A stretch of 64,000 nt of DNA from Dehalococcoidia bacterium. GTDB taxonomy: Bacteria > Chloroflexota > Dehalococcoidia > UBA2979. The notes under the pieces were generated by a model. The model saw only the letters and a program-made list of their open reading frames with translations, made no database searches and was not told where the DNA came from. The stretch covers positions 92,494 through 156,493 of the forward strand of contig JAWLHV010000005.1 of the NCBI GenBank assembly GCA_041690175.1. Direction: 5' to 3'. Numbering within the stretch: position 1 is the first letter of the stretch; the number at the start of each line of letters is the position of its first letter. The position numbers and the translations under genes are program-made. This document shows, piece after piece, positions 1 to 64,000 of the stretch.

Positions 1-480
1 CTGGAGCGCGAGGATCCCGACCGCGACATCTCGCTCTACGTGAACTCGCCCGGCGGCGAGGTGTACGCCGGCCTCGCGATCATCGACACCATGGAGTTGA
101 TCCGGGCGGACGTCTCCACCATCGCGGTCGGCTTCAGCGCCAGCATGGGCACGGCGGTGCTGGCGGCGGGCGCCCCCGGCAAGCGCTTCGCGCTGCCCAG
201 CGCCACGATCCACATGCACCAGGCGCTCGGCGGCGCGCAGGGCCAGGCCCGGGACGTGGAGATCCACGCCGCGGAACTGCTGCGCCTCAACGAGCGCATG
301 CGGCGCCTGCTGGCCGATCGCACCGGCCGCCCCGTGGAGGAGATCGCCCGCGACTTCGACCGCGACCGCTACATGGACGCACAGGAGGCAAAGGACTACG
401 GCCTGGTGGACGAAGTCCTGGCCGGTGCCCCCACCGCCGAGCCCCGCCGCCGCGCCGGCTTCGCACCGGCCGCCCCCTGA
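1..480 (+). CDS. clpP: ATP-dependent Clp protease proteolytic subunit, 5'-truncated at window edge
   Basis: The frame is open from nt 1. Translation reads [31 protein letters not shown]...[34 protein letters not shown], the canonical ClpP serine-protease core. Stop at 478-480. Confidence 0.9.
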
Positions 481-514
481 ACCTCCGACCGAGGGCGTGC
501 CTCCACGCCTCTGA

Positions 515-545
515 CCCCCTCCCCCTTCACGGGGGAGGGCGGGGG
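515..545. terminator. GC-rich hairpin between convergent clpP and phosphotransferase genes (candidate bidirectional terminator)
   Basis: CCCTCCCCC (517-525) and GGGGGAGGG (531-539) form an inverted repeat around the loop TTCAC. It sits between two convergent stop codons. There is no clear U-tract, as is common in high-GC genomes. Confidence 0.35.
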
Positions 546-600
546 TGGGGGCCGCGCCCTCGGCGCGGTTCTCCCGACTCCCCCATCCGGCCGCCGCCGT

Positions 601-1479
601 TCACCTCACCTCGTACTCCAGCAGCGCCACCCGCAACTTCCGGAGCGAGTCCGCCATCTCCTCCGACTCCGACGTCGCGGCGGTGTGGAGCCCTCGCAAC
701 TCCCGATACACCAGGTAGTCCCGCGCCTGCTCCCGCCATCCATCGGGCAGCGAGCCGCCGGCCGCCCGGTACGCCTCCGCAACCTCGAGGGTGAACGCCG
801 GCCCGTAGTACGAGATCGCCGCGAACTCCGCCGCCGGCGGCGCCAGCACCGCGTCCCCCCAGTCGAGGACCCCGGCCAGCCGCCCGTCACGCAGCAGCAG
901 GTTCTCGCTCCACGCATCGAAGTGGCACAGCACCAGCGGCCCAGACGCGAACCGCACCCCGTCGCGCACTCCCACGAGCCACGCGCCGAGGGCGTCTCGC
1001 ACCTCGCCGTCCTCGACGGCCGGGGTCACGGCCTCCGCCCACGCCAGCGACTGCGCCGCCGCCTCCAGTGCCCGCACGCCGCCCGCACCCGCCCGCTCCA
1101 GCGGCACGTGGTGCAGCGCCGCGAAGAAACGCCCGAGGTCCCCCGCCACTGCCTCGGTCATGTCGCCCGGCCCGGCCGGGACGCCCTCGAGCATGCGGTG
1201 CACGGCGACGCCGAGTGGGGAGCGCTCGGAGGGCGGGGCCAGGTCGGTGATGCGGGCCACCTCCGCGGCCAGGTCGCCGGCGATCAGTGGCAGCAGCCGC
1301 TGCTCCTGCTGCAGGTGCTCCCACGCCAGCGCGTGCTTCGCCACCCGCATCACGAACCCGCCGTCGGTGCGGTAGACCTCGGACGCCCACCCCGACGCGA
1401 GCGGCCGCAGGCCGCGCAGGTCGAGGTGAGGGAAGGCGGCGGCGAGGTGCGGGAGGAGGTCGGCGTAGGTGCGGTCCAC
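601..1479 (-). CDS. aminoglycoside/choline-kinase-type phosphotransferase family protein (APH fold)
   Basis: 292-aa ORF. It has the Brenner motif region LCHFDAWSENLLL and DWGDAVLAPPAAEFA, typical of APH/kinase-like phosphotransferases. Confidence 0.75.
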   Translation of the reverse strand: MDRTYADLLPHLAAAFPHLDLRGLRPLASGWASEVYRTDGGFVMRVAKHALAWEHLQQEQRLLPLIAGDLAAEVARITDLAPPSERSPLGVAVHRMLEGVPAGPGDMTEAVAGDLGRFFAALHHVPLERAGAGGVRALEAAAQSLAWAEAVTPAVEDGEVRDALGAWLVGVRDGVRFASGPLVLCHFDAWSENLLLRDGRLAGVLDWGDAVLAPPAAEFAAISYYGPAFTLEVAEAYRAAGGSLPDGWREQARDYLVYRELRGLHTAATSESEEMADSLRKLRVALLEYEVR

Positions 1480-1488
1480 CTTGGCTGC

Positions 1489-2598
1489 CTAGTGTCGCGT
1501 TGTTACGGCGAAGTCGGAGTCCGGGTACTCAAATAACGCCAGGAGCTCGTGGCAGCGCTTGAGGATGTCATTGGCGCTGAGGTTCGTTTCAGCAAAGTAC
1601 CCAGATGCGCCAAGCGCGCACGGCTGGAACAGCGAGTCGCCGTCCCGCGAAAAGTACTGCCTCGTGCGACCTCTCAGGGAGAGAACCTTCTCGAAGTCAT
1701 CGGGGTGGCGCGAGTAGAGCTCCTCGGCGAGCCCGATGAGCACGTCCCTCCAAGTCCCCGCCGGCCGGGCCTTGCCGAGGAACTGGAAGGATGCGGGGCT
1801 GGTGCCTGTCACGGAGCCTGCGATGCTCGGTCCGACTGCCCTACTCGCCTGGCGCTGCGGGGTTCCGGAGACGACCTCTGTGGCGGTCTCCAACCGCCCG
1901 CTGCCCTCGACCGCAATCAAGCGGGTGAGGAACTCGGCGACCACCTCATCCTCCGGACGGTATCCACAAGAACTCTCGGTGGCCTCGGCGAGAAGCTCGA
2001 CGAGCTGCTCATCGGGTTCGGAGGCCATCCGCTTCCAGGCGATCGGCATGGCCTCGGCGATGCTGTGCTTGCGTTGCGTTGCGTCCAGCACGCGCCGGGC
2101 CGCTTCGAATGCCCTGCCGTCGGAGACAGCGTCACGGGACAGAAATGAGTTCAGGTGCTCTGCCGCGTCGCGCGGATCTTGGGCTTGGACATCGAGGACA
2201 AAGAACTTTCGCTGTTCCCAGCTGCCGACTCCGGTAGGCAAGTAGAAGGACCAGCGCAGACCGTTCGTGAGGATGGCCAGGTGGACTCCCTCCCGAAAGG
2301 CATAGTCCAGCAACTGCTCCTGATGGCTCTTCTGATCCAGGTCCTCGGAGGGACGCTTCACTTCCACAAACACGCGGGCTGTTCCCGCCTGCAGACAGAA
2401 GTCAACCTTTCGTCCGCCAAGGACGTACTCGGGGCGCACCTCGTGCGGGTTTGCCCAGTCCCACCCGAGTCGATCAAGGACGGGTAGTACCGCGCTGAAC
2501 TTGATGGCCTCCTCCACGGTTTCGCGTGGAACGTCGCGCGAACGGAGATCAGTCAGCAGGGTCACGAGTCGATCATCCATACAGCCACCTCGGTTCAA
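1489..2598 (-). CDS. hypothetical protein with N-terminal HsdR-N/Mrr-like PD-(D/E)xK nuclease fold
   Basis: N-terminal ~100 aa reads EEAIKFSAVLPVLDRLGWDW...RKVDFCLQAGTARVFVEVKRPSEDL...LLDYAFREGVHLAILTNGLRWSFY. It matches the type I restriction enzyme R N-terminal (PD-D/ExK) architecture, with D...E-V-K catalytic spacing. The C-terminal 250 aa has no recognisable family. Start may be Met1 or Met7. Confidence 0.6.
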   Translation of the reverse strand: MNRGGCMDDRLVTLLTDLRSRDVPRETVEEAIKFSAVLPVLDRLGWDWANPHEVRPEYVLGGRKVDFCLQAGTARVFVEVKRPSEDLDQKSHQEQLLDYAFREGVHLAILTNGLRWSFYLPTGVGSWEQRKFFVLDVQAQDPRDAAEHLNSFLSRDAVSDGRAFEAARRVLDATQRKHSIAEAMPIAWKRMASEPDEQLVELLAEATESSCGYRPEDEVVAEFLTRLIAVEGSGRLETATEVVSGTPQRQASRAVGPSIAGSVTGTSPASFQFLGKARPAGTWRDVLIGLAEELYSRHPDDFEKVLSLRGRTRQYFSRDGDSLFQPCALGASGYFAETNLSANDILKRCHELLALFEYPDSDFAVTTRH

Positions 2599-2729
2599 CT
2601 ATATCCGTCGATTAGCCCCTTCCCGCCGCCCCCCGTACACTGGGTACTCGCCGCCCGTGGGGCGGCATCACCATCTGGGGCGCACGCCGGCCTGCCCGAG
2701 GGCGTCCCGCATCATCGAGGAGACTCAGC

Positions 2730-3749
2730 GTGGAGCCGACCGTAGCCGTCATCGGGGCAACGGGCGCCGTGGGGGACGTGTTCCTCCGGGTGGCCGCCGA
2801 GCGAGGGCTGCCGATGAAGAAGCTGCGGCTCCTCGCGAGCGCCCGCTCCAAGGGCAAGGTCCTCCAGTACGCCGGCCAGGACATCGTCGTCGAAGAGACG
2901 ACGGAGGCCGCGCTGGAGGACGCCGACATCGTCTTCTGCTCCGCCTCGTCCGAGGTCTCCCAGCAGTGGGGCCCGTGGCTGCGCGAGCGCGGCAAGGTGA
3001 TGATCGACGACGGTTCCGCCTTCCGCATGGACCCCACCGTGCCGCTGGTCATCCCGGAGGTGAACGGCGACGACCTGGAGTGGCACCAGGGCATCATCTC
3101 CATCCCCAACTGCACCACCACGCCGCTCGCCATGGCCCTGAGCGCCATGCGCGAGGTGGCGCCGCTGAAGCGCGTGCTGGCCAGCACGTACCAGGCCGTG
3201 TCCGGTACCGGCGCGGCCGCGGTGCGTGAACTGGACGAGCAAATGGCGGCCATCGGCCGCGGCGAGGCCGTGCCCGCGCCCTCGGTGTACCCCGTGCAGA
3301 TCGCCGGGAACGTGCTGCCGCACGTGGACGACTTCGTCGCGGACGAGGACGACTACACCAAGGAAGAACTGAAGATGCGCAACGAGACGCGCAAGATCCT
3401 GCACGAGCCGGACCTGCCGTTCGCTGCCACCTGCGTGCGCGTACCCGTGGCCATTGGCCACGCGGAGGTCGTGCACCTGGAGTTCGAGCGCGAAGCGCCC
3501 ATCGCCATGCTGCACGAGGCGCTGCGCTCCGCCGCTGGCGTGGAGTTGATCCCAGACCCCACGAAGTACGTCACCCCGCTGGACATCGCCGGCGACGACC
3601 GCGCGTTCGTCTGCCGCCTGCGCCCGGACCGCACCGTTGAGCACGGCGTGACCTTCTGGTGCCTGACGGACAACCTCCGCAAGGGCGCCGCCACCAACGC
3701 GATCCAGATCGCGGAGGAACTCCTGAAGCGGGACCTGCTCAAGCGCTAG
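2730..3749 (+). CDS. asd: aspartate-semialdehyde dehydrogenase
   Basis: GTG start. VAVIGATGAVG Rossmann N-terminus, and the active-site region SIPNCTTTPLAMAL with the catalytic Cys context. Confidence 0.9.
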   Translation: MEPTVAVIGATGAVGDVFLRVAAERGLPMKKLRLLASARSKGKVLQYAGQDIVVEETTEAALEDADIVFCSASSEVSQQWGPWLRERGKVMIDDGSAFRMDPTVPLVIPEVNGDDLEWHQGIISIPNCTTTPLAMALSAMREVAPLKRVLASTYQAVSGTGAAAVRELDEQMAAIGRGEAVPAPSVYPVQIAGNVLPHVDDFVADEDDYTKEELKMRNETRKILHEPDLPFAATCVRVPVAIGHAEVVHLEFEREAPIAMLHEALRSAAGVELIPDPTKYVTPLDIAGDDRAFVCRLRPDRTVEHGVTFWCLTDNLRKGAATNAIQIAEELLKRDLLKR

Positions 3750-3908
3750 GGGACGTCCGCCTGCCGGGACGCCCCCGCCTCCCCCGTTCCCAACCCGAGC
3801 ACAGCACTTACACTGTTCGCCCGGCCTCGGGCGTCGCTCCCGCGACGTGATCGAGGCCACCACCGCGGCGGAGCCTCGTACGCCCTTGCCGCCAGCAGGA
3901 GTCCCATC

Positions 3909-4814
3909 ATGTCAGCCGAATTCGGCCGTCTCATCACCGCCATGGTCACGCCCATGACCGCGACCGGCGAGGTCGACCTGGAACAGACCGGCGCCCTCGC
4001 ACGCGCCCTGGTCGCCTCCGGCACGGAGTCCATCGTGGCCACCGGCTCCACCGGGGAGGGCTTCGCGCTCTCCGAGGAGGAGACCGTGGCCGTGTGGCGC
4101 GCCACCAAGGACGCGGTCGGCCCCGAGGTCGCCGTCATCGCCGGCGCGACCAACTCGGACACCCGCCGCTCCATCCGCCTCACCGAGGCCGCCGAGCGCG
4201 AGGGCCTGGACGGCGTGCTGCTGACCGTCCCGGCGTACAGCAAGCCGCCCCAGGAGGGCCTCTACCAGCACTTCCGCGCGATCGCGGAGCACACCTCCCT
4301 GCCGTGCATGCTCTACAACGTGCCGTCCCGCACGGTCCTGAACATGACGGTCTCCACCACGCTCCGCCTGGCGGAGGTGCCGAACATCGTCGGCATCAAG
4401 GAGGCCAGCGGGGAACTCAACCAGATCGGCGCGATCATCGACCTGGCTCCGGAGGACTTCCGCGTCTGGTCCGGGAACGACAGCGACACCCTGGCGGTCA
4501 TGGCCCTGGGTGGCTACGGCGTGGTCAGCGTGGCGGCGCACCTGGTGGGCGGCCAGATCCGCCGCATGATCGACTCGATCCTCGGCGGCCGGCTCCCGGA
4601 GGCGTCGAAGGCGCACCACCGCATGCAGACGCTGGTGGACGTGCTCTTCGTGGAGAGCAACCCGATCCCGGTGAAGTACGCGGTCAACCTCGTGGGCATC
4701 GAGGCCGGCCCCTGCCGCCTGCCGTTGGTCCCGCCCTCGGAGAGCACGCGCGCGCTCATCGAGGCGGAACTGGCCCGCCACGAGATCGACCTGCGGGCGG
4801 CCGTCCGGGGCTAG
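3909..4814 (+). CDS. dapA: 4-hydroxy-tetrahydrodipicolinate synthase
   Basis: TAMVTPMT...VATGSTGEG...CMLYNVPSRT...GIKEASG are DapA hallmarks, with the Schiff-base Lys in the GIKEA context. It lies immediately downstream of asd, a common lysine-pathway pairing. Confidence 0.9.
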   Translation: MSAEFGRLITAMVTPMTATGEVDLEQTGALARALVASGTESIVATGSTGEGFALSEEETVAVWRATKDAVGPEVAVIAGATNSDTRRSIRLTEAAEREGLDGVLLTVPAYSKPPQEGLYQHFRAIAEHTSLPCMLYNVPSRTVLNMTVSTTLRLAEVPNIVGIKEASGELNQIGAIIDLAPEDFRVWSGNDSDTLAVMALGGYGVVSVAAHLVGGQIRRMIDSILGGRLPEASKAHHRMQTLVDVLFVESNPIPVKYAVNLVGIEAGPCRLPLVPPSESTRALIEAELARHEIDLRAAVRG

Positions 4815-4834
4815 TGGCTCGCTCGCCCGCCGGC

Positions 4835-5212
4835 ATGCAGTCGATCAGCGCGAACGACGTCCTCCGGTTCGTCCTCGAACTCGCCGGGCTCGCCGCCCTC
4901 GCGTGGTGGGGGTTCCGGGCTGCCGATGGTGTACTCGGCGTCGCGCTGGGCCTCGGCGCCCCGCTGCTGGCGGCGGCGGCGTGGGGGACGTTCCGCGTCC
5001 CGAACGACCCGAAGCCGGACCCGCCGGTGACGGTGCCCGGCCAGGTGCGCCTGATGCTGGAGTTCGACTTCTTCGCCGCCGCCACGCTGGCACTCTGGTT
5101 CGGCGGTGCGCCGACCGTGGCGCTCGCGTTCGCGGCGGTCACCCTCGCGCACTACGCGATGGCGCACCAGCGCGTGGGACGCCTGGTTCGGAACCAGCCC
5201 ATCGAGGTGTGA
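4835..5212 (+). CDS. small hydrophobic membrane protein (YrdB/DUF2568-like)
   Basis: This is the 3' part of the long frame-2 ORF. It starts at ATG 4835 and encodes 125 aa with 3-4 predicted TM helices, resembling small DUF2568-type membrane proteins. Confidence 0.5.
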   Translation: MQSISANDVLRFVLELAGLAALAWWGFRAADGVLGVALGLGAPLLAAAAWGTFRVPNDPKPDPPVTVPGQVRLMLEFDFFAAATLALWFGGAPTVALAFAAVTLAHYAMAHQRVGRLVRNQPIEV

Positions 5213-5219
5213 CCGGCGG

Positions 5220-5642
5220 TCAGCCCTCGGGCGGTAGGGCCGCGACCTCGTCGCGGGGCTCCCACGCCTCGCCGTACTCGCGCATCGCGACCAGGACGGG
5301 GACGAAGGCGCGGCCCTTGGTGGTCAGGCGGTACTCCGCGCGCGGGGGATGCTCGCTGTAGAACACGCGCTCCACCATGCCGTTCGCCTCCAGGCGCTTC
5401 AGGCGCTCCGCCAGGCGGTTCGCGGAGATCCCCGTCAGCGAGTCCATGAGCCCCGAGAACTTGCGCCGGCCCCAGGAGAGGTCGCGCAGCACCAGCATGG
5501 TCCAGCGGTCGCCCACCACGTCCAGCGTCCGGGCGACCGGACAGTGCTGCTGCGTTTCGTAGGAGCGCGTTTCTGGCAATTCGGCCTCTCTCCCGCGGTC
5601 GCTTGCATGGGGCCTTGTGATTCTACCCGCACTCAGGTACAA
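5220..5642 (-). CDS. HxlR-family (MarR-like) transcriptional regulator
   Basis: CPVARTLDVVGDRWTMLVLRDL...FSGLMDSLTGISANRLAERLKRLEANGMVERV is the HxlR/DUF24 winged-helix signature. The true start is probably internal to the ORF. It is divergent from the crotonase gene. Confidence 0.75.
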   Translation of the reverse strand: MYLSAGRITRPHASDRGREAELPETRSYETQQHCPVARTLDVVGDRWTMLVLRDLSWGRRKFSGLMDSLTGISANRLAERLKRLEANGMVERVFYSEHPPRAEYRLTTKGRAFVPVLVAMREYGEAWEPRDEVAALPPEG

Positions 5643-5691
5643 GTTGGCTACTCACTATCTGTTACGTAACTCTCTCATGGAGGGAGCCCCC

Positions 5692-6486
5692 ATGTCGCAG
5701 GAAGCAGACGCCCCCGTCCTGTTCGAGGTGAGCGGTGGCGTGGCCACCATCACGCTCAACCGTCCGGACGCGATGAACTCGATCAACGCCGACCTCAGCG
5801 CGGGTTTGATGGATGCCCTGCACCAGGTGCGAGACCGCGAGGACGTGCGGGTGGCAATCCTCACGGGCAACGGACGCGCGTTCTGCGCCGGCGCTGACCT
5901 GCGCGGTCGGGCTGAGGGCCCGGCTGCCGCCACCGGCGTGGCGAGCCTCTTCCCCGCGGAGGACCGCCCGGGCTTCGCGCAGTTCGACGCGAAGAAGCCG
6001 CTCATCGCCGCGGTCAACGGCTACTGCCTGGGCGGCGGCTTCGAGATGGCGCTGTCCTGCGACATCATCATCGCCAGTGAGGCGGCGCAGTTCGGCCTGC
6101 CGGAGATCACGCTCGGCTTCTTCCCGCTGGCCGGTGCGCCCGTCACCCTGCCTCGCTCCATCCCTCGAGTGCTGGCCAACGACATGCTGTTCACGGGCGA
6201 GCGCATCGATGCGGCGACCGCCCGGGCGTTCGGCATCGTCAGCCGCGTGGTCCCCCCGGAGGAACTGATGCCGGCCGCACGCGCCATGGCGGAGAAGATC
6301 GCCGGATACGCGCCGCTGGCGGTGCGGGCGATGCACGAACTGGTGCGCCGCCAGGGCAACATGCCGCGCCCGGAGGCCGAGCGCCTGGCCGCCACCATGC
6401 GCTGGGCCATCGGCCAGACCGAGGACGCCCGCGAGGGCCCGCGTGCCTTCGCGGAGAAGCGGACACCCGTGTTCAAGGGGCAGTAG
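5692..6486 (+). CDS. enoyl-CoA hydratase/isomerase (crotonase) family protein
   Basis: ATG at 5692 is preceded by GGAGGGAG. Translation reads ATITLNRPDAMNSINADL...GNGRAFCAGADL...GYCLGGGFEMAL, the crotonase fold signature. Confidence 0.85.
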   Translation: MSQEADAPVLFEVSGGVATITLNRPDAMNSINADLSAGLMDALHQVRDREDVRVAILTGNGRAFCAGADLRGRAEGPAAATGVASLFPAEDRPGFAQFDAKKPLIAAVNGYCLGGGFEMALSCDIIIASEAAQFGLPEITLGFFPLAGAPVTLPRSIPRVLANDMLFTGERIDAATARAFGIVSRVVPPEELMPAARAMAEKIAGYAPLAVRAMHELVRRQGNMPRPEAERLAATMRWAIGQTEDAREGPRAFAEKRTPVFKGQ

Positions 6487-6521
6487 CGCGAGCACTGCAC
6501 CCGTATCGGAGGAGACGAGTC

Positions 6522-7061
6522 ATGGTCAGCCCGCAGCAACAGGCCGAGTACGACCGCATGCACGGCTACTACGTGTCACAGGGAGAGAAGTACACCTGCG
6601 CCGAACTCTGGCCGCGCGCCACGGCCGCTCGGCTGGACCTGCTCGCCGCGCTGGACGGCGTGACGGACAAGCAGGCGGAGTGGTCTCCCTCCGCGGAGGA
6701 CTGGAGCATCAAGGAGACCGCGCTCCACATCCTGAAGAACTCCCGCGCCGGCAGAGGGCTGGTACAGCGGCTTGCGACCGGCGAGCAGGGCGACTCCTCC
6801 GGCATCGAGCCGCCGCGCGAGGCGACCACCGCCAGCATCGAGCAGTTGCGGGCGGACCTGCGCGAGGACGGGATGCAGTGGGCGTCCCTGCTCCTCGGGC
6901 TCCCGCCGGCGCCGCCGCCGACCCCTACGGCGCCGCACTCGATGTTCGGCGAACTGCACGCCCGCGCCTGGTACCTCTTCCAGCGCACCCACGACCTGGA
7001 CCACCGCGGCCAGATCGAGCAGGTCAAGGCCGCGCCCGGCTACCCCGGGGCGCAGTCGTGA
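6522..7061 (+). CDS. DinB/YfiT-like family protein
   Basis: 179 aa. Has the helical-bundle DinB_2-type His motifs (HILKNSR..., HDLDHRGQI). The stop overlaps the next gene's start (GTGA). Confidence 0.55.
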   Translation: MVSPQQQAEYDRMHGYYVSQGEKYTCAELWPRATAARLDLLAALDGVTDKQAEWSPSAEDWSIKETALHILKNSRAGRGLVQRLATGEQGDSSGIEPPREATTASIEQLRADLREDGMQWASLLLGLPPAPPPTPTAPHSMFGELHARAWYLFQRTHDLDHRGQIEQVKAAPGYPGAQS

Positions 7062-8110
7062 AGATCGCGGTCGGCCTCGGGGTAGCGAGAGACGACTGGC
7101 AGGCGGCGGAGACGTGGGTGCAGGAGGTGGAGCGCCTGGGCGTGGACAGTGCATGGTGCAGCGAGACCTGGGGCTTCGACGCCTTCACGCCCATCGCCCG
7201 GCTCGCTGCGAAGACGGAGCGGATCACGCTCGGCACGGCGATCGCGCAGGTGGGCTCGCGGTCGCCCGCCGTCCTCGCCATGACCGCGCTGTCGCTGGCC
7301 TCGATGACCGGGGACCGCTTCGTGCTCGGCCTGGGCACCAGCGGCCCGCAGGTCATCGAGGGCTGGCACGGCGTCCCCTTCAACCCGCCGTACACGCGCC
7401 TCCGCGAGACCGTGGAGATCGTGCGACTGGCGATGTCCGGCGAGCGCGTGGCGTACGAGGGCAAGGTGCACCAGTTGCCGCTGCCGGGCGGCGAGGGCCG
7501 CGCGCTGCGCAGCAGCGCCACGGCTCGACGTGTGCCCGTGTATCTCGCCACGCTCGGGCCTCGCAGCCTGCGCATGACGGGCGAACTGGCGGACGGCTGG
7601 TTCGCCTCCTCCTTCATGGCGGAGCACGCCGCAGTGTTCCTGGACGAGATCCGTGTGGGGGCGGGGGCGGCCGGACGCGACTTCAACGAGATCGAGCGCC
7701 AGGCGGGAGGCGTGGTGCAGTTCGGCGATGACCTGGACGCCCTCATCCGGCCGCGCAAGCCGGGCTTCGCCTTCGAGATGGGGGCGATGGGGTCGCCGGA
7801 GCACAACTTCTACCGCGAGGCGTACACGCGACAGGGCTACGGCGAGGTGGCGCAGGAGGTCCTGCGGCTGTGGCTGGACCGTCGGCGCGACGAGGCGGCC
7901 GCACTGATCCCGGATGACCTGGTCACCAAGTCCAACCTGCTAGGGACGGACGAGATGGTGAAGGCCCGCATCCGCGCCTACCGGGACGCGGGCATCACGA
8001 CGCTACAGGTCTCGCCCGCCGGCGACACCATGGCGGAACGGCTGGAGACGCTGGGACGGCTCATGGACCTGGCGAGGGCCGTCGACCGGGAGGCGCCGAT
8101 CCCGGCCTGA
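7058..8110 (+). CDS. LLM-class (luciferase-like) F420-dependent oxidoreductase
   Basis: GTG start overlaps the DinB stop. Translation reads KIAVGLGVARDDW...LGLGTSGPQVIEGWHGVPF...TLQVSP, the luciferase-like monooxygenase TIM barrel typical of the F420-dependent subgroup. Confidence 0.75.
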   Translation: MKIAVGLGVARDDWQAAETWVQEVERLGVDSAWCSETWGFDAFTPIARLAAKTERITLGTAIAQVGSRSPAVLAMTALSLASMTGDRFVLGLGTSGPQVIEGWHGVPFNPPYTRLRETVEIVRLAMSGERVAYEGKVHQLPLPGGEGRALRSSATARRVPVYLATLGPRSLRMTGELADGWFASSFMAEHAAVFLDEIRVGAGAAGRDFNEIERQAGGVVQFGDDLDALIRPRKPGFAFEMGAMGSPEHNFYREAYTRQGYGEVAQEVLRLWLDRRRDEAAALIPDDLVTKSNLLGTDEMVKARIRAYRDAGITTLQVSPAGDTMAERLETLGRLMDLARAVDREAPIPA

Positions 8111-8114
8111 GCCA

Positions 8115-8657
8115 CTACCGACGCTGTGCGCGCTTCGCATCGCGCTCGGCGACGTGGCGCTCCCAGGTGGCGCGGGTCCTGGCGCGGGCCTTCTCGAAGC
8201 CCAGGCGGTCGCCGTAGTAGCCGCCGAGGATGCCGGCGAGCGCCCTGCCGCCGACCAGCAGGATCAGCGCGTAGACGATCGTGGCGTAGAGCAGCCGGTC
8301 CTTCAGGAACGGCACCGTGAGGACGAACGCCAGGCCGCCCACCACCGCGATCAGCAGGCCGATGTACGCCAGGCCGTTCACCCAGCGAGCCTCGACCTTT
8401 CGCTGCTCTCGCAGGGCGTCCATGATGTCGGCCGGGACCGCGTCCACGGGCTTGCGCCCTGCCGAGAAGTCTTCGTTGCAGTGCGGGCAGCGCGAGGTGT
8501 CCCGGCCTACCGGTGTGTAACAGTTGCCGCAGAAGCGGCCGCGGTTCGGGGCCTCTCCGCGCGACACGGCCACCAGGTGCTCCTCCAGCGCCGGGCTGAA
8601 GAGCGGGCAGCCGTCCTCGGGGCGGAATCGCTCCTCGCCCGGTTCGTCGAAGGTCAT
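8115..8657 (-). CDS. zinc-ribbon (CxxC...CxxC) protein with C-terminal TM helices
   Basis: Start at Met62 of the ORF (ATG 8657). GNCYTPV...CPHC forms a zinc ribbon, followed by two hydrophobic helices and a basic tail. Its start overlaps the mug stop. Confidence 0.5.
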   Translation of the reverse strand: MTFDEPGEERFRPEDGCPLFSPALEEHLVAVSRGEAPNRGRFCGNCYTPVGRDTSRCPHCNEDFSAGRKPVDAVPADIMDALREQRKVEARWVNGLAYIGLLIAVVGGLAFVLTVPFLKDRLLYATIVYALILLVGGRALAGILGGYYGDRLGFEKARARTRATWERHVAERDAKRAQRR

Positions 8658-9256
8658 GCCGCCCCCTGCCGCGCTTGCCCGCGTTGCCCCTGGCGCCCGA
8701 GCGCCTTCGCGAGATCCGCGAGCACCCCATCGATCTCCCGGTGGTAGCCGGCGGCGCGCCCGGACGGCGAGGGCATGACCCACACCTCCGCGCCGGCCAG
8801 GGGTGGCACATCCTGCCTGCCCCATCCGCGCGAGCGCCACTGGCCCGGGTAGACCGCCTCGAAGGGCCGGGTGGCCGTGAAGCAGACCGCCCGCGGCGCT
8901 GCTAGGGCGATGCGTTCCTGGAAGGCCGGGACGGCGTCCGCGAACTCCGCGCGGCTGATCTGGGCGCTGTCCGTGATCACCCGCTTCACCACGTCGGTGA
9001 AGCCGATGCCCTCCGCCAGCAGGCTCGCGTCGTCCTCGGCGGTGACTTCTCGGCTGACAAGGGGGGAGGCGGAGAGCCGGCGCCAGAAGGCGTTGCCGGG
9101 GTGGCCGTAGTAGTGGCCGCGCTCGGCGGACCGCTCCCCTGGGTTGATGCCGACGAACACCAGGTCGAGGCCGGGCCGCAGCAGGTCCGGGAGCGTCGGC
9201 AGGCCGGCGGCGTAGGCCGGGCGGTCCGCCTTCGACGCGCCGCTCGCGGTACTCAC
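8654..9256 (-). CDS. mug: G/U mismatch-specific DNA glycosylase (Mug/TDG family)
   Basis: The LVFVGINPGERS motif (GINPG) defines Mug/TDG uracil-DNA glycosylase family 2. Confidence 0.8.
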   Translation of the reverse strand: MSTASGASKADRPAYAAGLPTLPDLLRPGLDLVFVGINPGERSAERGHYYGHPGNAFWRRLSASPLVSREVTAEDDASLLAEGIGFTDVVKRVITDSAQISRAEFADAVPAFQERIALAAPRAVCFTATRPFEAVYPGQWRSRGWGRQDVPPLAGAEVWVMPSPSGRAAGYHREIDGVLADLAKALGRQGQRGQARQGAA

Positions 9257-9771
9257 GTGCGCGGCACGTAGGAGTAGGTGTGGTCGCCCAGCGTCACACC
9301 CAGCCAGAGGATGGCGACGGAGACGAGCAGCAGCAGCGCGGAGAAGCCGAAGGACTGGAGGCGGGCGTACTCCAGCGCCCCGGGATCCTCCTGCCCGGCG
9401 ATCACGGCGTCGGAAAGTCGAGTGATGCGACGGGAGAAGATCAGCGTGTGCGCCAGGATCAGCAGCAAGAGCACGGTGAACAGCGTCATCTTCACCACGA
9501 ACACGATGCCGAACCGGAAGTCCATCATGTTCTCCTGGATGGGCCCCGGCACGTACGTGTAGAACTGGTACAGCCCGGTCGCCAGCAGCACGAGCAGCGA
9601 CCCGCCGGCGAGCATGCCGAAGCGCCCGGCCACCACGCGCAGCACGTCCCGCTTCAGCCGCTCGTCGTCTATCAGCCAGGTGGCCGGCGTGACCGCCAGG
9701 AACATCACCACCTGCGGCCCCACCAGCACGGCAGCCGCCAGTACGTGCACCATGAGCGAGATGGTCTCCAC
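9253..9771 (-). CDS. integral membrane protein of unknown function (4-5 TM)
   Basis: 172 aa and strongly hydrophobic. The start overlaps the upstream purA stop region. Confidence 0.5.
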   Translation of the reverse strand: METISLMVHVLAAAVLVGPQVVMFLAVTPATWLIDDERLKRDVLRVVAGRFGMLAGGSLLVLLATGLYQFYTYVPGPIQENMMDFRFGIVFVVKMTLFTVLLLLILAHTLIFSRRITRLSDAVIAGQEDPGALEYARLQSFGFSALLLLVSVAILWLGVTLGDHTYSYVPRT

Positions 9772-9795
9772 GGACCTGCTCCTTCGGTTGCGCCG

Positions 9796-11163
<1,368 letters not shown>

Positions 11164-11207
11164 TCAGGTACGGTGGGAGGGCGGCCTCGCCGCGCGCTCC
11201 ACCTCTG

Positions 11208-11990
11208 GTGGGGCGCGAGGGCGCGGTGAAACATGCGCCGTCCCGACGGAGCATATCGAACCCCCACCCAACGAGGGAGTCCGGCTTGGTCCGATCCGTG
11301 GCAGTGCTCCTCGCGGCTGTGTTTGCCGGCGTGCTCGCGGTCGCCCTCGCCGGCTGTGCCTCCTCCGATCCGCCGCCGCGCAGCCCCTTCGGCGACGACG
11401 GCGCCACGCCGGCCGTCTCGCAGGGCACGCCGCGCCCCCTGCCCACGTTCCCCGCCCCCACCGTGGAGGTCACGCCCCCCGGCGGCGGGACGCCCTCGCT
11501 TGCCGACGAGGCCGAGCGCGAACGCGTGACCGCCGAGGCGATCAGCCGCCTGGCGGAGTGGACCGGTATCCCGGAGACAGAGATCCAGCCGGGCTCCGTG
11601 GAGGCGGTCGAGTGGCCCTCTGCCTGCCTGGGCGTTGATGCACCGGGCATCGCCTGCGCGGATGTGATCACGCCCGGCTACCGCATCACGCTGGGCATCC
11701 AGGGCGAGCCCCAGTACGTCCATGCCAGCCGCGAGGACCGCTACGCCTGGGCGCCCGCCTTCGACGCCGAGCGCGTCATCGAGTCCGTGGACCTCGCCGC
11801 GTCCACCGTCACCTTTGAGCCGCTGACCGGCTCGGATGAGATGGGCCGTGAGCACCGCGTGGCGCCGGGTTCCCAGTTGGACATTCCGCTCCGCGACCTC
11901 CAACCGGGCCAGTGGGTCCACGTCGCAACGACGTGCGAGGTCCCCAGCCTGGGGGCCACGTTCGTCGTCTGGCTCGTGCCGCTGGAGTAG
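11208..11990 (+). CDS. hypothetical lipoprotein
   Basis: Signal peptide with lipobox LAGC|ASS. The mature domain has no recognisable motif. The start is probably internal to the ORF. Confidence 0.5.
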   Translation: MGREGAVKHAPSRRSISNPHPTRESGLVRSVAVLLAAVFAGVLAVALAGCASSDPPPRSPFGDDGATPAVSQGTPRPLPTFPAPTVEVTPPGGGTPSLADEAERERVTAEAISRLAEWTGIPETEIQPGSVEAVEWPSACLGVDAPGIACADVITPGYRITLGIQGEPQYVHASREDRYAWAPAFDAERVIESVDLAASTVTFEPLTGSDEMGREHRVAPGSQLDIPLRDLQPGQWVHVATTCEVPSLGATFVVWLVPLE

Positions 11991-12151
11991 TCGCCTCGCT
12001 GCGCGCGTGTAGGGCGGGGCCGTCAGCGCCGAAAGTTCCCGCGTAGCACCGCGGAGAGGGCGCATGACAGGCGGATGCCTGTTTCGTCGCCCGCCGGTAG
12101 ACTCCGCAGTCGGAGCGCCCTCGCGTGAGGCGCGCACGTTCGGAGGTCACG

Positions 12152-12427
12152 ATGAAGCGACGGCTGAGCGCGATGGCGGCGGGCGTGACGGCGGCACTGG
12201 TGCCGGTGGTGACGTTCGCGCAGGAGCACGGCGGCGCGACCTTCGAGGCGCACAGTCGCGCCACGGATCCGGGCGCGGACTGGGGCGTGGTGATGTTCAT
12301 CACCGCAATCGCGACCGCCGGCCTGTTCCTCTTGGCGACCCTCGGCTACCTGTACCGCCGGGAGCGTGGCCTGGAGTGGCCCTTCCAGCGCCCGGACGCC
12401 CCGCACGGCGACCACGGAGCGCACTAG
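12152..12427 (+). CDS. small secreted/membrane-anchored His-rich protein
   Basis: The MKRRLSAMAAGVTAALVPVVTFA signal is followed by one TM helix and a C-terminal HGDHGAH tail. Confidence 0.4.
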   Translation: MKRRLSAMAAGVTAALVPVVTFAQEHGGATFEAHSRATDPGADWGVVMFITAIATAGLFLLATLGYLYRRERGLEWPFQRPDAPHGDHGAH

Positions 12428-12574
12428 CCCCCTCGAACGCTCGAGGCGCAGACACGATGACGGCGGCCGGAAGGCCGCCGTTCTCTATGTGGCTTGCTGG
12501 TGGTTCTCCTTCTCGTGGGGGCGCAGCGCCTCCGGTGCCACGTCTCGCCCCGGTGCCAGCGCATGCTTCCGGCG

Positions 12575-14800
12575 CTATCCCCCGTGCGGGAGCGAGGGCG
12601 CCTCGGCGCCGGCGTATAGGTAGCGGTACATCGCGTAGTTCGCCGTGACGTGCTCCAGGTAGGCGCGCGTCTCCGTGAAGTCCACCGCGTACACGTAGCC
12701 GTCCGGCCCGCCGAAGGGCTGCGCGTTGAGCCAGCGCGAGGCGTTCCCGGGGCCGCCGTTGTAGGCGGACAGGGCGGCCAGGTAGTGGCCTTCGAACTGC
12801 GAGAGTTGGACCGCCAGGTAGTACGCGCCGAAGCGCATGGAGACGGACGGACGCGCCAGGTCCGCGAACGTCCAGGAGGACATGCTCAGGTCGCGCGCGA
12901 TCGCCTCGCCCGTGGGGTAGATCACCTGGGTCAGGCCGAAGGCACCGGCGCTCGATCCCGCATCCGGGTTGAACGCGGACTCCTGCCGCACCAGCGCCAT
13001 CAGCAGCAGCACCGGCACGCCGAACTCCTCGGACGCCTCGGTAGCCTCGCGCAGGTAGGCCACCGGGTATGCCAGGCCCAGCAGCGATCGAGGCGCGAGC
13101 AGGTACTCCTGCGGGCCAAGGCCGCGGAGGACGGAGGTGGCGGCCGAGAGTGCGACGTCGTGGAGCCCTCGGCGCTGCGCCGCGACGGCCAGGTCCACCA
13201 GGTCGTAGGGCTGCTCGCGGCGCGTGACGATCACGTCCACCAGCAGGCCGCGCGCCACCGCCCCCTCCCCCGCGGAGGCCAGGCGCCAGGCCAGCCGCAC
13301 GTCCGGCGCTTCCAGCACGGAGGCGGCGACTGGCCGCGGGCCCACGCGGGCGGCCAGCCACCCGTCGATCGCCTCGCGGTCTACCTCGATGGGGACGGGC
13401 CGCTCCGCCAGCGAGGCCAGCGGCAGTGCCCCGATGGCGGCGTCGCCGGCCCGCTCGAAGGCGGAGACGTAGGACGTGGGATCCAGGGCGTGCGCGGAGA
13501 GGTCGCCGGCGGACGGCGCGCCGAATCGCGAGACCAGCACGTGGTGCCACCGCGCGGCCTCCGCCGCCGTCTCCGGGCTGCTGCTGGTGGCGATGGACGC
13601 GAGCCGGCTCGTGGCGCCCGCGCCGTCCCCACCCAGGCCGAGCGCTATCGCTGCGCGGAGGCGGGATTCCTCCGCGAAGCCGCTGCCGGGGTACACCTCC
13701 GCCAGCAGGTCGTATTCGCGCGCCGCGTCATGCGTGCGGCCCATCTCCTCCATCACACGGCCGCGCCAGTAGCGCGAGTCATCCGCCAGCGGGCCGTCCG
13801 GGGCGACCAGCAGGGAACGCGCGTAGGCGTCCAGCGCACCCTCGCGGTAGTAGAAGCGTTCCTGGAGGGCGCCCAGGTAGAACCACGCCTGTCCGGCCTC
13901 CACGGCGTCCAGCGAGCCGCCGTCCAGGAGCGCCCGGTAGCGGGCGTCGGCCGCGTCGTTCCGGCGCGCGCGGTACTCCACGTAGGCCGCGACCAGTTGC
14001 GGGTAGCCCTCCCCGGCGGCCTCCAGGCGGTCCAGCGCTTCCGCCGCGGCCGATGCCCCCGGCTGTGTCTCCATCGTCCGGACGGCCAGGCCCACCCAGG
14101 AGGGTTCGCCGAGGTCCTGGAGGATGCGTGCGCGCTCGGCATAGGACTGCGCCAGTTGGAAGGTGTTGCCGGTCACGGAGGGGACGCGCTCCAGCGCCGC
14201 CAGTGCCTCCCAGGGCTGGTCCGCCTCCTCCAGGGCGTCGGCGGCCTCGAAGAGCGCGACCAGGTGGGCGGAGGTGGGGAGCCGCTCGGCCGCGCCGCCG
14301 GGGGCCACGAGGTCCGCGAACGCGCCGGCAGCGGAGGCGGCGCCGTGTTCCCGGGCGGCCATCTGGGCGGCGCGCAGTCGAGCGAACGGCTCCAGTTCAT
14401 CCCCCGCGCTGGCGGCGGTCTCGAACAGCACGGCCGCGAGGCCGTACTGGCCGGCGTCCCGCGCCTGTACAGCGGCGCGGTAGGCGAAGGTCACGTCGCC
14501 GCCCTCCACCTGTGCGAGGGTCGCCGTGAACGCGAGCAGCACGTCAGGGAGGTGGATGCCGCGGGCTACCGCGACGGGTGTCTGGCTGGGCGTGACCGTG
14601 GGCGCCTCTGCATCACCGTTCCCGGGCCCGGGGCCGCCGGCGCCCGTGGAGCCCGGTGTGGCGACGCTGACCTGGATGCCCTCGATATCACCGGTGACCG
14701 CGTCTCCTGCGGTGCGACGGTCCAGCAGGACGACCGCCAGTACGACCGCCACCGCGACCGCAAGCCCCACTCCCACGCGCGCGATGAGGGTCTTCCGCAT
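12575..14800 (-). CDS. soluble lytic murein transglycosylase (SLT domain) with large N-terminal helical/TPR-like superhelix
   Basis: The C-terminus carries ES-GLTQ-AYNGG SLT catalytic motifs (ALVRQESAFNPDAGSSAGAFGLTQV...AYNGGPGNASRW). The N-terminus has a signal/TM. Confidence 0.8.
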   Translation of the reverse strand: MRKTLIARVGVGLAVAVAVVLAVVLLDRRTAGDAVTGDIEGIQVSVATPGSTGAGGPGPGNGDAEAPTVTPSQTPVAVARGIHLPDVLLAFTATLAQVEGGDVTFAYRAAVQARDAGQYGLAAVLFETAASAGDELEPFARLRAAQMAAREHGAASAAGAFADLVAPGGAAERLPTSAHLVALFEAADALEEADQPWEALAALERVPSVTGNTFQLAQSYAERARILQDLGEPSWVGLAVRTMETQPGASAAAEALDRLEAAGEGYPQLVAAYVEYRARRNDAADARYRALLDGGSLDAVEAGQAWFYLGALQERFYYREGALDAYARSLLVAPDGPLADDSRYWRGRVMEEMGRTHDAAREYDLLAEVYPGSGFAEESRLRAAIALGLGGDGAGATSRLASIATSSSPETAAEAARWHHVLVSRFGAPSAGDLSAHALDPTSYVSAFERAGDAAIGALPLASLAERPVPIEVDREAIDGWLAARVGPRPVAASVLEAPDVRLAWRLASAGEGAVARGLLVDVIVTRREQPYDLVDLAVAAQRRGLHDVALSAATSVLRGLGPQEYLLAPRSLLGLAYPVAYLREATEASEEFGVPVLLLMALVRQESAFNPDAGSSAGAFGLTQVIYPTGEAIARDLSMSSWTFADLARPSVSMRFGAYYLAVQLSQFEGHYLAALSAYNGGPGNASRWLNAQPFGGPDGYVYAVDFTETRAYLEHVTANYAMYRYLYAGAEAPSLPHGG

Positions 14801-14958
14801 GCGATCCCATCGTATCCGTCGTGGATGTCATAACGAGGGCATCGCCCTGCTCGTGCGGTGCGAGTGACGAACGCGACCGTGGGAGTTGTCCCCAGAGTCG
14901 CGCGAATCTGGCATCGTGGCAGGGCCGCGCGTCACCGTGGCATGCAGGAAGGACAGCG

Positions 14959-15954
14959 ATGGGCGGCCTGGATACCCTCCCTGACGCCCCCGAGGTGGCG
15001 CGCATCGTCATCGCCGCCACGGGCGAGTCGCCCGGCGACCTGCGCATCGTGGGCCAGGGCGTGACGGCCGTCGGGTGGCGCGCCGACACGGACGCCGGGC
15101 CGTACTGCGTGCTCGTCGCCGTCCCGCCGGAGACCTACCAGGACGAGTACGCCGGCGCGGACGCCCAGTTCGAGGCGCGCTCCGCCGTCCTCGCCGCCCT
15201 GCGCGAGCGCGACACGCGCTGCCCCGAGCCCATCGCCACCAACCGCTCGCCCGGCATTCCAGAGTCCCTCCGGCAGCGGCGCTGGATGGTCACCTCGTGG
15301 GTATCGGGGGAGCCGGCACAGACGCCCGTTGGCCCGGAGGTGGCCCACGACCTCGGTGAAGTGGTGGCGGCGCTGCACGCGCTGCCCGCCGAGGGCTACG
15401 GGATGCTGGAGGACACCGCGGAGGCGATCCGGGGACGGGAGTCCACGCCGGGCGCGGACTTCACCTCGCGCTGGGGGGTGGAACTCTGGCCGTACGACGG
15501 GCGCCCGCTGATGTCGCATCCGCTGGTGCAGGCCGCTCCGCACCTGGTGCCCGCCGTGGGCGGACTCCGCGAGCAACTCCTGTGGTACGCAGACGTCCCC
15601 GCGCGCGCCGTCTGCCACACGGACCTCAACGCCTCGCACATCATGGTGGAGGACGGACGCCTCTCCGGCCTGCTGGACTTCGGCGACTGCGCGATCGTCC
15701 CGCCCGCCTTCGACATCGCCTCGTTCGCGTTCTACGAGGGCTGGGCCACCACGGAGCACCTGCTCCAGGGCTACGCGAGCAACAGCGTGCTCCGCGACCT
15801 CCGTCGCGCGGAGGCGTACCACCTGGGGGTGGTGCTGGCGCTGCAGAAGGTCCACAAGCACACGAAGCGCCGCCCGGACGAGCAGCGCCTGCGGCACGCC
15901 GTGGCGTTCCTGGAGGCCACGCTGCCCCTCGCTTCGCGGCGGACGGACGCGTGA
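14959..15954 (+). CDS. aminoglycoside phosphotransferase (APH) family protein
   Basis: Has the HTDLNASHIMV catalytic loop and the LLDFGDCAI Mg-binding DFG motif. The start is chosen at the ATG after AGGAAGGA. Confidence 0.75.
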   Translation: MGGLDTLPDAPEVARIVIAATGESPGDLRIVGQGVTAVGWRADTDAGPYCVLVAVPPETYQDEYAGADAQFEARSAVLAALRERDTRCPEPIATNRSPGIPESLRQRRWMVTSWVSGEPAQTPVGPEVAHDLGEVVAALHALPAEGYGMLEDTAEAIRGRESTPGADFTSRWGVELWPYDGRPLMSHPLVQAAPHLVPAVGGLREQLLWYADVPARAVCHTDLNASHIMVEDGRLSGLLDFGDCAIVPPAFDIASFAFYEGWATTEHLLQGYASNSVLRDLRRAEAYHLGVVLALQKVHKHTKRRPDEQRLRHAVAFLEATLPLASRRTDA

Positions 15955-15988
15955 GCCGCCAGCGGGCCATGCGCCTACACTCCGCGCC

Positions 15989-16708
15989 ATGCCACACGTA
16001 GACCTGCCATCCGGCATCCGCATCCGCTACGACGAGCGCGGCCCCGCCGGCGCGCGCCCGCTGGTGCTGGCGCATGGCTTCACCGTGAGCCTGGAGATGT
16101 GGTTCCCGCAGATGCACGTCCTATCCCAGGACTGTCGCCTGATCACCTGGGACGCCCGCGGCCACGGCGGCTCCTCCGCCCCCTACGAGGTGCAGACCTA
16201 CACCATGCCCGCACTGGCGGAGGACCTCCGCGGCCTGCTCCGGGCGCTGGACGCCGTGGACGGCGCGGTCATCGGCGGGATGTCCTTCGGCGGGATGATC
16301 GCCACGCAGTACGCCGTGGACTACCCGGACGGCATCCACGCGCTGATCCTGAGCGACACCACCACGCGAGGCTCAGCCATCCCGCCGCAGTCCACGGAGA
16401 TGCCGGAGTGGGCCGGCGACCCCGGCATGGAGGGCTGCCGCTTCGCGATGCAGACGCGGCCGGACCTGACTGACGCGCTGAAGGACGTGGACATCCCGGC
16501 GCTGGTGATCGTCGGCACGCATGACGGCATGATCCTTCCGGGCCTGCAGCGCCTGGAGGCGAGCCTGCCCCGGCGGCGCGTGGTGCGGCTGGACGGGTGC
16601 GGACACGGCACCAGCAGCCAGCGGCCCCGCGACTGGGGCGAGGAGGTGCTGCGCTTCCTTCGGGACGTGGACGCCGGCTCGCCGCTGGGCGAGGACGAGA
16701 TTCGGTAG
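15989..16708 (+). CDS. alpha/beta-fold hydrolase
   Basis: HGF oxyanion region (LVLAHGF) and GxSxG nucleophile elbow (IGGMSFGGM). A C-terminal His is present. Confidence 0.8.
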   Translation: MPHVDLPSGIRIRYDERGPAGARPLVLAHGFTVSLEMWFPQMHVLSQDCRLITWDARGHGGSSAPYEVQTYTMPALAEDLRGLLRALDAVDGAVIGGMSFGGMIATQYAVDYPDGIHALILSDTTTRGSAIPPQSTEMPEWAGDPGMEGCRFAMQTRPDLTDALKDVDIPALVIVGTHDGMILPGLQRLEASLPRRRVVRLDGCGHGTSSQRPRDWGEEVLRFLRDVDAGSPLGEDEIR

Positions 16709-16747
16709 CAGGGTTCGACAGCAGGAGACAGCCAGGGGGAGGCGAGC

Positions 16748-17647
16748 ATGCTCGCACTGCGCAGCACGCTGGTGATCGACGCACTGGACCAGGCGGCGCT
16801 GAAGCGCGCCGCCAGCAGCGCTGCGGACGCGGTGCTGATCGACCTCGCGCACCCCTCGCTGCACGGGCAGCGCGAGGAGGCGCGGGCGCTGGCCGCGCGC
16901 CACGCGCGCGCGATCGCGAAGGCCGGCCGGCCGGTGCTGGTCCGCGTGTCCGACATGCTCTCCGGCGAGATGGAGGCCGACATCGCCGCCGTGGTCTCGC
17001 CCGCCCTCGCGGGTGTCGTGCTCTCCGGCGTGGAGGAGCCGCAGGACGCCCGGGACGGTGACGTGCTGGTCCGGAAGTACGAGATGCGCGGCAAGTTGGT
17101 GCCGGGTGAGATCGACCTCGTCCCGGAGATCGATTCCGCGGAGGGGCTGGTCGCCCTCTACAAGATCCTGGTCTCGGTGGACCGGCTGCGGGCGATCTCC
17201 CTCAGCATCGACGGCCTGCGGAACGACCTGCGGTTGGGCGGTGGCGCCACGGCGCTGTACGAGCATGCGATGGCGGAGGTGGCGATTGCCGCGGACGCCG
17301 CGCGCATGCCCTGGATCGTCCACGTCACGCACCACCGTCCCGGCGTGGAGCGCATCCCCACCCGCGCCCAGGAGTTCGGTGCCGCCGGCGTGACCGTGCA
17401 CAACGAGGGCGAAGCGCGCGGGATGAACTCGCTCTTCACGCCGGACCCCTCGGAAGTCGCCATTGCCCGCGCGATGGTGGCGGAGTGGGAGCGCGTGCGG
17501 AAGCGCGGCGGCCGCGTGGGCGTGGTGGCCGGCGAGGTCACCGAGGCCCCCGGCTACGACCGCCTGGTGGACCGCCGCACCGTCCGTCGCGCCCGTGCCC
17601 TGCTGGACCTAGCCGAGGCGATCGCCCGGCGCGAAGCAGCGGAGTAG
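16748..17647 (+). CDS. HpcH/HpaI aldolase-citrate lyase beta (CitE)-like protein
   Basis: TIM-barrel CitE-like architecture (VIDALDQAALKRAASSAADAVLIDLAHP...RVSD...). The fold assignment is moderate. Confidence 0.55.
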   Translation: MLALRSTLVIDALDQAALKRAASSAADAVLIDLAHPSLHGQREEARALAARHARAIAKAGRPVLVRVSDMLSGEMEADIAAVVSPALAGVVLSGVEEPQDARDGDVLVRKYEMRGKLVPGEIDLVPEIDSAEGLVALYKILVSVDRLRAISLSIDGLRNDLRLGGGATALYEHAMAEVAIAADAARMPWIVHVTHHRPGVERIPTRAQEFGAAGVTVHNEGEARGMNSLFTPDPSEVAIARAMVAEWERVRKRGGRVGVVAGEVTEAPGYDRLVDRRTVRRARALLDLAEAIARREAAE

Positions 17648-17655
17648 GCCTCGCT

Positions 17656-18513
17656 GTGCCCTCCGCCAACGAGTTCGTGAACCTCACCGAATTGCACGCG
17701 CTGGCGATGGACATCGCGCGGGAGGCGGGGGTGATCCAGGTCTCCCGGCTGCACCTGGAGCAGGTGGTGGACTCCAAGAGCACGCCCACGGACGCCGTGA
17801 CGGAGGTGGACCGCGCCTGCGAGGAACTGATCGTGCGCCGCATCCTGGCGGTGCGACCGGACGACTCGATCCTGGGCGAGGAGGGCGCCAGCCGGCAGGG
17901 CACGTCCGCCGTGCGCTGGGTGATCGATCCACTGGACGGCACCGTGAACTACGTCTACCGACGCGGCGCCTTCGCGGTCTCGATCGGCATCGAGGTCGCG
18001 GGCGTGCCATCGGTGGGCGTGGTGCACGACCCGTCCCTCGACGAGACGTTCTCCGCGATCCGCAGCGCTCGGGCCGGCGCTGACCTGCCGGAGGAAGTGC
18101 GGGAGCAGGCGCGCGAGGCCTCCGGCGCCTGGCTGAACGGCCAGCGCATCCGAGTGAACGAGGTCACGGACCTGGGGCGCTCGCTGGTAGGGACGGGCTT
18201 CGGCTACGACCCGGAGGTGCGCCGCCTGCAGGGGGCGATGCTGGCGCAGATCATCCCGGAGGTCCGGGACATCCGGCGCGCCGGCTCGGCCGCGCTCGAC
18301 CTTTGCGCCGTCGCCTGCGGGCGGCTGGATGCCTACTTCGAGCGCGGCCTGCAGGCATGGGACTCCGCCGCCGCTGCGCTGATCGTGGAGGAGGCGGGCG
18401 GCATCGCGGAGCGGCTGGACGTCCCGGAAGTGCCGAAGGGCACCTGGGTGGCCGCCGGGCCGGGGGTCTTCTCGGCGCTCCGCGCGCTGGTGGTGCGCGC
18501 CTCGAACCCGTAG
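17656..18513 (+). CDS. inositol monophosphatase family protein (SuhB/ImpA-like)
   Basis: WVIDPLDGTVNYV metal-binding motif and the downstream WDSAAAALIVEEAGG motif. Confidence 0.85.
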   Translation: MPSANEFVNLTELHALAMDIAREAGVIQVSRLHLEQVVDSKSTPTDAVTEVDRACEELIVRRILAVRPDDSILGEEGASRQGTSAVRWVIDPLDGTVNYVYRRGAFAVSIGIEVAGVPSVGVVHDPSLDETFSAIRSARAGADLPEEVREQAREASGAWLNGQRIRVNEVTDLGRSLVGTGFGYDPEVRRLQGAMLAQIIPEVRDIRRAGSAALDLCAVACGRLDAYFERGLQAWDSAAAALIVEEAGGIAERLDVPEVPKGTWVAAGPGVFSALRALVVRASNP

Positions 18514-18528
18514 GCAACCCCGGCTGGA

Positions 18529-19695
18529 CTAGTAGCGCGTCCAGGACAGCGCCTCCAGGCGGTCGTAGGCCAGGTTCCAGGGCGGGCGCAGGAAGCCCAG
18601 GGCACGCACGTCCTCTGCCCAGAAGCCAAACGGCAGCCCTCGCGAGAACGAACTGCCGCCCACCACGCGGCTGAGCCGGCGGCAGATGCTCTCCGCCAGG
18701 TCACAGCCCAGTTGCTTGCCGGCCAGCATGCTGAAGGCGCGGTCCTGGCCGGACTCCACCGCGCGCAGTGCGCCCTCGTACGCCTGGTGCAGCAGCCAGA
18801 CATCCGCGTTGACCTGCGTCCACTCCGCGCGGGCGTAGGCGTTCATCGAGTCCTTGCGTGGCGCCAGCCGCTCGTGCGCCGTCTCCATGGCGATATCCAC
18901 GATGCCCACGATCACGGCAATCCAGAGCACCGCCGCGATGCTCTGCGCCTCCGCCACCACGTCCCCGGGCAGGGCCTGGCGGATCGCCGGGAAGTCCTCG
19001 AACTCCAACGCGTGGCTCTGCGTGGCGGTCATGCCGTGGCCGTCCCATGGCGCGGTGATGCGGACGCCGTCGCTGCCGTCCCACGCGACACCTCGCAGGT
19101 CCACCTCGAAGGCGGAGTGCGTGTCGTCGCCCTCCACGCGGCCGGTGGTGGACATGAAGGAACAGATGCCGGTGCCGCTGGCGAAGTGCTTGCGCCCGCT
19201 GATGCGGTACTCGCCCTCCGGCGTCACGCGCACCTCCGCCTTCGTCAGCCGCGTGTCTCCGCCGGAGCCCGGCTCGGAGGTGCAGGTTCCCCAGAAATGC
19301 CCCTCGATGGAGTGCTGGAAGCGCCAGTCCCGCTGGGCGGTCCAGGCCTCCGTGTACGGGGGTGGCGCCTCCTGCACCGGCAGCCAGCGTCCCGAGACGG
19401 CGGTCGCCGGGTGCATGGAGGCGACGAGCGCGACGGAGGAGTCAGCGCGCGCCAGCGTGCGGAGCATCTCGCAGACGGCGCGGGTGGAGCGCTCGGCATC
19501 CTGCCAGAGGCCGCCGTGACTCACGGGCACGCCGGTCAGGAGGAAGCCCGCCTGGTGCAGTTCGTCGAAGTCGGCGCGCACCAGTTCCCGGCGCCGCTGG
19601 CGCTCTGCGCGCTCGCCGGACCAACTGTCGGCCAGCGCCCTGAGCCGACCGTGAACCTCGTCTACCGTGAGGTCGCGCACCTGGGTGGTGGTCAT
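18529..19695 (-). CDS. acyl-CoA dehydrogenase family protein
   Basis: ACAD-like three-domain layout. The start is taken at MTTTQVRDL (ATG 19695). Confidence 0.6.
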   Translation of the reverse strand: MTTTQVRDLTVDEVHGRLRALADSWSGERAERQRRRELVRADFDELHQAGFLLTGVPVSHGGLWQDAERSTRAVCEMLRTLARADSSVALVASMHPATAVSGRWLPVQEAPPPYTEAWTAQRDWRFQHSIEGHFWGTCTSEPGSGGDTRLTKAEVRVTPEGEYRISGRKHFASGTGICSFMSTTGRVEGDDTHSAFEVDLRGVAWDGSDGVRITAPWDGHGMTATQSHALEFEDFPAIRQALPGDVVAEAQSIAAVLWIAVIVGIVDIAMETAHERLAPRKDSMNAYARAEWTQVNADVWLLHQAYEGALRAVESGQDRAFSMLAGKQLGCDLAESICRRLSRVVGGSSFSRGLPFGFWAEDVRALGFLRPPWNLAYDRLEALSWTRY

Positions 19696-19839
19696 GGCGG
19701 ATCCCCGTCCTAGCCGGCCGCAGCCGTGCGCGCGCCATAGTACGGCGCGGGACGTGGGACCGGAGCGGGATCCGCCCCGGCACAATGTGGACAGAGAAGA
19801 CCTCCGCGTACTTGTCGAAGTGGCGAAGATTCGACTAGC

Positions 19840-21381
19840 ATGGAGTCAGCCCACGGTCGGTGGGCACCCCCAATGGTTCCAGTGCACCCTCTCAGTCGCA
19901 CGGGATCCCCGTATTCAGATCAGGCCTTGCCCATGACTACATCGTCGCGCGGACGCGATCTCGCGTCTTCGGATGTCCCCCGGACTCGCCGCCGTTCGCG
20001 GCGCGGTGGTGGCGGGACAGGAGGAGGGACTGGCGGCGGTGGAGGTGGCGGCCGCGGGCGCGCGCCCCAGGCAGACCCTTCGCTGGAGCCGATGCCCGAG
20101 ATCGATCCCGATGTCCCTGTACTGGACATTGCGGAACTCGAGACACGGTCCCGAGACGACCTGATCACCCTGGCGGAAGGCGAGTTCAACCTCGAAGCCG
20201 TCGCCGGGATGCCCAAGCCGGAACTGATCTTCCGCATCCTGGAGGCCCAGGCGGAGCGCCGGGGCACCATCTTCTCCGGCGGCGTGCTCACGATCGTGGA
20301 CGACGGCTTCGGTTTCCTCCGCGGCGAGCGTCTACTCCCCGGCCCCAATGACGTCTACGTCTCCCAGTCCCAGATCCGCCGCTTCGGCCTGCGCTCCGGC
20401 GACTACGTCACCGGCCAGGTCCGCCAGCCCAAGTCCTCGGAGAAGTACTACGGCCTGCTGCGCGTGGACGCGATCAACGGGATGGACCCGGAGGACGCCA
20501 AGCGCCGGCCGGACTTCGACGCGCTGACCCCGATCTTCCCGAACAAGATGCTGCGCCTGGAGACGGGCCAGCACGAACTCTCCCAGCGCGTGGTGGACCT
20601 CTTTGCTCCCATTGGCCGCGGCCAGCGCGGCCTGATCGTCTCGCCGCCCAAGGCCGGCAAGACCATGCTGCTGAAGTCCATCGCCCACGGCATCACCGGC
20701 AACTGGCCGGACTGTCACCTGATGGTGCTGCTCATCGGCGAGCGCCCGGAGGAAGTGACGGACATGCGTCGCTCCGTGCGGGGTGAGGTCATCGCCTCCA
20801 CGTTTGACGAGCCGGTGGAGGACCACACCCGCGTCACCGAAGTCGCCATCGAGCGCGCCAAGCGCCTGGTGGAGGGCGGCGTGGACGTGGTGATCCTGAT
20901 GGACTCCATCACCCGCCTGGCCCGCGCCTACAACACCGCCATGCCCACTTCCGGACGCACGCTGTCCGGCGGTATGGACCCCATTGCCCTCTACCCGCCC
21001 AAGCGCTTCTTCGGCGCCGCCCGCAACACTGAAGAGGGCGGCAGCCTCACCATCATCGCGACCTGTCTCGTGGAGACGGGCTCGCGGATGGACGAGGTGA
21101 TCTTCGAGGAGTTCAAGGGCACCGGGAACATGGAACTGCGCCTCTCCCGCCGCCTGGCGGAAAAGCGCGTCTACCCGGCCATCGATGTCCTGGGCTCTTC
21201 CACCCGCCGCGAGGACCTGCTCTTCGGCGAGGATGAGTTGCGCCAGATCTGGCTGCTCCGCCGCATGGCTTCCATGCTGGAAGAGGACAGCGGCGACGCG
21301 ACGGACCGTATCCTGGAGCGGATGACCAAGACCAAGAGCAACCAGGAGTTCCTGGCCACGCTCAAGACGGACGTCATCTAG
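19840..21381 (+). CDS. rho: transcription termination factor Rho with Arg/Gly-rich N-terminal extension
   Basis: Walker [16 protein letters not shown] plus the RNA-binding OB and Q/R loops. An N-terminal [25 protein letters not shown] insertion is present. The start could alternatively be Met at 19933. Confidence 0.9.
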
Positions 21382-21422
21382 GCCGAAGATCCCCATGGAA
21401 CGGCCACCCCTGGGACGGGGTT

Positions 21423-21446
21423 GAAGGCGCCTTCCGGGGCGCCTTC
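21423..21446 (+). terminator. hairpin downstream of rho
   Basis: GAAGGCGCC-ttccgg-GGCGCCTTC forms a perfect 9-bp stem followed by TTGTC. Confidence 0.5.
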
Positions 21447-21739
21447 TTGTCGCACAGACGTGCGAAAAAACCTTGTCTCGGGATTGTTTGTGCGGGTGCG
21501 CACAAGATAGCCTTTCTCCTGGTAGCCGACGCGCCGGGCGGGTGCGTAACACAGGCATGCGGCTGCCACATGACTCCCTAGCGAATCCGTAAGGATGCGG
21601 GCTCGCCGGGAGACTTGCGTGCGACGGGCGACTGCCGGGCCAGTGAGCCGGGCGGTGGTCCGGAGGGGAGCGCACCATCCACGGCACCCTGACGCCTCAA
21701 CGGCCTCCCCGTCGCAGTCGCCGGCTGCTGCGGGCCCGC

Positions 21740-22855
21740 GTGCATGACACGCCCCGGCCGCGGCGCATCCCACAGGCCCTGCGGCCTTCCTTGCACTTCT
21801 CGATCGTGGCATCCCTGCTGGGGCTGATCCTGCTCGTGGGCGCGTTTCCGGTGCAGGTGTCGGACACGCCGTCCAGCCCGGTGCTGAACGTTAGCCGCTT
21901 CACCCTCCCCAGCCTCGCCGCCGCCGTTCCCACCGCTGGCACGCAGTCGCTCACCGTGAACCCGGTCCCGCTCACGGTCTACGGCGTCCGCAGTTCCCTG
22001 GACGACAACCCGACCGTGACGGACAACACCGAGGAAGTGGTGGAGGGCATCCAGCGCGAGCAGGAGGCCTCCTTTGCCCCGGCCAGCACGGACGGCAATG
22101 AGGCCAGCGAGCGCATTCCGATTTTCTTCGAGTACGAGGTGAAGCCCGGCGACACGCTGAGCGACATCGCAGCCCGCTTCGGCATCGGCATCAACCACAT
22201 TGCGTGGAACAACGTGGACGTCCAGGACGCGAACGACATCGATCCCGGCATGCTCCTCCAGATCCCGAGCCTGGAAGGCATCATCCACTCCGTGCGCGTC
22301 ACCGAGACGGTCACGGAGATCGCGGACAAGTACGACGCCGACTGGCGCGACATCGTGAACTTCCGGGCCAACGGCCTGGACAACGACCCAAACAACATTC
22401 AACCCGGCACGCTGATCCTGGTGCCTGGTGGCCGCAAGGTCCCGCTGCAGCAGGCTCCGGCCGCCCGCCCTGGTTCCGGCCAGACCTCGCCCTCGGGCTG
22501 GGTGTGGCCCGCGGCGGGTGCGCTCACCTCGCCGTACGGCCCCGCGCACCCGCTCGGCATCGACGTGGCCGCCGCCTGGGGCTCGCCCATCTACGCCTCG
22601 GGCACGGGGACCGTGGCCTTCACGGGTGGCAACCCGTGCTGTTCGTACGGCTACCACGTCATCATTGACCACGGAGACGGCTACGAGACGCTCTACGCCC
22701 ACCTGAACGACTTCGCGGTCAGCCCGGGTGCGGTGGTCAACGCCGGCGACGTCATCGGCTGGATCGGCATGACCGGCCGTACCACCGGCCCGCACGTCCA
22801 CTTCGAGATCCGCCGTAACGGTGACTACCAGGATCCCATGCAGTATCTGCCGTAA
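21740..22855 (+). CDS. LysM-domain M23 family metallopeptidase (peptidoglycan hydrolase)
   Basis: Two LysM repeats (YEVKPGDTLSDIAARFG; VRVTETVTEIADKYD). The C-terminal M23 domain carries HxxxD (YHVIIDHGDGY) and HxH (GPHVHFE) motifs. Confidence 0.85.
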   Translation: MHDTPRPRRIPQALRPSLHFSIVASLLGLILLVGAFPVQVSDTPSSPVLNVSRFTLPSLAAAVPTAGTQSLTVNPVPLTVYGVRSSLDDNPTVTDNTEEVVEGIQREQEASFAPASTDGNEASERIPIFFEYEVKPGDTLSDIAARFGIGINHIAWNNVDVQDANDIDPGMLLQIPSLEGIIHSVRVTETVTEIADKYDADWRDIVNFRANGLDNDPNNIQPGTLILVPGGRKVPLQQAPAARPGSGQTSPSGWVWPAAGALTSPYGPAHPLGIDVAAAWGSPIYASGTGTVAFTGGNPCCSYGYHVIIDHGDGYETLYAHLNDFAVSPGAVVNAGDVIGWIGMTGRTTGPHVHFEIRRNGDYQDPMQYLP

Positions 22856-22953
22856 GGCCGCGAACTCACGCACGACACAGAGCAGGCGCCCCGTGGGGCG
22901 CCTGCTCTGTCTTCAGTCCGGGAATGGGAGACCGCTGGGGGACCGGAAAGGCG

Positions 22954-23592
22954 CTACGCGCGCGCCTCCAACAGGACCAGGCGCTTCACCTCGTCGCCCA
23001 GGTCCCGCCTGGTGACGGTGAAGCGGGAGACCGGTTCTTCTGGCGTGGCGGCCATGGCCGAGACAAACGTCTTCAGGGCCGCCTGGTCCGCGGGGTCATA
23101 GCCCACCGGGATCACGATCGCCGGCTCCAGCGCGCGGACGACCTTGGCGGCGTCTGCTCCCTGCAACGTGTCCGGCATGCCGATGGGCACGATGACAATG
23201 TCCGCCACGGAGAGCACGTCCATCTGAGCGGCGCCGGGAGCCGCCCCCATCCCGCCCAGGTGGGCGACGCGGATGTCCTCCGCCTCGTACAGCCAGAGGG
23301 TGCTGCGCAGCGCCTTCGGCTCGCCGCTGCCCTGTAGGGAGCAGCGCACGCCCTCGATGATGACGCCGCGGATCTCGTACTCGCCGGGGCCGTCCAGCAC
23401 CATCGGGTCACCCTCGGCGGGAGCCACCTGGGCCACGCCGTTGCGGTGCGGGTCGTCATGGCTGACGGTGATGACGTGCGCATCCGGCCGGCCCATGGTG
23501 CCGGCGACCGACTTGTCGTAGGGGTCCATCACCACGGCCGCATTGCGGGTGCGCATGCGGGTCGCGGCGAAGCCAAGCCACGTCAGGTCCAT
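22954..23592 (-). CDS. MBL-fold metal-dependent hydrolase
   Basis: HxHxDH-type motif (ITVSHDDPHRNG) characteristic of UlaG/MBL hydrolases. Confidence 0.65.
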   Translation of the reverse strand: MDLTWLGFAATRMRTRNAAVVMDPYDKSVAGTMGRPDAHVITVSHDDPHRNGVAQVAPAEGDPMVLDGPGEYEIRGVIIEGVRCSLQGSGEPKALRSTLWLYEAEDIRVAHLGGMGAAPGAAQMDVLSVADIVIVPIGMPDTLQGADAAKVVRALEPAIVIPVGYDPADQAALKTFVSAMAATPEEPVSRFTVTRRDLGDEVKRLVLLEARA

Positions 23593-23751
23593 CAGTCCTC
23601 CAGGCCGCAGGGAGACCCCGATCCTATCGAGGGCGCCCCTCAGCGGCTATGGCAGATGCGGCCACCCTGCGCGCGCTTCTGCTGGAACCAGACATTAGTC
23701 GGGCGGGCGCAGTGCGCTGCGCCCCTACGAGATGGGGACGCGGGGCCTGTC

Positions 23752-25146
23752 CTACGGCAGGTCGCCCTCGCGGCCGGGGATGGGGAGGACGGGCGCGGCA
23801 GTGCTCTCCGCGACGGGCCGCATCGCCTCCGGGTGACAGATGGCGATGGCGGCGTTGTGCGCCCAGCCCGTGGCGTTCACCATCGCGACGCGCAGCGTGT
23901 CCGCGCGCACGCCCTTGAAGTTCCCGTCCAGGTCGATCTCCGCGTCTTCCTGCTCCACGTTCCGGGTCCACGGAATCTCCTGGCGATGCATCGCCTCCAG
24001 CAGGATCGCCAGGGACAGCGGGCCGGAGGCGCCCAGCATGTGACCGGTGTGGGACTTCAGCGCAGGCGTGTACATGTGGTGCCGGGTGGCGGCGCCAAAG
24101 ATGCGCCTCACGCCCACCGCCTCCTGGCGGTCGCCCTCCAGCGTGCCGGCGGCGTGCAGCGCCACCAGGTCCACCTCCGCCTGAATGCGGCCGCTGAGCA
24201 GCAGAGCCCGCTGCAGGGCAGCGCCGATCTGCACCGCGTCGAAGCCGGGCGTGCCGTCCGCCCCGGCGGAGAAGGTCATCGCCTCGCCCTCGAGTTCCGC
24301 CAGGATGCGGGCGCCCCGGGCCGTCGCCACCTCCAGCGCCTCCAGCGTCACCATCGCCGCGCCCTCCGCCAGCACGAAGCCATCGCGGCCGGCGTCCAGC
24401 GGGCGGGACGCCCCGGCGGGGTCGTCGTTACGCGCGGAGAGCGCGCCGGTGCCCTCGAAGGCCGCCAGGCCCAGGGGATTGATGGGGGCCTCAGCGCCCC
24501 CGGCGATCGCCACCAGTGCGTCGCCGCGGCGGATCATGTCGGCGGCCTCGATGATCGCCGCCAGGCCGCCCGCGGAGCGGTTCTCCACCTGCAGGGTCGG
24601 TCCGGTCACTCCGAGCAGCGCCGCCACGCGGTCCGCGGGGGCGTGCGGGCGGGCGTGCTGCGCCAGCACGCGCTTGGCCGCCTCCGGGTCGCGCTCCAGC
24701 AGGCGCGCGCCCTCCAGCAGCCAGTCCTCCTCCGGCCGCTCGGAGGCCATCACCGTGGCGACCCACGCGCGGTTCTGCTGGTTGAACGCCAGGCCCGCGC
24801 CCTGCACGGCGCTGAGCGCCGCGCTCACGGCAAAGCGCGAACGGCGATCGAGTGCGTCCCAGTAGGGCTGCTTGAAGCGTGGATCCAGCGTGTCCGCGTC
24901 CGGGACCTCGGCGGCGATCTTCGTGCGGTAGTCCGCGGTGTCGAAGCGGGTGATGGGGCCCACCGCGGAACGCTCGGCCGCCATCGCCTCCCACACCTCG
25001 CCCGTGGTGCGGCCGAGGGCGGAGACCACGCCCACGCCCGTGATCACCACGCGCCGGCGGGGCGCGTCCTCGCCGGGCGTCGGCGCGGCTGTGGGCTGTC
25101 CGGCCGGCCCGGGCTGCGGGTCTTGCGAGGTCATGCGGTCGGCCAT
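23752..25146 (-). CDS. fabF: 3-oxoacyl-ACP synthase II
   Basis: KAS-II fold: RRVVITGVGVVSALG...; catalytic Cys region MLGASGPLSLAILLEAMH-like; C-terminal His motifs. It has a ~30-aa N-terminal Pro-rich extension, so the start is uncertain. Confidence 0.85.
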   Translation of the reverse strand: MADRMTSQDPQPGPAGQPTAAPTPGEDAPRRRVVITGVGVVSALGRTTGEVWEAMAAERSAVGPITRFDTADYRTKIAAEVPDADTLDPRFKQPYWDALDRRSRFAVSAALSAVQGAGLAFNQQNRAWVATVMASERPEEDWLLEGARLLERDPEAAKRVLAQHARPHAPADRVAALLGVTGPTLQVENRSAGGLAAIIEAADMIRRGDALVAIAGGAEAPINPLGLAAFEGTGALSARNDDPAGASRPLDAGRDGFVLAEGAAMVTLEALEVATARGARILAELEGEAMTFSAGADGTPGFDAVQIGAALQRALLLSGRIQAEVDLVALHAAGTLEGDRQEAVGVRRIFGAATRHHMYTPALKSHTGHMLGASGPLSLAILLEAMHRQEIPWTRNVEQEDAEIDLDGNFKGVRADTLRVAMVNATGWAHNAAIAICHPEAMRPVAESTAAPVLPIPGREGDLP

Positions 25147-25159
25147 GGGCTCGCGGGCT

Positions 25160-26200
25160 TCAGGCGCGCGCGGCGTTCGCGACGGCCACGGACTCCGCGA
25201 CGGCGGCGGCGGGGTTCTTCACGGGCGCCCACTCGAGCGTCACCGCGCCCCAGGACAGGCCGCCGCCAAAGGCGGCCAGCAGCACGCGGTCGCCCGCCTT
25301 GAGCCGCCCCTCCGCCAGCGCCTCCGCGAGCGCGATCGGGATCGAGGCGCTGGAGGTGTTGCCGTACTTCTCCAGGTTCAGGAAGACCTTCTCCATGGGG
25401 ACGCCCAGGCGGTCCGTCAGGGCGGTGATGATGCGTCGGTTCGCCTGGTGCGGGACCACTAGGTCCACCTCCGCCGCCGTCAGGCCCGCCTGCGCCAGTA
25501 CGTCCGCCGCCGCGATCGCCATGTCCGTCACGGCGTGCTTGAACACGGCGGAGCCGTTCATGACCACGTGCGCCTCGCGCGCTAGTGCGTCGCCGGGGGT
25601 GCAGGGTCCGTTGGCGTACAGGAGCGCGGCCTGGCTGCCGTCCGAGCGGAGCAGGAGACCATCGATGCCTCCCGGCTCGCCCTCCACGGCCGCCTGCAGG
25701 ACCACGGCGCCGGCGCCGTCTCCGAAGAGCACGCAGGTGCCCCGGTCCGTCCAGTCGATGATGCGCGAGAAGACCTCCGAGCCCACGACCACGGCCGTCC
25801 TGGACTGGCCGCTGGCGACGAACTGGGCGGCCACGCTGAGGGCGGAGATGAAGCCGTTGCAGGCGGCGTTGACATCGAACGCCGCCGCGGCCGGCGCGCC
25901 GATGGCCTCCTGGATGAGCGTGGCGGACGCCGGGAACATGCCGTCCGGCGTGGCGGTGCCGCAGACCACCAGGTCCACGTCCGCGGGCGCCAGGCCGGCG
26001 GACTCCAGCGCACGAAGGGCGGCCTGGGCGCCCATGGTGCTGGTGCTCTCGGTCTCGGCGGCGATGCGGCGCTCGCGGATGCCGGTGCGCTCCACGACCC
26101 ACTCGTCAGAGGTGTCTACCAGTTCGGCCAGGTCGCCGTTGGTCATCACGCGTGCCGGCACGTAGCGGCCGGCGCCGATGATCCGCGCTCGCTGGGTCAT
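25160..26200 (-). CDS. fabH: 3-oxoacyl-ACP synthase III
   Basis: ARIIGAGRYVPARVMTNGDL; active-site Cys in AFDVNAACNGF; C-terminal GFGGGLSWGA. Confidence 0.9.
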   Translation of the reverse strand: MTQRARIIGAGRYVPARVMTNGDLAELVDTSDEWVVERTGIRERRIAAETESTSTMGAQAALRALESAGLAPADVDLVVCGTATPDGMFPASATLIQEAIGAPAAAAFDVNAACNGFISALSVAAQFVASGQSRTAVVVGSEVFSRIIDWTDRGTCVLFGDGAGAVVLQAAVEGEPGGIDGLLLRSDGSQAALLYANGPCTPGDALAREAHVVMNGSAVFKHAVTDMAIAAADVLAQAGLTAAEVDLVVPHQANRRIITALTDRLGVPMEKVFLNLEKYGNTSSASIPIALAEALAEGRLKAGDRVLLAAFGGGLSWGAVTLEWAPVKNPAAAVAESVAVANAARA

Positions 26201-26957
26201 GGCCGGCCCCTTCCGCCCCGTCGGCGCTTCGCGGGTGGCGTCTCCGCCTCCACCTCCGCGAGCCGCTCCTGCAGGTCCCGCAACGTGCGGTGGTGGAGCG
26301 CCTTCACCGCGCCCTCCGTGCGGCCCATCATACGTCCGATCTCCGCGTTGGTTCTGCCGTCCACGTACTTCAGCGCGATCACCTGCTGGCGGTCCACCGG
26401 CAGCGAGGAGATGGCCGCGCGCACCCGGCCGATGCGCTCGTTCTCCTCCAGGCTCGCCTCCGGTCCGGGGATGTCCGCGGGCACGGCCACCGCGGCGTCC
26501 AGCGCCTCGATGGGCGGGCGCCGGCCGCGGTCTCGGTACCAGTTGACCAGCAGGTTGTGGGCGATGCTCATCAGCCAGGACTGGAACTTCGCGCCGCCGC
26601 CCCGGAACTGGTGCAGGCGGGTGAGGGCGTTCAGGAAGGTGCGGGACGTCAGTTCTTCCGCCTCCGCCGGATCCGAGGTGCGCGAGAGCAGGTAACGGTA
26701 GACCCGACCCACGTACGCCTCGTACAGGTCGGAGAAGGCCTCGCGGTCCGTCAGGGCGGCCTGGGCGATGCGGGCGTCCTGCTCGTGCCGCGCCTGTTCC
26801 TCCGCGGATGGGGACGCGGAACCGCCGCGCCGGTCCCGGCTGCGGCGCTGCGGTGGGGGCCGGTGCGGATCCGTGGCACGGGCGATGGGAAGCCTCCGGG
26901 TGGCGTCGAGTATAGGTGGGCCGGTCGTTCCGTCGCCGTCAGGGTTCCGGGCGGCCA
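26197..26957 (-). CDS. ECF-type RNA polymerase sigma-70 factor
   Basis: Region 2 reads FSDLYEAYVGRVYRYLLSRT. Region 4 reads VIALKYVDGRTNAEIGRMMGRTEGAVKALHHRTL. The start is uncertain: GTG 26957 is the first in-frame start upstream of region 1.x. The stop overlaps the fabH start. Confidence 0.7.
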
Positions 26958-26972
26958 CTGCGCCCAACGCGC

Positions 26973-27809
26973 CTAGGCGTCGTCGTCGGGCGGGCGGAGG
27001 AGGGCGCCACGGGAGAGGTCCAGCGTGTCGCCCTCGTCCAGGTTGATCGGCAGGTCGATCTCCAGGTCGTCCACGTCCACCACGTTGCCCTCGCGCACCT
27101 CGTCGCGGAGTGCTTCCAGGCGCTCCTCGCGGCGTTCGCGGGCCTCGCGGGTGAGTTCCAGTTCCTCCTGGATGCGCTCGCGCAGGATGCGCTCGGGCGC
27201 CTCGAAGTCCCGGGGGAGGCGGGCCTCCATCACGCGGGAGAGCGAGGAGTAGTGGTTGCCGCCCAGGAAGTGCAGGACGCGGTCGTCCTGGTCGCCCAGG
27301 CGCCACTGGCGGTCGTCCTCGTCGTACGAGTCCGGATCCACGCGCACGGCCACCACCTCGCCCACGAAGAGGATGTGGTCGCCCAGCGGCGTGACCTCCA
27401 CCACCTGGCACTCCACCCAGCCGGCGCAGCCCGTGAGCAGCGGCGAAGTGATGCGCGTGGGCAGGAACGTCTCCCACTGTGTCGCCTCGAACTTGTCGAT
27501 CGACTCGCCCCCCAGCGCGCCCACGTACTGCACGTGGTGCAGGTAGGGACGCTTGGGGAAGTTGAGGGCAAACTCCTGCGAGTGGCTGATCATCTCCGCC
27601 GTGTGGCGGGACTGCTCCACGGCGATCCCCACCAGCGGCGGGTCAGAGGACAGCGGCATGTGCCACGAGAGTGGCATCACGTTGGGCCGCCCCCGCCAGG
27701 TAGTGGTGACCAGCACCACGGGCCCGCCCATCAGGAGGCGGGACGCCTCGGCGATGGGACGGACGCGGGTGTGTTCTGGGGGGAGACGGAGGAACGGGTC
27801 TTCTGCCAC
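26973..27809 (-). CDS. flavin reductase-like (FMN-binding split-barrel) protein with acidic C-terminal extension
   Basis: VVLVTTTWRGRPNVMPLSWHMPLS is the flavin reductase domain signature. The C-terminal ~90 aa is a Glu/Arg/Asp-rich helical tail. Confidence 0.7.
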   Translation of the reverse strand: MAEDPFLRLPPEHTRVRPIAEASRLLMGGPVVLVTTTWRGRPNVMPLSWHMPLSSDPPLVGIAVEQSRHTAEMISHSQEFALNFPKRPYLHHVQYVGALGGESIDKFEATQWETFLPTRITSPLLTGCAGWVECQVVEVTPLGDHILFVGEVVAVRVDPDSYDEDDRQWRLGDQDDRVLHFLGGNHYSSLSRVMEARLPRDFEAPERILRERIQEELELTREARERREERLEALRDEVREGNVVDVDDLEIDLPINLDEGDTLDLSRGALLRPPDDDA

Positions 27810-27859
27810 GACGGCAGTATAGGCCGCGAGGCGCTCGGGCCCCGTTCCCTGGGCTGGCG

Positions 27860-28078
27860 CTAGACGCCCGAGCCCGCGCGGATGCCCTGGGCTTCATCCG
27901 GCGTGAAGTCCTGGCGGCAGGACTCGCAGCGGTAGACGCTGACCTTGTCGCCCTTGCCCATGTCCTCGGCGTTGTCCCAGCGGGGGACCAGGGTGGTGTG
28001 TCCGCACACGGGGGGTGGGCCCGTGGATTCGGCCTCGGCGGCCTTGCCGCCGCCAAAGAGCCGGCTCAGAAATCCCAT
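27860..28078 (-). CDS. small Cys-rich protein (putative zinc ribbon)
   Basis: 72 aa containing CGH...CESC. Confidence 0.35.
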   Translation of the reverse strand: MGFLSRLFGGGKAAEAESTGPPPVCGHTTLVPRWDNAEDMGKGDKVSVYRCESCRQDFTPDEAQGIRAGSGV

Positions 28079-28153
28079 GACGTGTACCTCCAGGCCCTGA
28101 CCGTAACAGCCACGGTCAAACTGACACGTCCGCCGGCCCGTAAGGTCGAGGCG

Positions 28154-29803
28154 TCAGAGGGGCGTGTTCCCGGTGGCCCGGCGATGATCCGCGAGCGTGG
28201 CCCGCAGCGCCTGCTCGGCCGTCATGCCCTGCTCGCCGGTGTCCATCGTGCGGTCCAGGCCGAACCGCCGGAGCGATGTGGCCACCTCAGGCTGCACGTC
28301 CGTGAGGATCGTGCGCCCGCCGGCGCGTTCGCGATGCTCCACGATCGCCGCCAGGGTGATGAGCCCGGACGAGTCGACGTGGTGGATGTCCCGCATGCGG
28401 ATCACCAGCGGGCGCGGATCGTGGCGCGGCAGCGTGGACTCGAATGCGGCGGCGGAGTGGAAGGAGATCACGCCCTGTGCGTTGAAGAAGAGGACGTCCG
28501 GGTGATCATGCACCAGCGACTTCAGTTCCGGCGAGTACGGGCTCTCCTCCGGCGCCGACTCCAGTTCGTCCAGCACGGACGCCACCACGGGCACGCGGTT
28601 GAGGCGTCGCAGTAGGAGGACCGTCGAGGTCACCACGCCCAGCGCGATGGCGAACGTCAGGTCCAGGAACACCGTCACCACGATCGTCCCCACCAGCGCG
28701 ATGAGGTCCTCGCGAGGGGCGGTGCGGAGCAGGCGGACCAGTTCCGGCAGGTCGGCGATGCCGTACGCCACCACCACCAGCACTGCCGCCAGCGCGGCCA
28801 GCGGGATGTCGCCCGCGACCTTGGCGAGCGCCACCGTCAGCGCCAGCACCGTGACGGCGTGCACCACGCCCGACAGCCGCGAGGTGGCCCCGTTGCGGAT
28901 ACCGGCCGCGGTGCGGGCGATAGCCGCCGTGGCGGGGATGCCGCCGAAGATCGGCGCCACCAGGTTCGCGATGCCCTGGCCCACCAGTTCGCGGTCGGCG
29001 TCGTGGCGCACGCCGTCCGCGGCCATGCCGTCCGCCACCACTGCGGACAGCAGCGATTCCACCGCCGCCAGCACGGCGATGGCCGCGGCCGAGGGGATCA
29101 GGTCCACCGCGAGGCCCAGGTCCAGGAAGTCCAGCGACGGCATGGGGAAGGAGGTGGGCAGTGCGCCATAGCGATTGGAGACCGTGGCCACGTCCAGGTC
29201 CAGCACCTTCGCCGCCAACGTGGCGCCCACCACCACCAGCAGCGCTCCCGGTACCTTGCGAGGCCGCGCCTGGTACAGGAGCAGGAACGCCACGCTGGCC
29301 AGGCCGATGGCCGCGGATGCCGGCTCCATCGTGCCCAGGTGGCGCACCGTGTCCGCCACGCGCTCGTGGAAGTGCTCCAGGCGGGCGTCCGTGTCGCTCA
29401 GGCCCAGCAGGTTGTTCACCTGGCTCACCGCGATCGAGACCGCGATGCCAGCCGTGAAGCCCACGATCACCAGTTGCGGCATGAAGTGGATCAGGCGGCC
29501 GAAGCGGAACAGGCCCATCAGCACCAGGAAGATGCCGGCCAGGACGGCCGCCACCGGCAGCGCCTCCGGGCCGTGCACCACCACCATGTGCAGCAGCAGC
29601 GGCACCAGCGCGGCGGTGGGGCCGGTGATGTTGAAGCGGGAGCCGCCGAACGCCGCGGCCAGGCCGCCCGCGAACACCGCCGTGTACAGGCCGGCCACCG
29701 GGGACACACCCACGGCCACCGCCAGCGCGATGGACAGCGGGAAGGCGATGACCCCCACGATCACCCCGGACACCACGTTGCGAAGCACCTCGTCGCGCGG
29801 CAT
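28154..29803 (-). CDS. SulP-family anion transporter with C-terminal STAS domain
   Basis: Start at Met43 of the ORF (MPRDEVLRN). Has the SulP TM core (FGGSRFNITGPTAALVPL...) and a C-terminal STAS domain (HVDSSGLITLAAIVE). Confidence 0.85.
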   Translation of the reverse strand: MPRDEVLRNVVSGVIVGVIAFPLSIALAVAVGVSPVAGLYTAVFAGGLAAAFGGSRFNITGPTAALVPLLLHMVVVHGPEALPVAAVLAGIFLVLMGLFRFGRLIHFMPQLVIVGFTAGIAVSIAVSQVNNLLGLSDTDARLEHFHERVADTVRHLGTMEPASAAIGLASVAFLLLYQARPRKVPGALLVVVGATLAAKVLDLDVATVSNRYGALPTSFPMPSLDFLDLGLAVDLIPSAAAIAVLAAVESLLSAVVADGMAADGVRHDADRELVGQGIANLVAPIFGGIPATAAIARTAAGIRNGATSRLSGVVHAVTVLALTVALAKVAGDIPLAALAAVLVVVAYGIADLPELVRLLRTAPREDLIALVGTIVVTVFLDLTFAIALGVVTSTVLLLRRLNRVPVVASVLDELESAPEESPYSPELKSLVHDHPDVLFFNAQGVISFHSAAAFESTLPRHDPRPLVIRMRDIHHVDSSGLITLAAIVEHRERAGGRTILTDVQPEVATSLRRFGLDRTMDTGEQGMTAEQALRATLADHRRATGNTPL

Positions 29804-30068
29804 CGAGAACCTCGACGGCGCGGGAGGGCGCATCAGGCCCAGGGGGGACGGGACGGACAAGCGGGTCCTGCGATTCCGGTATGGGGCCCCTCGCGCCCAG
29901 CCGGGCGCACGCCAATGGAGGGCCACCAATACCTCCCGATGGTGACAGGTTCTCGCCTACACGCCAGTGGCCCTTCCCAGGAAGGACCACCTTCCTGGGA
30001 AGGGCTACTGCAACGTCGAGGCGGCTCGCGTCGAAGTGCTGGGGCGGAGTCCCGCCCCGGGTGGGCTG

Positions 30069-30653
30069 CTACGGCACCAGCACCACGGGGATGCGGTTGG
30101 TCACGGGCGGGAAGCCCTCGCCGCCGGACGGGTCCGGGGCCTCCACCACCAGGTGGCCGATCTGCGCCTCGTCCACCTCGTACTCCACGTCGAATTCGTA
30201 GGTGGCGTGGCCGTCCACGCCGCCGCCCATCGTGAAGCCCTCGGCGAGCGTGTTGCCGTCGCGATCGACGAGGCTCCACGTCACGTTCGACTCGAACGTG
30301 CGCGAGCAGCCCTCGACCGTGGCGCCCGAGGGCAACTCGTCGCCGGAGGCCACGCTCGCGACGAACACGAACGACGCCTCCACCGCGTCCGGGTGCAGGT
30401 CCGCGCAGGCGTCCGCGGGCGCAGGCGTCTCCGTCACCACCGGCGTGGGCGTGGGAGTCGAGGTGGCCGTGCCCTCGGTGGGCGGCGGGGTCTGCGTGAC
30501 GATGGGGGTGGGCGTCGGCGTCTGGGTGCCAGCCGGCGTCGGCGTCGCGTCGTCGCCGTTACAGGCCGCGCCCACGAGGGCTACCGCCGCCACGACGCCC
30601 AGCAGCGCGGCCCGACCGCGCCAACCGTGCCGGGAGGTCTGCTGATGGGTCAT
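30069..30653 (-). CDS. lipoprotein with Thr/Pro-rich linker and Ig-like (Gmad2-type) domain
   Basis: VGAC lipobox, then a TPTPAGTQTPTPTPIVTQTPPPTEGTATSTPTPTP linker, then a C-terminal beta-rich domain. Confidence 0.5.
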   Translation of the reverse strand: MTHQQTSRHGWRGRAALLGVVAAVALVGAACNGDDATPTPAGTQTPTPTPIVTQTPPPTEGTATSTPTPTPVVTETPAPADACADLHPDAVEASFVFVASVASGDELPSGATVEGCSRTFESNVTWSLVDRDGNTLAEGFTMGGGVDGHATYEFDVEYEVDEAQIGHLVVEAPDPSGGEGFPPVTNRIPVVLVP

Positions 30654-30793
30654 GTCTAGCCTCAATCAAGCGCGCGCACTCTTCGGTTCTTACTGTCGGT
30701 AGGGGGCGCGCGGATACAGTTCGCTCAAGGGAGCGTGCTTTCCTCGATCTAACGTTCCAGGTGCCGGTTGTGTTCCCGAGCCGCACCCGCCCC

Positions 30794-31324
30794 CTAGTGC
30801 GCGCTGCCGCCCTGCACCCCGTTGTCGGCGATCGCCTCCAGCCGCGCGAGGTACGTCGAGGGCAGTCCCAGTTCGAGGGCGCCCGAGAGCATCGTCTGCT
30901 TGTAGGCCGGCGACGGGGCGAAGCCGGCGGGGTCCGGGTTCGCCACCTGGTACGTCCGGCAGTGGACGCGGTCGCCGGTGGGCGTCTCCACCTCGACCTG
31001 CAGGCGGCGGTAGGCGGGCGGGTCGCGGAAGATGCCCTCCTGCTCGTCCAGCCCCCGGGACTCCCCGGGCGCGATCACCCAGAGGGCGCCCCACACCTCG
31101 TCCCCCGGCGCGGCGACGATGTCGCCCACGCCGCCCAGCCACGAGCGCTTCGACTCGATGCTGAACGCCAGCCGGAAGTCCGCCAGCCGCGCGATGCTCA
31201 CGAGGTGCGCGCTGGGCGCGTGCATCCGCAGCCGCGCCGCGTTCAGGTTGCTCCCGTAGGCGAAGTAGAGGAACGGGCCGGCCGGCATCTCGGTGGACGC
31301 GGACGTCGAGGGCTGTCCGGTCAT
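30794..31324 (-). CDS. gamma-glutamylcyclotransferase (GGCT/AIG2-like)
   Basis: LYFAYGSNLN is the YGSNL cyclotransferase signature. A downstream catalytic Glu is present. The start is taken at an internal Met. Confidence 0.65.
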   Translation of the reverse strand: MTGQPSTSASTEMPAGPFLYFAYGSNLNAARLRMHAPSAHLVSIARLADFRLAFSIESKRSWLGGVGDIVAAPGDEVWGALWVIAPGESRGLDEQEGIFRDPPAYRRLQVEVETPTGDRVHCRTYQVANPDPAGFAPSPAYKQTMLSGALELGLPSTYLARLEAIADNGVQGGSAH

Positions 31325-31356
31325 CGAGGACTGGCCCGCCGTCGAGGCCGTCTCGC

Positions 31357-32115
31357 TCACTCTGCCGCCTCCGCCGCTCGCCCTGGGATGGCAGGCGCCT
31401 CGCGGCAGGCCGCGACGAACGCCTCGAAGAGCGCCACCGAGCCCGGGCGCAGCGCCGTGTCCTCCGTCATTTCGGGGCGCTCCGGGTGCCACTGCACCCC
31501 CAGCGCCCAGCGGTGCCCCGGCACCTCGATGGCCTCCACCACGCCGTCCGGCGCCATGCCCGTGGCCAGCACGTCCGACCCCAGCCCGCCCGGCACCACC
31601 GCCTGGTGGTGTCGCGAGTTCACCTGCAGGTACTCCGCCCCCGTGGCCGCGGCCAGCAGCGACCGAGGTCGCACCGCCACCTCGTGCCAGCCGGAGGCGA
31701 TGCTCACCCCGTCCTCGCCGCGACGCGCGCGATGCGGCTCGCGCTGCTCCAGGTGCTGCACCAGGTCGCCGCCCAGCACCACGTTGAGCAACTGGAACCC
31801 GCGACAGATGGCGAACAGCGGCAGGTTGGCGTCCAGCGCATGGCGGGTCAGCGCGCCCTCCACGCGGTCGCGCTCCGGGTCCACCTCGGCCACGCGCTCG
31901 CTGCGCGCCTGCCCGTAGAGCGCCGGGTCGATGTCCACGCCGGCGGTCACCACCAGCCCCTGCGCCGGCGGCAACGCCTCGATGGAGCGGAACGACGAGC
32001 AGTCGAACGCCACCGCCTCCGCGCCGGCCGCCTCCACGCAGCGGGCGTAGTCGTCCCAGTCCTCGCCCAGCACGACCTCGTGTCGGGTTATCAATACTCG
32101 TGGTCGGTCCGTCAT
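31357..32115 (-). CDS. class-I glutamine amidotransferase-like gamma-glutamyl hydrolase (peptidase C26/PuuD-like)
   Basis: Catalytic Cys in AICRGFQLLNV, plus a His in QWHPE. Confidence 0.75.
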   Translation of the reverse strand: MTDRPRVLITRHEVVLGEDWDDYARCVEAAGAEAVAFDCSSFRSIEALPPAQGLVVTAGVDIDPALYGQARSERVAEVDPERDRVEGALTRHALDANLPLFAICRGFQLLNVVLGGDLVQHLEQREPHRARRGEDGVSIASGWHEVAVRPRSLLAAATGAEYLQVNSRHHQAVVPGGLGSDVLATGMAPDGVVEAIEVPGHRWALGVQWHPERPEMTEDTALRPGSVALFEAFVAACREAPAIPGRAAEAAE

Positions 32116-32249
32116 GAGGACGCGATGGTACCGCGAGCGCGGGACTCTACAGTGGCGACGGACCCGCCCGGCCGCCGCCCCTCGATGGCGCGGAGGGCGC
32201 AGCGGGCCGTGCCGAGGAGAAGGCGGAGCAGCAGGCGGAGGAGGCGGAC

Positions 32250-32495
32250 ATGTTCGGACGCAAGCGCAAGAAGATGGGCTGGCAGGACCTGGACGAGCGC
32301 CAGAAGCGCGGCCTGGGCCTGGCGGCGATGGTGCAGGTGGCGCTGCTCCTCTTCGCCCTCTACGACTGGTTCCGCCGCCCCGGCTCCGAGATGCGCGGCC
32401 CGAAGTTCGTGTGGCTGCCGCTGCTCTTCGTGAACTTCATCGGCCCGCTGGGCTACCTGAAGTTTGGGCGCCTCCGCGAGGCTCGGGTCGGGTAG
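32250..32495 (+). CDS. small membrane protein with PLDc_N (cardiolipin-synthase N-terminal-like) domain
   Basis: 81 aa with two TM helices. The motif reads KFVWLPLLFVNFIGPLGYLKFG. Confidence 0.55.
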   Translation: MFGRKRKKMGWQDLDERQKRGLGLAAMVQVALLLFALYDWFRRPGSEMRGPKFVWLPLLFVNFIGPLGYLKFGRLREARVG

Positions 32496-32548
32496 GGGCG
32501 GAAGACCCCCGAGCACGCGCGGCACAAGGCCCTGGCTGACGAAGAGTC

Positions 32549-32572
32549 GCCCTGCATCCTTCGGGGCAGGGC
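32549..32572 (+). terminator. candidate hairpin downstream of PLDc_N gene
   Basis: GCCCTGC...GCAGGGC inverted repeat. There is no U-tract. Confidence 0.25.
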
Positions 32573-32787
32573 GGTGGCCGCGCGCCTGTATGATGCCACT
32601 CTGACCCACCGTACTAATCTGCGTGCCCTGTACCGGTGAGGCGAGAGGTTTTCGATGGCCACGGAGCAGCGCGGGCATGAGCTCTTTATCGTCGACAACA
32701 GCGTGTCAGGCTGGAGCGGACTCCGGTATCTTCAAGAGTGGACGGCTATCGCGCGGTCATTCGACATCGCTGCTATCCTTCGCGGCC

Positions 32788-33375
32788 ATGTGGAGGCGAG
32801 TCTTCCTCGTTGGCGGCATTCTCTTCGTCGCGTTCATCCTCGGAATCGCTGGGGAGATGCAGCCGAACGAGGCTGCGTTCCGTGTGGCCGCGCTGGGCAA
32901 TGCCGTTCCGTTCACGGTGGGGATCGCCGTGGCCATCCTCCTTTATTGGGAGGAGCGGAGGCACGAGCATCGCACCGCGAACCGCGAGCGGCGCGAGGAG
33001 ATCCAGCGCATCGCCCGGGCGGGGATCGCGGAGGTCCACCGAATCCTAGACATGGCCGCCAAGATCGAGGATGCGCTAGACGGCAACCCTCCCATTGGGC
33101 CTATCGCAGGACTGGTCGGATTTTGGGCATCGGCGCTCGGGCCGCGGCTGTACGCGCTAACGGCAGACGACGACTGCCTGCATGAGGTGCGCCAAGCACA
33201 CAGCGCTCTGGCTGAGGCCGTAGACGCGTACCAACAGTGGAAGGACCTCACCGCCGCTCAGGACGACAGCCTCGCCCACCGCGCTCGGACTGCTGCAAGG
33301 AGCGCGAAGATCTGGGGAGCGCGCGCGGAAGAGAGCCTCAAGGCTCTCGGGCGCGAGACAGTAAGTACCCGGTAA
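32788..33375 (+). CDS. hypothetical two-TM membrane protein with helical cytoplasmic domain (locally lower GC)
   Basis: ATG at 32788. TM helices VFLVGGILFVAFILGIAG and AVPFTVGIAVAILLYW. Third-position GC and overall GC are clearly lower than in neighbouring genes (TTA/TAT/ATT/CTA codons are used). The ORF ends ~55 nt from the tRNA-Pro 3' end. Confidence 0.5.
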   Translation: MWRRVFLVGGILFVAFILGIAGEMQPNEAAFRVAALGNAVPFTVGIAVAILLYWEERRHEHRTANRERREEIQRIARAGIAEVHRILDMAAKIEDALDGNPPIGPIAGLVGFWASALGPRLYALTADDDCLHEVRQAHSALAEAVDAYQQWKDLTAAQDDSLAHRARTAARSAKIWGARAEESLKALGRETVSTR

Positions 33376-33429
33376 GTACCCGAGTCCCGGGCCGGACGAC
33401 ACGAAATCCTGCAACGGCGCGGGAAAGAG

Positions 33430-33506
33430 TGGTCGGGGTGCCCAGATTTGAACTGGGGACCTCTTCGTCCCGAACGAAGCGCTCTGCCAAGCTGAGCTAC
33501 ACCCCG
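33430..33506 (-). tRNA. tRNA-Pro (anticodon CGG)
   Basis: Reverse complement reads CGGGGTGTAGCTCAGCTTGGCAGAGCGCTTCGTTCGGGACGAAGAGGTCCCCAGTTCAAATCTGGGCACCCCGACCA. It folds as a cloverleaf with acceptor CGGGGTG/CACCCCG, anticodon loop UUCGGGA, T-arm GGTCC..GTTCAAATC, and an encoded CCA. Confidence 0.9.
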
Positions 33507-33756
33507 AGGCGCCGGCGCGGGCCCGCTCGCATCGAGCGGGGGCCGGGCCACGAATCGTAGCACCGGCCCCTCGGAGGATCGAGGGCGCTCGATGCGTCGA
33601 GGGGCCTCGGACTCGCGGCATCGCAGAATCGCGGCAGATTGGCCGGGGGGCGTGTCCTTCGCCTACCATCGCTCGTGGCGGGCGGGGAGAGAGTTCACGA
33701 GCATCGTGCCCGGACCACGCTGGCCCGCATCCACTCGGCGCGTCCTCCATTGGCCC

Positions 33757-35286
33757 GTGCCCGTCCGGCTGGACTGGCGCGCGCGTCGCCCTCGCCTGGC
33801 CGCCGTGGCGCTGCTGGCGCTGGCGCTGTCCGCCTTCGCCTACGGCGGGCCTGCCTCCTCGCAGGGCGTGGACCTGGGAGACGAGAACTCCTGGATCCGC
33901 ATCCAGAACGTCGGCAACGAGCCCGCCGCCGTGGAGATCGACTTCTTCGACAACACCGGCGCGCTGGTCGCCCGTGACTCCTGCCCTCGCGCCCTGGTCT
34001 GCGACGCCCTACCCGCCGGCTTCGGCCGCTCCTTCTTCCAGCAGACGCTCACCGAACTCGGCACCACCTATCGAGGGTCGGCGTACATCACCTCGGACCA
34101 GCCGTTCACGGCGCTGCTGGCGCGCGACGTGCTGCGCACGGACGGAACGTTCCAGATCGCCGGCGACGCGCTGCGCCTGGGGTCGGGCGCCTCGCGGTTC
34201 GTGCTGCCGTGGGTGACGAACGGCGTGGGGTACACCTCGCGGATCGTGGTGCAGAACACCAGCGAGGATCGCGCGACGTGCGTGCAGGTGGTCTACCACG
34301 CGCAGGGGAGCGCCTCGCCCTCGATGGTGGACCCGCTGGCGCCGTCCGCGCTCTGCCCCAGCGGCGGGTACTACCTGGGGCCGCGCGCGTCCTGGGTGCG
34401 GGACGAGCACTCGCTGCCGGTCCCCTTCGGCTTCGAGGGCGGCGCGATCGTGCTGGCCCAGCGCACCGCCAGCGGCTTCTCCGCGGAGTCCGCGCAACTG
34501 CAGGTCACCGTGGACACGCGCGACCGCCAGGACGCGGGCCTGGCCTCCTATCGCGCGATCGCTGAGACGGAGGCCAGCCGCGTGGTGCTGCTGCCGCTGG
34601 TGGACCGCAATTCCAGCGAGGGCCAGAGCACGTTCTCCACGCGCTTCCGCATCATGAACGCCCAGCCCGGCGTCCCCAACGAGGTGACGCTGCTCTTCCG
34701 CGGCACCACCCCGGAGGGCGAGGAGTTCGAGGCGGAGCACACGCTGACGGTCTTCGGCGCGCGCACCTGCGACCAGCAGTCGGGCGGCCTCGCGGGGTGT
34801 CTGCCGGACGGCGTGAGCCTGCCGGACCGCTTCTCCGGGACGGTGCGGATGCAGTCCGTGGACCCGGTGGCGGTGGTGGCGCAGCGGGTGTCGTCGGATG
34901 GTTCGCTGGCGGACTACCGTGGCTTCACGGCAGAGGAGGCTTCCACGCAGGTGGTGCTCCCCGTCCTGAACAAGAACTACGGCCCCTTCGGCGGCGCGAG
35001 CGGCTGGAACTCCTGGTTCCGCGTGCTGACCTTCGATGGCTCCGTGGCCAACGTGTACGTCGTCTACTACTCAAAGGCGTTCCCCAACGGGCTGTTCCCG
35101 CCTTCGCCTACCTCGGTGGACGGGCAGCAGACCTTCCGGCAGTGGCAGAACCGGCAGTTGCCGGACGGCTGGGTGGGGAGCGGCGTGATCGTGGCGGACC
35201 GCCCCGTGGTGGTAGTGGCGAACCTGGAGAGCGATGTCTTCGAGGGTGATCCCGTGATGCTCTACAACGGTGTCTCGCTGGAATAG
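33757..35286 (+). CDS. secreted protein with 3-4 internally repeated beta-sandwich-like modules
   Basis: GTG start gives the signal peptide RLAAVALLALALSAFAYG. Recurring blocks IQNVGNEPAAVEIDFFDNTG, VVQNTSEDRATCVQVVYHAQG, FRIMNAQPGVPNEVTLLFRGTT and FRVLTFDGSVANVYVVYYSKA recur at ~120-aa spacing. Confidence 0.55.
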   Translation: MPVRLDWRARRPRLAAVALLALALSAFAYGGPASSQGVDLGDENSWIRIQNVGNEPAAVEIDFFDNTGALVARDSCPRALVCDALPAGFGRSFFQQTLTELGTTYRGSAYITSDQPFTALLARDVLRTDGTFQIAGDALRLGSGASRFVLPWVTNGVGYTSRIVVQNTSEDRATCVQVVYHAQGSASPSMVDPLAPSALCPSGGYYLGPRASWVRDEHSLPVPFGFEGGAIVLAQRTASGFSAESAQLQVTVDTRDRQDAGLASYRAIAETEASRVVLLPLVDRNSSEGQSTFSTRFRIMNAQPGVPNEVTLLFRGTTPEGEEFEAEHTLTVFGARTCDQQSGGLAGCLPDGVSLPDRFSGTVRMQSVDPVAVVAQRVSSDGSLADYRGFTAEEASTQVVLPVLNKNYGPFGGASGWNSWFRVLTFDGSVANVYVVYYSKAFPNGLFPPSPTSVDGQQTFRQWQNRQLPDGWVGSGVIVADRPVVVVANLESDVFEGDPVMLYNGVSLE

Positions 35287-35869
35287 CGGCGGGCGCCGCC
35301 CGTCGCGATCTGCCTCGCGTGCCGCGGACGCGCAGGACCATACCCGGCCCGGGCCGGTGCGGTCGTCCTTCCGCTCGTCTGGCTCCATCGCACCGCTGAC
35401 GCTGGAGCAGGTGCTGCAGCGCTACACCGGCGGCCCGCAGACGGGCGTGTTCACGGACGGCTCGTGCTCCGGCAACCCCGGGCCCGGTGGCTGGGGCGTG
35501 GTGTACGTCATGGAGGGCCGCATCCTGGCGCAGGAGTACGGCAGCGATCCCGCCACCACCAACAACCGCATGGAGTTCACGGCGATGATCCACGGCCTGC
35601 AGATGCTGGGCCCGGACGAGCCGATGGACATCTACACGGACTCGCAGTTGGTGGTGAACACCATCACCCAGTGGGCCGCCGGCTGGGAGCGCAATGGCTG
35701 GCGTCGACGCGACGGCGAGGTCAAGAACCTCGACCTCGTGCAGGAGGCGTACCAGTTGGCGAAGGAACGCCCGCGCGCCCGCATCCGCTGGATCAAGGCC
35801 CACGACGGCTCCCTCTGGAACGAGTACGCGGACGCCCTGAGCACCGCCTACGCCCGCGCGGAGTTGTAG
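35270..35869 (+). CDS. rnhA: ribonuclease HI
   Basis: Has the RNase H fold signatures FTDGSCSGNPGPGGWG, TNNRMEF and YTDSQ. It carries an N-terminal ~45-aa extension, or the start is later. Confidence 0.8.
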   Translation: MSRWNSGGRRPSRSASRAADAQDHTRPGPVRSSFRSSGSIAPLTLEQVLQRYTGGPQTGVFTDGSCSGNPGPGGWGVVYVMEGRILAQEYGSDPATTNNRMEFTAMIHGLQMLGPDEPMDIYTDSQLVVNTITQWAAGWERNGWRRRDGEVKNLDLVQEAYQLAKERPRARIRWIKAHDGSLWNEYADALSTAYARAEL

Positions 35870-36027
35870 GGTTGTAGGGTTGTAGCGAGTCGTAGCGCCG
35901 CTCCAGGCCCGCCCTCGTAGTCCCGAGTCGCAGTCCCCGCCCTCCGCGGGCACGCGTGTCCGCTTCTGTCCGAGTCGGCGCCCGCCCCTGCTGGCGAACA
36001 CGCCTCGCCCGCGTATACTTCCGCGTC

Positions 36028-36387
36028 ATGGGCACACCGTTGTATGCGATGCAGGTGATGTGGAACCTGGGGACGAACGGGCGCGACTCGAAGACCACCT
36101 TCGAGGAACTGCGCGAGTACCTCCACGACCGCTCGATCCCGAAGTTCGAGGGCATGGCCGGCATGCGTCAGAAGGCGTGGATCTCCAACCCGGAGACGGG
36201 CCGCTGGGGCGCCCTCTACCTGTTCGATTCGCCGGAGGCCCGGCAGGCTGCCCGTGACGGCATCCGTCAGAGCCCCGTGGTGCAGTTGTCCGGCATGCTC
36301 CCCGCCGTCGAGGAGTTCGACGTGGAGGCCGTCGCCGAGGGCGTGCATGCCGGCACCGACCTGAACGCGGCCGGGCTGGCTCGCTAG
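36028..36387 (+). CDS. YdhR-like putative monooxygenase (dimeric alpha+beta barrel)
   Basis: WISNPETGRWGALYLFDSPEARQA resembles the YdhR family motif. ~119 aa from ATG 36028. Confidence 0.5.
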   Translation: MGTPLYAMQVMWNLGTNGRDSKTTFEELREYLHDRSIPKFEGMAGMRQKAWISNPETGRWGALYLFDSPEARQAARDGIRQSPVVQLSGMLPAVEEFDVEAVAEGVHAGTDLNAAGLAR

Positions 36388-36463
36388 CCGGCTCTGCCCG
36401 GCGTCCCTCCCACCAGTCCGCTCCCCGCTTCGCCCACGTCCTGCCTACGCCTCAAGGCCCCTC

Positions 36464-37378
36464 ATGCGTCCGATCCACCTCCTGGTCCTGGCCGCGCTGT
36501 CCGTGATCTGGGGCGCGTCCTTCATGCTCATCAAGGTGATGTTGGAGGAGATGTCTCCGCTCGCCATCGTCTGGGTGCGGCTCGCCGGCGGCGGCATCCT
36601 CATAGCCGGGGTGCTGGCCGTGTTGCGTCGAGGCATCCCCCGCTCGCGCGTCTACTGGCGTGATGTGGCGGTGGTCGCGGTGGTCGCCACCGCCCTGCCG
36701 ATGCTCCTGATCCCCTGGGGGCAGCGCGAGATCCCCTCGAACCTGGGGGCGGTGCTGAACGGCGCCACCCCGTTCTGGGCCGCGATCCTGTCCACGATGT
36801 TCCTGCCCGCGGAGCGGCTCACGCGCAACAAGGCGATAGGCGTAACGCTGGGCTTCGCGGGGCTGGCGATCATCATCGGCCCGGACGCGCTGGACCTGCG
36901 CTCGGGGAGCACCCAGGGCCAACTCGCGATCGTGCTGGCGGCGCTGTGCTACGGCGGGGGCGCGGTGTTCACTCGCAGGCGACTGCTGGGCGTGGACCCC
37001 TCGATGCTGGCGGGCGCGCAGAACATGCTCGCGCTGGCCATGCTCACGCCGCTGGTCCTCGCTACCGGGAGCCTGCCGGACCCCGGCGCGCTCGAAGGCC
37101 GCACGATCGCCGCCGCGCTGGCGCTGGCGCTGCTCGCGCAGGGCGTGGGCATCCTGATGTACTTCTGGCTGCTGTCCAAGGTAGAGGCCACCCAGGCCGC
37201 CTTCGTGACCTACCTGGCGCCCATCGCCGCGCAGTTCTGGGGCTGGCTCGTGCTGGGCGAGGTCCCGGCCATGGCGCTGGTGCCGGGCCTGGCGCTGATC
37301 ATCACCGGCATCGTGATCGTGAACCGGCGCCCTCGGACGGCCGTGCAGGTGATGGAGCCCGCGGAAGCGGCCTCTTAA
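36464..37378 (+). CDS. EamA/DMT-superfamily transporter
   Basis: 10-TM duplicated EamA architecture. The N-terminus reads LVLAALSVIWGASFMLIK. Confidence 0.8.
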   Translation: MRPIHLLVLAALSVIWGASFMLIKVMLEEMSPLAIVWVRLAGGGILIAGVLAVLRRGIPRSRVYWRDVAVVAVVATALPMLLIPWGQREIPSNLGAVLNGATPFWAAILSTMFLPAERLTRNKAIGVTLGFAGLAIIIGPDALDLRSGSTQGQLAIVLAALCYGGGAVFTRRRLLGVDPSMLAGAQNMLALAMLTPLVLATGSLPDPGALEGRTIAAALALALLAQGVGILMYFWLLSKVEATQAAFVTYLAPIAAQFWGWLVLGEVPAMALVPGLALIITGIVIVNRRPRTAVQVMEPAEAAS

Positions 37379-37484
37379 CGCGCTCATCACGTTTGCACGC
37401 TTGCCGCCTCGCCGGGCGGCGGTGATCCTGTAGGTACCGCCGATCACCCATCCCACTCCACCCCACGAACCCACGGAGGCGCCT

Positions 37485-38591
37485 GTGGCCATCCACGGCA
37501 TGCACATCACGCGGCGGCTGGCCGCCATCGTCCTGGTCGGCGGCGCGGCGCTGGTGCTTGCCGCGTGCGGCGGCGGCGACGACTCCGGCAACGAGGGCGC
37601 TCCCGAGTCCAGCTGGGACGCCGCAGCCGTCCAGCAGTCCATCTCCGGTACGCCCTTTCAGCCGGTGATCACCAACTCCCCCAACGGCGTGGGCGTCGGC
37701 ACCTCCCGCATCTCCGTGGCCCTCTTCGCGGAGGACGGCACGCTGGTCTCCAACGCGAACATCACCGCGCGGTTCTACAGGCTGGCCCCCGTGCCGGACG
37801 ACGAGCCCGAGGTGGCTGAACTCGTCACGGAGGTGGGGCTTACCTCGCGCACGCTGGACATCGACGCGGAGCACCAGCACGCCGCCCCGCAGGGCGCGCG
37901 CATGACGCCCAATGGCGTCCCCGACGGCACCTCCACGCGCCCGGTGGCGAACACCGCCCCCCGCGACGATGAGGTGCGAGCGCCCGCGCACGAAGATGCC
38001 CTGACCACCGTCTACACCGCGAACGTGGAGTTCGACCGCGCCGGATGGTGGGGCGTGGCGCTGGACGTGATGGTCGATGGCGAGCCCTACCGCGGGCTGC
38101 AGATGCGCCGCTACGTCCTGGAGGACACGCCCATGCCCGGCGTGGGCGACCCGGCCATCCCCACGGAGCACCGCACCCTCTCCGAGGCCGGCGGCGATGT
38201 CTCGCTCGTCAGCACTGCCGCCCAGCCCATCGAGGAGATGCTGGACCTCACGGTCGCGGAGGCGCTGGAGAACGGCCGGCCCTCGGTGATCGCCTTCGTG
38301 ACGCCGGCCTTCTGCCAGACGCGCTTCTGCGGCCCCGTGTTGGAGGCCGTGGTGGCCCCCGTCTGGCACGACTTCGGCGACCGCGTGAACTTCGTCCACG
38401 TCGAGCCGTACGAGATCGAGACCGCCCGCTCGCAGGGCGTCCTGCAGCCCGTCCCCGCCGTCCTGGAGTGGAAGTTGGAGACGGAGCCCTTCATCTACGT
38501 GGTGGACGCGGACGGCATCGTCACCGCAGCCATCGAGGGCATCACGGACGAGGCCGAACTGCGCGCCGCCGTGGAGGCCGTGGCCGGCTAG
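37485..38591 (+). CDS. lipoprotein with C-terminal thioredoxin-like (CxxxC) domain
   Basis: LAAC lipobox. The C-terminus reads PSVIAFVTPAFCQTRFCGPV. Confidence 0.45.
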   Translation: MAIHGMHITRRLAAIVLVGGAALVLAACGGGDDSGNEGAPESSWDAAAVQQSISGTPFQPVITNSPNGVGVGTSRISVALFAEDGTLVSNANITARFYRLAPVPDDEPEVAELVTEVGLTSRTLDIDAEHQHAAPQGARMTPNGVPDGTSTRPVANTAPRDDEVRAPAHEDALTTVYTANVEFDRAGWWGVALDVMVDGEPYRGLQMRRYVLEDTPMPGVGDPAIPTEHRTLSEAGGDVSLVSTAAQPIEEMLDLTVAEALENGRPSVIAFVTPAFCQTRFCGPVLEAVVAPVWHDFGDRVNFVHVEPYEIETARSQGVLQPVPAVLEWKLETEPFIYVVDADGIVTAAIEGITDEAELRAAVEAVAG

Positions 38592-38640
38592 CGTCGCCGG
38601 CCCGCCTCCACGGCTGGCGTCCCTGCGTCGAGGAGGGCGA

Positions 38641-38955
38641 TCAGGAGATCGCCGCGGGGATGAACGTCGAGACCGGCACCTCGAAGCGCCGCACGTCCAC
38701 GATCTGCTCCTCGTGCCGTTCGGCTGCGCTGCTGCGGATCTCGTCGGCGGCCTGCTCGCTCGCCCGCAAGGCGCCCTCGCTCTCCCAGAAGGTGATGCTC
38801 ATCGCTTCGCCGGTGGCGTTGTCGGCGAACGTGATGAGGCCGGCGAAGCCCTCGATCTCCCGGCAGGCAGGCAGCACTACGTTGCGGACGTCCTTCGTCG
38901 TGGCCTCCATCCGCTCCGGTGACACTCCCTGGTACCGACTCACTCGTGCCCACAT
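38641..38955 (-). CDS. ABM/Dabb-like small alpha+beta barrel protein
   Basis: Start at internal ATG 38955 (MWARVSRYQG). 104 aa. Confidence 0.45.
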   Translation of the reverse strand: MWARVSRYQGVSPERMEATTKDVRNVVLPACREIEGFAGLITFADNATGEAMSITFWESEGALRASEQAADEIRSSAAERHEEQIVDVRRFEVPVSTFIPAAIS

Positions 38956-39041
38956 GGCTCGTTCCTCCAATCGTCGCTCTTGGACAGTAGTGTCCGAGGG
39001 CGGTACGCGGGCCACATGGGCAGAGTTGCCCATTCCGCCGG

Positions 39042-40640
39042 CTAGCCGGGAGGCGGGGCGATGAGGTCGTGCTGGAGTGCGAACATCACCGCACCAGCGC
39101 GAGTGGAGAGTCCGATCTTCTCGTAGATGTGCTGCACGTGATGCTCCGCCGTTCGAGTCGAGATCACGAGACGCTCCGCGATGTCGCGGTTGGAGCATCC
39201 CTCCCCCATCAGCCGGAGCACCTCGATCTCGCGGTCCGTCAGGCCCGCCGGCCGCTCGCGTGGCGGCGCGCGCCGAGGTAGTCCCGCGGCGTCGAGGATG
39301 GCAGCCACGGCATCCGGGTCCAGCGCGCCACGCTTCGCTTCCTCCGTGATGAAGGCAGCCGCCTGCTCGGCGGTGAGGGCGGGCCGGTGTGGCCGGCGCT
39401 GGGTCTTCGCCTGGTACGCGTCGGCAGCGGCCAGCAGGCGGGCGGCGGCCGGGATCTCTCGCGCCCGCGTACCGCGGTGGTAGCCCGATCCGTCCAGCCG
39501 CTCATGGTGCAGGCCGGCGATCGCGGCAGCCTCCGCCAACACGGGGCTGCGGGCCAGCGCTCGCTCGGTGTAGTACGGGTGCAGCCGCATCCGCTCCCAG
39601 TCCCCCGCGCGCAGGGGGCCGGTCCGCTCCCACGCCCCGGAGGGCACGCCCACCCGCCCGACGTCGTGCAGGAGCGCCGCGAGGCGCGCGGTCCGGCTCA
39701 CATCCTCGGGCAGCCCGAAGGGCCCCGCGGCGCCGGCGACCAGGCGCTCCACCCCCGGGGAGTGGCCCAGCGTGTACGCCGACTTCAGGTCCGCCATGTC
39801 GGCGAAGGCGCGGGCCAGGTCCTCCAGCCCCGCCGGGCTAATCCAGCGCCACGGTCGCGCCTCCGTCACGAGCGCCGCATCGATGACGCTGGCTGCATCC
39901 ACTTCGCCCAGGATGTCGGCGCCGCATTCCACGAAGGTCGCCGCCACCCCCGGATCCAGCCAGCCGCCGGCGCTGTGGCGGACGCTCTGGACCGCCGCGT
40001 CCGCGCCACCCTCCGCGTTGAAGGCGACCGCCCGCGTAGCCACGTGGGTGATCCGGGCGGCGAGCGGGATCTCCTCGCCGGACACCCCGCCCGGCCCCTT
40101 GCCGTCCCAGCGCTCGAACGCGTGGGAGAGCGCCCGTGTGACCCCTTCGGTCATGCCGAGACGGGTGGCGATGAGCGCCGCCACCTCGCAGACGGCGCGC
40201 TGCACGTCCGGGCCCCAGCGGAAACCGGAGACGGCGCCCAGTACCGCGCGCCCTCGTTGGAGGAGGCCGTGCCCCGATCCCAGCGTGCGAAGGGTGGTGA
40301 TCATCTCGGCCGGGCGGCCAAAGTCGGTGCGGCTGATCAGCGGCCGTGCCAGCAACTCGTCGCCCCCCATGTGGGAGGCCTCCTCGTGGGCAGTGGCGGT
40401 ACACCCCACATGCTGGAGCAGCGCGGCGTAGTACGTGTCCGCGACCAGGTCTTCCGCCATGCCCATGTGCCGCGCCAGGGCGGTAGCCACCAGGCATGAG
40501 CGGGCGCCGTGCTCGTCCGGCTGTCCCATGCCGAGGTCGGTCACGAGGGACAGTGGGACAAGGACCTCGGCGAGGCGCACGCGGTCAGCAGGCGCCGCCT
40601 CAGCGGGTGGGCGAGACATCGCTGCCACCTCCGTCAGCAT
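39042..40640 (-). CDS. LuxR-family transcriptional regulator with tandem HD/HD-GYP-like domains
   Basis: C-terminal LuxR HTH (LTDREIEVLRLMGEGCSNRDIAERLVISTRTAEHHVQHIYEKIG). The middle domain reads LLHDVG...HHERLDGSGYHRG, an HD-GYP-like signature with GYP replaced by GYH. The N-terminal domain looks like a degenerate HD (LLQHVG). Confidence 0.7.
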   Translation of the reverse strand: MLTEVAAMSRPPAEAAPADRVRLAEVLVPLSLVTDLGMGQPDEHGARSCLVATALARHMGMAEDLVADTYYAALLQHVGCTATAHEEASHMGGDELLARPLISRTDFGRPAEMITTLRTLGSGHGLLQRGRAVLGAVSGFRWGPDVQRAVCEVAALIATRLGMTEGVTRALSHAFERWDGKGPGGVSGEEIPLAARITHVATRAVAFNAEGGADAAVQSVRHSAGGWLDPGVAATFVECGADILGEVDAASVIDAALVTEARPWRWISPAGLEDLARAFADMADLKSAYTLGHSPGVERLVAGAAGPFGLPEDVSRTARLAALLHDVGRVGVPSGAWERTGPLRAGDWERMRLHPYYTERALARSPVLAEAAAIAGLHHERLDGSGYHRGTRAREIPAAARLLAAADAYQAKTQRRPHRPALTAEQAAAFITEEAKRGALDPDAVAAILDAAGLPRRAPPRERPAGLTDREIEVLRLMGEGCSNRDIAERLVISTRTAEHHVQHIYEKIGLSTRAGAVMFALQHDLIAPPPG

Positions 40641-40757
40641 CGTCTGCGGGCATCGTACGCAGGAGGTGAAGCGAGATGGGCAGTCCTGCCCATGCCGCGG
40701 CGCTCGGCGCGCCTCAGTCTCCCCATCAGAACCCTCGTGATGGATTGGAGGACGAAG

Positions 40758-41216
40758 ATGATCAACGCCACATCAGACACTCTTCCCCGGGAGCAGGGCC
40801 GAGTCGCCCAGCGACTCCTGCTGATCCCCCGGGTCATTGCGGGGCTGCCGCTCCTGGCCATCGGGCTCATGCACGTGATCGCAGACGGCTACGGCATGCG
40901 CCCACTTGTGGAGGCGGCCGGACTTCCTGCGGCGGCGCTGCTCTCGCCGGTGGCCGTCGCGGTCGAGGTCGTCGCCGGTGCGCTGCTGTTGCTCGGGGCA
41001 TTCGCCCGCGTGGGTGCCGCCCTGGCCCTGCCCGCGATGGCGGTCGCCGCCTACGCGCACGTCGCCATCGAGGAATGGCCGAACGCCGGCGGGGAGCCGC
41101 CGCTCGCGCTTCCGGTCATCGTCGCCCTCGCGGCAGCGGTGATCCTCGCGCGCGGCGCAGGGGCGTGGAGTGTGGACGCGCGACGAGGTCCGGCCGAGGA
41201 CGGCGAGACCGCCTGA
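40758..41216 (+). CDS. DoxX-family membrane protein
   Basis: ATG at 40758 preceded by GGAGGA. 4 TM helices with the DoxX pattern. Confidence 0.65.
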   Translation: MINATSDTLPREQGRVAQRLLLIPRVIAGLPLLAIGLMHVIADGYGMRPLVEAAGLPAAALLSPVAVAVEVVAGALLLLGAFARVGAALALPAMAVAAYAHVAIEEWPNAGGEPPLALPVIVALAAAVILARGAGAWSVDARRGPAEDGETA

Positions 41217-41248
41217 GTCGCTGGCGACCGCCGCAAGTCGGCCCAGGG

Positions 41249-42394
41249 TCAGTCCAGGGCGGGCGAATCGACCGGTAGCCGTACGGTCATGGTTGTGCCA
41301 CGGCCCGGTGCGCTCTCCGCGGTGAGCGCACCGCCGTGCGCTTCCACCAGTCCTCGAGCAATCGCCAGGCCGAGCCCGAAGCCGGACGAGCGCTGGTCCT
41401 TCGCGAAGCGCTCGAACACCCGGGGCAGTACGTCCGGATCGATGCCGGCGCCGGAGTCGGACACACGGATCTCGATCCACCCGTCGACCGCTTCCGCGGC
41501 GACCACGACGTCCCCCGGCCGGCTCGCGTGGCGGACGGCGTTCGAGAGCAGGTTCGCAAGCACCTCGCGCAGGCGCAGCGGATCGGCCTCCATGAGCGGG
41601 AGGTCCCCGCGGACCTCCGTCGCGAGGCGGACGCCCTCGCGGGTCGCGAGGTGGAGGTGGCTGGCGACCGCGTCCTCGATCAGTACCTCGAGGTCGACCG
41701 TCTCCGGGTGCAGCGCGAGCGTCCCCGCCTCGGCGAGGGTGACCGTCCAGAGGTCGTCCACCAGCCGGGAGAGGACGGCTACCTCGCCCAGCAGCATGGC
41801 GATGCGGGCCTCGTCCGCCGTGTGGATGCCGTCCTGGATCGCCTCCAACTCGCCCCGGATTACCGTGAGCGGCGTGCGGAGTTCGTGGCTGACGTCCGCC
41901 AGCAGGGTCTGCCGTGTCACCTCGTCCTGCTGGAGGCGGGCGGCCATGGTGTTGATCGCGTGCGCCAGCGCGCGGGTGGGCCCGAGCGACCAGCGCGGCT
42001 CCGGTACGCGCGCCTCGAAGTCGCCGTCCTCCAGGCGCGAGACCGCGCTGCCCAAGCCATCCAGCGCCCGGCCAACGCGGACAAGCAAGACCATGCTGGA
42101 GGTGAGGACGGTCACCACGAGGCCGAGCATCAGCAGCCACACACCGAGGGTGGCGCCCACCTCCAGCCCCGCGTCCACGGACGCCAGCGTGGCGGCCGCC
42201 AGTGTGAGCATGGCCACCAGACCGACGACCGCCAGCGCGACCACGAGGAAACAGCCGCACCCATAGGCGGGGCGCGCGCCACGCCTGCCACGTCGCCCAC
42301 GCCGGCCCTGGCTGCCTCGGCCCCCGGGCGGCCACGTTTCGCCCTCCGGCCACCATTCGGGCCGCTCGTCGGGCGGAGTCGGTCGGCTTGTCAC
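41249..42394 (-). CDS. sensor histidine kinase (HAMP-HisKA-HATPase_c)
   Basis: H-box VSHELRTPLTVIRGELE, N-box LANLLSNAVRH, and G-boxes DSGAGI...GFGLGLAI. The stop overlaps the response regulator start. Confidence 0.9.
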   Translation of the reverse strand: MTSRPTPPDERPEWWPEGETWPPGGRGSQGRRGRRGRRGARPAYGCGCFLVVALAVVGLVAMLTLAAATLASVDAGLEVGATLGVWLLMLGLVVTVLTSSMVLLVRVGRALDGLGSAVSRLEDGDFEARVPEPRWSLGPTRALAHAINTMAARLQQDEVTRQTLLADVSHELRTPLTVIRGELEAIQDGIHTADEARIAMLLGEVAVLSRLVDDLWTVTLAEAGTLALHPETVDLEVLIEDAVASHLHLATREGVRLATEVRGDLPLMEADPLRLREVLANLLSNAVRHASRPGDVVVAAEAVDGWIEIRVSDSGAGIDPDVLPRVFERFAKDQRSSGFGLGLAIARGLVEAHGGALTAESAPGRGTTMTVRLPVDSPALD

Positions 42395-43113
42395 GGGCGG
42401 CCGTCGGACGCGTGGTCGTCCGGCAGGTCGCGGTCATCCGCGAAGCGGTAGCCGATGCCGTAGACGCTGATGATGTAGCGGGGCCGCCCCTGTGCCGGTT
42501 CGAGTTTGCGCCGCAGGTTCTTGATGTGCGCATCAATGGCCCGCTCGTAGGACTCGAAAGCAACGCCGTGGATGGCATCCAGTAGTTGGCTCCGGGAAAA
42601 GATCCGGCCCGGTTGCCGGGCAAGGAGTTCCAGCAGGCGGAACTCCGTGGGTGTCAGGTCCACTTCTCGCCCCGCCACGTCCACGCGCATGGTCGCCACC
42701 TGCAGTCGGACGTCCCCCGCGCGCACCTCGTCACTGTCGGGCGCCGCCGGTCGCTCGGCGCGGCGAAGCACGGCACGGACCCGCGCCACCAGTTCGCGCG
42801 GGCTGAAGGGCTTGGTGATGTAGTCGTCCGCGCCGAGTTCGAGCCCCAGCACGCGGTCCAGTTCGCGGTCCCGGGCCGTGAGCATCACGATCGGGACCGC
42901 GGAGGTCTGGCGGAGCCGTCGCGTCACGTCCAGGCCGTCTGCGCCGGGCAGGCCCAGGTCCAGGATCACCAGGTTCGGTTGCCTGGCCTGGGCCATCGCC
43001 AGGGCGTCCTCACCGTCGCCGGAGGTGAGCACCTGGAACCCCGCGTGTTCCAGGTAGTCCCGCGCCAGTTCCACGATGCGCGGCTCGTCGTCCACGATGA
43101 GGATTGTGGTCAT
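42391..43113 (-). CDS. OmpR-family response regulator
   Basis: Receiver domain (ILIVDDEP...LVILDLGLPGADG) and winged-helix output domain (YIISVYGIGYRF). Confidence 0.9.
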   Translation of the reverse strand: MTTILIVDDEPRIVELARDYLEHAGFQVLTSGDGEDALAMAQARQPNLVILDLGLPGADGLDVTRRLRQTSAVPIVMLTARDRELDRVLGLELGADDYITKPFSPRELVARVRAVLRRAERPAAPDSDEVRAGDVRLQVATMRVDVAGREVDLTPTEFRLLELLARQPGRIFSRSQLLDAIHGVAFESYERAIDAHIKNLRRKLEPAQGRPRYIISVYGIGYRFADDRDLPDDHASDGRP

Positions 43114-43146
43114 TTCTGAATCGTAGTCGCGCCCAAACCTGCGCGA

Positions 43147-44091
43147 TCAGACGGCGATGATGACCTTCCCCCGTGCCCGGCCGGTCTCCAGGTAGCGGAT
43201 GGCTTCCGGGACGCCCTCCAGCGGGTAGCGTCGGTCGATCACCGGCACCATCTGGCCCGCTGCCACCAGCCCCGCCAGGTGCTCCAGGTCATCCGCGTTC
43301 GGCCTGCCCACCATGGAGGTCACCCGCCCCGGGGCGTCCGCGTCGTCGAGTGCCGGCTCGGCACCGCCCGCGTTGGCGACCGTGACGAGCACGCCATTCG
43401 CCGCGAGCGCCCGTCGGTACTCGGACAGCGGGCGATCTCCCACGGCATCCAGGACCAGGTCATACCGCTGCTCCGAGGTGGTGAAGTCTCCCTGCGTGTA
43501 GTCCACCGCGGCGTCCGCGCCAATCGAGCGCACCAGTTCGAGGTTCGGGGTGCTGCTCACGCCGGTCACGTGTGCGCCGCGTGACTTCGCGATCTGCACC
43601 GCGAAGGTGCCGACCCCCCCGGAGGCGCCGATGACGAGCACGCGCTGTCCTGCCTCGATCCGTCCGTGGTCGCGGAGGGCCTGGAGCGCAGTGATGCCCG
43701 CGATGGGGAGCGCCGCCGCTGACTCGTGCGACACGCCTGCCGGCATCTTCGCAACCCGACCCTCCGCCACTACGAGGTACTCCGCGAAGGCGCCGAGGCC
43801 CATCCCGAACACCTCGTCACCAGGCTGGACACGAGTCACCCCCGAGCCCACGGCCTCAACGGTGCCCGCGAAGTCCGCGCCCAGCGTCTGGCGTTCCGGG
43901 TTGGGGCGCTCCGTGCCGGACAGCATCCGCACCTGCGCCGGCTCGCCGCGCATCATGTGCCAGTCGTACGGGTTGGCGGACGCGGCGCGCACGCGCACCA
44001 GCACTTCGCCATCGCCGGCTTCCGGGCGGTCGATCTCCTCGGCCCGCAGGACCTCCGGCGGGCCGTACTCGTAATAGCGGACCGCCCTCAT
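43147..44091 (-). CDS. zinc-type alcohol dehydrogenase/NADPH:quinone oxidoreductase family protein
   Basis: Start at MRAVRYYEYGPPEVL (ATG 44091; alternative ATG 44121). Rossmann motif LVIGASGGVGTFAVQIA. Confidence 0.8.
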   Translation of the reverse strand: MRAVRYYEYGPPEVLRAEEIDRPEAGDGEVLVRVRAASANPYDWHMMRGEPAQVRMLSGTERPNPERQTLGADFAGTVEAVGSGVTRVQPGDEVFGMGLGAFAEYLVVAEGRVAKMPAGVSHESAAALPIAGITALQALRDHGRIEAGQRVLVIGASGGVGTFAVQIAKSRGAHVTGVSSTPNLELVRSIGADAAVDYTQGDFTTSEQRYDLVLDAVGDRPLSEYRRALAANGVLVTVANAGGAEPALDDADAPGRVTSMVGRPNADDLEHLAGLVAAGQMVPVIDRRYPLEGVPEAIRYLETGRARGKVIIAV

Positions 44092-44347
44092 GGTGCCGCT
44101 CGCCGAAACGCCGTTCGCCATCTCGAGCGCCGTCACGCCCGCCCGCCCATTCGGTAGCGGCGGTACCGGCGCGCGTGCCGCCGCCGCGCCGTGATCGCCA
44201 TGAGCACGAAGCCCAGGATGAGCCACTTCATCTACATGCCTCCCGTCGAGTCCCGTTGAGGGGCCATCGTCGCGGGAGAATGTGAACTCACTGCGGAGAC
44301 GCCACGGAGGGCTGTGGCATAGCGCGCAGCGGCGCGTGCCGCCTCGA

Positions 44348-45214
44348 TCAGTCGAGCCGGATGGTGCCGTCCAGCACGGTGACGGACGGGCCGCCGATCT
44401 CCACGTGGTCCGGCCCGTGCACGGACACCGCCACCCGGCCGTCGCGCTGCATCTGCATCCCCTGCGCCGCCAGGTAGGAGCGCCCCGTCTGCGACAGCAG
44501 CCCGGTGGCTCCGAGGTAGGCGCCCACCGAGGCGTTCCCGGAACCGCAGACCGGATCCTCCGGTACGCCGTCCCCGGGCGCGAACGAGCGGACGTGCACC
44601 CTAGCATCCCCCGAGCCCGGCGGGACGAGCGCGAACGCCGTGAGGCCCGTCAGTCCCGCGTCCGCCGAGAGCGCGGCGACGCCGGCCAGGTCCGGAACAG
44701 CCGCGGCCAGCGCTTCCGGGGAGGCGACCAGCGCGACCAGCCAGACCGGGCCCACGTCCACCGCGAGCGGTGCCGGTTCCGGGACGACCGGCACGCCGAG
44801 GAGCGCGGACAGCCGCTCGGCGGGCACGACCGTCTCCCGCAGCAGGGGCGGTGCGGGCACGCGCGCGGTGATGCGCCCCTCCTCCGCCCGCAGGGCGATT
44901 ACCCCCGCCAGGCACTCTTGCGTCAGCGTCCCGCCCTGGGCTGAGGCGAGCCCTGCCTCCAGCACCGCATGCGCGGAACCGACGGTGGGGTGTCCGGCGA
45001 ACGAGAGTTCGCGCGCGGGCGTGAAGATGCGCAGGCGGTAGGACGCAACTGCGGAGGGCAGCACGAAGGTGGTCTCGGAGAGGTTCGTCCAGCGGGCGAT
45101 GCGCTGCATCTCCTCGTCGGAGAGTCCGTCCGCGTCCAGCACCACGGCCACCGGGTTGCCCATGAATGGGCGGGTGGTGAAGACGTCCACCTGCTTGTAC
45201 GCGACCGTTCGCAT
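44348..45214 (-). CDS. PhzF-family isomerase
   Basis: Start at MRTVAYKQVDVFT (ATG 45214). PhzF signatures NPVAVV and FTPARELSFAGHPTVG. Confidence 0.8.
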   Translation of the reverse strand: MRTVAYKQVDVFTTRPFMGNPVAVVLDADGLSDEEMQRIARWTNLSETTFVLPSAVASYRLRIFTPARELSFAGHPTVGSAHAVLEAGLASAQGGTLTQECLAGVIALRAEEGRITARVPAPPLLRETVVPAERLSALLGVPVVPEPAPLAVDVGPVWLVALVASPEALAAAVPDLAGVAALSADAGLTGLTAFALVPPGSGDARVHVRSFAPGDGVPEDPVCGSGNASVGAYLGATGLLSQTGRSYLAAQGMQMQRDGRVAVSVHGPDHVEIGGPSVTVLDGTIRLD

Positions 45215-45403
45215 CTGGGCCTCCCTGGATTCGCGCTGATCGTAGAGGCGAGCGCGGGCGGATGACTCCTCTCGCGCCGCTCCAGACTGGCAAGGGATAC
45301 TGCCGAAGTGGTAGGTTGGCCCTCTCGGGCCCTCCGAACGCCCGTTCGCGCATTTGTATGCGCGTCTGAACAGTTCTCGCGGCAGCCTGGCGGTCACTCT
45401 CCC

Positions 45404-48400
45404 GTGTTCACCCACCTCCACACGCACACCGAGTACTCCCTCCTGGACGGCATGTCCAAGATCGAGCCGCTGGTGAAGCGGGCGAAGGAACTTGGCCAGG
45501 AAGCGCTGGCGATCACGGACCACGGCGCCCTGTACGGCGCCATCGAGTTCTACTCCACCGCGAAGAAGTACGGCGTGAAGCCGATCATCGGCATCGAGGC
45601 GTACGTCGCCCCGGGCTCGCGCTTCGACAAGGACGCCAAGAACCGCTGGCCGCACCACCTCACCCTGCTGGCGGAGAACGAGACCGGCTACCGCAACCTG
45701 CTGAAGTTGTCCTCCGCCGCCCACCTCGAGGGCTTCTACTACCGCCCGCGCATGGACAAGGAACTGCTGGCCGCGCACAGCGAGGGCCTGATCGCCCTCT
45801 CAGGCTGCCCGTCCGGCGAGTTCATGTCCGCCCTGCGCGAGGACGACGAGCACAAGGCCATGGAGGTCGCCGGCTGGTTCAGCGACGTCTTCAAGGACCG
45901 CTACTACCTGGAGACCATGGAGCACGGCATCGCGGAGTTCACGCCGCTGATGCCGCGGGTGTTCGACCTGGCCAAGCGGCTGAACCTCCCCACCGTGGTC
46001 ACCAACGACTCCCACTACACGAACCCGGACGACCACAAGGCGCACGAGGTCCTGTTGTGCATCGGCTCCAACAGCACGATCCACGACGAGGGGCGCTTCA
46101 AACTCGACGGGCACACCTTCTACCTCCGCAGCGAGGAGGAGATGCGCTCGCTCTTCCCGGATCACCCGGAGGCGGCGGACAACACCTGGGAGATCGCGGA
46201 GCGGGTAGACATTGACCTGCAGTTCGGCCGCACCCAGTTGCCGAACCCGGGCATCCCGGACGGCAAGACCGCGCGCGACTACCTCCGTGAACTCTGCGAG
46301 GAGGGCCTCTACCGCCGCTACTCAGACGTCACGGACGCGCACCGCGAGCGGCTACGCTTCGAACTGGACGTGGTGGCCCAGACGGGCTTCGACGAATACA
46401 TGCTCATCGTGCGGGACATCGCCCAGTACGCGAAGTCCAACGGCATCCGTATGGGCGTGCGTGGCTCGGCGGCCGCCTCGATCATCCTCTACACGCTGGA
46501 CGTCACGGACATTGATCCGCTGGCGTGGGGGCTGGTCTTCGAGCGGTTCCTGAACCCCGAGCGCCTGAGCATGCCGGACGTGGACTTCGACTTCGCGGAC
46601 GATCGGCGCGAGCAAATCATCCGCTACACCGTGGAGAAGTACGGCCGCGATCGCGTGGCGCAGATCTGCACCTTCGGCACGCTGGGCGCGAAGGCAGCGA
46701 TTCGAGACACCGGCCGCGCGCTGGGCATGGACTTCGGCGCCGCGGACCGCATCGCGCGGATGGTGCCGGACGCGCTGCACATCTCGCTGGCGGACGCACT
46801 GAAGCAGTCGCAGGACCTGCAACAGGCGTACGAGGCCGAGGCGCAGGTTCGCGAGCTGGTGGACACCGCCCAGGCACTGGAGGGCGTAGCGCGCCACTCC
46901 TCCACGCACGCCGCCGGCGTGGTCATCTCCAGTGAGCCGCTGACCAACGTGGTCCCGCTGCAGCGCGCCACCAGCAAGGACGCGGACTCCGAGGCCTCCG
47001 TCCCCACCACGCAGTACCCCATGGCCGACATCGACAAGATCGGCCTGCTGAAGATCGACTACCTGGGGCTCACCAACCTCAGCATCCTGGAGAAGGCGCT
47101 GAACCTCATCGAGGCGCGGCGCGGGGAGCGGGTGGACCTGCTCACCCTTCCGGACGGGGATCCCGCCACTGCGGAGGTGCTGAGCAACGGCGACACCTTC
47201 GGCGTGTTCCAGATGGAGTCGGCGGGCATGCGCCGCTACGTCATGGAACTGAAGCCCCAGAACGTCGCGGAACTCTCTGCCATGGTCGCCCTCTACCGCC
47301 CCGGGCCCATGGAGCAGCTCCCCACCTATATCGACGTGAAGCACGGCCGCGCCCAGCCGTACTACGCGCACCCGGACCTGAAGGAGATCCTGGAGGAGAC
47401 GTACGGCGTCATCACCTACCAGGAGCAGGTGCTGCACATCGCGCGGACGTTCGCCGGCTACTCCCTGGGCCAGGCGGACGTCATGCGCAAGGCCATGGGC
47501 AAGAAGATCGCTTCCGTCATGGTGGAGGAGCGCGAGCGCTTCCTCGCCGGCCTGCGCGAGCAGGGCTACGAGGAGAAACTCGGCAACGACCTCTTCGACC
47601 TGATCGAGCCGTTCGCCGGGTACGCCTTCAACAAGGCGCACGCCGTCTGCTACGGCGCCATCGCCTACCAGACCGCCTACCTGAAGGCGCACTACCCGGC
47701 CGAGTACATGACTGCCGTGCTGCAGGCCGCCAACGGCAACTCTGACCGCATCGCCGCCGCCATCGCGGAGTGCAACCGCCTCGGGATCCCCGTGCTGCAG
47801 CCGGACGTGAACCGCAGCGACGTCAACTTCGCCATCGAGGTGCTGGACGACGGCGCCGAGGCGATCCGCTTCGGCCTCGCGCAGATCAAGAACGTGGGCA
47901 TGGGCGGCGTGGAGGGCTTGATCGCGGAGCGCGAGGCCAAGGGCGAGTTCGAGTCCGTGGAGGACTTCGCGCGCCGCATCAACCCCCGCGACGTGAACAA
48001 GCGTGTCCTGGAGGCGCTGGCCAAGGCCGGCGCCATGGACAGCATGGCGGACCGCGGCGCCGTCATCACCGGCGTGGACCGCCTGCTCTCGCTCGCCCAG
48101 CAGGAGGCGCGCCTGCGCGACACCGGCCAGACGAGCATGTTCGATATGTTCGGCGACGAGGTGAACACGCCCCTGCCGGCGCTGGAACTGGAGTCCGTGC
48201 GGATCCCGCAGCCGCAGTTGCTGGCCTGGGAGAAGGAACTGCTGGGGACGTACATCTCGGAGCACCCCTTCGCCGCCGCGGCCCGGACGCTATCTCGCTA
48301 CACCACCCACCAGGCCGGTGAGATTGGCCCGGACGTTGCGGGCCAGGACGCCATCGTGGCGGGGCTCATCACCGGCATCCGCGCGCTGTCCACCAAGCAG

Positions 48401-49162
48401 GGCAAGCCCTTCGCCGCCGTCACCATCGAGGACCTGAGCGGCCAGGCGGAGGTCACGGTCTGGTCGGAGGCGTACGAGCGCTTCAAGCAGGCCGGCCTGC
48501 TCTTCGAGGGCAACATCCTGCTGCTGAAGGTCAACGTCCGCGCCCGGGGCGACCGCGTCTCCGCTGGCGTCTTCGAGGCGTGCGCGTACGACCAGGACGC
48601 CGGGCGCCTGGCGGCGGACTTCCAGCCGGGCAAGTTCCAGGTGCGGCCCTCCGGCGGCGGCTACGGCGGCGGGTTCACCCCGCGTCCGGCCGCGGTCCGC
48701 GAGCCACAGCCACCGCCCTACAACCCCGGCCCTCCGCCTGGCCCAGGAGGCCCCAACGGCACCGCCCGTACCCAGGCGGAGGGCACCTCAGACGCCCCTG
48801 CGCGCCGCCACCTGAAGGTGGTTGAGCCCGCCGGTGACGACGCCGCGCCGAGCGACCGCACGGTGGAGGCGGACACCGGCCCGCGCCGCCTGGTGGTGCG
48901 CATGGAGGAGACCACGGACGAGGCTGCGGACCGCCGCCGTATCCGTCGCATCTTCGAGACGCTGGACGAGGTCCCCGGTGACCTGTCGGTCGAGGTAATC
49001 ATCGAGCAGCGCGGCGGCGCCGTTGCGCGCCTGCAGCGGGGCGGCGTGGACGCGGCGGCCCTCGAGCGCCTCATCCCGCGCCTCAAGGCGCTGCTCGGCG
49101 TGCTCGGCGAGGCGCGCGAGGTGGGCGCGGCGGTCGCTGACCTCGCGGCCGTAGGCGGCTGA
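45404..49162 (+). CDS. dnaE: DNA polymerase III alpha subunit with C-terminal extension
   Basis: GTG start at 45404 gives VFTHLHTHTEYSLLDG (PHP domain). Polymerase core motifs are present throughout. A ~150-aa Pro/Gly-rich then acidic/helical C-terminal tail extends beyond the usual OB/tau-binding end. Confidence 0.9.
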   Translation: MFTHLHTHTEYSLLDGMSKIEPLVKRAKELGQEALAITDHGALYGAIEFYSTAKKYGVKPIIGIEAYVAPGSRFDKDAKNRWPHHLTLLAENETGYRNLLKLSSAAHLEGFYYRPRMDKELLAAHSEGLIALSGCPSGEFMSALREDDEHKAMEVAGWFSDVFKDRYYLETMEHGIAEFTPLMPRVFDLAKRLNLPTVVTNDSHYTNPDDHKAHEVLLCIGSNSTIHDEGRFKLDGHTFYLRSEEEMRSLFPDHPEAADNTWEIAERVDIDLQFGRTQLPNPGIPDGKTARDYLRELCEEGLYRRYSDVTDAHRERLRFELDVVAQTGFDEYMLIVRDIAQYAKSNGIRMGVRGSAAASIILYTLDVTDIDPLAWGLVFERFLNPERLSMPDVDFDFADDRREQIIRYTVEKYGRDRVAQICTFGTLGAKAAIRDTGRALGMDFGAADRIARMVPDALHISLADALKQSQDLQQAYEAEAQVRELVDTAQALEGVARHSSTHAAGVVISSEPLTNVVPLQRATSKDADSEASVPTTQYPMADIDKIGLLKIDYLGLTNLSILEKALNLIEARRGERVDLLTLPDGDPATAEVLSNGDTFGVFQMESAGMRRYVMELKPQNVAELSAMVALYRPGPMEQLPTYIDVKHGRAQPYYAHPDLKEILEETYGVITYQEQVLHIARTFAGYSLGQADVMRKAMGKKIASVMVEERERFLAGLREQGYEEKLGNDLFDLIEPFAGYAFNKAHAVCYGAIAYQTAYLKAHYPAEYMTAVLQAANGNSDRIAAAIAECNRLGIPVLQPDVNRSDVNFAIEVLDDGAEAIRFGLAQIKNVGMGGVEGLIAEREAKGEFESVEDFARRINPRDVNKRVLEALAKAGAMDSMADRGAVITGVDRLLSLAQQEARLRDTGQTSMFDMFGDEVNTPLPALELESVRIPQPQLLAWEKELLGTYISEHPFAAAARTLSRYTTHQAGEIGPDVAGQDAIVAGLITGIRALSTKQGKPFAAVTIEDLSGQAEVTVWSEAYERFKQAGLLFEGNILLLKVNVRARGDRVSAGVFEACAYDQDAGRLAADFQPGKFQVRPSGGGYGGGFTPRPAAVREPQPPPYNPGPPPGPGGPNGTARTQAEGTSDAPARRHLKVVEPAGDDAAPSDRTVEADTGPRRLVVRMEETTDEAADRRRIRRIFETLDEVPGDLSVEVIIEQRGGAVARLQRGGVDAAALERLIPRLKALLGVLGEAREVGAAVADLAAVGG

Positions 49163-49469
49163 GCGGCGCGACTAGACTCCGCGGATGCGGGTCCTGCATC
49201 CTGCGCGAACTCGGCTGTCAGCCACCCGTGGAACCCCGACATAGGCTTTCGCCGTACCGCCGGGCGGAGCGCATCGTCAGCCTCTCGTGAGCGCGCACTC
49301 GACCGGGTGAGACCGACGGCCAGAATTCAACAACTTCTGGCAGCAATTAGAGGCGAACGTATGACGTACGTCCTAAGCAAACAGTGACTTCACACCCCGA
49401 ACGCCCCACCGGATCCCTCGTAGCCTCTAAGTGTCGCCTCCTACCTGGCGACCAAGTCAGGGGATCAAG

Positions 49470-49877
49470 ATGGGTTTCCAATCGGTTGGATATCGCACAA
49501 GCCGTGGCCGTATGTGGGCCGTCGCGCTTGGGGTCGGCCTCGTGGGTGCGCTGGTGATCGGTGTGATCGCCGCGTCTACTGCCGGGAATACGGTGGAGGA
49601 GACGCGCGCCGGGGTCGGGCAGGGTTCCGTTACCGGCTACGACATCACCAGCGTCCACTACTCGCTGAACAGCCTGGACGCGACCAAGGTGGACGCCGTC
49701 TCCTTCGTCCTGGATGCAGGGCCACCGGCCGGGACCACCGTCCGCATCAAGCTCTTTGAGGCGTCGCCCAACTGGTACGACTGCACGATTTCCGGCGTCT
49801 CCGCCCTGTGCACCACTACATCGCCGCAGGCGACCGTAGTGGAGATCACCGAACTGGTCGTGGTCGCCGCGCAGTAG
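49470..49877 (+). CDS. small exported protein with SipW-cognate-like N-terminal signal region
   Basis: ATG at 49470 is preceded by AGGGGAT. A basic N-region and hydrophobic helix (WAVALGVGLVGALVIGVIAA) are followed by STAGNTVEETRAGV, a motif shared with the protein at 51565. The ~100-aa mature domain has two Cys. Confidence 0.6.
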   Translation: MGFQSVGYRTSRGRMWAVALGVGLVGALVIGVIAASTAGNTVEETRAGVGQGSVTGYDITSVHYSLNSLDATKVDAVSFVLDAGPPAGTTVRIKLFEASPNWYDCTISGVSALCTTTSPQATVVEITELVVVAAQ

Positions 49878-49910
49878 CGACTGCGAGAGCGACCGTCTCG
49901 AGGCACCGTC

Positions 49911-51587
49911 ATGGCATCCGCCATACGCCTGGGCATCGTCGGCCTGGTGCTGGTTGCGCTGTGGTCGTGGGTGGGGCCGTCCCAGTTGGGCGGTCCGCTC
50001 ACCTTCGCGGTGACGTCCGGCATCAGCATGGAACCGGACCTGAGCGCCGGTGACCTTGTCCTCGTGCGGCGCACCGCGAACATCGAGCGCGGCCAGGTGA
50101 TCCTCTACCGCGGCGACCACGCCGGGCACGACGTACTGCACCGCGTCATTGCCATCACGGACGGTGCGTACACCACCAAGGGCGACAACAACGCCTGGGT
50201 AGATCAGGACCGCCCCACTGCCGCCCAGGTCCGGGGCGTCTACTGGGGCCACATACCGGGCGCGGGCAAATGGCTCAGCGTCCTTCAGTCGCCGGTCGGC
50301 GGAGCCGCCATCGGTGGACTGCTACTGGGAGTCCTCGCCATGTCCATGACCCCATCCGCCTCCACACCCGCAGCGGCGCCGTCGTCCGGGCCGCGAGCCC
50401 GCTACCGGGGGCCCCAAGGCCGGACCCCCAGCCTCCGCACCCGCGCCGCGGCCTTCGCTGAGTCGGCGATGGCAGACGCGGCGATGGGCACGGCCCTGGC
50501 GCTCATCGCAGTGGGCGTGCTGCTGGCCGCCTGGATGCTGATGCAGCCAGCCCGGACGACCATCACCGTGGCCACCTCGTACGCGCACTCCGCCGACTGG
50601 GAGTACCAGGGGCGCACCGGGTGGGAGGGCGTCCTTCCGGACTACGGCTCCGCGCCGAATCCGCTGACGCAACAGCCCACCACCGGTCAGCCGATCTTTC
50701 CGAGCGTCACACCGCTCCTTGATGCCACGATGAACTATCGGATGACTGGAGCGCTGCAGGACGTCTCCGGCCAGGCCCGCCTCTTCGTGATCCTCCGGGA
50801 GGACGTGACCGGCTGGTCGCAGGAGTTCGAACTGGAACCCTGGACGTCTTTCACGGGGAACACGGTCAGCCTGACTTCAGAGGTGGACCTGCGCGAGGCG
50901 ATCCAGGCGCTCTCCCAGTTCGAACAGTCCGCCCAGATCAATGGTGCCCTCTACCGCGCGGTCCTCGCCGCGGAGGTGCGGGTGGCCGGGACTGACGACC
51001 GAGGCGCGCAGGTGACGGACGAGTACCGACCGTTCCTGGTCTTTCGCACCGAACTTCCTCGGCTGGTGCGCGTGGACCATGGTGGCACCGTCTCCCCGGA
51101 GGCCATGGCCGCGGGCATCGACCCGCTGGGGGACCTGGTCCGTGACGTGACCCCTCGTGAACTCGTGAGCCACGCGGAGGTCGACCGGAAGGTCTCCGTG
51201 CTGGCCTGGGATGTGCCGGTGTGGGGGCTCCGCGTGGTTGCCGTAGCGCTGGCCGTGGTCGGGCTCGCCGGGGCGTTCACGCTCCACCGCCTGCGGCGCT
51301 GGGCGGACGAGCGCGGCGAGTGGTTCCGCATCCGCGCGCGGTTTGGCAGCCACCTGGCCTTCAGCCCGCAGCCCCCACGCGACCCGGCGGGGCGGGAGTA
51401 CCTGGACCTCCGCTCGTTCGAGGACATCCTGGCGATGGCGGCGACGCATATGCAGCCGATCCTGTGCGTGGAAGAGTCGCAGCGCGTGACCTTCTTCGTA
51501 CTGGACCTGCCGAACGCCATCTATCGCTTCCAACTGCCCATCCCCGCACACGGACCGGGACACCATGTTGCGACTCAGACGGCCTAA
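49911..51587 (+). CDS. SipW/ER-type (S26B) signal peptidase I fused to ~400-aa multi-TM C-terminal extension
   Basis: The N-terminal TM is followed by VTSGISMEPDL (Ser box), DVLHRVIAI (His box) and TKGDNNAWVD (box E). Further hydrophobic helices follow (AIGGLLLGVLAMSM, GTALALIAVGVLLAAWMLM, VWGLRVVAVALAVVGLAGAF) with a large extracytoplasmic region between them. Confidence 0.75.
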   Translation: MASAIRLGIVGLVLVALWSWVGPSQLGGPLTFAVTSGISMEPDLSAGDLVLVRRTANIERGQVILYRGDHAGHDVLHRVIAITDGAYTTKGDNNAWVDQDRPTAAQVRGVYWGHIPGAGKWLSVLQSPVGGAAIGGLLLGVLAMSMTPSASTPAAAPSSGPRARYRGPQGRTPSLRTRAAAFAESAMADAAMGTALALIAVGVLLAAWMLMQPARTTITVATSYAHSADWEYQGRTGWEGVLPDYGSAPNPLTQQPTTGQPIFPSVTPLLDATMNYRMTGALQDVSGQARLFVILREDVTGWSQEFELEPWTSFTGNTVSLTSEVDLREAIQALSQFEQSAQINGALYRAVLAAEVRVAGTDDRGAQVTDEYRPFLVFRTELPRLVRVDHGGTVSPEAMAAGIDPLGDLVRDVTPRELVSHAEVDRKVSVLAWDVPVWGLRVVAVALAVVGLAGAFTLHRLRRWADERGEWFRIRARFGSHLAFSPQPPRDPAGREYLDLRSFEDILAMAATHMQPILCVEESQRVTFFVLDLPNAIYRFQLPIPAHGPGHHVATQTA

Positions 51588-51972
51588 CCCCTGGGTGTTG
51601 GCGGTTGCCGTGGTGCTGGCCGCGCTGGCCATGGGGCTGATCCATGGCTCCACGGCGGCCAACTCTGTCCCGCCGTCGCGGGCGGGGATCTCGGTCGTGC
51701 AGACGGCGCCGTACCAGTTTGCGCCCCACGCCTGCGGCGGGCTCAACCTGTCGGGCATCATCTACGCGACGGGCGGCCGTACCCGGGGCACCGCCCAGAA
51801 TGACCTCATCATCGGCACCAGCGGCAACGACCGTCTCGATGGAGAGGAAGGCGACGACTGCCTGGTGGCCGGCGGCGGGAAGAACGACCGGCTGGACGGC
51901 GGGCCCGGCTACGACGTGTGCGTGGGGAACGCCGACACGCAGTTCACCAACTGCGAGGTCGAAGTGCGCTAG
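51565..51972 (+). CDS. small exported protein with SipW-cognate-like signal and RTX-like Ca-binding repeats
   Basis: Overlaps the peptidase gene by 23 nt. The helix WVLAVAVVLAALAMGLIHG is followed by STAANSVPPSRAGI. Tandem nonapeptide-like repeats follow (GTSGNDRLD, GGGKNDRLD, GGPGYDVCV). Confidence 0.6.
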   Translation: MLRLRRPNPWVLAVAVVLAALAMGLIHGSTAANSVPPSRAGISVVQTAPYQFAPHACGGLNLSGIIYATGGRTRGTAQNDLIIGTSGNDRLDGEEGDDCLVAGGGKNDRLDGGPGYDVCVGNADTQFTNCEVEVR

Positions 51973-52093
51973 TGCCGGGGAGGGGCGCACTCCGCCCGTG
52001 GGGACGGGGCGCAGCGTCAGCCTCCCTTGACCTCTGGCACACACGGCGGCCTCGCCGTTTCGGTACACTCGACCGACCCCACCTACCGCGAGG

Positions 52094-53098
52094 ATGCCCA
52101 TGGCCCAGCCTGCGGACTTCGGCACGGACGTTCCCTCCGCCGTCCAGCGTCAGCATGCGGAGGTAGATGCGATCCGCCGCGAGGTGGGGCGCGTCATCGT
52201 GGGACAGCAGGCCCTGGTGGACCGGCTGCTGGTGGCGCTGCTGACCAACAACCACGCGCTGGTGGAAGGCGTCCCTGGCCTGGCCAAGACGCTCACCGTG
52301 TCCACGCTCGCCGCGGCGCTGGAATGCACGTTCGCGCGCATCCAGTTCACGCCGGACCTGCTGCCGGCGGACGTGACGGGCACGCTGATCTTCAACCCCC
52401 AGGAGAGTGACTTCCGCGTCCGCCGCGGGCCGATCTTCGCCAACATCGTGCTGGCGGATGAGATCAACCGTGCGCCTGCGAAGGTGCAGTCCGCGCTGCT
52501 GGAGGCCATGCAGGAGCGCCAGGTGTCCATCGGCGGGCAGTCGTTGCCGCTGCCGGATCCGTTCCTGGTGCTGGCCACGCAGAACCCCATTGAGCAGGAG
52601 GGCACCTACCCCCTGCCCGAGGCCCAACTCGACCGCTTCATGATGAAGATCGTGGTGGACTACCCGGAGCGGGACGAGGAGCGTGAGATCCTGGCGCGCG
52701 CCCTGGCCGATGAGACGGACGGCGCCCGCCCCGCGGTCTCCATCATGGAGGTGGCCAACCTCCGCGCGGCGGTCCGCCAGGTGGACGTGAACGACCGCCT
52801 GCGCGAGTACGTGGTGCGCCTGGTGGAGGCGAGCCGCAATCCCGAGCGCTATCGCATGGGGGACCTGGCTCCGCTGATCGAGTACGGCGCGTCACCTCGT
52901 GCGGGCGTCTTCCTCGCCCGCGGCGCGCAGGCATACGCCTTCATCAACGGCCGCGACTACGTGACGCCGGAGGACATCAAGGCCATTGCCCCGGACGTGC
53001 TCCGCCATCGCCTGGTCCTGACCTACGAGGCGGAAGCGCGCGGCGTCTCCGCGGACCAGGTGGTCACGACGCTCCTCGAGGGCGTCGGGATTCCCTAG
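52094..53098 (+). CDS. MoxR-family AAA+ ATPase
   Basis: Walker A EGVPGLAKT, Walker B IVLADEINRA, and the MoxR sensor region [23 protein letters not shown]. Confidence 0.9.
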   Translation: MPMAQPADFGTDVPSAVQRQHAEVDAIRREVGRVIVGQQALVDRLLVALLTNNHALVEGVPGLAKTLTVSTLAAALECTFARIQFTPDLLPADVTGTLIFNPQESDFRVRRGPIFANIVLADEINRAPAKVQSALLEAMQERQVSIGGQSLPLPDPFLVLATQNPIEQEGTYPLPEAQLDRFMMKIVVDYPERDEEREILARALADETDGARPAVSIMEVANLRAAVRQVDVNDRLREYVVRLVEASRNPERYRMGDLAPLIEYGASPRAGVFLARGAQAYAFINGRDYVTPEDIKAIAPDVLRHRLVLTYEAEARGVSADQVVTTLLEGVGIP

Positions 53099-53108
53099 GG
53101 CCACCGCC

Positions 53109-54029
53109 GTGCCCTCCCGTCCCACCAGCGCCCCGCACGAGCCGCTTGCCCTGTCCGCGGGCCTCCTCGGCCGGGTGCGTGGCATCGAGATCCGCACGCG
53201 GCGGTTCGTCTCCTCGCAGGTGTCCGGCAACTACCGCTCGGTCTTCCGCGGTGCCGGGATCGAGTTCGCGGAAGCGCGCGAGTACGTCCCGGGCGACGAC
53301 GTGCGCCGCATCGACTGGAACGTCACCGCGCGCACCGGCACGCCCTGGGTGAAGGAGTACGTGGAGGAGCGCGACCTGACCGTGGTCTGCGCCGTGGACC
53401 GTTCGCCCTCCATGCTCGCAGCGAGGCCGGACGCGGGCCGCCTGCGGGCGTCGGCGGAACTGGTGGCGCTGCTGGGCTTCGCCGCCTCCTACAACAACGA
53501 CCGCACGGGGCTGCTGACGTTCAGCGACGGCGTGGACGCGTTCGTGGAGCCACGTCGAGGTACGCGCCACGTCCTGCGCCAGGTGCGTGACGTGCTGCAT
53601 GCAGACCTCGCACCGCGCCGCAGCACGGCGATGGCCCCGGCGCTGGAGCACCTGGCGCGCATGCTGCGGAAGCGGTCGCTGGTCTTCGTGGTCTCGGACT
53701 TCTTCACCAGCGGCTACGCCCAGGCGCTGCAGACGCTGGCGCGCCGGCATGACGTGGTGGCGCTGGTGCTGGTGGATCCCCTGGACCTGGAACTGCCGGA
53801 CGTGGGCCTGCTGGACGTGGTGGACGCGGAGACCGGCCGCCGCCTGCTGGTGGACACATCGGACGCCGGAGTGCGTCGTCGCTACGCCGAGGCCGCCGCC
53901 GCCCGCGCCACCGCACGGGACGCGCGCATCACCGGCGCGGGCGCGGACCAGGTGGAGATCCGCGTGGACCAGGACGTGGCGGAGCCCATGGCCGCCTTCT
54001 TCCGGCGTCGCGCGCTGGTCGCCCGATGA
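53109..54029 (+). CDS. DUF58 (vWA-like) protein partner of MoxR
   Basis: RRIDWNVTARTGTPWVKEY...VVCAVDRSPSM is the DUF58 signature. Confidence 0.85.
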   Translation: MPSRPTSAPHEPLALSAGLLGRVRGIEIRTRRFVSSQVSGNYRSVFRGAGIEFAEAREYVPGDDVRRIDWNVTARTGTPWVKEYVEERDLTVVCAVDRSPSMLAARPDAGRLRASAELVALLGFAASYNNDRTGLLTFSDGVDAFVEPRRGTRHVLRQVRDVLHADLAPRRSTAMAPALEHLARMLRKRSLVFVVSDFFTSGYAQALQTLARRHDVVALVLVDPLDLELPDVGLLDVVDAETGRRLLVDTSDAGVRRRYAEAAAARATARDARITGAGADQVEIRVDQDVAEPMAAFFRRRALVAR

Positions 54030-55021
54030 TCGCGGACCGGCGGATCGCCAGGGCTCTCAGGCTCGCTTGCGTGCCGATGCTCCTCGCGGTCGCGTTCACC
54101 CTCCCCGTGCCCGCCGGAGCGCAGGAGGCCGACCCCGCGCTGGAGGTCACGGCCTCGTTCTCGCCGCCAGCGGCCACGCTGGGCGACCGGGTCACGCTGG
54201 ACGTGCGCGTGCGGCACACCTCGGAGGTGGTGGTCACGGTCGAGCGCCCCGCCATCGAGGGCGCGGAGGTGCTGGGCGATGCGCAGCCCGTGACGGTGGT
54301 GCAGCCGGACGGCGCGGTGGTGACGTCCTACTCGTTCCGGTACCAGTTGTTCGTGCTCGGCGAGGTGGACGCGGGCCAACTGCGGGTGCGCTGGCTGCGC
54401 GAGGACGGCAGCACCGGCGGCTACGTCACGGCGGGGCCCATCCTGACGGTCGTCTCCGTGCGCGCTCCCGGAGACGTGGAACTGCGGCCATTGAAGCCCC
54501 CGCTCGCGGTGGCCGGCGCGCCTCCCGCGTGGGTGCGTCCCGCCGCCATCGCAGGGGCTGTGGCGCCGGTCGCGGTGGCGCTCGTGGCCGCGGTGGTGCT
54601 GTGGCGGCGGCGTCGGCGGCAACCGGAGGTGGAGGCGGAGCCGCACACGGCGGAGGAGCGCGCGCGAGAGCGGTTGGACGCTCTGCGCCGCCGACGGCTG
54701 GAGGACGACGAGGCGTTCCAGGCGTACTACGGGGCGATCGCGGTGTCCGTGCGGGACTACCTGGGCGACCGCTTCCACTTCAACGCGGCCGCGCTCACCA
54801 CGTCAGAACTCGAGCGGCGGATGACGGCTCACGGTGTGGACCGCTGGCAGGCGCGCCTGGTCGGGGGGCTGCTGGACCGCTGTGACCGCGCCGTCTACGC
54901 GCGCGACTACCCGGACCCCGCGTCCGCAGACCATGACCTGACCGTCGCCTACGAGATCGTGGAGCTGTCGCGACCGCGACAGCCCGAGCGCGCGGAGGCA
55001 GAAGCGGTGGCGGCGCCGTGA
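54026..55021 (+). CDS. signal-anchored membrane protein of Bat-like operon (BatD/DUF4381-like position)
   Basis: Signal peptide, a ~150-aa extracytoplasmic beta-rich domain, one TM (AIAGAVAPVAVALVAAVVLW), and a basic cytoplasmic helical domain. It is translationally coupled on both sides. Confidence 0.5.
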   Translation: MIADRRIARALRLACVPMLLAVAFTLPVPAGAQEADPALEVTASFSPPAATLGDRVTLDVRVRHTSEVVVTVERPAIEGAEVLGDAQPVTVVQPDGAVVTSYSFRYQLFVLGEVDAGQLRVRWLREDGSTGGYVTAGPILTVVSVRAPGDVELRPLKPPLAVAGAPPAWVRPAAIAGAVAPVAVALVAAVVLWRRRRRQPEVEAEPHTAEERARERLDALRRRRLEDDEAFQAYYGAIAVSVRDYLGDRFHFNAAALTTSELERRMTAHGVDRWQARLVGGLLDRCDRAVYARDYPDPASADHDLTVAYEIVELSRPRQPERAEAEAVAAP

Positions 55022-55974
55022 TCCTGGGGGAGGGCGTGACGCTGGCCGCGCCAGCGGCGCTGCTCCTGCTGGTGCCCCTGGCGCTGCTGTTCCTGGTGCG
55101 CGTCCGCTCACCTCGGCCCGCCGCGGCCGTCGCGGACATGGGGCCGCTTGCTGCGGCTGCGCGCACCACGTTGCGGATGCGGCTGCGCCGGCTCCCGGAC
55201 GTGCTGCGTGCGCTGGCCATCGTGGCGCTGGTGGTGTCCCTCGCCCGCCCGCGCGAGGGGCTGGCCGTGACCTCGCTCCCGGAGGAGGGCATCGACATCG
55301 TCGCTGCGGTGGACGTCTCGTCCTCCATGCGCAGCGGCTTTGACGGCCGCGAGTCGCGGCTGGAGGCGGCGCGTCGGGTGCTGGAGGAATTCGCCGGGAC
55401 GCTGGAGGGCGACCGCCTGGGCCTGGTGGCCTTCCAGTCGCGTGCGCTGACGCTCTCCCCGCTCACCAACGACATCCCGGCGATCCAGGCGCGCATCGAC
55501 CAGTTGGCGCCGGGGTTGGTGATGGACGGCACCGCCATTGGCCTCGGCATGGTGGAGGCGCTCACGCTGCTGGAGGACTCGCCCGCGCGCAGCCGCGTGG
55601 TGGTGCTGCTGACGGACGGCGCGAACAACGCCGGGGACGTCACGCCCGCGGACGCCTCGCGCATTGCGCAGGCGCTGGGCGTGCGCGTCTACACCATCGG
55701 CATCGTGCCACGGGTGGGGTTCGCCCTGGACCCCATCGACCGGCGGGCAATGGCGGAACTGGCGGAAGTCACCGGCGGGTCATTCTTCGACGCCGGAACG
55801 CCCGAGGAACTGAGCGCCGCCTACGAGGAGATCGGGACGCTGGAGCGCTCCCGGATCGGCGAGCGCGAGTTCGTCGCCTTCCGGGAGTTCGGCCCGTTGT
55901 TCGCACTGGGGGCGGCAACGCTCTTGCTGCTGGACCTCTCGCTCAGGGCGACGTGGCTGCGGAGGCAGCCGTGA
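55018..55974 (+). CDS. vWA-domain membrane protein (BatA-like)
   Basis: Two N-terminal TMs and a MIDAS motif DVSSSM...LTDGANN. Confidence 0.8.
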   Translation: MILGEGVTLAAPAALLLLVPLALLFLVRVRSPRPAAAVADMGPLAAAARTTLRMRLRRLPDVLRALAIVALVVSLARPREGLAVTSLPEEGIDIVAAVDVSSSMRSGFDGRESRLEAARRVLEEFAGTLEGDRLGLVAFQSRALTLSPLTNDIPAIQARIDQLAPGLVMDGTAIGLGMVEALTLLEDSPARSRVVVLLTDGANNAGDVTPADASRIAQALGVRVYTIGIVPRVGFALDPIDRRAMAELAEVTGGSFFDAGTPEELSAAYEEIGTLERSRIGEREFVAFREFGPLFALGAATLLLLDLSLRATWLRRQP

Positions 55975-57797
55975 TCCCCGGCGTGAGCGGGACGGGAGCG
56001 TGGGGAGAACCGCTGGCGCTGTCAGCGCTGGTGTTGCCGCTGCTGGCGCTGCTCGCGCTCCGCTATGCGCTGGCGCGTCGTCGCCACGTGGCTGCGGCCC
56101 TCGGTGGACCGCCCGGCCTGCGGGGTGGCCGCGAGGGGCGGCGCGTGGTGACGGGCGCGCTGCTGGTGGCGGCGCTGGCGCTGGCGGTGCTCGCGGCCGC
56201 GCGGCCGCAGTGGGGCGCCGGCGACCAGGCCCTGGAGCAGCGCGGCATCGACCTCGTGATCGCCCTCGACGTCTCGCGCTCGATGGAGGCCCAGGACGTG
56301 GCGCCCAGCCGCGCGGAAGCGTCGGCGGCGGGCCTCGCGGAGATGCTCACGCACCTCACCGGCAACCGGGTGGGCCTGGTGGTCTTCGCGGGCTCCGCCT
56401 TCGAACGCGCGCCGCTCACGGTGGACCTGCCGGTGCTGTCCTCCATGGTGGCTCGCGCCCAGGGGGAGGCGCCCCTCGTGCAGCCCGGCACGGACCTGGC
56501 CGCGGCAATCCAGGCGGCGCTCCGCGTGCTGGACGTGGACGAACCGGCGCGCACACAGGCCATCCTGCTGGTCTCGGATGGGGAGGATCTGCGGCCGTCG
56601 CTGGCGGAGGCGCTGGCCGCCGCGGACGAGCGCGGCGTGCGCGTCTACACCGTGTTCGCGGGCACCACCTCGCCCGCGCCGCTGCCCGCCCCGGGAGGCG
56701 GCACCCGCCCGGACGACCTCAGCACCGCTCGCCCGGAGGTGCTGCAGGAGGTCGCCAGCGCCACCGGTGGCGCCTTCCGCAGCGTGGAGCAGGTGGCGGG
56801 CCTGGCGGTGGAGTTCCGCCGGCTCCAGCAGACGCAGTTCGCCTCTGACGTGCGGCCCGCCCTGGTGGATCGCTTCCCGTGGTTCGCCGGCGGCGCGCTC
56901 GCCCTCCTGGCGCTGGCCATGCTGGTGGGCGAGGGCGGTCGGCCGCCTCGTCCGAGGCTGCGGGGCGGCGTCATCACGGCGTCGCTGGTGGCGGTGGTCC
57001 TCGCGGGCTGTGGGACGGCGGCGTGGCGACACGTGGAGGACGGTAACCGCGCCTACGAGGAGCAGCGTTACGAGGACGCGCTGACGTCCTACCGCCAGGC
57101 GGCCGAGGCGGACGCGGACGACCCGGCGGTGGACTTCAACATCGCGAACGCCCTTCACCGGTTGCGCCGGCTGGAGGAGGCGGCCGTGTCCGCGCAAGCC
57201 GCCGTGCAGGGCGCGCTGGACCGCGAGGATCTCCCGCTGGCCGCGCTGGCGCACTACACCAGCGGCAACACCGCGTTCCAGCGGGAAGAGTGGGAGGGCG
57301 CCCGCGACGCCTACATCGCCGCGCTGCGCCTGGACCCCGAGGACCGGGACGCCAAGGCCAACCTGGAACTCGTGCTCGCCATCCTCGCTCCACCGCCGGA
57401 CGAACCCCCGGCAGGCGGCGAGCAGGAGGGCGAGGACGGCGACCCCGCCGATCCGGGCGACCAGGAAGGCGCCGAGGGCGGCGAGGGTGAAGGCGAAGGC
57501 GACGGCCAGCAGGGTCAGCCCGGACAGCAGCCCGGCGAACCGGGCCAGGGCGAGGGCTCCCCGGATGGGACGCCCGGCGATCCACAGCAGGGGCCGGCCC
57601 AGCCGGGCCAGGGACAGGACGGTGAACCGCTCCCCTCCAGCCTCCCGGAGGCGCGCCAGGCGCTGGCCGAGGCACTGGGAGCGCTGGGCCCGGAGGTCAC
57701 GGAGGCGGAGGCGCTGCGGATCCTGGAACTCGCCCGCCGCGCGAACGAACTGGAGCCGCTACCGGACGATCGCGGAGGTGGGCCCACGGCGCGCTAG
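55953..57797 (+). CDS. vWA-TPR fusion protein (BatB/BatC-like) with acidic Gly/Glu/Pro-rich tail
   Basis: MIDAS motif DVSRSM...VSDGED. TPR repeats (YEEQRYEDALTSYRQAAE...; GNTAFQREEWEGARDAYIAAL). The C-terminus is a low-complexity GEGEGDGQQGQPGQQPGEPGQGEG stretch. Confidence 0.8.
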   Translation: MAAEAAVIPGVSGTGAWGEPLALSALVLPLLALLALRYALARRRHVAAALGGPPGLRGGREGRRVVTGALLVAALALAVLAAARPQWGAGDQALEQRGIDLVIALDVSRSMEAQDVAPSRAEASAAGLAEMLTHLTGNRVGLVVFAGSAFERAPLTVDLPVLSSMVARAQGEAPLVQPGTDLAAAIQAALRVLDVDEPARTQAILLVSDGEDLRPSLAEALAAADERGVRVYTVFAGTTSPAPLPAPGGGTRPDDLSTARPEVLQEVASATGGAFRSVEQVAGLAVEFRRLQQTQFASDVRPALVDRFPWFAGGALALLALAMLVGEGGRPPRPRLRGGVITASLVAVVLAGCGTAAWRHVEDGNRAYEEQRYEDALTSYRQAAEADADDPAVDFNIANALHRLRRLEEAAVSAQAAVQGALDREDLPLAALAHYTSGNTAFQREEWEGARDAYIAALRLDPEDRDAKANLELVLAILAPPPDEPPAGGEQEGEDGDPADPGDQEGAEGGEGEGEGDGQQGQPGQQPGEPGQGEGSPDGTPGDPQQGPAQPGQGQDGEPLPSSLPEARQALAEALGALGPEVTEAEALRILELARRANELEPLPDDRGGGPTAR

Positions 57798-60170
57798 CGG
57801 CCCGCCCTGGACGCGGCCGAGCCGGAACACGCGACGCACCACCAGGCGGCGCAGCACGTTGCGGACCGTGCGGTACTGCTCGTCCGCCTGCTCCCGCTGG
57901 TCCTCGGTCTCCTCTGCGGCCTCGGGCCCGCCATAGCGCACGCCCGTGTACGAGCGCGCCAGCCCTCGCAGCGCCGCAGGCTCGCCGATGCGTGGGGCCA
58001 GGTCCTCCGCCGACTCAGCCGGCGTGCGGTCGTCCAGCACGCCGAAGCCGGCCCATGACGCCAGCCGTTGCACCTTTGCCCAGCGCCGCTCCGCCGGTGC
58101 GAGGCCCGCGTAGGCGCGCTCCCACCAGAACCGCGCGATCACGATGAGCACGATCGCCAGCGTGGAGGCGATGAGCGTCCACGCGATGATCCGCCCCACC
58201 GTCTCCCGCAGCGCGCTGTCCTCCGTGGTGATCGCCTCGCCACCCGCGGCGCTGTCCCGGAACTCCTCGTCCAGCAGGTCCAGCAGCAAGTCGTCCAGCA
58301 GGGCATTGAAGTCGTCGTCCACCGCCGGATCCACGGCGTCGCGCGCGTCGCGAGCGGCATCATCACTTTCAGGACGGCCCACTACACCCCGGCTGGGGGT
58401 TGGGTTGAACTCCACCCAGCCCAGGCCCGGGAAGAACACCTCCGGCCATGCCCACGCGCGTTCCTCGGTCACGCGGTATGCCTTGGTCTCCGCGTCCAGG
58501 TCGGCATCGTCCAGCGCAAACCCCACAGCCACACGGGTGGGGATGCCCAGGGAGCGCAGCATCACGGCCATGGAGGAGGAGAACTGGTCGAAGTAGCCCT
58601 GCTGAGACTCCAGCAGGAAGTGGGCGACCGCGTCTGAACCGGGCGGAGCCGCCTCGATGGCGAGCGAGAACTGGTAGTTCTGCCGCAGGTACGTCTCCAC
58701 GAGGCGGGCGGCCTCGTACGGCGTCTGCGCGCCGCTGGTCACGGTGCTGGCCAGGTCCGCCACCTCCGGCGGCAGGTCCGGCGGGAGGGCCGTGTAACGG
58801 TCGCGGATGGACTGTGGGTAGTCCGTGCCGGCCTCCAGGAGCGTGGGGATCGCGGCCACGGAGACGGTGCCCACCGTGCTGTACGACGTGCCGGGCCGTA
58901 CGGCGCCGGCGCTGGGCACCAGTGCCAGCGCCCGTCCGGAGGAGTCCAGCAGCAGCCGCGCATCCGCGTCCGTGGTCACGGGATCGCCCGCCGAGAGCAG
59001 CGCGGCGCCGGGCGCGTGCTCGCTGACCACCGTCACTTCCACGCGCAGGGGTTCGCGGATCTCCGCGCGGCTCGCGGGCGTGCCGAGTTCCGCCGCCTCC
59101 ACGGTGGTGCCCAGCAGGTCCACCGGTGCTGCGGAGGACACCCGCCACCCGCGGCCGGTGTACTCGTCGTACACGGCGCCGCGGACGTTCATCTCGTCCT
59201 CCGCCACCACCTCGAAGAGCACCTCGGTGTTGAGGAAGATCTCGCCTTGCAGCGGCAGGGAGGCGCCCAGGGCGTGCACGGGGATCGGCTTCTTGGAGCC
59301 CACGCCCACGAACAACTGGCCCAGCCGGTCCACTCGCTCGTTCACGGGAGCCAGGACGCGTCCCCAGGTGTCCGCAACCGGGCCCCAGTTGTTCGCCGTG
59401 GGGATCACCCACGCGGCGGCTACTAGCACCAGCGCGACCACGCCGCCGGCAAAGACCACCTCCACGGACATGCCATCGCTGGGCTTGACGCCCTCGCTGG
59501 ACCACCGGTCCACCGCGCGCAGGTAAGTCAGGCGCGCCACCAGCAGTACCGCCGCCAGGATGAAGACCACGAAGGAGAAGGCCGGCTGCCCCGGCAGATA
59601 GGAGATGTTGGTGAGCAGGACGAAGCCGCCGGGCACCAGCGCCACCCACGGGTTCCGCCAGCGCACCACGGCCCAGGTGGACACGAACGCCACCAAGAAC
59701 ACGCTGCTGACCAGCAGCACCACGAACGGCAGAGGGTCCGTGGAAATGCCGGAGTCCACCAGCGCGCGGCCCCACTCCAGCAGGCGCAGCCGGAACTCCG
59801 ACCAGCGCGCCCCCAGGCCGGTGGCCTCCGGGTCTGCCAGCACCATGGTCTGCAGCACCAGGGCCACGGTGGTGACCGCGCCCACGCCCAGGCCCGCCAG
59901 CGCCGCCATGCCGCCGTTCAGGCGCATGTGGCCCAGCACCCACGCGGCCGTCAGGCCGGCAGCCGCCGGCGCGAGCAGCGAGGGCATCTCCGACACCCAG
60001 TCGGACGTCTGCAGCGACCCCACCACGGGCAACTGCACCAGGATCACCAGCGACAGCGTCAGCCAGGACTCCCACGACCGCCAGGTGCGCTCGCGCACCG
60101 GCGTCCCGGTCGGCCTTGACGGCTGGTGGGGCCGCTCGAAGTAGCGTTCGAAGGAGACGGCCTGCGCCAC
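57759..60170 (-). CDS. polytopic transglutaminase-like (DUF3488/TgpA-type) protein, apparently lacking catalytic triad
   Basis: N-terminal 6-7 TMs. The TGc core region reads QQGYFDQFSSSMAVMLRSLGIPTRVAVGF ... RAWAWPEVFFPGLGWVEFNPT. The Cys-, His- and Asp-equivalent positions read F, R and N. There is a C-terminal TM and an acidic tail. Confidence 0.75.
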   Translation of the reverse strand: MAQAVSFERYFERPHQPSRPTGTPVRERTWRSWESWLTLSLVILVQLPVVGSLQTSDWVSEMPSLLAPAAAGLTAAWVLGHMRLNGGMAALAGLGVGAVTTVALVLQTMVLADPEATGLGARWSEFRLRLLEWGRALVDSGISTDPLPFVVLLVSSVFLVAFVSTWAVVRWRNPWVALVPGGFVLLTNISYLPGQPAFSFVVFILAAVLLVARLTYLRAVDRWSSEGVKPSDGMSVEVVFAGGVVALVLVAAAWVIPTANNWGPVADTWGRVLAPVNERVDRLGQLFVGVGSKKPIPVHALGASLPLQGEIFLNTEVLFEVVAEDEMNVRGAVYDEYTGRGWRVSSAAPVDLLGTTVEAAELGTPASRAEIREPLRVEVTVVSEHAPGAALLSAGDPVTTDADARLLLDSSGRALALVPSAGAVRPGTSYSTVGTVSVAAIPTLLEAGTDYPQSIRDRYTALPPDLPPEVADLASTVTSGAQTPYEAARLVETYLRQNYQFSLAIEAAPPGSDAVAHFLLESQQGYFDQFSSSMAVMLRSLGIPTRVAVGFALDDADLDAETKAYRVTEERAWAWPEVFFPGLGWVEFNPTPSRGVVGRPESDDAARDARDAVDPAVDDDFNALLDDLLLDLLDEEFRDSAAGGEAITTEDSALRETVGRIIAWTLIASTLAIVLIVIARFWWERAYAGLAPAERRWAKVQRLASWAGFGVLDDRTPAESAEDLAPRIGEPAALRGLARSYTGVRYGGPEAAEETEDQREQADEQYRTVRNVLRRLVVRRVFRLGRVQGGPLARRGPTSAIVR

Positions 60171-60173
60171 GGG

Positions 60174-61457
60174 CTACACCTTCCCGCTACCCGGCTCGGC
60201 AGCCATGCGCGCGGACTCGCGTTCGGTATCGATGCCGGCGGAGAGCACGCGACCAATGTCGTCCGTCTGCTTCACGGTGAACGTGTAAACGCCGCCCGAA
60301 GCCAGCGTGCTGTAGGCGTCCAGCGGGCTGGGCGCGTCCGCGAAGGTGTTGGCCTCCAGCAGCACCGCCGCCACCTTCACGCCACGCGTGGAGAGCGAGA
60401 TCAGCGTCAGTGGCCAGTCGGGGTCGGTTGAGGGCGTGACCACCACCACCGTCGTGTGCCGGCCGAAGCGGCGGGACTCCTCCAGGAGCAGGTTGGAGAG
60501 CGGTGCGTCGCCCACCGCGCGCGCCATGGCCAGCGTCTCCAGCATGCGCGTGTAGTGGTTCTGGCCGCGGTCCGGCTCATCGATCCGCAGGTCCTGCCCG
60601 AACGTCATCAGGCCCACCGTGCGGTTCTGCTGGATGAAGTACCGGCAGATCGAGGCGGCGACGGACACGGCCGTCTCCTCCGTGGAGTCCTCGCCCACGC
60701 CCACGTGGTGGCGGGCCTCCAGGTCCAGCACTACCCAGATGTCAGAGGCCGGGTCTAGTTCGAACAACTTGACCATCGGGTCGCCCATGCGGGCGGTGGC
60801 CGGCCAGTGGATGCGGTTGTAGGAGTCTCCCGGCTGGTAGGGGCGCAGGCCCGACACGTTGGGCGTGACGTTGTGCGTGCGGCGCCGGATGCGGCCCTCG
60901 CCCGGCAGGTTCGCCGGTGGCACGTAAAAATTGGCCAGGTCCGGGGCGTTCGGGTACACGAGGATCGAGGTGGGTTCGCCAAACGTGCGCGTGACGCGGA
61001 AGAAGCCGAACGGATCGGACGCCGTGACGCGCACCGGCCCCAGCGTGTAGACGCCGCGCAGCCGCGTGCGCGTCCGGTAACTCCAGGAGGTCACGCCGCG
61101 CACGCCCAGCGTGAGCACGCGATGCGCGGAGTGGCCGGGCACCGAGGACGGATCCTCCACCTCCAGCCACACCTTGGGCAGCAGGGAGCGGGAGCGCACC
61201 CAGATCTGACCCTCGAGGGGCTGGCCCTGGGTGACGCGCTGATCCGTGCGGCGGACCTCCACCTCCAGGCCGCGCGCCATCTCGCGTGTCCAGAAGTACG
61301 CGAGCGGGATGGCAATGACGATGACGTAGGCCAGCCGGAATAGCAGCCAGAAGCCGGTGGCGAACCCCACCACCACGCAGATCGCCGCGACGAACGCGGT
61401 CACGGAGACATTGGGATGGCCCCGGACCCAGGCGACGGCGCCGGCCACGGTCTCCAT
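60174..61457 (-). CDS. DUF58 protein with N-terminal TM helices
   Basis: YNRIHWPATARMGDPMVKLFE...IWVVLDL matches the DUF58 core. It is tightly packed between the MoxR gene (6-nt gap upstream) and the transglutaminase-like gene (3-nt gap downstream). Confidence 0.85.
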   Translation of the reverse strand: METVAGAVAWVRGHPNVSVTAFVAAICVVVGFATGFWLLFRLAYVIVIAIPLAYFWTREMARGLEVEVRRTDQRVTQGQPLEGQIWVRSRSLLPKVWLEVEDPSSVPGHSAHRVLTLGVRGVTSWSYRTRTRLRGVYTLGPVRVTASDPFGFFRVTRTFGEPTSILVYPNAPDLANFYVPPANLPGEGRIRRRTHNVTPNVSGLRPYQPGDSYNRIHWPATARMGDPMVKLFELDPASDIWVVLDLEARHHVGVGEDSTEETAVSVAASICRYFIQQNRTVGLMTFGQDLRIDEPDRGQNHYTRMLETLAMARAVGDAPLSNLLLEESRRFGRHTTVVVVTPSTDPDWPLTLISLSTRGVKVAAVLLEANTFADAPSPLDAYSTLASGGVYTFTVKQTDDIGRVLSAGIDTERESARMAAEPGSGKV

Positions 61458-61462
61458 GGTGG

Positions 61463-62419
61463 CTACGCGCCGCCGCGCGCGCGCACGCCGGGGACGGCTA
61501 CGCGGTGGATGACCTCGTCAATGACCTGCGCGGGATCGATGTCGCGGACGCGGGCGCTGGGGCTGACGATCACCCGGTGGCCCAGCACGGAGTACGCCAG
61601 CGCCTTCACGTCGTCCGGCTGTACGAAGTCGCGCCCGTCCAGCATGGCGTACGCCTGCGTGGCCCGCATGAGGCCCAGTGAGCCTCGAGGTGACGCGCCC
61701 AGGTAGACGGACTCGTGCTCACGCGTGGCCGTGACCAGGTTCACGATGTACTGCTTGATCAGGGGGTCCACGTAGATCTTGCCCACCGCGTCCTGCAGTT
61801 CCAGCAGTTCCGCCGGGCTGACCACCTGCTGCAGTGCCTCAATGGGGTGGCGCTCCTGCTGCGCGTCCATGATCAGCACCTCGTCCGTGGCGGACGGGTA
61901 GCCCAGGTGGATGCGCATCAGGAAGCGGTCCAACTGCGCCTCCGGCAGCGGGAAGGTGCCCTCGTACTCAATGGGGTTCTGGGTGGCCATCACCATGTGC
62001 GGCGAGGGCAGGCGGTGGGTGATGCCGTCCACCGTGACCTGGTGTTCCTCCATGGCCTCCAGGAGCGCGGACTGCGTCTTGGGGGTGGCGCGGTTCACCT
62101 CGTCCGCCAGGACGATCTCGGACATGATCGGCCCGGCCCGGAAGGTGAACTCGCCCGTGCCCTGCTGGTAGATCGAGACGCCGGTCACGTCCGTGGGGAG
62201 CAGGTCCGGCGTGAACTGGATCCGAGAGAAACGACACCCCGTGGACTTCGCCAGGGCCCTCGCCAGCATGGTCTTGCCCACGCCGGGGACGTCCTCGATG
62301 AGCAAGTGCCCGCGACAGAGGAGCGTGACCAGCGCCAAGCGCGCCTCCTCCGTCTTGCCGATGATCACGTGCTCCACGTTGGAGAGCACGCGCTCCGCAA
62401 CAATCCTGGGATCCTCCAT
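61463..62419 (-). CDS. MoxR-family AAA+ ATPase
   Basis: Start at [11 protein letters not shown] (ATG 62419, with GGAGG 7 nt upstream). Walker A DVPGVGKT, Walker [11 protein letters not shown], and [23 protein letters not shown]. Confidence 0.9.
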
Positions 62420-62636
62420 GACGCCTCCGATCAAGGCTGACCTTGGACGGTCAGGCTGGGACAGTCAGGCTGGGACGTCCCTGTGAAGGACACCCGCGAG
62501 CGCGTTGCCGGGTCAAGAGGGTGGGAGTGTACCGGGCTCTGCCACACCCGATGTGGGCGGAGTATAGCAATGACGCAAGTCATCTCCCCTGTCCCGGGCG
62601 TTACGATCGAAACCACGGTGCAACCTTCTCGGATCT

Positions 62637-63641
62637 ATGCCTGACCGGCCGCGAGGGCGGCGCTTCACTCGTCGAGCGGTGCTCGCGGGGGCCCTCGGCG
62701 TGCCGCTGGCCGCCCTGCTGGGCGCCTGTGGGGAAGAGGCGGAGCCGCCGGCAGCCGTGATCACCGGCACTCCCTTCGACCCCCCGACCGCAACCCCCAG
62801 TCCCACCACCACCGCGGAGGCGCCTCCCGGCACCCTGGAGGCGGCATTGGACCCGGCCGAGGTGGGCCAGGGCGAGAGCACCGTGCTGCTGGCCCGCCAG
62901 CCCGGCGCCGCCTCCGGGAGCGTGCGGTTCGTGGGGAAGCGCTATCCCCTGCTCGGCGAGGGCGACCAGGGGCACCTCTGGGCGGTACTAGGCGTGGGCC
63001 TGGGCGTGCCGCTGGGTGAAGACGTGGCTACGGTCACCACGCGCGACCGCGCCGGCGGCCCGCTGACCACGCTGGAGGTGCCGTTCACCGTGGTCAGCGT
63101 CCCGCGTCCGGTGGACTACCTGACGGCGAGCGCGGAGGTCACGGCCGTCCTGACGCCGGAGGCTGCGGAGATCGAGGCCGCCCTCCGCACCTTCGCGCAG
63201 TTCAACCGCTTCGAGGCGCGTCCCCGCTGGAACGGCCGGCTGGCGATGCCGGCCGAGGGCTTCATCACCACGGAGTTCGGCCAGGGCCGCTCGATCAACG
63301 GAGGCCCCGTGGGCGGCTTCCACAGCGGCGTGGATATCGCGAACGCAGCAGGAACCTCGATCCTGGCTCCCGCAGCGGGCCGCGTGGCATGGGTGGACGC
63401 GATGCCCATCCGCGGCAACAGCGTCCTGCTGGACCACGGCGCAGGCGTGGTCACCGGCTACCACCACCTGCTGGAGGCCACCCGCGAGGTTGGCGACTTC
63501 GTCGAAGAGGGTGATGAGATCGCGAAGATGGGTTCAACAGGGTTCTCTACCGGTCCCCACCTCCACTGGGAGATGACGATCTACGGCGTCAACGTGGACC
63601 CGCTGACGTGGACGCGGGAGATCTTCCTGCCGCGGGCGTAG
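62637..63641 (+). CDS. Tat-secreted lipoprotein-type M23 family metallopeptidase
   Basis: RRFTRRAVLAGALG twin-arginine signal with LGAC lipobox. M23 motifs HSGVDI, NSVLLDHGAG and GPHLHWE. Confidence 0.85.
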   Translation: MPDRPRGRRFTRRAVLAGALGVPLAALLGACGEEAEPPAAVITGTPFDPPTATPSPTTTAEAPPGTLEAALDPAEVGQGESTVLLARQPGAASGSVRFVGKRYPLLGEGDQGHLWAVLGVGLGVPLGEDVATVTTRDRAGGPLTTLEVPFTVVSVPRPVDYLTASAEVTAVLTPEAAEIEAALRTFAQFNRFEARPRWNGRLAMPAEGFITTEFGQGRSINGGPVGGFHSGVDIANAAGTSILAPAAGRVAWVDAMPIRGNSVLLDHGAGVVTGYHHLLEATREVGDFVEEGDEIAKMGSTGFSTGPHLHWEMTIYGVNVDPLTWTREIFLPRA

Positions 63642-63664
63642 TGCTGCAGTTCGGTCAGCGGTGG

Positions 63665-64000
63665 CTAGGACGCGCGCCGCGCCACGAGGCAGCCCCAGTT
63701 CCCCTCTGTCTCGTACGCGACTTCCTCGAGGCCAACCGCGGACAGGTGGCCCCGCACCTCCTCCACATCGCGCAGGATGAAGCCGCTGGCCACCACGAGC
63801 CCGCCCTCTCGGGCAGCCGCCGCGAGGGCCGGCGCGAGGCGCTCGATGACCAGGGATGAGATGTTCGCCAGCACCAGGTCATAGCCTCCCGCGGCACGGT
63901 CGGGCCACGGCCAGTCCGGGCCGAGCGAGCCGGCGGCGAACTCGATCTCCTGCTCGATGCCGTTGCGACTGGCGTTCTCCCGCGCCACCTCGATGGTCGC
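63665..64000 (-). CDS. prmA: ribosomal protein L11 methyltransferase, 3' part (gene continues beyond window)
   Basis: The C-terminal SAM-MTase segment YDLVLANISSLVIERLAPALAAA...GGLVVASGF matches the PrmA C-terminus. The frame is open to the window end. Confidence 0.65.
   Translation of the reverse strand, partial: ATIEVARENASRNGIEQEIEFAAGSLGPDWPWPDRAAGGYDLVLANISSLVIERLAPALAAAAREGGLVVASGFILRDVEEVRGHLSAVGLEEVAYETEGNWGCLVARRAS

What the first reader, a model, noticed from the sequence alone, without database searches (positions are those of the whole stretch)
49300..51972. Dedicated SipW-type signal peptidase flanked by two small exported proteins sharing a non-canonical N-terminal motif
Three co-directional, partly overlapping genes form the cassette. 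The middle gene encodes an ER/archaeal-type signal peptidase I (SGISMEPDL, HR, GDNN boxes). The two flanking small proteins have classical n/h-regions but end in a shared, unusual segment: STAGNTVEETRAGV and STAANSVPPSRAGI. This mirrors the TasA/CalY-SipW pattern, where a private peptidase processes cognate fibre or coat proteins bearing a special signal class. Here both putative substrates and the peptidase sit in one cassette preceded by a distinct AT-richer leader. The function is unknown; a processed surface fibre or matrix protein is one possibility.
Basis: partly seen in the sequence, partly recalled or inferred. Interest (0 to 1): 0.7.

Follow-up and report, generated by a model that had tools for sequence, protein, structure and literature searches.

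The report
Private signal peptidase with two cognate exported proteins
Three conserved genes encode a dedicated signal-cutting enzyme and the two small exported proteins it most likely trims; by analogy with TasA and archaeal Tafi fibres this may be an undescribed bacterial surface fibre, but fibre formation was not tested.

Summary
Three co-directional genes lie at 49470-51972. ORF1 is a 135-aa exported protein. ORF2 is a 558-aa archaeal/ER-type signal peptidase I. ORF3 is a 135-aa exported RTX-repeat protein. Both small proteins carry A/G|STA-x-N-[TS]-V-x3-RAG directly after the hydrophobic region.

That module is TafG in archaeal Tat-fimbriae and the SPase accessory in AbpX loci.

The trio is syntenic in diverse lineages while the flanking genes differ. 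In metagenome loci, 64 of 71 ORF1-like genes are followed at once by the peptidase, and 38 of 39 long loci also hold DUF5305 and an ORF3-like module. In many loci that module is in frame with the peptidase gene.

The ORF1 family has at least 1670 clusters at 50% identity and no Pfam or NCBIfam model. Its predicted fold is a generic small Ig-like sandwich.

The motif does not match TIGR04088/89/90, although a TasA control does. It lies just after a canonical A-x-A-like site, so it is mainly a conserved mature N-terminus, plausibly a donor strand.

Best reading: a bacterial counterpart of tapA-sipW-tasA and Tafi, with new subunit families. Polymerisation is inferred, not shown.

The parts
49300..49469 (+). 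AT-richer leader or promoter region between dnaE and ORF1
   Evidence: GC is 57.1%, the lowest 0.1% of 170-bp windows. There is no Rfam match at E<=5, no sigma-70 consensus site and no element conserved with L001 or L003.
49470..49877 (+). ORF1: 135-aa exported small Ig-like protein, the putative major subunit. An alternative GTG start lies at 49431.
   Evidence: An AGGGGA ribosome-binding site precedes ATG 49470. The family has at least 1670 clusters at 50% identity with no Pfam or NCBIfam model. AF2 models residues 55-135 as a confident 7-strand beta-sandwich. Two Cys and the C-terminal VVAAQ are conserved.
49470..49574 (+). ORF1 signal peptide, residues 1-35. Predicted cleavage is A35|S36.
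   Evidence: The most hydrophobic segment is residues 17-35. Ala is at -1 in 94% of family N-termini, and A/I/V/T is at -3. Cleavage itself is inferred.
49575..49640 (+). ORF1 conserved mature N-terminal segment, STAGNTVEETRAGVGQGSVTGY. Putative donor strand.
   Evidence: N40 is invariant. T/V/P, A-G-x-G-x-G and V-S-G-Y are 80-98% conserved across the family. The segment is disordered in the monomer model, with pLDDT below 50.
49911..51587 (+). ORF2: signal peptidase I (archaeal/ER type) fused to a DUF5305-type accessory module, with 4 TM helices
49992..50270 (+). Catalytic S26/S24 domain of ORF2, residues 28-120, predicted extracytoplasmic
   Evidence: Peptidase_S24 scores 24.4 bits, above its gathering score of 23.3. 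The SGISMEP, LHR and GDNN boxes are present. Beta strands span 30-115 between TM1 and TM2.
50463..51545 (+). DUF5305-like module of ORF2, residues 185-545: TM3, extracytoplasmic beta-sandwich, TM4 and a cytoplasmic alpha/beta domain
   Evidence: The direct Pfam hit is weak, 14.4 bits against a gathering score of 29. Three of 6 full-length homologues hit DUF5305, the best at 4.9e-16. Trio peptidases in L086 and L087 score 31.7 and 46.1 bits. The architecture matches the published description.
51565..51972 (+). ORF3: 135-aa exported Cys-rich RTX-repeat protein, the putative minor subunit, nucleator or anchor
   Evidence: HemolysinCabind scores 36.6 bits, above its gathering score of 23. Orthologues keep the motif, the conserved Cys and the GGxGxD repeats. 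It is always the third gene of the trio, or fused to the second.
51565..51648 (+). ORF3 signal peptide, residues 1-28. Predicted cleavage is G28|S29.
   Evidence: The hydrophobic segment is residues 11-29. S/A/G is at -1 and V/A/S/I at -3 in the family. Cleavage itself is inferred.
51649..51687 (+). ORF3 conserved mature N-terminal segment, STAANSVPPSRAG, shared with ORF1
   Evidence: The family pattern is [FSV]-T-A-x-N-[ST]-V-P-x-[ST]-x-[AV]-G.

Best explanation
This is a self-contained three-gene export and processing module. It is a bacterial counterpart of tapA-sipW-tasA and of the archaeal Tafi/AbpX loci.

ORF2 is a membrane protein with 4 TM helices. It joins an ER/archaeal-type Ser-His-Asp signal peptidase, with its catalytic domain outside the membrane, to a DUF5305 accessory module. 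[quoted passage not shown]

ORF1 and ORF3 are Sec substrates. The peptidase cuts them after A35 and G28 respectively. This exposes almost the same mature N-terminus in both, S-T-A-x-N-[TS]-V-...-R-A-G (elsewhere F-T-A-S-N-T-V-P-x-S-x-A-G).

Proposed next step: the N-terminal segment acts as a donor strand. ORF1, a roughly 100-residue mature protein (about 80 of them the Ig-like domain) with one disulfide, would polymerise head-to-tail into a surface or matrix fibre. ORF3 has the same donor segment but a Ca-binding RTX/Cys-rich domain in place of the Ig domain. It would join one end of the fibre as a nucleator, cap or anchor, as TapA does for TasA and TafC/TafF do for Tafi.

Shown here: gene structure, family assignment of the peptidase, conservation of the motif, and synteny and fusions.
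Inferred: cleavage by ORF2 and its exact site, polymerisation, and the role of ORF3.
For: Peptidase identity:
- TIGR02228 scores above its cut-off, and Ser39/His77/Asp92/Asp98 are invariant.

DUF5305 fusion and topology:
- Searches support it.
- An EAL domain is fused at the C-terminus in L087, which fits a cytoplasmic C-terminus.

Precedent from characterised systems:
- DUF5305 (TafG) accompanies the dedicated peptidase TafD in Tafi.
- Deleting tafD leaves the TafA subunit unprocessed and abolishes the fibres, and Tafi assembles by strand donation (PMC11821415 and PMC12337348).
- SPase::DUF5305 fusions in Chloroflexota and Actinomycetota have been noted in print.

Synteny:
- The same trio sits among unrelated flanking genes in L001, L002, L003, L086 and L087.
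- 64 of 71 loci have the peptidase right after the ORF1-like gene, and 38 of 39 long loci also hold DUF5305 and an ORF3-like module.

Fusions:
- In 29 loci the ORF3-like module is in frame with DUF5305.
- Two of these have no possible internal start codon.

Motif behaviour:
- The motif is shared by two otherwise unrelated mature domains and changes in parallel by lineage: STAGNTV/STAANSV here, AFTASNTVP/SFTASNTVP elsewhere.
- Conservation extends about 20 residues past the cleavage site, far beyond what a peptidase reads.
- That segment is disordered in the monomer model.

Export:
- Conserved Cys pairs in both proteins fit extracytoplasmic proteins.
Against: - No direct evidence of cleavage or polymerisation exists.
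- There is no Pfam hit to Peptidase_M73/TasA or DUF1102.
- The cleavage site looks canonical, so a housekeeping LepB-type enzyme could also process these proteins.
- 7 of 71 ORF1-like genes are orphans with no peptidase beside them.
- The 80 metagenome loci are mutually close (about 70-80% identical to the query P0020), so the synteny percentages over-count one clade.
- The multimer test could not be run.
Confidence: 0.6

Rival explanations
1. Dedicated processing without fibres. ORF1 and ORF3 are soluble or wall-associated secreted proteins, such as a small adhesin or coat protein and a Ca-binding partner. They need the private peptidase for release. The conserved mature N-terminus serves another purpose, such as recognition by the DUF5305 sandwich, targeting to the wall, or a modification site.
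For: - Synteny and the shared motif demonstrate a peptidase-substrate relation only.
- ORF1 is modelled as a complete 7-strand sandwich with no obvious missing strand.
- It has no fold match to known donor-strand pilins.
Against: - A roughly 20-residue conserved, Gly-alternating, disordered N-terminal extension shared by a major and a minor protein is the hallmark of donor-strand systems.
- Every characterised system that pairs a dedicated SPase I with DUF5305 makes fibres.
Confidence: 0.22
2. The signal sequences are not cleaved. ORF1 and ORF3 are type-II membrane-anchored subunits of a multi-subunit signal peptidase complex. In it, ORF2 is the catalytic-plus-accessory core, loosely like eukaryotic SPC subunits. 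The shared motif would dock them to ORF2.
For: - The SPase-DUF5305 fusion has been compared in print with the eukaryotic SPC.
- The in-frame fusion of the ORF3-like module to ORF2 homologues could mean a permanent physical association.
Against: - Ala at -1 is 94% conserved, with a small or aliphatic residue at -3, immediately before the motif. This is a cleavage-site signature.
- A general SPC would not need a fast-evolving Ig domain or an RTX domain.
- The cassette moves as a unit among unrelated neighbourhoods, like an accessory trait.
Confidence: 0.08
3. The two small proteins are ordinary LepB substrates, and the neighbouring peptidase is unrelated to them or acts on other targets.
For: The predicted site obeys the ordinary -3/-1 rule. 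TIGR04088-type signal models do not match.
Against: - 90% immediate adjacency.
- The trio is conserved in divergent lineages with unrelated flanks.
- There are in-frame fusions of substrate and peptidase.
- The motif changes in parallel in both proteins.
Confidence: 0.06

Closest known systems
Bacillus subtilis tapA-sipW-tasA operon (TasA biofilm fibres)
   Same: - An ER/archaeal-type signal peptidase gene sits between the genes of its two substrates.
- Both substrates share a conserved segment spanning the cleavage site.
- In TasA the mature N-terminus is the donor strand, and TapA is the minor or nucleating partner (background knowledge).
   Different: - The gene order is reversed: the major subunit comes first here.
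- ORF2 fails the SipW equivalog model (48.5 bits against a cut-off of 190) and carries a DUF5305 fusion that SipW lacks.
- ORF1 is roughly 100 residues when mature, about 80 of them an Ig-like domain. It is not a ~230-aa TasA jelly roll, and has no PF12389 or TIGR04088 match.
- ORF3 is an RTX-repeat protein, not TapA-like.
Haloarchaeal Tat-fimbriae (Tafi): TafA/C/E/F subunits, TafD peptidase, TafG (DUF5305)
   Same: - A dedicated SPase I works with a DUF5305 protein.
- There are several small subunits, and assembly is by donor-strand exchange.
- Deleting tafD blocks processing and fibre formation.
- The iScience paper already lists bacterial SPase::DUF5305 fusions, for example in Tepidiforma and Actinoplanes.
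   Different: - Here the peptidase and DUF5305 are one polypeptide.
- The substrates carry Sec-type signals, not Tat signals.
- There are only two substrate genes, and no TafB regulator.
AbpX / archaeal bundling pilus loci (TasA superfamily), including bacterial AbpX homologues in Bacillota and Chloroflexota
   Same: - The loci encode an SPase I, a DUF5305 accessory protein (sometimes fused, as in Anaerolinea thermophila E8MZY1), a major subunit and minor or tip subunits.
- Calcium is involved in AbpX assembly.
   Different: - The AbpX-associated SPase has about 10 TM helices, while ORF2 has 4.
- AbpX is an acidic jelly-roll protein of about 160 aa with an aromatic and acidic donor strand.
- ORF1 is smaller and has an N-T-V-P...A-G-x-G-x-G segment.
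- Calcium binding here is implied only for ORF3, through its RTX repeats.
SipW-cognate signal classes TIGR04088 / TIGR04089 (RER_14450 family) / TIGR04090 (BsaA/CPF_0494 family)
   Same: The concept is the same: exported proteins with a class-specific N-terminal region, encoded beside a SipW-like peptidase.
   Different: ORF1, ORF3 and 36 diverse ORF1 relatives give no hit, while the TasA control hits all three models. This is a different, unmodelled class.
Streptococcus pyogenes SipA/LepA-type pilus-assembly signal-peptidase homologue
   Different: SipA lacks the catalytic residues and acts as a chaperone for sortase pili (background knowledge). ORF2 keeps Ser, His and Asp, and no sortase or LPXTG motif is present in the cassette.

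Membership tests
Archaeal/ER-type signal peptidase I (TIGR02228; S26B, SipW/SEC11-like) | HMM score above the curated cut-off | tested here: met
   60.7 bits against a cut-off of 51.85. Peptidase_S24 scores 24.4 against a gathering score of 23.3.
Archaeal/ER-type signal peptidase I (TIGR02228; S26B, SipW/SEC11-like) | Catalytic Ser and His (not Lys), plus conserved Asp in the GDNN box | tested here: met
Bacillus SipW (NF046067 equivalog) | HMM score above the equivalog cut-off | tested here: not met
   48.5 bits against a cut-off of 190. It is SipW-like in type but not an orthologue.
DUF5305 (PF17231; TafG-type SPase accessory module) | Pfam HMM score above the gathering score | tested here: inconclusive
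   The window protein scores 14.4 bits against 29. However, 3 of 6 full-length homologues match, the best at 4.9e-16, and the trio peptidases of L086 and L087 score 31.7 and 46.1 bits.
DUF5305 (PF17231; TafG-type SPase accessory module) | Architecture of an extracytoplasmic beta-sandwich flanked by two TM helices, followed by a cytoplasmic alpha/beta domain | tested here: met
   TM3 is 185-214, the beta-sandwich 215-436, TM4 434-468 and the alpha/beta domain 470-541. This matches the description in bioRxiv 10.64898/2026.01.04.697558.
SipW-cognate signal class (TIGR04088) | Match to the 34-position signal/N-terminus HMM (cut-off 19 bits) | tested here: not met
   No hit at E<=1 for ORF1 or ORF3. 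No hit at E<=0.1 for 36 family members. The TasA positive control scores 38 bits.
TIGR04089 / TIGR04090 SipW-exported protein families | HMM match | tested here: not met
   No hits. The control shows that both models are in the library.
TasA superfamily (TasA/camelysin PF12389, DUF1102/TafA-E, AbpA, AbpX) | Sequence or fold similarity to the jelly-roll subunit | tested here: not met
Donor-strand-complemented fibres (functional class) | The N-terminal strand of one subunit inserts into the sheet of the next | not testable with these tools
Only indirect support exists: a conserved, disordered, Gly-alternating N-terminal extension shared by both substrates.
Dedicated peptidase-substrate cassette (functional class) | Conserved gene adjacency across lineages, independent of flanking genes | tested here: met
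   The trio is found in L001, L002, L003, L086 and L087. Counts are 64/71 and 38/39 in metagenome loci. In-frame fusions occur in 29 loci.
RTX calcium-binding repeat proteins (PF00353), for ORF3 | Pfam HMM score above the gathering score; GGxGxD nonapeptides | tested here: met
   36.6 bits against 23, in 2 stretches. The repeats are conserved in orthologues. Calcium binding itself was not tested.

The most novel reading that the evidence does not exclude
ORF1 founds a large, unannotated family of minimal pilins: a mature protein of roughly 100 residues with an Ig-like domain of about 80. Such fibres would form a new branch of chaperone-free, donor-strand-assembled surface fibres in monoderm or atypical-envelope bacteria (Chloroflexota, Actinomycetota and others). 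They would be made by a single-polypeptide signal-peptidase/DUF5305 machine. Their nucleator or anchor would be a Ca-binding RTX protein carrying the same donor strand. In some lineages that protein is synthesised as part of the peptidase polypeptide and released by self-processing, or the module is wired to c-di-GMP through an EAL fusion.
Probability: 0.4. Interest if true: 0.75.

Novelty: new variant of a known kind. Interest (0 to 1): 0.6.

Why it matters
TasA-like and Tafi-like matrix fibres are emerging as a cross-domain solution for biofilm scaffolds. So far the known bacterial examples are TasA/camelysin and AbpX-type jelly rolls, mostly in Bacillota.

This cassette shows the same processing machinery, a dedicated ER-type peptidase plus DUF5305, serving two quite different substrates. 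The family has at least 1670 sequence clusters and no database model. It is abundant in soil and peat metagenomes.

If the products polymerise, this would be:
- an unrecognised and possibly common surface fibre of Chloroflexota and Actinomycetota;
- a very small, tractable subunit for studying chaperone-free donor-strand assembly;
- a natural fusion that could clarify what DUF5305 does for the peptidase.

At the least, the result supports three annotation models: the ORF1 family, the ORF3 family and the N-terminal motif.

Tried and rejected
- The afdb50 Foldseek library was not available.
- The genome-contig scan with ORF1 patterns returned only one species genome, a Dehalococcoidia MAG identical to L003. 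Taxonomic breadth therefore rests on gene context, and the source organism of the window was not identified. CrgA and PASTA neighbours in L002 suggest Actinomycetota. FtsA and FtsZ neighbours in L086 argue against Actinomycetota.
- P0001 is not in the contig index, and cluster look-ups gave no names.
- The word-indexed protein search badly underestimated family size, finding 21 hits against 1670 clusters by exhaustive HMM. I therefore dropped my early impression that this is a rare family.
- Regulatory RNA in the leader: no Rfam hit, no sigma-70 or terminator consensus, and no conserved leader block among three loci.
- Link to the downstream MoxR/DUF58/VWA operon: rejected, because that operon is not next to the cassette in any other locus.
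- TasA-superfamily membership of ORF1: rejected on sequence and fold tests.
- An N-glycosylation sequon: N-T-V and N-S-V are not N-x-S/T, so this was rejected by inspection.
Full report
**1. What is in the sequence**

The window is about 71% GC. Between dnaE (45308-49162) and a MoxR/DUF58/VWA operon (52094 onwards) lie three co-directional genes on the + strand.

- ORF1 most likely starts at ATG 49470, seven bases after AGGGGA, and ends at 49877 (135 aa). A GTG at 49431 is the alternative start.
- ORF2 runs 49911-51587 (558 aa).
- ORF3 runs 51565-51972 (135 aa) and overlaps ORF2 by 23 nt.

The 170 bp before ORF1 have 57.1% GC, the lowest 0.1% of such windows here. The region has no Rfam match, no sigma-70 or terminator consensus, and no block conserved with two orthologous loci.

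ORF1 and ORF3 each have an Arg-rich n-region and a hydrophobic stretch of about 20 residues. After these come ...VIAA|STAGNTVEETRAGV in ORF1 and ...LIHG|STAANSVPPSRAGI in ORF3. The core pattern A[AGST]N[ST][VI] occurs only three times in open six-frame translation of the 64 kb, and two of those are these proteins.

**2. The peptidase**

ORF2 passes the curated cut-off of TIGR02228, the archaeal-type signal peptidase I model, with 60.7 bits against 51.85. It fails the Bacillus SipW equivalog with 48.5 bits against 190. Ser39 (SGISMEP), His77 (LHR), and Asp92 and Asp98 (GDNN...D) are invariant in its homologues. This is the Ser-His-Asp arrangement of ER/archaeal-type enzymes.

The protein has four hydrophobic helices, at 1-23, 124-147, 185-214 and 434-461. 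The AF2 model (mean pLDDT 69) gives this layout:

- TM1;
- a beta-rich catalytic domain, residues 30-115;
- TM2;
- a disordered Arg-rich loop;
- TM3;
- a large beta-sandwich, residues 215-436;
- TM4;
- a C-terminal alpha/beta domain, residues 470-541.

The C-terminal two-thirds give only a faint direct DUF5305 hit, 14.4 bits against a gathering score of 29. Three of six full-length homologues hit DUF5305, the best at 4.9e-16. The equivalent proteins of two more distant trios pass the threshold with 31.7 and 46.1 bits. [quoted passage not shown]

**3. The two small proteins and their families**

A word-indexed search found only 21 relatives of ORF1 and 16 of ORF3. An exhaustive profile search found 1670 cluster representatives at 50% identity with E<=1e-3, of which 815 have E<=1e-10. 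The family is large.

Neither ORF1 nor 36 diverse relatives match any Pfam or NCBIfam model consistently. In particular there is no match to TIGR04088/89/90, Peptidase_M73 (TasA/camelysin) or DUF1102. A TasA control, with the sequence recalled from memory, does hit TIGR04088 at 38 bits and also TIGR04089 and TIGR04090. The negative result is therefore meaningful.

The family consensus is: h-region, then A-Y-A | F-T-A-S-N-T-V-P-x-S-x-A-G-x-G-x-G-x-V-S-G-Y, two conserved Cys, and ...L-x-V-V-A-A-Q at the very C-terminus.

ORF3 passes the RTX repeat model with 36.6 bits against 23. Its relatives keep four Cys, the GGxGxD repeats and the N-terminal [ST]-[TA]-A-x-N-[ST]-V-P-x-[ST]-x-[AV]-G.

**4. 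Where the motif sits**

Counting from the invariant Asn, 87 distinct ORF1-type N-termini have Ala at -5 in 94% of cases, Tyr or Ala at -6, and Ala, Ile, Val or Thr at -7. ORF3-type N-termini have Ser, Ala or Gly at -5 and Val, Ala, Ser or Ile at -7. This is an ordinary -3/-1 signal-peptidase site.

The predicted cuts are A35|S36 in ORF1 and G28|S29 in ORF3. It runs about 20 residues into the mature protein in ORF1, and about 13 residues are common to both proteins. That is far more than a peptidase reads, so the segment must do something after cleavage.

The segment also changes in parallel in the two proteins between lineages. It is STAGNTV/STAANSV here and in the Dehalococcoidia-type loci. 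It is YA|FTASNTVP and S|FTASNTVP in the actinobacterial-type loci.

**5. Synteny**

The trio recurs in this order: ORF1-like gene, then peptidase (fused to or followed by DUF5305), then ORF3-like gene. The surrounding genes are unrelated in each case.

| Locus | Neighbouring genes |
|---|---|
| L001 | TIR/SLATT and Na/H exchanger |
| L003 (Dehalococcoidia MAG) | Cytochrome oxidase genes |
| L002 | CrgA and PASTA proteins; peptidase and DUF5305 are separate genes |
| L086 | dcw cluster with FtsA and FtsZ |
| L087 | ETF genes |

A metagenome scan with [YF]A[FY][TA][AS]xNTVP found at least 538 relatives, and 80 loci were fetched. I called ORFs in them and searched with HMMs built from the session alignments.

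- Of 71 loci with at least 600 bp downstream, 64 (90%) have the peptidase immediately after the ORF1-like gene.
- Of 39 loci with at least 3.3 kb downstream, 38 also have DUF5305 and 38 an ORF3-like module.
- Seven ORF1-like genes are orphans.

Caveat: these 80 loci are close to one another, at about 70-80% identity to the query. They count mainly as one clade. The breadth of the result comes from the five individually inspected loci plus the window.

In 29 loci the ORF3-like module is in the same frame as DUF5305 with no stop between them. In two of these, L059 and L078, there is no ATG, GTG or TTG in the 42 codons before the hydrophobic helix. This points to a genuine fusion of substrate and peptidase.

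In L087 the peptidase-DUF5305 protein carries a C-terminal EAL domain at 204 bits. This fits a cytoplasmic C-terminus and hints at c-di-GMP control.

**6. Comparison with known systems**

DUF5305 appears in four papers of the library, and all concern archaeal matrix fibres.

In Haloarcula Tat-fimbriae, the DUF5305 protein TafG accompanies the dedicated signal peptidase TafD. Deleting tafD leaves the major subunit unprocessed and abolishes the fibres. The subunits TafA, TafC, TafE and TafF are modelled, and in Natrinema shown by cryo-EM, to assemble by strand donation.

The same paper lists bacterial peptidase::DUF5305 fusions, including Tepidiforma and Actinoplanes. A 2026 preprint on AbpX notes such a fusion in Anaerolinea. 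It describes loci with an SPase I, DUF5305, a major subunit and minor or tip subunits, and Ca-dependent assembly.

The B. subtilis tapA-sipW-tasA operon has the same logic, with the peptidase gene between its two substrates. The machinery here is therefore of a known kind. The substrates are not. I found no paper describing them.

**7. Mechanism proposed**

Shown:
- a dedicated ER-type peptidase fused to its accessory module;
- two exported, disulfide-containing proteins with a shared N-terminus that changes in parallel between lineages;
- obligate gene linkage, up to fusion.

Inferred:
- ORF2 cuts both proteins at A35|S36 and G28|S29.
- The exposed Gly-alternating segment is a donor strand.
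- ORF1 polymerises into a surface or matrix fibre.
- ORF3 has the donor segment but no Ig domain. It would occupy one fibre end as nucleator, cap or anchor, possibly in a Ca-dependent manner.

I put about 0.8 on the dedicated peptidase-substrate relation and about 0.4-0.5 on polymerisation. The main rival is dedicated processing of non-polymerising secreted proteins.

**8. Verdict**

The finding is real, and its interpretation is essentially right, with three corrections:
- the peptidase carries a DUF5305 fusion;
- the cleavage site is canonical, so the motif is a mature N-terminus;
- the proteins do not belong to the TIGR04088-type classes.

It is a new variant of a known kind of system. It involves a large unannotated protein family and awaits a multimer model and a simple processing and EM experiment.

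Noticed in passing
L087:3647-5983: The trio's peptidase is a triple fusion of S26 peptidase, DUF5305 and an EAL domain (EAL at 204 bits). This suggests c-di-GMP control of the module and supports a cytoplasmic C-terminus.
   Followed up: partly
L014, L020, L038, L040, L050-L052, L059-L061, L066-L068, L077-L079, L085 and others (29 loci): The ORF3-like module, comprising a TM helix, the FTASNTVP motif and a Cys-rich domain, is in frame with the DUF5305 gene with no stop. L059 and L078 have no possible start codon before the helix. A substrate may be made as part of its own peptidase and released by self-processing.
   Followed up: partly
P0090 (163 aa; metagenome representative): An ORF1-like protein reads straight into a SipW-like peptidase sequence (…VTC-IAVTGNSMEPGL…). 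This is either a frameshift or assembly artefact, or another natural fusion. It shows adjacency in yet another lineage.
   Followed up: no
window 52094-57797: A MoxR AAA ATPase, a DUF58 protein, a membrane protein and two VWA/TPR (Bat-like) genes follow the cassette after a 121-bp gap of 74% GC. This operon is not next to the cassette in any other locus examined, so I treat it as unrelated.
   Followed up: partly
window 45308-49162: The DnaE ORF is long, 1284 aa from the first GTG. After the usual end of the polymerase it carries a Pro/Gly-rich stretch (…GGGYGGGFTPRPAAVREPQPPPYNPGPPPGPGGPNG…) followed by an extra C-terminal domain of about 120 aa.
   Followed up: no
L001:1491-5531: Upstream of the orthologous cassette lie a TIR_2 protein, a SLATT_1 protein, an amidase/LysM protein and an eCIS_core protein. 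These are defence or contractile-injection-type genes, which suggests the cassette sits in a variable region there.
   Followed up: no
L003:8724-9656: Directly after the orthologous trio in the Dehalococcoidia MAG lies a 310-aa secreted protein. It is made largely of GNGNGN / GNAAEPAN repeats and has an ordinary AxA signal.
   Followed up: no
P0111 (332 aa; metagenome representative): An ORF1-like domain is followed by an extra C-terminal region of about 200 aa in one polypeptide, a longer variant of the family.
   Followed up: no
window 33430-33506 (-): A tRNA-Pro (CGG) is the only RNA gene detected in the window.
   Followed up: no

Follow-up and report, generated by a model that had tools for sequence, protein, structure and literature searches.

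A signal peptidase I fused to a DUF5305-type module, encoded between two small putative cargo genes in a Dehalococcoidia bacterium

The window analysed here, a whole stretch of 64,000 nucleotides from a Dehalococcoidia bacterium, contains a three-gene cassette in the order Ig-like gene, fused peptidase gene, RTX gene. The genes flanking the cassette are unrelated housekeeping genes. The middle ORF has an ATG start and encodes 558 aa, its extent being that given when it was first noticed. The features of the cassette, all on the forward strand, are as follows.

49470..49877, +: upstream putative cargo gene, 135 aa (ATG at 49470; the mechanical ORF opens at GTG 49431)
49578..49613, +: motif TAGNTVEETRAG in the upstream protein, with the invariant Asn inside it
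49911..51587, +: signal peptidase plus extension gene (stop codon 51585-51587)
49911..50351, +: TM1, ER/archaeal-type (S26B, Sec11/SipW-like) signal peptidase I catalytic domain and TM2, residues 1-147
50025-50027, +: Ser39, putative catalytic residue, in the SMEP motif
50139-50141, +: His77, in the HRV motif
50184-50186, +: Asp92, in the GDNNxxxD motif
50202-50204, +: Asp98, in the GDNNxxxD motif
50352..50465, +: Arg-rich cytoplasmic linker, residues 148-185, joining the two modules and partly disordered
50466..51584, +: DUF5305-type module, residues 186-558 (AF2 model; PF17231 matches in homologues)
50466-50540, +: TM3, residues 186-210 in the AF2 model (~192-212 by TM prediction)
50547-51218, +: beta-sandwich ectodomain of ~225 aa, residues ~213-436 (AF2, beta-rich at 215-436)
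51219-51311, +: TM4, residues 437-467 in the AF2 model (~440-460 by TM prediction)
51312-51584, +: cytoplasmic alpha/beta domain of ~95 aa, residues ~468-558 (AF2, with alpha/beta structure at 469-543)
51565..51972, +: downstream putative cargo gene, a 135-aa secreted protein (its first 23 nt lie within the peptidase gene)
51652..51687, +: motif TAANSVPPSRAG in the downstream protein, of the same class as that upstream

The sequence-only reading of this ORF held that a SipW-type peptidase continues in frame into a second module, and proposed looking for a frameshift between 50.35 and 50.5 kb. There is no sign of one: GC3 stays between 0.78 and 0.95 in the same frame in all 60-codon windows of the ORF, and at 0.87-0.93 over residues 141-200, which include the poorly conserved linker region. 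The 558-aa protein aligns collinearly over its full length with six homologues (27-51% identity), and peptidase and extension form a single ORF in 85/85 related loci analysed, which are 23-51% identical and come from many samples. Among the closest proteins the peptidase domain is present in 129 of 156, making fusion the prevailing architecture, and two stand-alone matches that were inspected were rejected as unfused cases, one (L007) being a broken gene and the other (L089) containing an assembly gap of N's. The linker itself differs in length among homologues with the frame kept, has a K+R density of 13.6 per 100 aa, and falls below a pLDDT of 50 at residues 146-166 of the AF2 model. An artefact in which a ~150-aa peptidase and a separate DUF5305 protein have been joined by a frameshift in this linker might draw on the poor conservation and low confidence of residues 148-185, on the separate genes for the TafD peptidase and TafG (DUF5305) in archaea, and on the few database matches that look stand-alone, but with the frame unchanged, all 85 independent loci fused and both inspected exceptions themselves artefactual, it is scarcely conceivable and effectively already refuted. 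The ORF is a genuine single gene, and a Sec11/SipW-type peptidase is fused in it to a second folded membrane module.

The signal peptidase I identity first given to the N-terminus is borne out. Residues 14-135 pass the curated threshold of TIGR02228 'signal peptidase I' (60.7 bits, cut-off 51.85) and fail that of the Bacillus SipW equivalog NF046067 (48.5 bits, cut-off 190); on these scores the window peptidase is SipW-like by type and not a SipW orthologue. Two TMs are predicted in this half, at residues ~5-25 and ~127-147. The closest solved structure to the catalytic domain, in sequence and in fold, is human SEC11A/C: the family profile matches SEC11C/SEC11A at E=1.7e-15, the best Foldseek matches are 7p2p_A and 7p2q_A, and SMEP, HRV and GDNNAWVD of the window protein align to SMEP, HRV and GDNNAVDD of SEC11A. 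A Ser-His pair takes the place of the bacterial Ser-Lys, accompanied by Asp residues in the GDNN box. S39, H77 and D92/D98 are invariant or nearly so across 85-110 homologues. The best reading of the sequence is that the peptidase is catalytically competent and cleaves signal peptides, as predicted for its type; an inactive, SipA-like pseudo-peptidase would be unexpected, since 116 of 122 homologues keep Ser, His and Asp, and was rejected on the conserved catalytic residues.

The remainder of the protein had been described as three additional TM helices bracketing ~300 aa of extracytoplasmic sequence with no recognisable domain. Four TMs are predicted in all; TM2 is part of the peptidase, and the ectodomain is flanked by TM3 and TM4 alone. 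An extracytoplasmic region thus does exist, with a size of ~225 aa (213-436) and not ~300, and a further ~95 aa (468-558) are predicted to be cytoplasmic; the charge distribution of the 558-aa protein agrees with the predicted topology. The extension is neither low-complexity nor disordered. In the AF2 model (mean pLDDT 86.7, and >90 across most of the extension) it folds as TM3, beta-sandwich, TM4 and alpha/beta domain, and W302, G301 and other positions in it are invariant across 85-110 homologues.

This arrangement is the DUF5305 layout, in which an extracellular beta-sandwich sits between two TMs and an alpha/beta domain comes last, on the cytoplasmic side, and the location is also the DUF5305 one, beside or fused to a type I signal peptidase (fused here and in every one of the 85 loci). 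The window protein itself is only a weak match to PF17231 (14.4 bits, with the cut-off at 29, and E=0.026 over residues 440-532), but full-length homologues score 55 (P0004), 59 (P0005) and 32 (P0006) bits, P0006 spanning the entire profile, and 79 of the 85 full-length homologues match at E<=1e-3. The window protein falls under the Pfam threshold, and the assignment is made by transitive homology: judged in this way, the extension is recognisable after all, as a divergent member of DUF5305 (PF17231). An exhaustive profile search returned 3526 50%-identity cluster representatives at E<=1e-3 and 1255 at E<=1e-30. "Signal peptidase I, DUF5305 domain-containing" is a fitting annotation, rather than a hypothetical fusion or suspected frameshift.

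The upstream protein, 100% identical to the NCBI-called 135-aa P0159, consists of a signal peptide, an N-terminal motif and a ~75-aa Ig-like beta-sandwich with two invariant Cys. It belongs to a family with at least 580 relatives, whose members are ~125 aa long and give no Pfam or NCBIfam matches; its close relatives are labelled as Dehalococcoidia or Actinomycetota MAGs. In the AF2 model a signal helix (residues 11-35) leads through the unstructured motif region (36-58) into the sandwich (59-134, pLDDT ~90). The motif region is the best-conserved stretch of the small protein, though unstructured in the monomer model. The downstream protein has the same kind of N-terminal motif, followed by RTX calcium-binding nonapeptide repeats (PF00353 HemolysinCabind, E=4.2e-9), and four conserved Cys.

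The motif common to the two neighbours, A-x-A-A-x-N-T-V-P-x-T-K/R, lies at the junction of signal peptide and mature N-terminus. In a regex search of all six frames of the whole 64-kb window it was found just at 49578 and 51652. Both families are alike through position +6 after the Asn and diverge beyond it, their profiles cross-match solely via this N-terminal region, and the uncharged stretch preceding the motif is a constant 21 residues in both. Cleavage would probably fall 1-4 residues N-terminal to the invariant Asn. Other kinds of export signal were considered and rejected: type IV, Flp or class III pilin signals, as there is no cleavage ahead of the hydrophobic segment and no G-F-x-x-x-E; Tat dependence, as most of the putative cargo lacks the twin arginine; and sortase processing, as there is no C-terminal LPXTG.

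The cassette is retained where the flanks are unrelated. A member of the small-protein family lies directly upstream of the fused peptidase in 78/78 testable loci, with extra paralogues at some, and a member of the RTX family directly downstream in 64/66, often with a 4-nt overlap; the gene overlaps within the cassette are conserved across loci. The peptidase is in this sense co-encoded with its putative secreted cargo. Scanning for promoters and terminators yielded nothing informative on the cassette, and genome-contig scans with the window protein and with an alignment of its close homologues recovered no relatives. A tblastn search of plasmids matched the peptidase domain alone, in four haloarchaeal plasmids; 'SipW-dependent-type signal peptide' and vWA proteins are present at those four loci, where neither Pfam nor our own profile detected DUF5305.

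In the sequence-only reading a fusion of this shape was not known to have been described, but such fusions are on record. Bacterial signal peptidases with a DUF5305 domain have been listed from Actinoplanes and Tepidiforma (PMC11821415), and Anaerolinea E8MZY1, with the same domain layout, has been cited as an SPase I-DUF5305 fusion and termed 'reminiscent' of the eukaryotic signal peptidase complex (10.64898/2026.01.04.697558). Compared by description, Anaerolinea thermophila E8MZY1, Tepidiforma bonchosmolovskayae WP_158065712.1 and Actinoplanes lutulentus WP_221402508.1 combine an S24/S26 peptidase with PF17231 as in the window protein, and their hosts are Chloroflexota or Actinomycetota, phyla to which the small cargo protein's named relatives also belong. 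The window protein differs from these published fusions in belonging to a divergent subclade that lies under the Pfam DUF5305 threshold; the few proteins 41-51% identical to it come from metagenomes or MAGs. Neither the small Ig-like gene nor the RTX gene is described in the papers on SPase I-DUF5305 fusions (PMC11821415; 10.64898/2026.01.04.697558). The architecture is already known, and its context in a cassette with Ig-like and RTX genes appears not to have been reported before.

Three known systems offer partial parallels. In the haloarchaeal Tafi system (Haloarcula hispanica, Natrinema), as here, a Sec11-type peptidase and DUF5305 are encoded with secreted proteins, which in Tafi are filament subunits. 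Their processing requires the peptidase TafD: its deletion blocks processing of TafA, and TafG (DUF5305) has been proposed as its partner (PMC11821415; PMC12337348), making DUF5305 a proposed accessory subunit of signal peptidase (PMC11821415; 10.64898/2026.01.04.697558). TafD and TafG are separate genes, whereas the two functions are fused here, and the Tafi substrates are Tat-dependent TasA-superfamily pilins, whereas the cargo here looks Sec-dependent, is not recognisably TasA-like and is far smaller (~95-105 aa mature).

The Bacillus subtilis tapA-sipW-tasA operon shares with the cassette its three genes with the peptidase central and cargo on either side, the overlapping start and stop codons, and the likeness of the cargo mature N-termini, which in Bacillus form a donor strand. 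TapA and TasA are both processed by SipW, and the TasA donor strand resembles the TapA N-terminus (PMC9674648; PMC10151520). SipW, however, has 190 aa and no DUF5305, against 558 aa with DUF5305 here, and the window cargo is unrelated by sequence to TasA and TapA. The third parallel is the eukaryotic signal peptidase complex (SEC11A/C, SPC22/23, SPC25, SPC12; 7P2P, 7P2Q), whose catalytic domain is, of all solved structures, the nearest to that of the window protein. Like the window protein it has a catalytic part, a lumenal (ecto) beta-domain, extra TMs and a cytoplasmic domain, but it is a multi-subunit assembly, and here everything is in one chain. The extension has no detectable sequence similarity to SPC22/23 or SPC25, neither of which is among its top-50 structural matches, so the likeness to the eukaryotic complex is topological only.

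Taken together, it is probable that the middle gene encodes a dedicated Sec11/SipW-type signal peptidase I and its DUF5305 accessory in one chain, with the neighbouring proteins as substrates; processing of the two small secreted neighbours by the fused peptidase is the most likely relationship among the three. By analogy, the best reading of the whole is that a self-contained enzyme serves a secreted matrix or fibre system resembling tapA-sipW-tasA. The protein would have its N-terminus inside, followed by TM1, the extracytoplasmic Ser-His-Asp domain, TM2, the cytoplasmic Arg-rich linker, TM3, the beta-sandwich ectodomain, TM4 and the cytoplasmic alpha/beta domain. As product of the middle gene of a translationally coupled trio, it would act on the Ig-like and RTX proteins, the peptidase domain cutting immediately before the invariant Asn. 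Beside the active site, in the manner of the non-catalytic subunits of the eukaryotic complex, would lie the DUF5305 ectodomain with its pair of TMs, which may help to choose or retain cargo. A chaperone, anchoring or polymerisation role for the extension, as first suggested for it, is possible. With less certainty, the freed conserved N-termini might serve as TasA/TapA-like donor strands, the Ig-like protein polymerising and the RTX protein acting as nucleator, cap or tip. Fibre formation rests here on analogy, since the small protein has no match to a fibre-subunit fold, to PF12389 or to TIGR04088: none of 94 family members matches PF12389 (TasA/camelysin) or TIGR04088 (SipW-dependent-type signal peptide), and in a Foldseek search of the PDB TasA, AbpA, TafE and chaperone-usher pilins were not significant, the only matches being non-significant Ig-like ones (best E=0.2).

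A bolder version, which we offer tentatively and regard as doubtful, is that the cassette represents a new donor-strand fibre or matrix system found across Chloroflexota and Actinomycetota, built from a ~95-aa Ig-like subunit and an RTX nucleator or cap bearing the same donor strand. The fusion would then be a single-chain processing-and-assembly platform, a minimal counterpart of the eukaryotic complex that reads a fixed signal-peptide length of 21 residues.

The same fold results leave room for a cassette that makes no fibres. Its products could act in solution or at the cell surface by binding calcium or by adhesion, or could form a toxin-like pair, with the conserved cytoplasmic domain of DUF5305 coupling export and processing to an intracellular signal; the small protein's want of a significant match to known fibre-subunit folds and the similarity of the RTX partner to secreted calcium-binding domains would suit this. 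It is nonetheless unlikely: a conserved N-terminal segment, disordered in the monomer, occurs in both cargo proteins and is the hallmark of donor-strand systems that are encoded alongside a dedicated peptidase, and the small-protein paralogues at some loci recall major and minor pilins.

Could the enzyme instead be a housekeeping signal peptidase with many substrates, its DUF5305 part a generic membrane- or complex-stabilising module and its neighbours incidental? The catalytic domain is that of a standard type I signal peptidase and the cassette is set among unrelated housekeeping genes, but near-perfect gene order with both cargo families, translational coupling, a cargo motif that is longer than a normal signal-peptidase site and confined within the window to the cargo, and the dedicated nature of the characterised relatives SipW and TafD make this distinctly improbable. 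An assembly factor like Streptococcus pyogenes SipA, in which the peptidase-like domain would be a chaperone or polymerisation platform, DUF5305 would be usher-like or anchoring, and another enzyme would cleave, is very unlikely. SipA (4n31) does appear among the structural matches, at rank 15, motif conservation reaches well past the cleavage site, and TapA-like and chaperone-like roles are known in analogous operons; the closest matches, however, are active SEC11 enzymes, and the catalytic Ser, His and Asp are kept.

DUF5305 is a large family with a conjectured role. Its fusion to a Sec11-type peptidase is itself natural Rosetta-stone evidence that the two work together, and a compact bacterial cassette with one enzyme, two small cargo proteins and a sharply defined motif is a tractable setting in which the function of DUF5305 could be tested. 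If the cargo do form fibres, a new, very small type of subunit would be added to those known, and donor-strand matrix systems with a dedicated peptidase would reach into the little-studied, mostly uncultured Chloroflexota and Actinomycetota.

The 558-aa ORF at 49911-51587 (+) was found as the sequence-only reading described it, with an ATG start and GAGG ahead. That reading had left a frameshift to be considered. G+C is about 70% across the region; within the ORF, third-position G+C keeps to one frame, at 0.78-0.95 in each 60-codon window, and this holds unbroken through the poorly conserved 50.33-50.5 kb stretch.

The N-terminal ~135 residues match TIGR02228 (archaeal/ER-type signal peptidase I) at 60.7 bits, against a curated cut-off of 51.85; the Bacillus SipW model gives 48.5 bits, far under its cut-off of 190, and the Peptidase_S24 match is slightly over cut-off. 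Against solved structures, the family profile picks out human SEC11C and SEC11A (E=1.7e-15 and 2.2e-15), the best-ranked Foldseek structures are 7p2p_A and 7p2q_A (E about 2e-5), and in a pairwise alignment S39, H77 and D92/D98 fall on the SEC11A motifs SMEP, HRV and GDNNAVDD. The motifs G-x-S-M-x-P, H-R-[VIL] and G-D-x-N are retained in 116 of 122 full-length proteins; that the protein is a SipA-like, non-catalytic assembly factor is a less well supported reading.

The extension (residues 186-558) had been thought to contain no recognisable domain, a description that no longer holds. PF17231 (DUF5305) stays below the Pfam threshold in the window protein, at E=0.026 over residues 440-532, but exceeds the gathering threshold in the homologues P0004, P0005 and P0006, spanning the whole profile in the last; 79 of 85 aligned family members match it, and 83 of 85 match Peptidase_S24. 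Within a large S24/S26 + DUF5305 family, the window protein makes up a divergent subclade together with about five close relatives. A profile search found no sequence match of the extension to solved structures, and Foldseek returned only generic Ig-like sandwiches (TMEM106B lumenal domain, ApaG, PDE6D) with poor TM-scores.

Hydropathy places four TM helices at about 5-25, 127-147, 192-212 and 440-460. An AlphaFold2 model built with 110 homologues (mean pLDDT 86.7; at least 90 at 365 residues) gives the following arrangement.

Segments of the window protein in the AlphaFold2 model (residues)
30-115, beta-rich peptidase domain, preceded by TM1
128-146, TM2
146-166, disordered linker
175-210, helix and TM3
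215-436, beta-sandwich domain with one helix
437-467, TM4
469-543, alpha/beta domain

K/R-rich segments (148-191, 461-485) are consistent with a cytoplasmic side, and an acidic one (213-438) with an extracytoplasmic side. On hydropathy, model and charge distribution together, the extension is therefore redescribed in three parts. The earlier idea of a folded membrane module stands; its three further TM helices and ~300-aa extracytoplasmic region do not, as TM2 belongs to the peptidase and the ectodomain is ~225 aa, between TM3 and TM4. The ~95 aa C-terminal to TM4 are better described, on the model, as a cytoplasmic domain.

Are these two genes joined by error? A first database search gave five full-length homologues (508-598 aa), which share 27-51% identity with the window protein and align with it collinearly. 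With the extension alone as the profile, an exhaustive HMMER search matched 3526 cluster representatives at E<=1e-3 (1255 at E<=1e-30), the match in the best 150 typically starting near residue 180-200 of 500-600-aa proteins; the peptidase-domain profile in turn matches 129 of 156 proteins collected as extension relatives. With 80 further loci from a metagenome scan, the non-redundant set came to 85, and in all 85 both modules lie within a single ORF. Two seemingly stand-alone extension proteins were examined: L007 (1-400), on a 1.4-kb contig, is a gene broken by an in-frame stop plus a frameshift, and in L089 (16-495) the gene is split where the assembly has a string of N within the linker. 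The frameshift or two-gene explanation is therefore rejected, and, since these two are artefacts, some split DUF5305 forms in protein databases may also be spurious.

Five loci (L065, L070, L074, L086, L087) encode longer fused proteins (777-828 aa), with ~250 aa extra C-terminal to the cytoplasmic domain. Two haloarchaeal plasmids, L090 (NZ_CP119561.1) and L091 (NZ_CP034941.1), carry signal peptidase I genes (319-338 aa) clustered with those for vWA-domain and “SipW-dependent-type signal peptide-containing” proteins; in the neighbors of these genes, searches with Pfam and with the family profile found no DUF5305.

The peptidase gene lies between two others in a three-gene cassette.

Putative cargo genes and their N-terminal regions in the window
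49470-49877, + strand, upstream small protein gene (135 aa)
51565-51972, + strand, downstream RTX protein gene (135 aa; RTX nonapeptide repeats, PF00353 E=4e-9), overlapping the peptidase gene by 23 nt
49470-49613 and 51565-51687, + strand, cargo N-terminal regions

Among the 85 loci, 78 have enough upstream sequence and 66 enough downstream: the small protein is upstream in all 78, and the RTX protein downstream in 64 of the 66, frequently with a 4-nt overlap. This order is kept in loci with unrelated flanking genes. A housekeeping peptidase is a less well supported reading here.

Adjoining the cassette downstream (52094-57797, +) is a Bat-like gene set, read from translations: a MoxR-type AAA ATPase, a DUF58-like protein, a membrane protein and two vWA proteins, one with TPR and an acidic tail. 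Convergent to it (57759-60170, -) is an 803-aa transglutaminase-like membrane protein, also read from its translation; neither is kept beside the cassette in other loci. Upstream (45308-49162, +), a DnaE-like polymerase III alpha subunit of 1284 aa exceeds typical DnaE length, with a Pro/Gly-rich low-complexity stretch and a ~130-aa additional C-terminal tail.

At least 580 proteins of about 120-136 aa make up the small protein family, for which neither Pfam nor NCBIfam has a matching entry; the handful that carry a name are annotated “hypothetical protein” in Dehalococcoidia or Actinomycetota MAGs. AlphaFold2 models the small protein as a signal helix, then a segment (residues 36-58) that is highly conserved yet unstructured, then a seven-stranded Ig-like sandwich predicted with confidence; no PDB match to it is significant. 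Some cassettes hold an additional small Ig-like paralogue, as two copies upstream (L024) or one more after the RTX gene (L050, L055, L069, L071, L073), reminiscent of major and minor subunits.

Both cargo families share an N-terminus: a basic n-region, an uncharged stretch and an invariant Asn. From the last charged n-region residue to the Asn, the stretch has a median of 21 residues in loci L010-L088 (IQR 21-21 for the small protein, 21-24 for the RTX protein), a near-constancy that suggests a length “ruler” for a dedicated peptidase. The motif at the Asn, A(-5) x A(-3) A(-2) x N T V P x T K/R, is common to both up to +6, beyond which they diverge, and the two family profiles match each other's family only through it. 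The window versions are AASTAGNTVEETRAG and HGSTAANSVPPSRAG; the 64-kb window holds no copies beyond the two cargo genes. The A-x-A directly ahead of the Asn has the form of a classical type I cleavage site, whose exact bond we infer.

The gene is best read as encoding a dedicated Sec11/SipW-type peptidase that carries its own DUF5305 accessory module and processes both neighbors: the fused enzyme would cleave the two cargo proteins, and the module would be an accessory part within the same chain. The arrangement resembles tapA-sipW-tasA, with two cargo around the peptidase, overlapping genes and cargo likewise alike in their mature N-termini. There, SipW cleaves both TapA and TasA (PMC9674648), and the TapA N-terminus imitates a TasA donor strand, nucleating fibers (PMC10151520). 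The N-terminus of the Ig-like protein, conserved yet disordered in the monomer model, may by analogy serve as a donor strand, in which case the RTX protein would be a nucleator, cap or tip. The cargo differ in not being demonstrably members of the TasA superfamily; a secreted pair that forms no fiber is less well supported.

The fusion, which the sequence-only reading had taken as undescribed, is already in print. The TafD signal peptidase is required for processing of the fimbrial subunit TafA and co-occurs with the DUF5305 protein TafG, and bacterial signal peptidases with a DUF5305 domain are listed for Actinoplanes lutulentus and Tepidiforma bonchosmolovskayae (PMC11821415). TafG is “predicted to assist TafD” (PMC12337348), and DUF5305 is [quoted passage not shown], in a topology judged reminiscent of the eukaryotic SPC (10.64898/2026.01.04.697558). 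The SPase I-DUF5305 architecture is thus already known, its role only proposed, and the window fusion is a divergent addition to it. The cargo cassette is very clean and apparently not previously described, and offers a chance to test DUF5305 function.

Follow-up and report, generated by a model that had tools for sequence, protein, structure and literature searches.

Two convergent operons in the window, a 64,000-nucleotide stretch of DNA from a Dehalococcoidia bacterium, each open with a MoxR ATPase gene followed by a DUF58 gene, and a gene for an M23 peptidase diverges from one of them (Table 1). Both modules are of known kinds: module A, on the plus strand, is of the Bat operon type, and module B, on the minus strand, is of the Pseudomonas PA2875-PA2874-tgpA type. 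What is new here is a TgpA-like pseudoenzyme whose catalytic triad has been lost throughout a clade, and a tail-to-tail block of the two modules that recurs together with M23. As a whole, the locus is best explained as a conserved Chloroflexota envelope block composed of two ancient MoxR (MRP)-DUF58 modules and the divergent M23 gene, a reading to which we give about an even chance of being right.

The eight genes that the earlier note had placed at 52094-62434 are real, and their positions and families were borne out by an ORF check and strong profile matches; the translations of five of the eight are identical to genes called on an NCBI contig of 256,199 bp. The description of two paralogous MoxR-DUF58 systems with differing membrane effectors, Bat-like in module A and TgpA-like in module B, also holds. 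The 4-nt overlaps reported for the plus-strand operon are present at ATGA 54026-54029 and GTGA 55018-55021, and GTGA 55971-55974 is likely a third, provided that the vWA-TPR gene starts at GTG 55971 and not at 55953; MoxR_A and DUF58_A are separated by a 10-nt gap. Gaps between the minus-strand genes are 3-5 nt. The convergent 3' ends do overlap, by 39 nt with both stop codons included and not by 38 nt, and a terminator scan found no terminator-like site and no intergenic terminator at this junction. Spacing at the junction is -39 to +31 nt within the closest clade; deeper relatives have +220 to +576 nt there, with a small DUF2007 gene in between, so the overlap itself is not a conserved feature.

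Table 1. Features of the locus (positions in the window)
Feature	Position	Strand	Evidence
-10-like hexamer TACACT, candidate promoter of module A	52064-52069	+	25 nt upstream of MoxR_A start
MoxR_A, MoxR-proper (MRP) AAA+ ATPase	52094-53098	+	AAA_3 E 3e-65, AAA_lid_2
DUF58_A, short DUF58/vWA-like adaptor	53109-54029	+	DUF58 E 2e-62, VWA_2
Bitopic membrane protein, BatD/DUF4381-like	54026-55021	+	Weak DUF4381, 24.9 bits vs cut-off 27.2
BatA-like protein	55018-55974	+	VWA/VWA_2; BatA N-terminal domain 22.9 bits vs cut-off 25.9
vWA-TPR fusion (BatB-like + BatC-like)	55953-57797	+	VWA_2, TPR_11, TPR_2; start may be GTG 55971
Overlap of the two 3' ends	57759-57797		39 nt, read directly from sequence
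TgpA-like polytopic protein	57759-60170	-	Transglut_core E 9e-22; TgpA_N and DUF4129 weak
DUF58_B, long DUF58	60174-61457	-	DUF58 E 6e-22
MoxR_B, MoxR-proper AAA+ ATPase of TgpA-type triad	61463-62434	-	AAA_3 E 5e-64, AAA_lid_2
Extended -10-like element TGCTATACT upstream of MoxR_B	62561-62569	-	In 202-nt divergent region with M23
M23 (LytM-type) peptidoglycan metallopeptidase lipoprotein	62637-63641	+	Peptidase_M23 E 3e-27, peptidoglycan metallopeptidase families

The protein of module B that gives the block its character is the TgpA-like one, predicted to comprise seven TM helices, an ectodomain, one further TM helix and a cytoplasmic DUF4129-like helical tail. Its AF2 model (pLDDT 86.8, pTM 0.77) has the TgpA periplasmic domain, 6g49/6g4h, as top PDB match in Foldseek (E 2.5e-14, TM 0.70). 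Alignment to TgpA 6g49 shows the catalytic Cys-His-Asp replaced at every position (C to F527, H to W573, D to N589), with F527 at the N-terminus of helix 527-540 in the model. Cysteine is absent from all 803 residues, and the ectodomain has just three histidines, all of them away from the site. All 120 of 120 close homologues carry F-W-N or F-F-N at the triad positions, and relatives under about 35% identity mostly carry C-H-E or S-H-E; the loss is common to a whole clade of Chloroflexota/Dehalococcoidia homologues. Judged by these residues, the TgpA-like protein is a catalytically dead pseudoenzyme, and with every catalytic residue lost its ectodomain probably serves as a binding or scaffolding domain instead of a cross-linking enzyme. 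Inactive transglutaminase-fold domains are known as scaffolds in protein 4.2/EPB42, Rad4 and FBXO21 (PMC10318531), a precedent that also speaks against the alternative that the protein is still enzymatic with different residues, such as a non-thiol nucleophile, and that module B covalently modifies envelope proteins or peptidoglycan. Strong conservation of F527, W573 and N589 in the clade does imply selection on the site, and a related clade with Ser-His-Glu (26 representatives) might be an active serine variant, but the three replacements are incapable of a nucleophile or general base role and there is neither a cysteine in the protein nor a histidine at the site; we consider continued catalysis quite improbable. 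The "transglutaminase-like effector" of the earlier note is thus apt for the fold and not for catalytic status. That sequence-only note had overlooked the missing triad.

MoxR_B keeps Walker A and B in 40 of the 40 orthologues with both motifs aligned, nine others being incompletely covered. In DUF58_B, hydropathy marks a hydrophobic stretch at 22-62, an N-terminal TM hairpin, followed by an Arg-rich segment; there is no MIDAS, the DxSxS position reading D-E-R and varying across orthologues, and the protein is likely a membrane-anchored cytoplasmic adaptor. In 22/22 dead-triad loci the TGase gene has a DUF58 gene upstream. The M23 protein shows HxxxD and HxH motifs and an LGAC lipobox, and its gene shares a 202-nt intergenic region with MoxR_B. 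An M23 gene within 1.5 kb upstream of MoxR_B was found in 11/14 dead-triad, 0/8 Cys-His and 0/2 Ser-His loci, and one is also found in the Bat-side loci L094-L099.

Module B has the three-gene order of Pseudomonas aeruginosa PA2875 (MoxR)-PA2874 (DUF58)-PA2873 (TgpA), and TgpA is likewise polytopic with an outward-facing transglutaminase-fold domain (AF2 vs 6g49, TM 0.70). TgpA is essential, with a proposed role at the cell wall (PMC3507681). It has Cys-His-Asp and in vitro transglutaminase activity, unlike the Phe-Trp-Asn protein of the window, and ectodomain identity between the two is only about 20%. A MoxR-DUF58-transglutaminase triad also occurs in a Gram-positive-type bacterium, in the Bifidobacterium PFNA cluster (pkb2-fn3-aaa_atp-duf58-tgm; PMC8430577, PMC12067865), which has in addition a Ser/Thr kinase and an FN3 protein, both missing from the window, and no Bat module. 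The mycobacterial ripA-ripB-moxR1-Rv1480(DUF58)-Rv1481(vWA) locus sets a MoxR-DUF58-vWA operon beside peptidoglycan hydrolase genes (PMC12067865), as M23 stands beside MoxR_B, but those hydrolases are NlpC/P60 and not M23, and they flank a vWA-type module and not a TgpA-type triad.

In module A, MoxR_A keeps the Walker A GxxGxxKT and Walker B DE motifs in 11/11 orthologues and DUF58_A keeps its MIDAS-like DxSxS...D (D97-S99-S101-D197) in 13/13. Hydropathy found no TM segment in either protein; MoxR_A is predicted to be soluble and cytoplasmic, and DUF58_A is taken as soluble. Some homologues of the third, bitopic protein match PF14316 and one matches PF13584 BatD, which the L100 counterpart matches weakly. 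Its AF2 model (pLDDT 86.5) has strands at 40-143, a TM helix at 170-195 and helices at 209-314, and would thus have a signal/anchor helix, an Ig-like beta-sandwich outside, one TM helix and a conserved helical domain inside; Foldseek against the PDB returned generic Ig matches only, and invariant residues are concentrated at 235-317. The BatA-like protein (154 bits to VWA_BatA_Lepto) has TM segments at 9-27, 58-76 and 291-309 by hydropathy, an Arg-rich loop between TM1 and TM2, and an intact MIDAS DxSxS..T..D kept in 13/13 orthologues. Borrelia BB0173 has this layout too, and experiment placed its vWA domain on the periplasmic side (PMC5700661); the vWA domain here is presumably extracytoplasmic. 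The vWA-TPR fusion (96.9 bits to BatB_Lepto, 58.8 bits to BatC_Lepto) consists of four TM segments (21-39, 65-83, 308-326 and 336-354 by hydropathy, the last ending in LAGC), a vWA domain with MIDAS kept that is also likely extracytoplasmic, TPR repeats and an acidic Gly/Pro/Gln-rich tail. Topologies throughout come from hydropathy and the positive-inside rule, AF2 helices and homology, not from a dedicated topology predictor, and are consistent with the experimental topologies of BB0173 (PMC5700661) and TgpA (PMC3507681).

The order MoxR, DUF58, membrane vWA proteins, TPR is that of the Bat operon (MoxR-DUF58-BatA-BatB-BatC-BatD-BatE), named for Bacteroides aerotolerance and described in Bacteroides, Riemerella, Leptospira and Borrelia; there, too, MoxR heads the operon (PMC11834572), and BB0173 shares its three-TM layout and MIDAS with the BatA-like protein. 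Unlike that operon, module A has BatB and BatC fused into one protein and lacks BatE, and its third gene is only weakly BatD/DUF4381-like; its host is an uncultured Chloroflexota MAG lineage. On its proteins, scores of the NCBIfam BatA/B/C models stay far under their cut-offs. Its tail-to-tail joining to a TgpA-type triad is unreported for the described Bat loci. The view that neither type of module is biochemically understood is only roughly true: activity in vitro and a crystal structure are on record for the TgpA ectodomain (PMC3507681; 6g49), and a BatA homologue has had its topology mapped (PMC5700661).

The two modules are paralogous from far back. MoxR_A and MoxR_B share 45% identity, MoxR_B and the triad-linked MoxR of all surveyed loci, distant Cys-His-type ones included, share 55-87%, and DUF58_A and DUF58_B are 34% identical and alignable over 116 residues only, which together make the paralogy ancient. 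These values do not fit the "duplicated locus" offered earlier. Had a single MoxR-DUF58 unit recently been duplicated in inverted orientation, this would account for the shared opening of the modules, but each MoxR copy is much closer to its own orthologues in distant loci and the DUF58 pair differs in length, membrane anchoring and MIDAS; this origin is ruled out, with next to no probability left to it.

The convergent arrangement proved to be conserved in relatives. The tail-to-tail block with divergent M23 recurs in 22 related loci; the outcome that the earlier note had named as refuting, orthologous modules lying unlinked in related genomes, is thus not what was seen. It is present in 8/8 genome loci with sufficient flank. 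In the TGase-anchored survey, 16/23 loci with a dead triad had it, against 0/28 whose site is Cys-His or Ser-His. In the Bat-anchored survey 6/7 loci had it, and their upstream flanks were of three kinds (dnaE, luciferase-like genes, trpS). Every Bat-linked TGase has a dead triad (23/23, the window counted), and Bat is absent from 25/25 Cys-His-type loci.

Part of this conservation could be explained by slow rearrangement of the region, since a dnaE flank is kept in 11 loci and M23-PrmA-DnaJ on the other side. The modules might then be functionally independent, a Bat operon having come to lie beside a TgpA-type triad once in the ancestor of a Chloroflexota clade and the pair having been passively inherited. 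On the TGase tree, a rough unbootstrapped NJ tree, the adjacency arose once, so that its correlation with triad loss amounts to one evolutionary event. The orientation is convergent, candidate promoters are separate, and at least three lineages have lost the link (L016, an F-Y-N subclade, L100). Each type of module also stands alone elsewhere, the TgpA type in the Pseudomonas operon (PMC3507681) and in the Cys-His-type loci, and the Bat type in Bacteroidetes and spirochaetes (PMC3557215; PMC5700661; PMC11834572). Against passive inheritance, the Bat-triad junction has stayed intact through three changes of the flank on the Bat side, the dead triad accompanies every Bat link, and the block is still found where TGase identity has fallen to about 29-34% and DnaE identity to 41-53%. 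At such divergence most non-functional synteny is usually gone. We regard independence as possible, at rather less than an even chance; the comparative data make functional linkage of the modules more likely.

That both modules and the M23 gene stay adjacent so persistently suggests a common role in one cell wall or envelope process. From gene identities, motifs, triad loss, TgpA fold and distribution of the arrangement, all directly observed, we infer topologies, protein contacts, an envelope role and coupling of the modules. In module A, a cytoplasmic MoxR_A hexamer and the soluble MIDAS-bearing DUF58_A adaptor would work on a membrane complex of the BatD/DUF4381-like, BatA-like and BatB+BatC-like proteins, with the conserved cytoplasmic helical domain of the bitopic protein as likely coupler and with the BatA-like protein and the fusion turning their vWA (MIDAS) and TPR domains outward. 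In module B, cytoplasmic MoxR_B would act through membrane-anchored, MIDAS-less DUF58_B on the 7+1-TM TgpA-like protein, whose outward-facing transglutaminase-fold domain would bind or scaffold. Intracellular ATP hydrolysis in each module would remodel the membrane partner and so alter what the outside domains bind.

The working principle would be that of NorQ-NorD, RavA-ViaA and CbbQ-CbbO, in which a MoxR hexamer grips and remodels a VWA partner that acts on the target (PMC13036017, PMC9976466); the central pore of NorQ takes hold of a finger of NorD, and NorD is remodelled (PMC13036017). Those systems have no DUF58 and mature cytoplasmic or membrane metalloenzymes, whereas the presumed targets in the window have extracytoplasmic working domains. 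In FtsEX-EnvC/PcsB-type control of wall hydrolases, and with catalytically dead hydrolase-fold regulators, a cytoplasmic ATPase (in FtsEX the ABC ATPase FtsE) drives a membrane protein, and the part of that protein lying outside, which in some cases has the fold of a dead enzyme, governs a peptidoglycan hydrolase. We propose that MoxR_B, DUF58_B and the dead TgpA with the neighbouring M23 may be arranged for such control, a likeness by analogy only and not by homology.

MoxR-vWA ternary systems have also been proposed as conflict systems (PMC7159879), and both MoxR match the bpMoxR profile (54 and 38 bits). That the locus is such a system, for conflict or against phages, like those described from multicellular prokaryotes, has very little probability, as AAA_3 scores are far higher (218 and 214 bits), a PADLOC defence-system search gave 0 matches, the locus has no beta-propeller or effector domain, and the synteny with dnaE, M23, PrmA and DnaJ is stable and not that of a variable island.

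Being convergent, the modules are not co-transcribed, and a search for a shared operator or upstream motif found none. Conserved -10-like hexamers point to a separate candidate promoter for each. A consensus sigma-70 scan gave nothing upstream of MoxR_A, where a TA(C/G)ACT hexamer lies 24-70 nt upstream in all related loci checked. Upstream of MoxR_B, the closest related loci (L001-L009, L014, L017) carry TATACT, mostly as TGnTATACT, and the hexamer differs in L015 (TAGACT) and L016 (TACAAT).

To our knowledge, MoxR-DUF58 systems rank among the most widespread of those bacterial gene sets whose mechanism is not known. The locus studied here consists of eight ORFs that form two such systems with distinct effectors, Bat-like proteins on the plus strand (module A) and a transglutaminase-fold protein on the minus strand (module B). 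The earlier note had described this layout, and it was recovered when the ORFs were located and their families matched with Pfam and NCBIfam models. Both modules are of known kinds. What is new is the pseudoenzyme form of the TgpA-type triad (MoxR, DUF58 and TgpA-like protein) in module B, and its lineage-wide attachment in Chloroflexota to a Bat operon and an M23 peptidase gene. The window has a G+C content of about 71%, five of the eight translations are identical to called genes of one NCBI contig, and the closest named relatives of the locus proteins come from Dehalococcoidia/Chloroflexota MAGs. The 3' ends of the modules do overlap, by 39 nt and not by the 38 nt first given. The 4-nt overlaps described for the plus-strand operon are present as ATGA at 54026 and GTGA at 55018, and a third, GTGA at 55971, is likely if the vWA-TPR gene begins with the GTG at 55971.

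Features of the locus and its surroundings, with those of related loci from the survey (L numbers) in their own coordinates
Feature	Sequence	Position	Strand	Identification
tRNA gene	window	33433-33506	-	sole Rfam match at gathering threshold across the whole window
dnaE	window	45308-49162	+	full-length DnaE-type DNA polymerase III alpha subunit; PHP, alpha, finger, HHH and OB domains
Signal peptidase I, archaeal/SipW-type	window	49911-51587	+	TIGR02228 60.7 bits; fused to ~400-aa membrane-anchored extension
Small ORF between dnaE and MoxR_A	window	51565-51972	+	RTX calcium-binding repeats
TA(C/G)ACT, -10-like	window	52064-52069
MoxR_A	window	52094-53098	+	AAA_3 E 3e-65, 218 bits (cut-off 27); AAA_lid_2
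DUF58_A	window	53109-54029	+	short; DUF58 E 2e-62
BatD/DUF4381-like protein, 331 aa	window	54026-55021	+	DUF4381 match sub-threshold
BatA-like protein	window	55018-55974	+	vWA domain clear (Pfam/NCBIfam)
vWA-TPR protein	window	55953-57797	+	matches both BatB and BatC models
Low-complexity stretch of vWA-TPR (~480-560)	window	57270-57650		long, acidic, Gly/Glu/Pro/Gln-rich
Convergent 3' overlap	window	57759-57797
TgpA-like protein, 803 aa	window	57759-60170	-	Transglut_core E 9e-22, 77.9 bits; TgpA_N and DUF4129 weak
DUF58_B	window	60174-61457	-	long; DUF58 E 6e-22
MoxR_B	window	61463-62434	-	AAA_3 E 5e-64, 214 bits (cut-off 27); AAA_lid_2
TGnTATACT, -10-like	window	62561-62569
M23 gene	window	62637-63641		peptidoglycan metallopeptidase; HxxxD and HxH motifs, lipobox
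DUF2007 gene (69-80 aa)	L010	3572-3781
DUF2007 gene (69-80 aa)	L013	12493-12723
DUF2007 gene (69-80 aa)	L100	9528-9770
M23 gene	L016	6829-7578
M23 gene, downstream of triad	L016	12270-13430		LysM domains

Each MoxR protein consists of one AAA_3-type AAA+ module and an AAA lid, as in the MRP (MoxR-proper) subfamily, and hydropathy gives no membrane segment in either. Walker A (GxxGxxKT) and Walker B (DE) are intact in both and are kept in all 11 MoxR_A orthologues and in all 40 MoxR_B orthologues whose alignment spans the motifs; nine further MoxR_B alignments, in which the motifs fall outside the coverage, were left out of this count. The MRP subfamily is recognized by a gene neighbourhood with DUF58 and vWA/TPR proteins (PMC12067865, PMC11834572), and a DUF58 gene lies directly downstream of each MoxR gene in the window. 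The two pairs could be taken for a duplicated locus, as had been suggested, yet a recent or local duplication of the MoxR-DUF58 unit is excluded by their divergence. MoxR_A and MoxR_B share 45% identity, while MoxR_B is 55-87% identical to the MoxR ahead of DUF58 and the transglutaminase-like gene (TGase) in every surveyed locus, very distant ones included, and the MoxR_A orthologues fall at 58-80%. The DUF58 proteins can be aligned over 116 residues only (34% identity) and are built differently: DUF58_A is a soluble protein with a MIDAS-like DxSxS...D motif that 13 of 13 orthologues retain, whereas DUF58_B lacks a MIDAS and carries a hydrophobic hairpin at its N-terminus. Judged by their sequences, the paralogues are old.

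Module B has the order MoxR, DUF58, polytopic transglutaminase-fold protein found in PA2875-PA2874-TgpA, and the Bifidobacterium PFNA cluster also holds a triad of this type. TgpA is essential in Pseudomonas and has an N-in, ectodomain-out, C-in topology (PMC3507681). The model of the window protein (pLDDT 86.8, pTM 0.77) has seven N-terminal TM helices, an ectodomain at about 258-650, TM8 at 651-686 and a helical C-tail at 692-783; its loop charges are consistent with the same topology, so that by the positive-inside rule and the likeness to TgpA we infer an outward-facing ectodomain. Foldseek ranks the periplasmic domain of TgpA (6g49/6g4h, E 2.5e-14, TM 0.70) first among the structural matches to the model. 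Module B is thus of the TgpA type, but the catalytic Cys-His-Asp triad that defines this type is absent. In the alignment to TgpA all three positions differ: GFCAHY is replaced by GYFDQF (F527), DAHAWVE by RAWAWPE (W573) and SVDPT by EFNPT (N589). F527 occupies the canonical place of the papain-fold nucleophile in the model, at the N-terminus of helix 527-540, and none of the 803 residues is a cysteine; the median cysteine count over 120 homologues is also zero.

The loss is shared across a large group. All 120 close homologues (>=45% identity) read F-W-N at the triad positions, except four with F-F-N, and representatives at 34-39% identity read F-Y/F-N/S. Below about 35% identity the homologues are mostly C-H-E (55) or S-H-E (26). 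At E <= 1e-3 the family has 30,424 representatives, of which 1,613 remain at E <= 1e-30. A rough NJ tree places the dead-triad proteins together in a single clade, with a small S-H-E group as its sister. The replacement residues are themselves conserved, so that the site is under selection and not decaying. The window protein is predicted to lack transglutaminase activity. Inactive transglutaminase-fold scaffolds are well known elsewhere, as in protein 4.2, Rad4 and FBXO21 (PMC10318531). In the literature that was searched, no report of bacterial transglutaminase-like pseudoenzymes was found, of the TgpA type or otherwise, and a search on DUF4129 together with DUF58 gave one paper, which was irrelevant. 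The clade with Ser-His-Glu where others have Cys-His-Asp/Glu is sizeable, with 26 of the best 150 representatives (including P0165, P0166 and P0169); its members may have a serine nucleophile or may represent one more inactive form.

Bat operons influence stress tolerance and virulence. Module A is headed by MoxR and DUF58 as in this operon type, and differs from it in having a BatB-BatC fusion, no BatE and only a weakly BatD-like gene. The three TM segments of the BatA-like protein span 9-27, 58-76 and 291-309, and the loop joining TM1 and TM2 is Arg-rich. Borrelia BB0173 is laid out in the same way, and experiments have placed its vWA domain on the periplasmic side (PMC5700661). The vWA domain and MIDAS of the window protein are clear, but its BatA family scores stay below their cut-offs (N-terminal double-TM BatA domain PF07584 22.9 against 25.9; VWA_BatA_Lepto 154 against 380). 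The vWA-TPR protein starts like the BatA-like one and then adds TM segments at 308-326 and 336-354, the last ending in LAGC, which resembles the remnant of a lipoprotein signal; after it come the TPR repeats and a tail that is acidic and rich in Gly, Pro and Gln. It scores above the cut-offs for VWA_2, TPR_11 and TPR_2 and below them for BatB_Lepto and BatC_Lepto. DxSxS..T..D is kept in both vWA domains. In the fusion, the low-complexity stretch separates the TPR repeats from a conserved helix of about 50 residues at the C-terminus. No window protein matches BatD (PF13584) or BatE (TPR-SH3), although some homologues of the 331-aa protein carry DUF4381 or BatD matches, the weak BatD matches being those of one homologue and of the equivalent gene in L100. 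The model of the 331-aa protein (pLDDT 86.5) comprises an N-terminal signal/anchor helix, an Ig-like beta-sandwich (40-143), a TM helix (170-195), RRRRR and a helical domain (209-314) in which the invariant residues concentrate. As the three membrane proteins of module A have no other cytoplasmic domain of appreciable size, this domain is the putative site of engagement by DUF58_A/MoxR_A.

We surveyed 100 related loci, queried from the TGase side and from the Bat side. The convergent arrangement, which the earlier note proposed to look for in relatives, is conserved. All eight genome loci with enough flank in the TGase-side survey have dnaE, module A, convergent module B and the M23 gene. Of 23 dead-triad loci, genomic and metagenomic, that extend far enough downstream, 16 have a convergent Bat module after the TGase, against none of 25 Cys-His and none of three Ser-His loci. 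DUF58 precedes the TGase in 22 of 22 dead-triad loci; the corresponding count for Cys-His TGases, many of which occur without MoxR or DUF58, is 25 of 35. When the vWA-TPR protein of a distant locus (L028) served as query, six of seven Bat-side loci (L094-L099) showed the Bat module, a convergent triad (its TGase Y-Y-D or F-F-N) and the divergent M23 gene, while in the seventh (L100) DUF2007 and unrelated metabolic genes follow the Bat module. The junction is also absent from L016, where the TGase runs into an M23-LysM gene and then rho, and from an F-Y-N subclade (L026, L027, L030, L033, L059, L084) with PAS histidine kinases, obg or dnaA downstream. This distribution suggests that the block arose once, outlived several Bat-side rearrangements and was broken at least three times. 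In four S-H-E loci (L013, L034, L041, L085) the TGase keeps its MoxR-DUF58 partners and the triad runs directly into dnaE with no Bat module between, and the adjacency of dnaE to the triad appears older than the Bat junction.

The 39-nt overlap was considered as a conserved regulatory feature and rejected: stop-to-stop spacing is -39 to +31 nt in the nearest clade, and in deeper relatives, which have a small DUF2007 gene between the modules, it ranges from +220 to +576 nt. Elsewhere the DUF2007 gene lies downstream of dnaE where Bat is absent, or after Bat (L100); in the window clade it has been lost and the two 3' ends have closed up. No terminator was found at the convergent junction, and the transcripts of each operon probably run into the 3' end of the other. 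A consensus promoter scan found nothing, but each module has its own conserved -10-like element as a candidate promoter, TA(C/G)ACT 24-70 nt upstream of MoxR_A and TGnTATACT upstream of MoxR_B. Nearly all close loci have both, and the deeper L015 and L016 carry variant hexamers ahead of MoxR_B. No operator common to the two upstream regions was found; the single shared 10-mer, CGGTACACTC (0.26 expected), overlaps the -10-like hexamer and is not significant. A scan of the whole window against Rfam at the gathering threshold gave no riboswitch or other RNA close to the locus.

The clearest hint that the triad acts at the wall comes from the M23 gene, which is divergent from MoxR_B. Of 14 dead-triad loci, 11 have such a gene no more than 1.5 kb upstream of MoxR_B; none of eight Cys-His loci and neither of two Ser-His loci does. 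It recurs in L094-L099. L016, a close relative of F-W-N type and the lone one of its kind that lacks the Bat junction, has M23 genes at both flanks of the triad. The mycobacterial ripA-ripB-moxR1-DUF58-vWA region (PMC12067865) is a parallel to this adjacency.

The modules might be adjacent by descent only, and in the nearest relatives dnaE and M23 are indeed as conserved as the junction. This reading is weakened by the Bat-side loci, where the junction persists behind three different upstream flanks: dnaE (L094), two luciferase-like genes (L095, L096, L098, L099), or trpS and chorismate-binding genes (L097). If the coupling is not real, the locus amounts to two known modules that are merely neighbours. 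A MoxR-vWA-beta-propeller conflict system was also considered and is not supported, as bpMoxR scores (54 and 38 bits) fall well under those of AAA_3, there is no propeller and synteny is stable; PADLOC gave no defence-system matches.

The working principle of MoxR/VWA pairs has been established for NorQ-NorD (PMC13036017), and by analogy each MoxR hexamer would grip its cytoplasmic DUF58 partner and remodel it by ATP hydrolysis. The soluble DUF58_A would relay this to the BatD/DUF4381-like protein of module A, by way of the helical domain that this protein has in the cytoplasm, and so alter the assembly outside, made up of a TPR domain and two vWA domains with MIDAS. DUF58_B of module B, anchored in the membrane, would act on the TgpA-like protein, either at its TM bundle or at its cytoplasmic tail, and the dead ectodomain of the TgpA-like protein would bind a ligand and not cross-link it; the conserved M23 gene suggests that this ligand or client is part of the cell wall. 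The chances that both modules serve the same process seem to us about evenly balanced. It is far more doubtful that both modules and the M23 lipoprotein form one trans-envelope machine of this Chloroflexota lineage, in which the catalysis-free ectodomain would be a docking platform for wall peptides or proteins, engaged by the outward Bat MIDAS and TPR domains, with two MoxR motors gating M23 peptidoglycan cleavage from inside. In that case TgpA-type proteins would owe their essential role to structure or regulation and not to enzymatic activity, and the long-unexplained Bat proteins would gain a concrete partner. That a large lineage keeps the triad under selection though all catalytic residues are lost, attached to a Bat operon and a wall hydrolase, suggests that its core job may not need transglutaminase chemistry, and the block names candidate partners for testing.

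A tblastn search of the first 93 related loci with the signal peptidase found no counterpart, and MoxR_A starts within about 150 nt after dnaE in L008 and L017, so that the signal peptidase/RTX pair of the window looks like a local insertion. Beyond the M23 gene, L094 and L096-L099 have PrmA methyltransferase and DnaJ genes; in L094 these are followed by HSP70, and in L096, L098 and L099 genes for an RNA methyltransferase and a short-chain dehydrogenase are interposed. This order suggests that the triad side of the block sits in a stable housekeeping neighbourhood.
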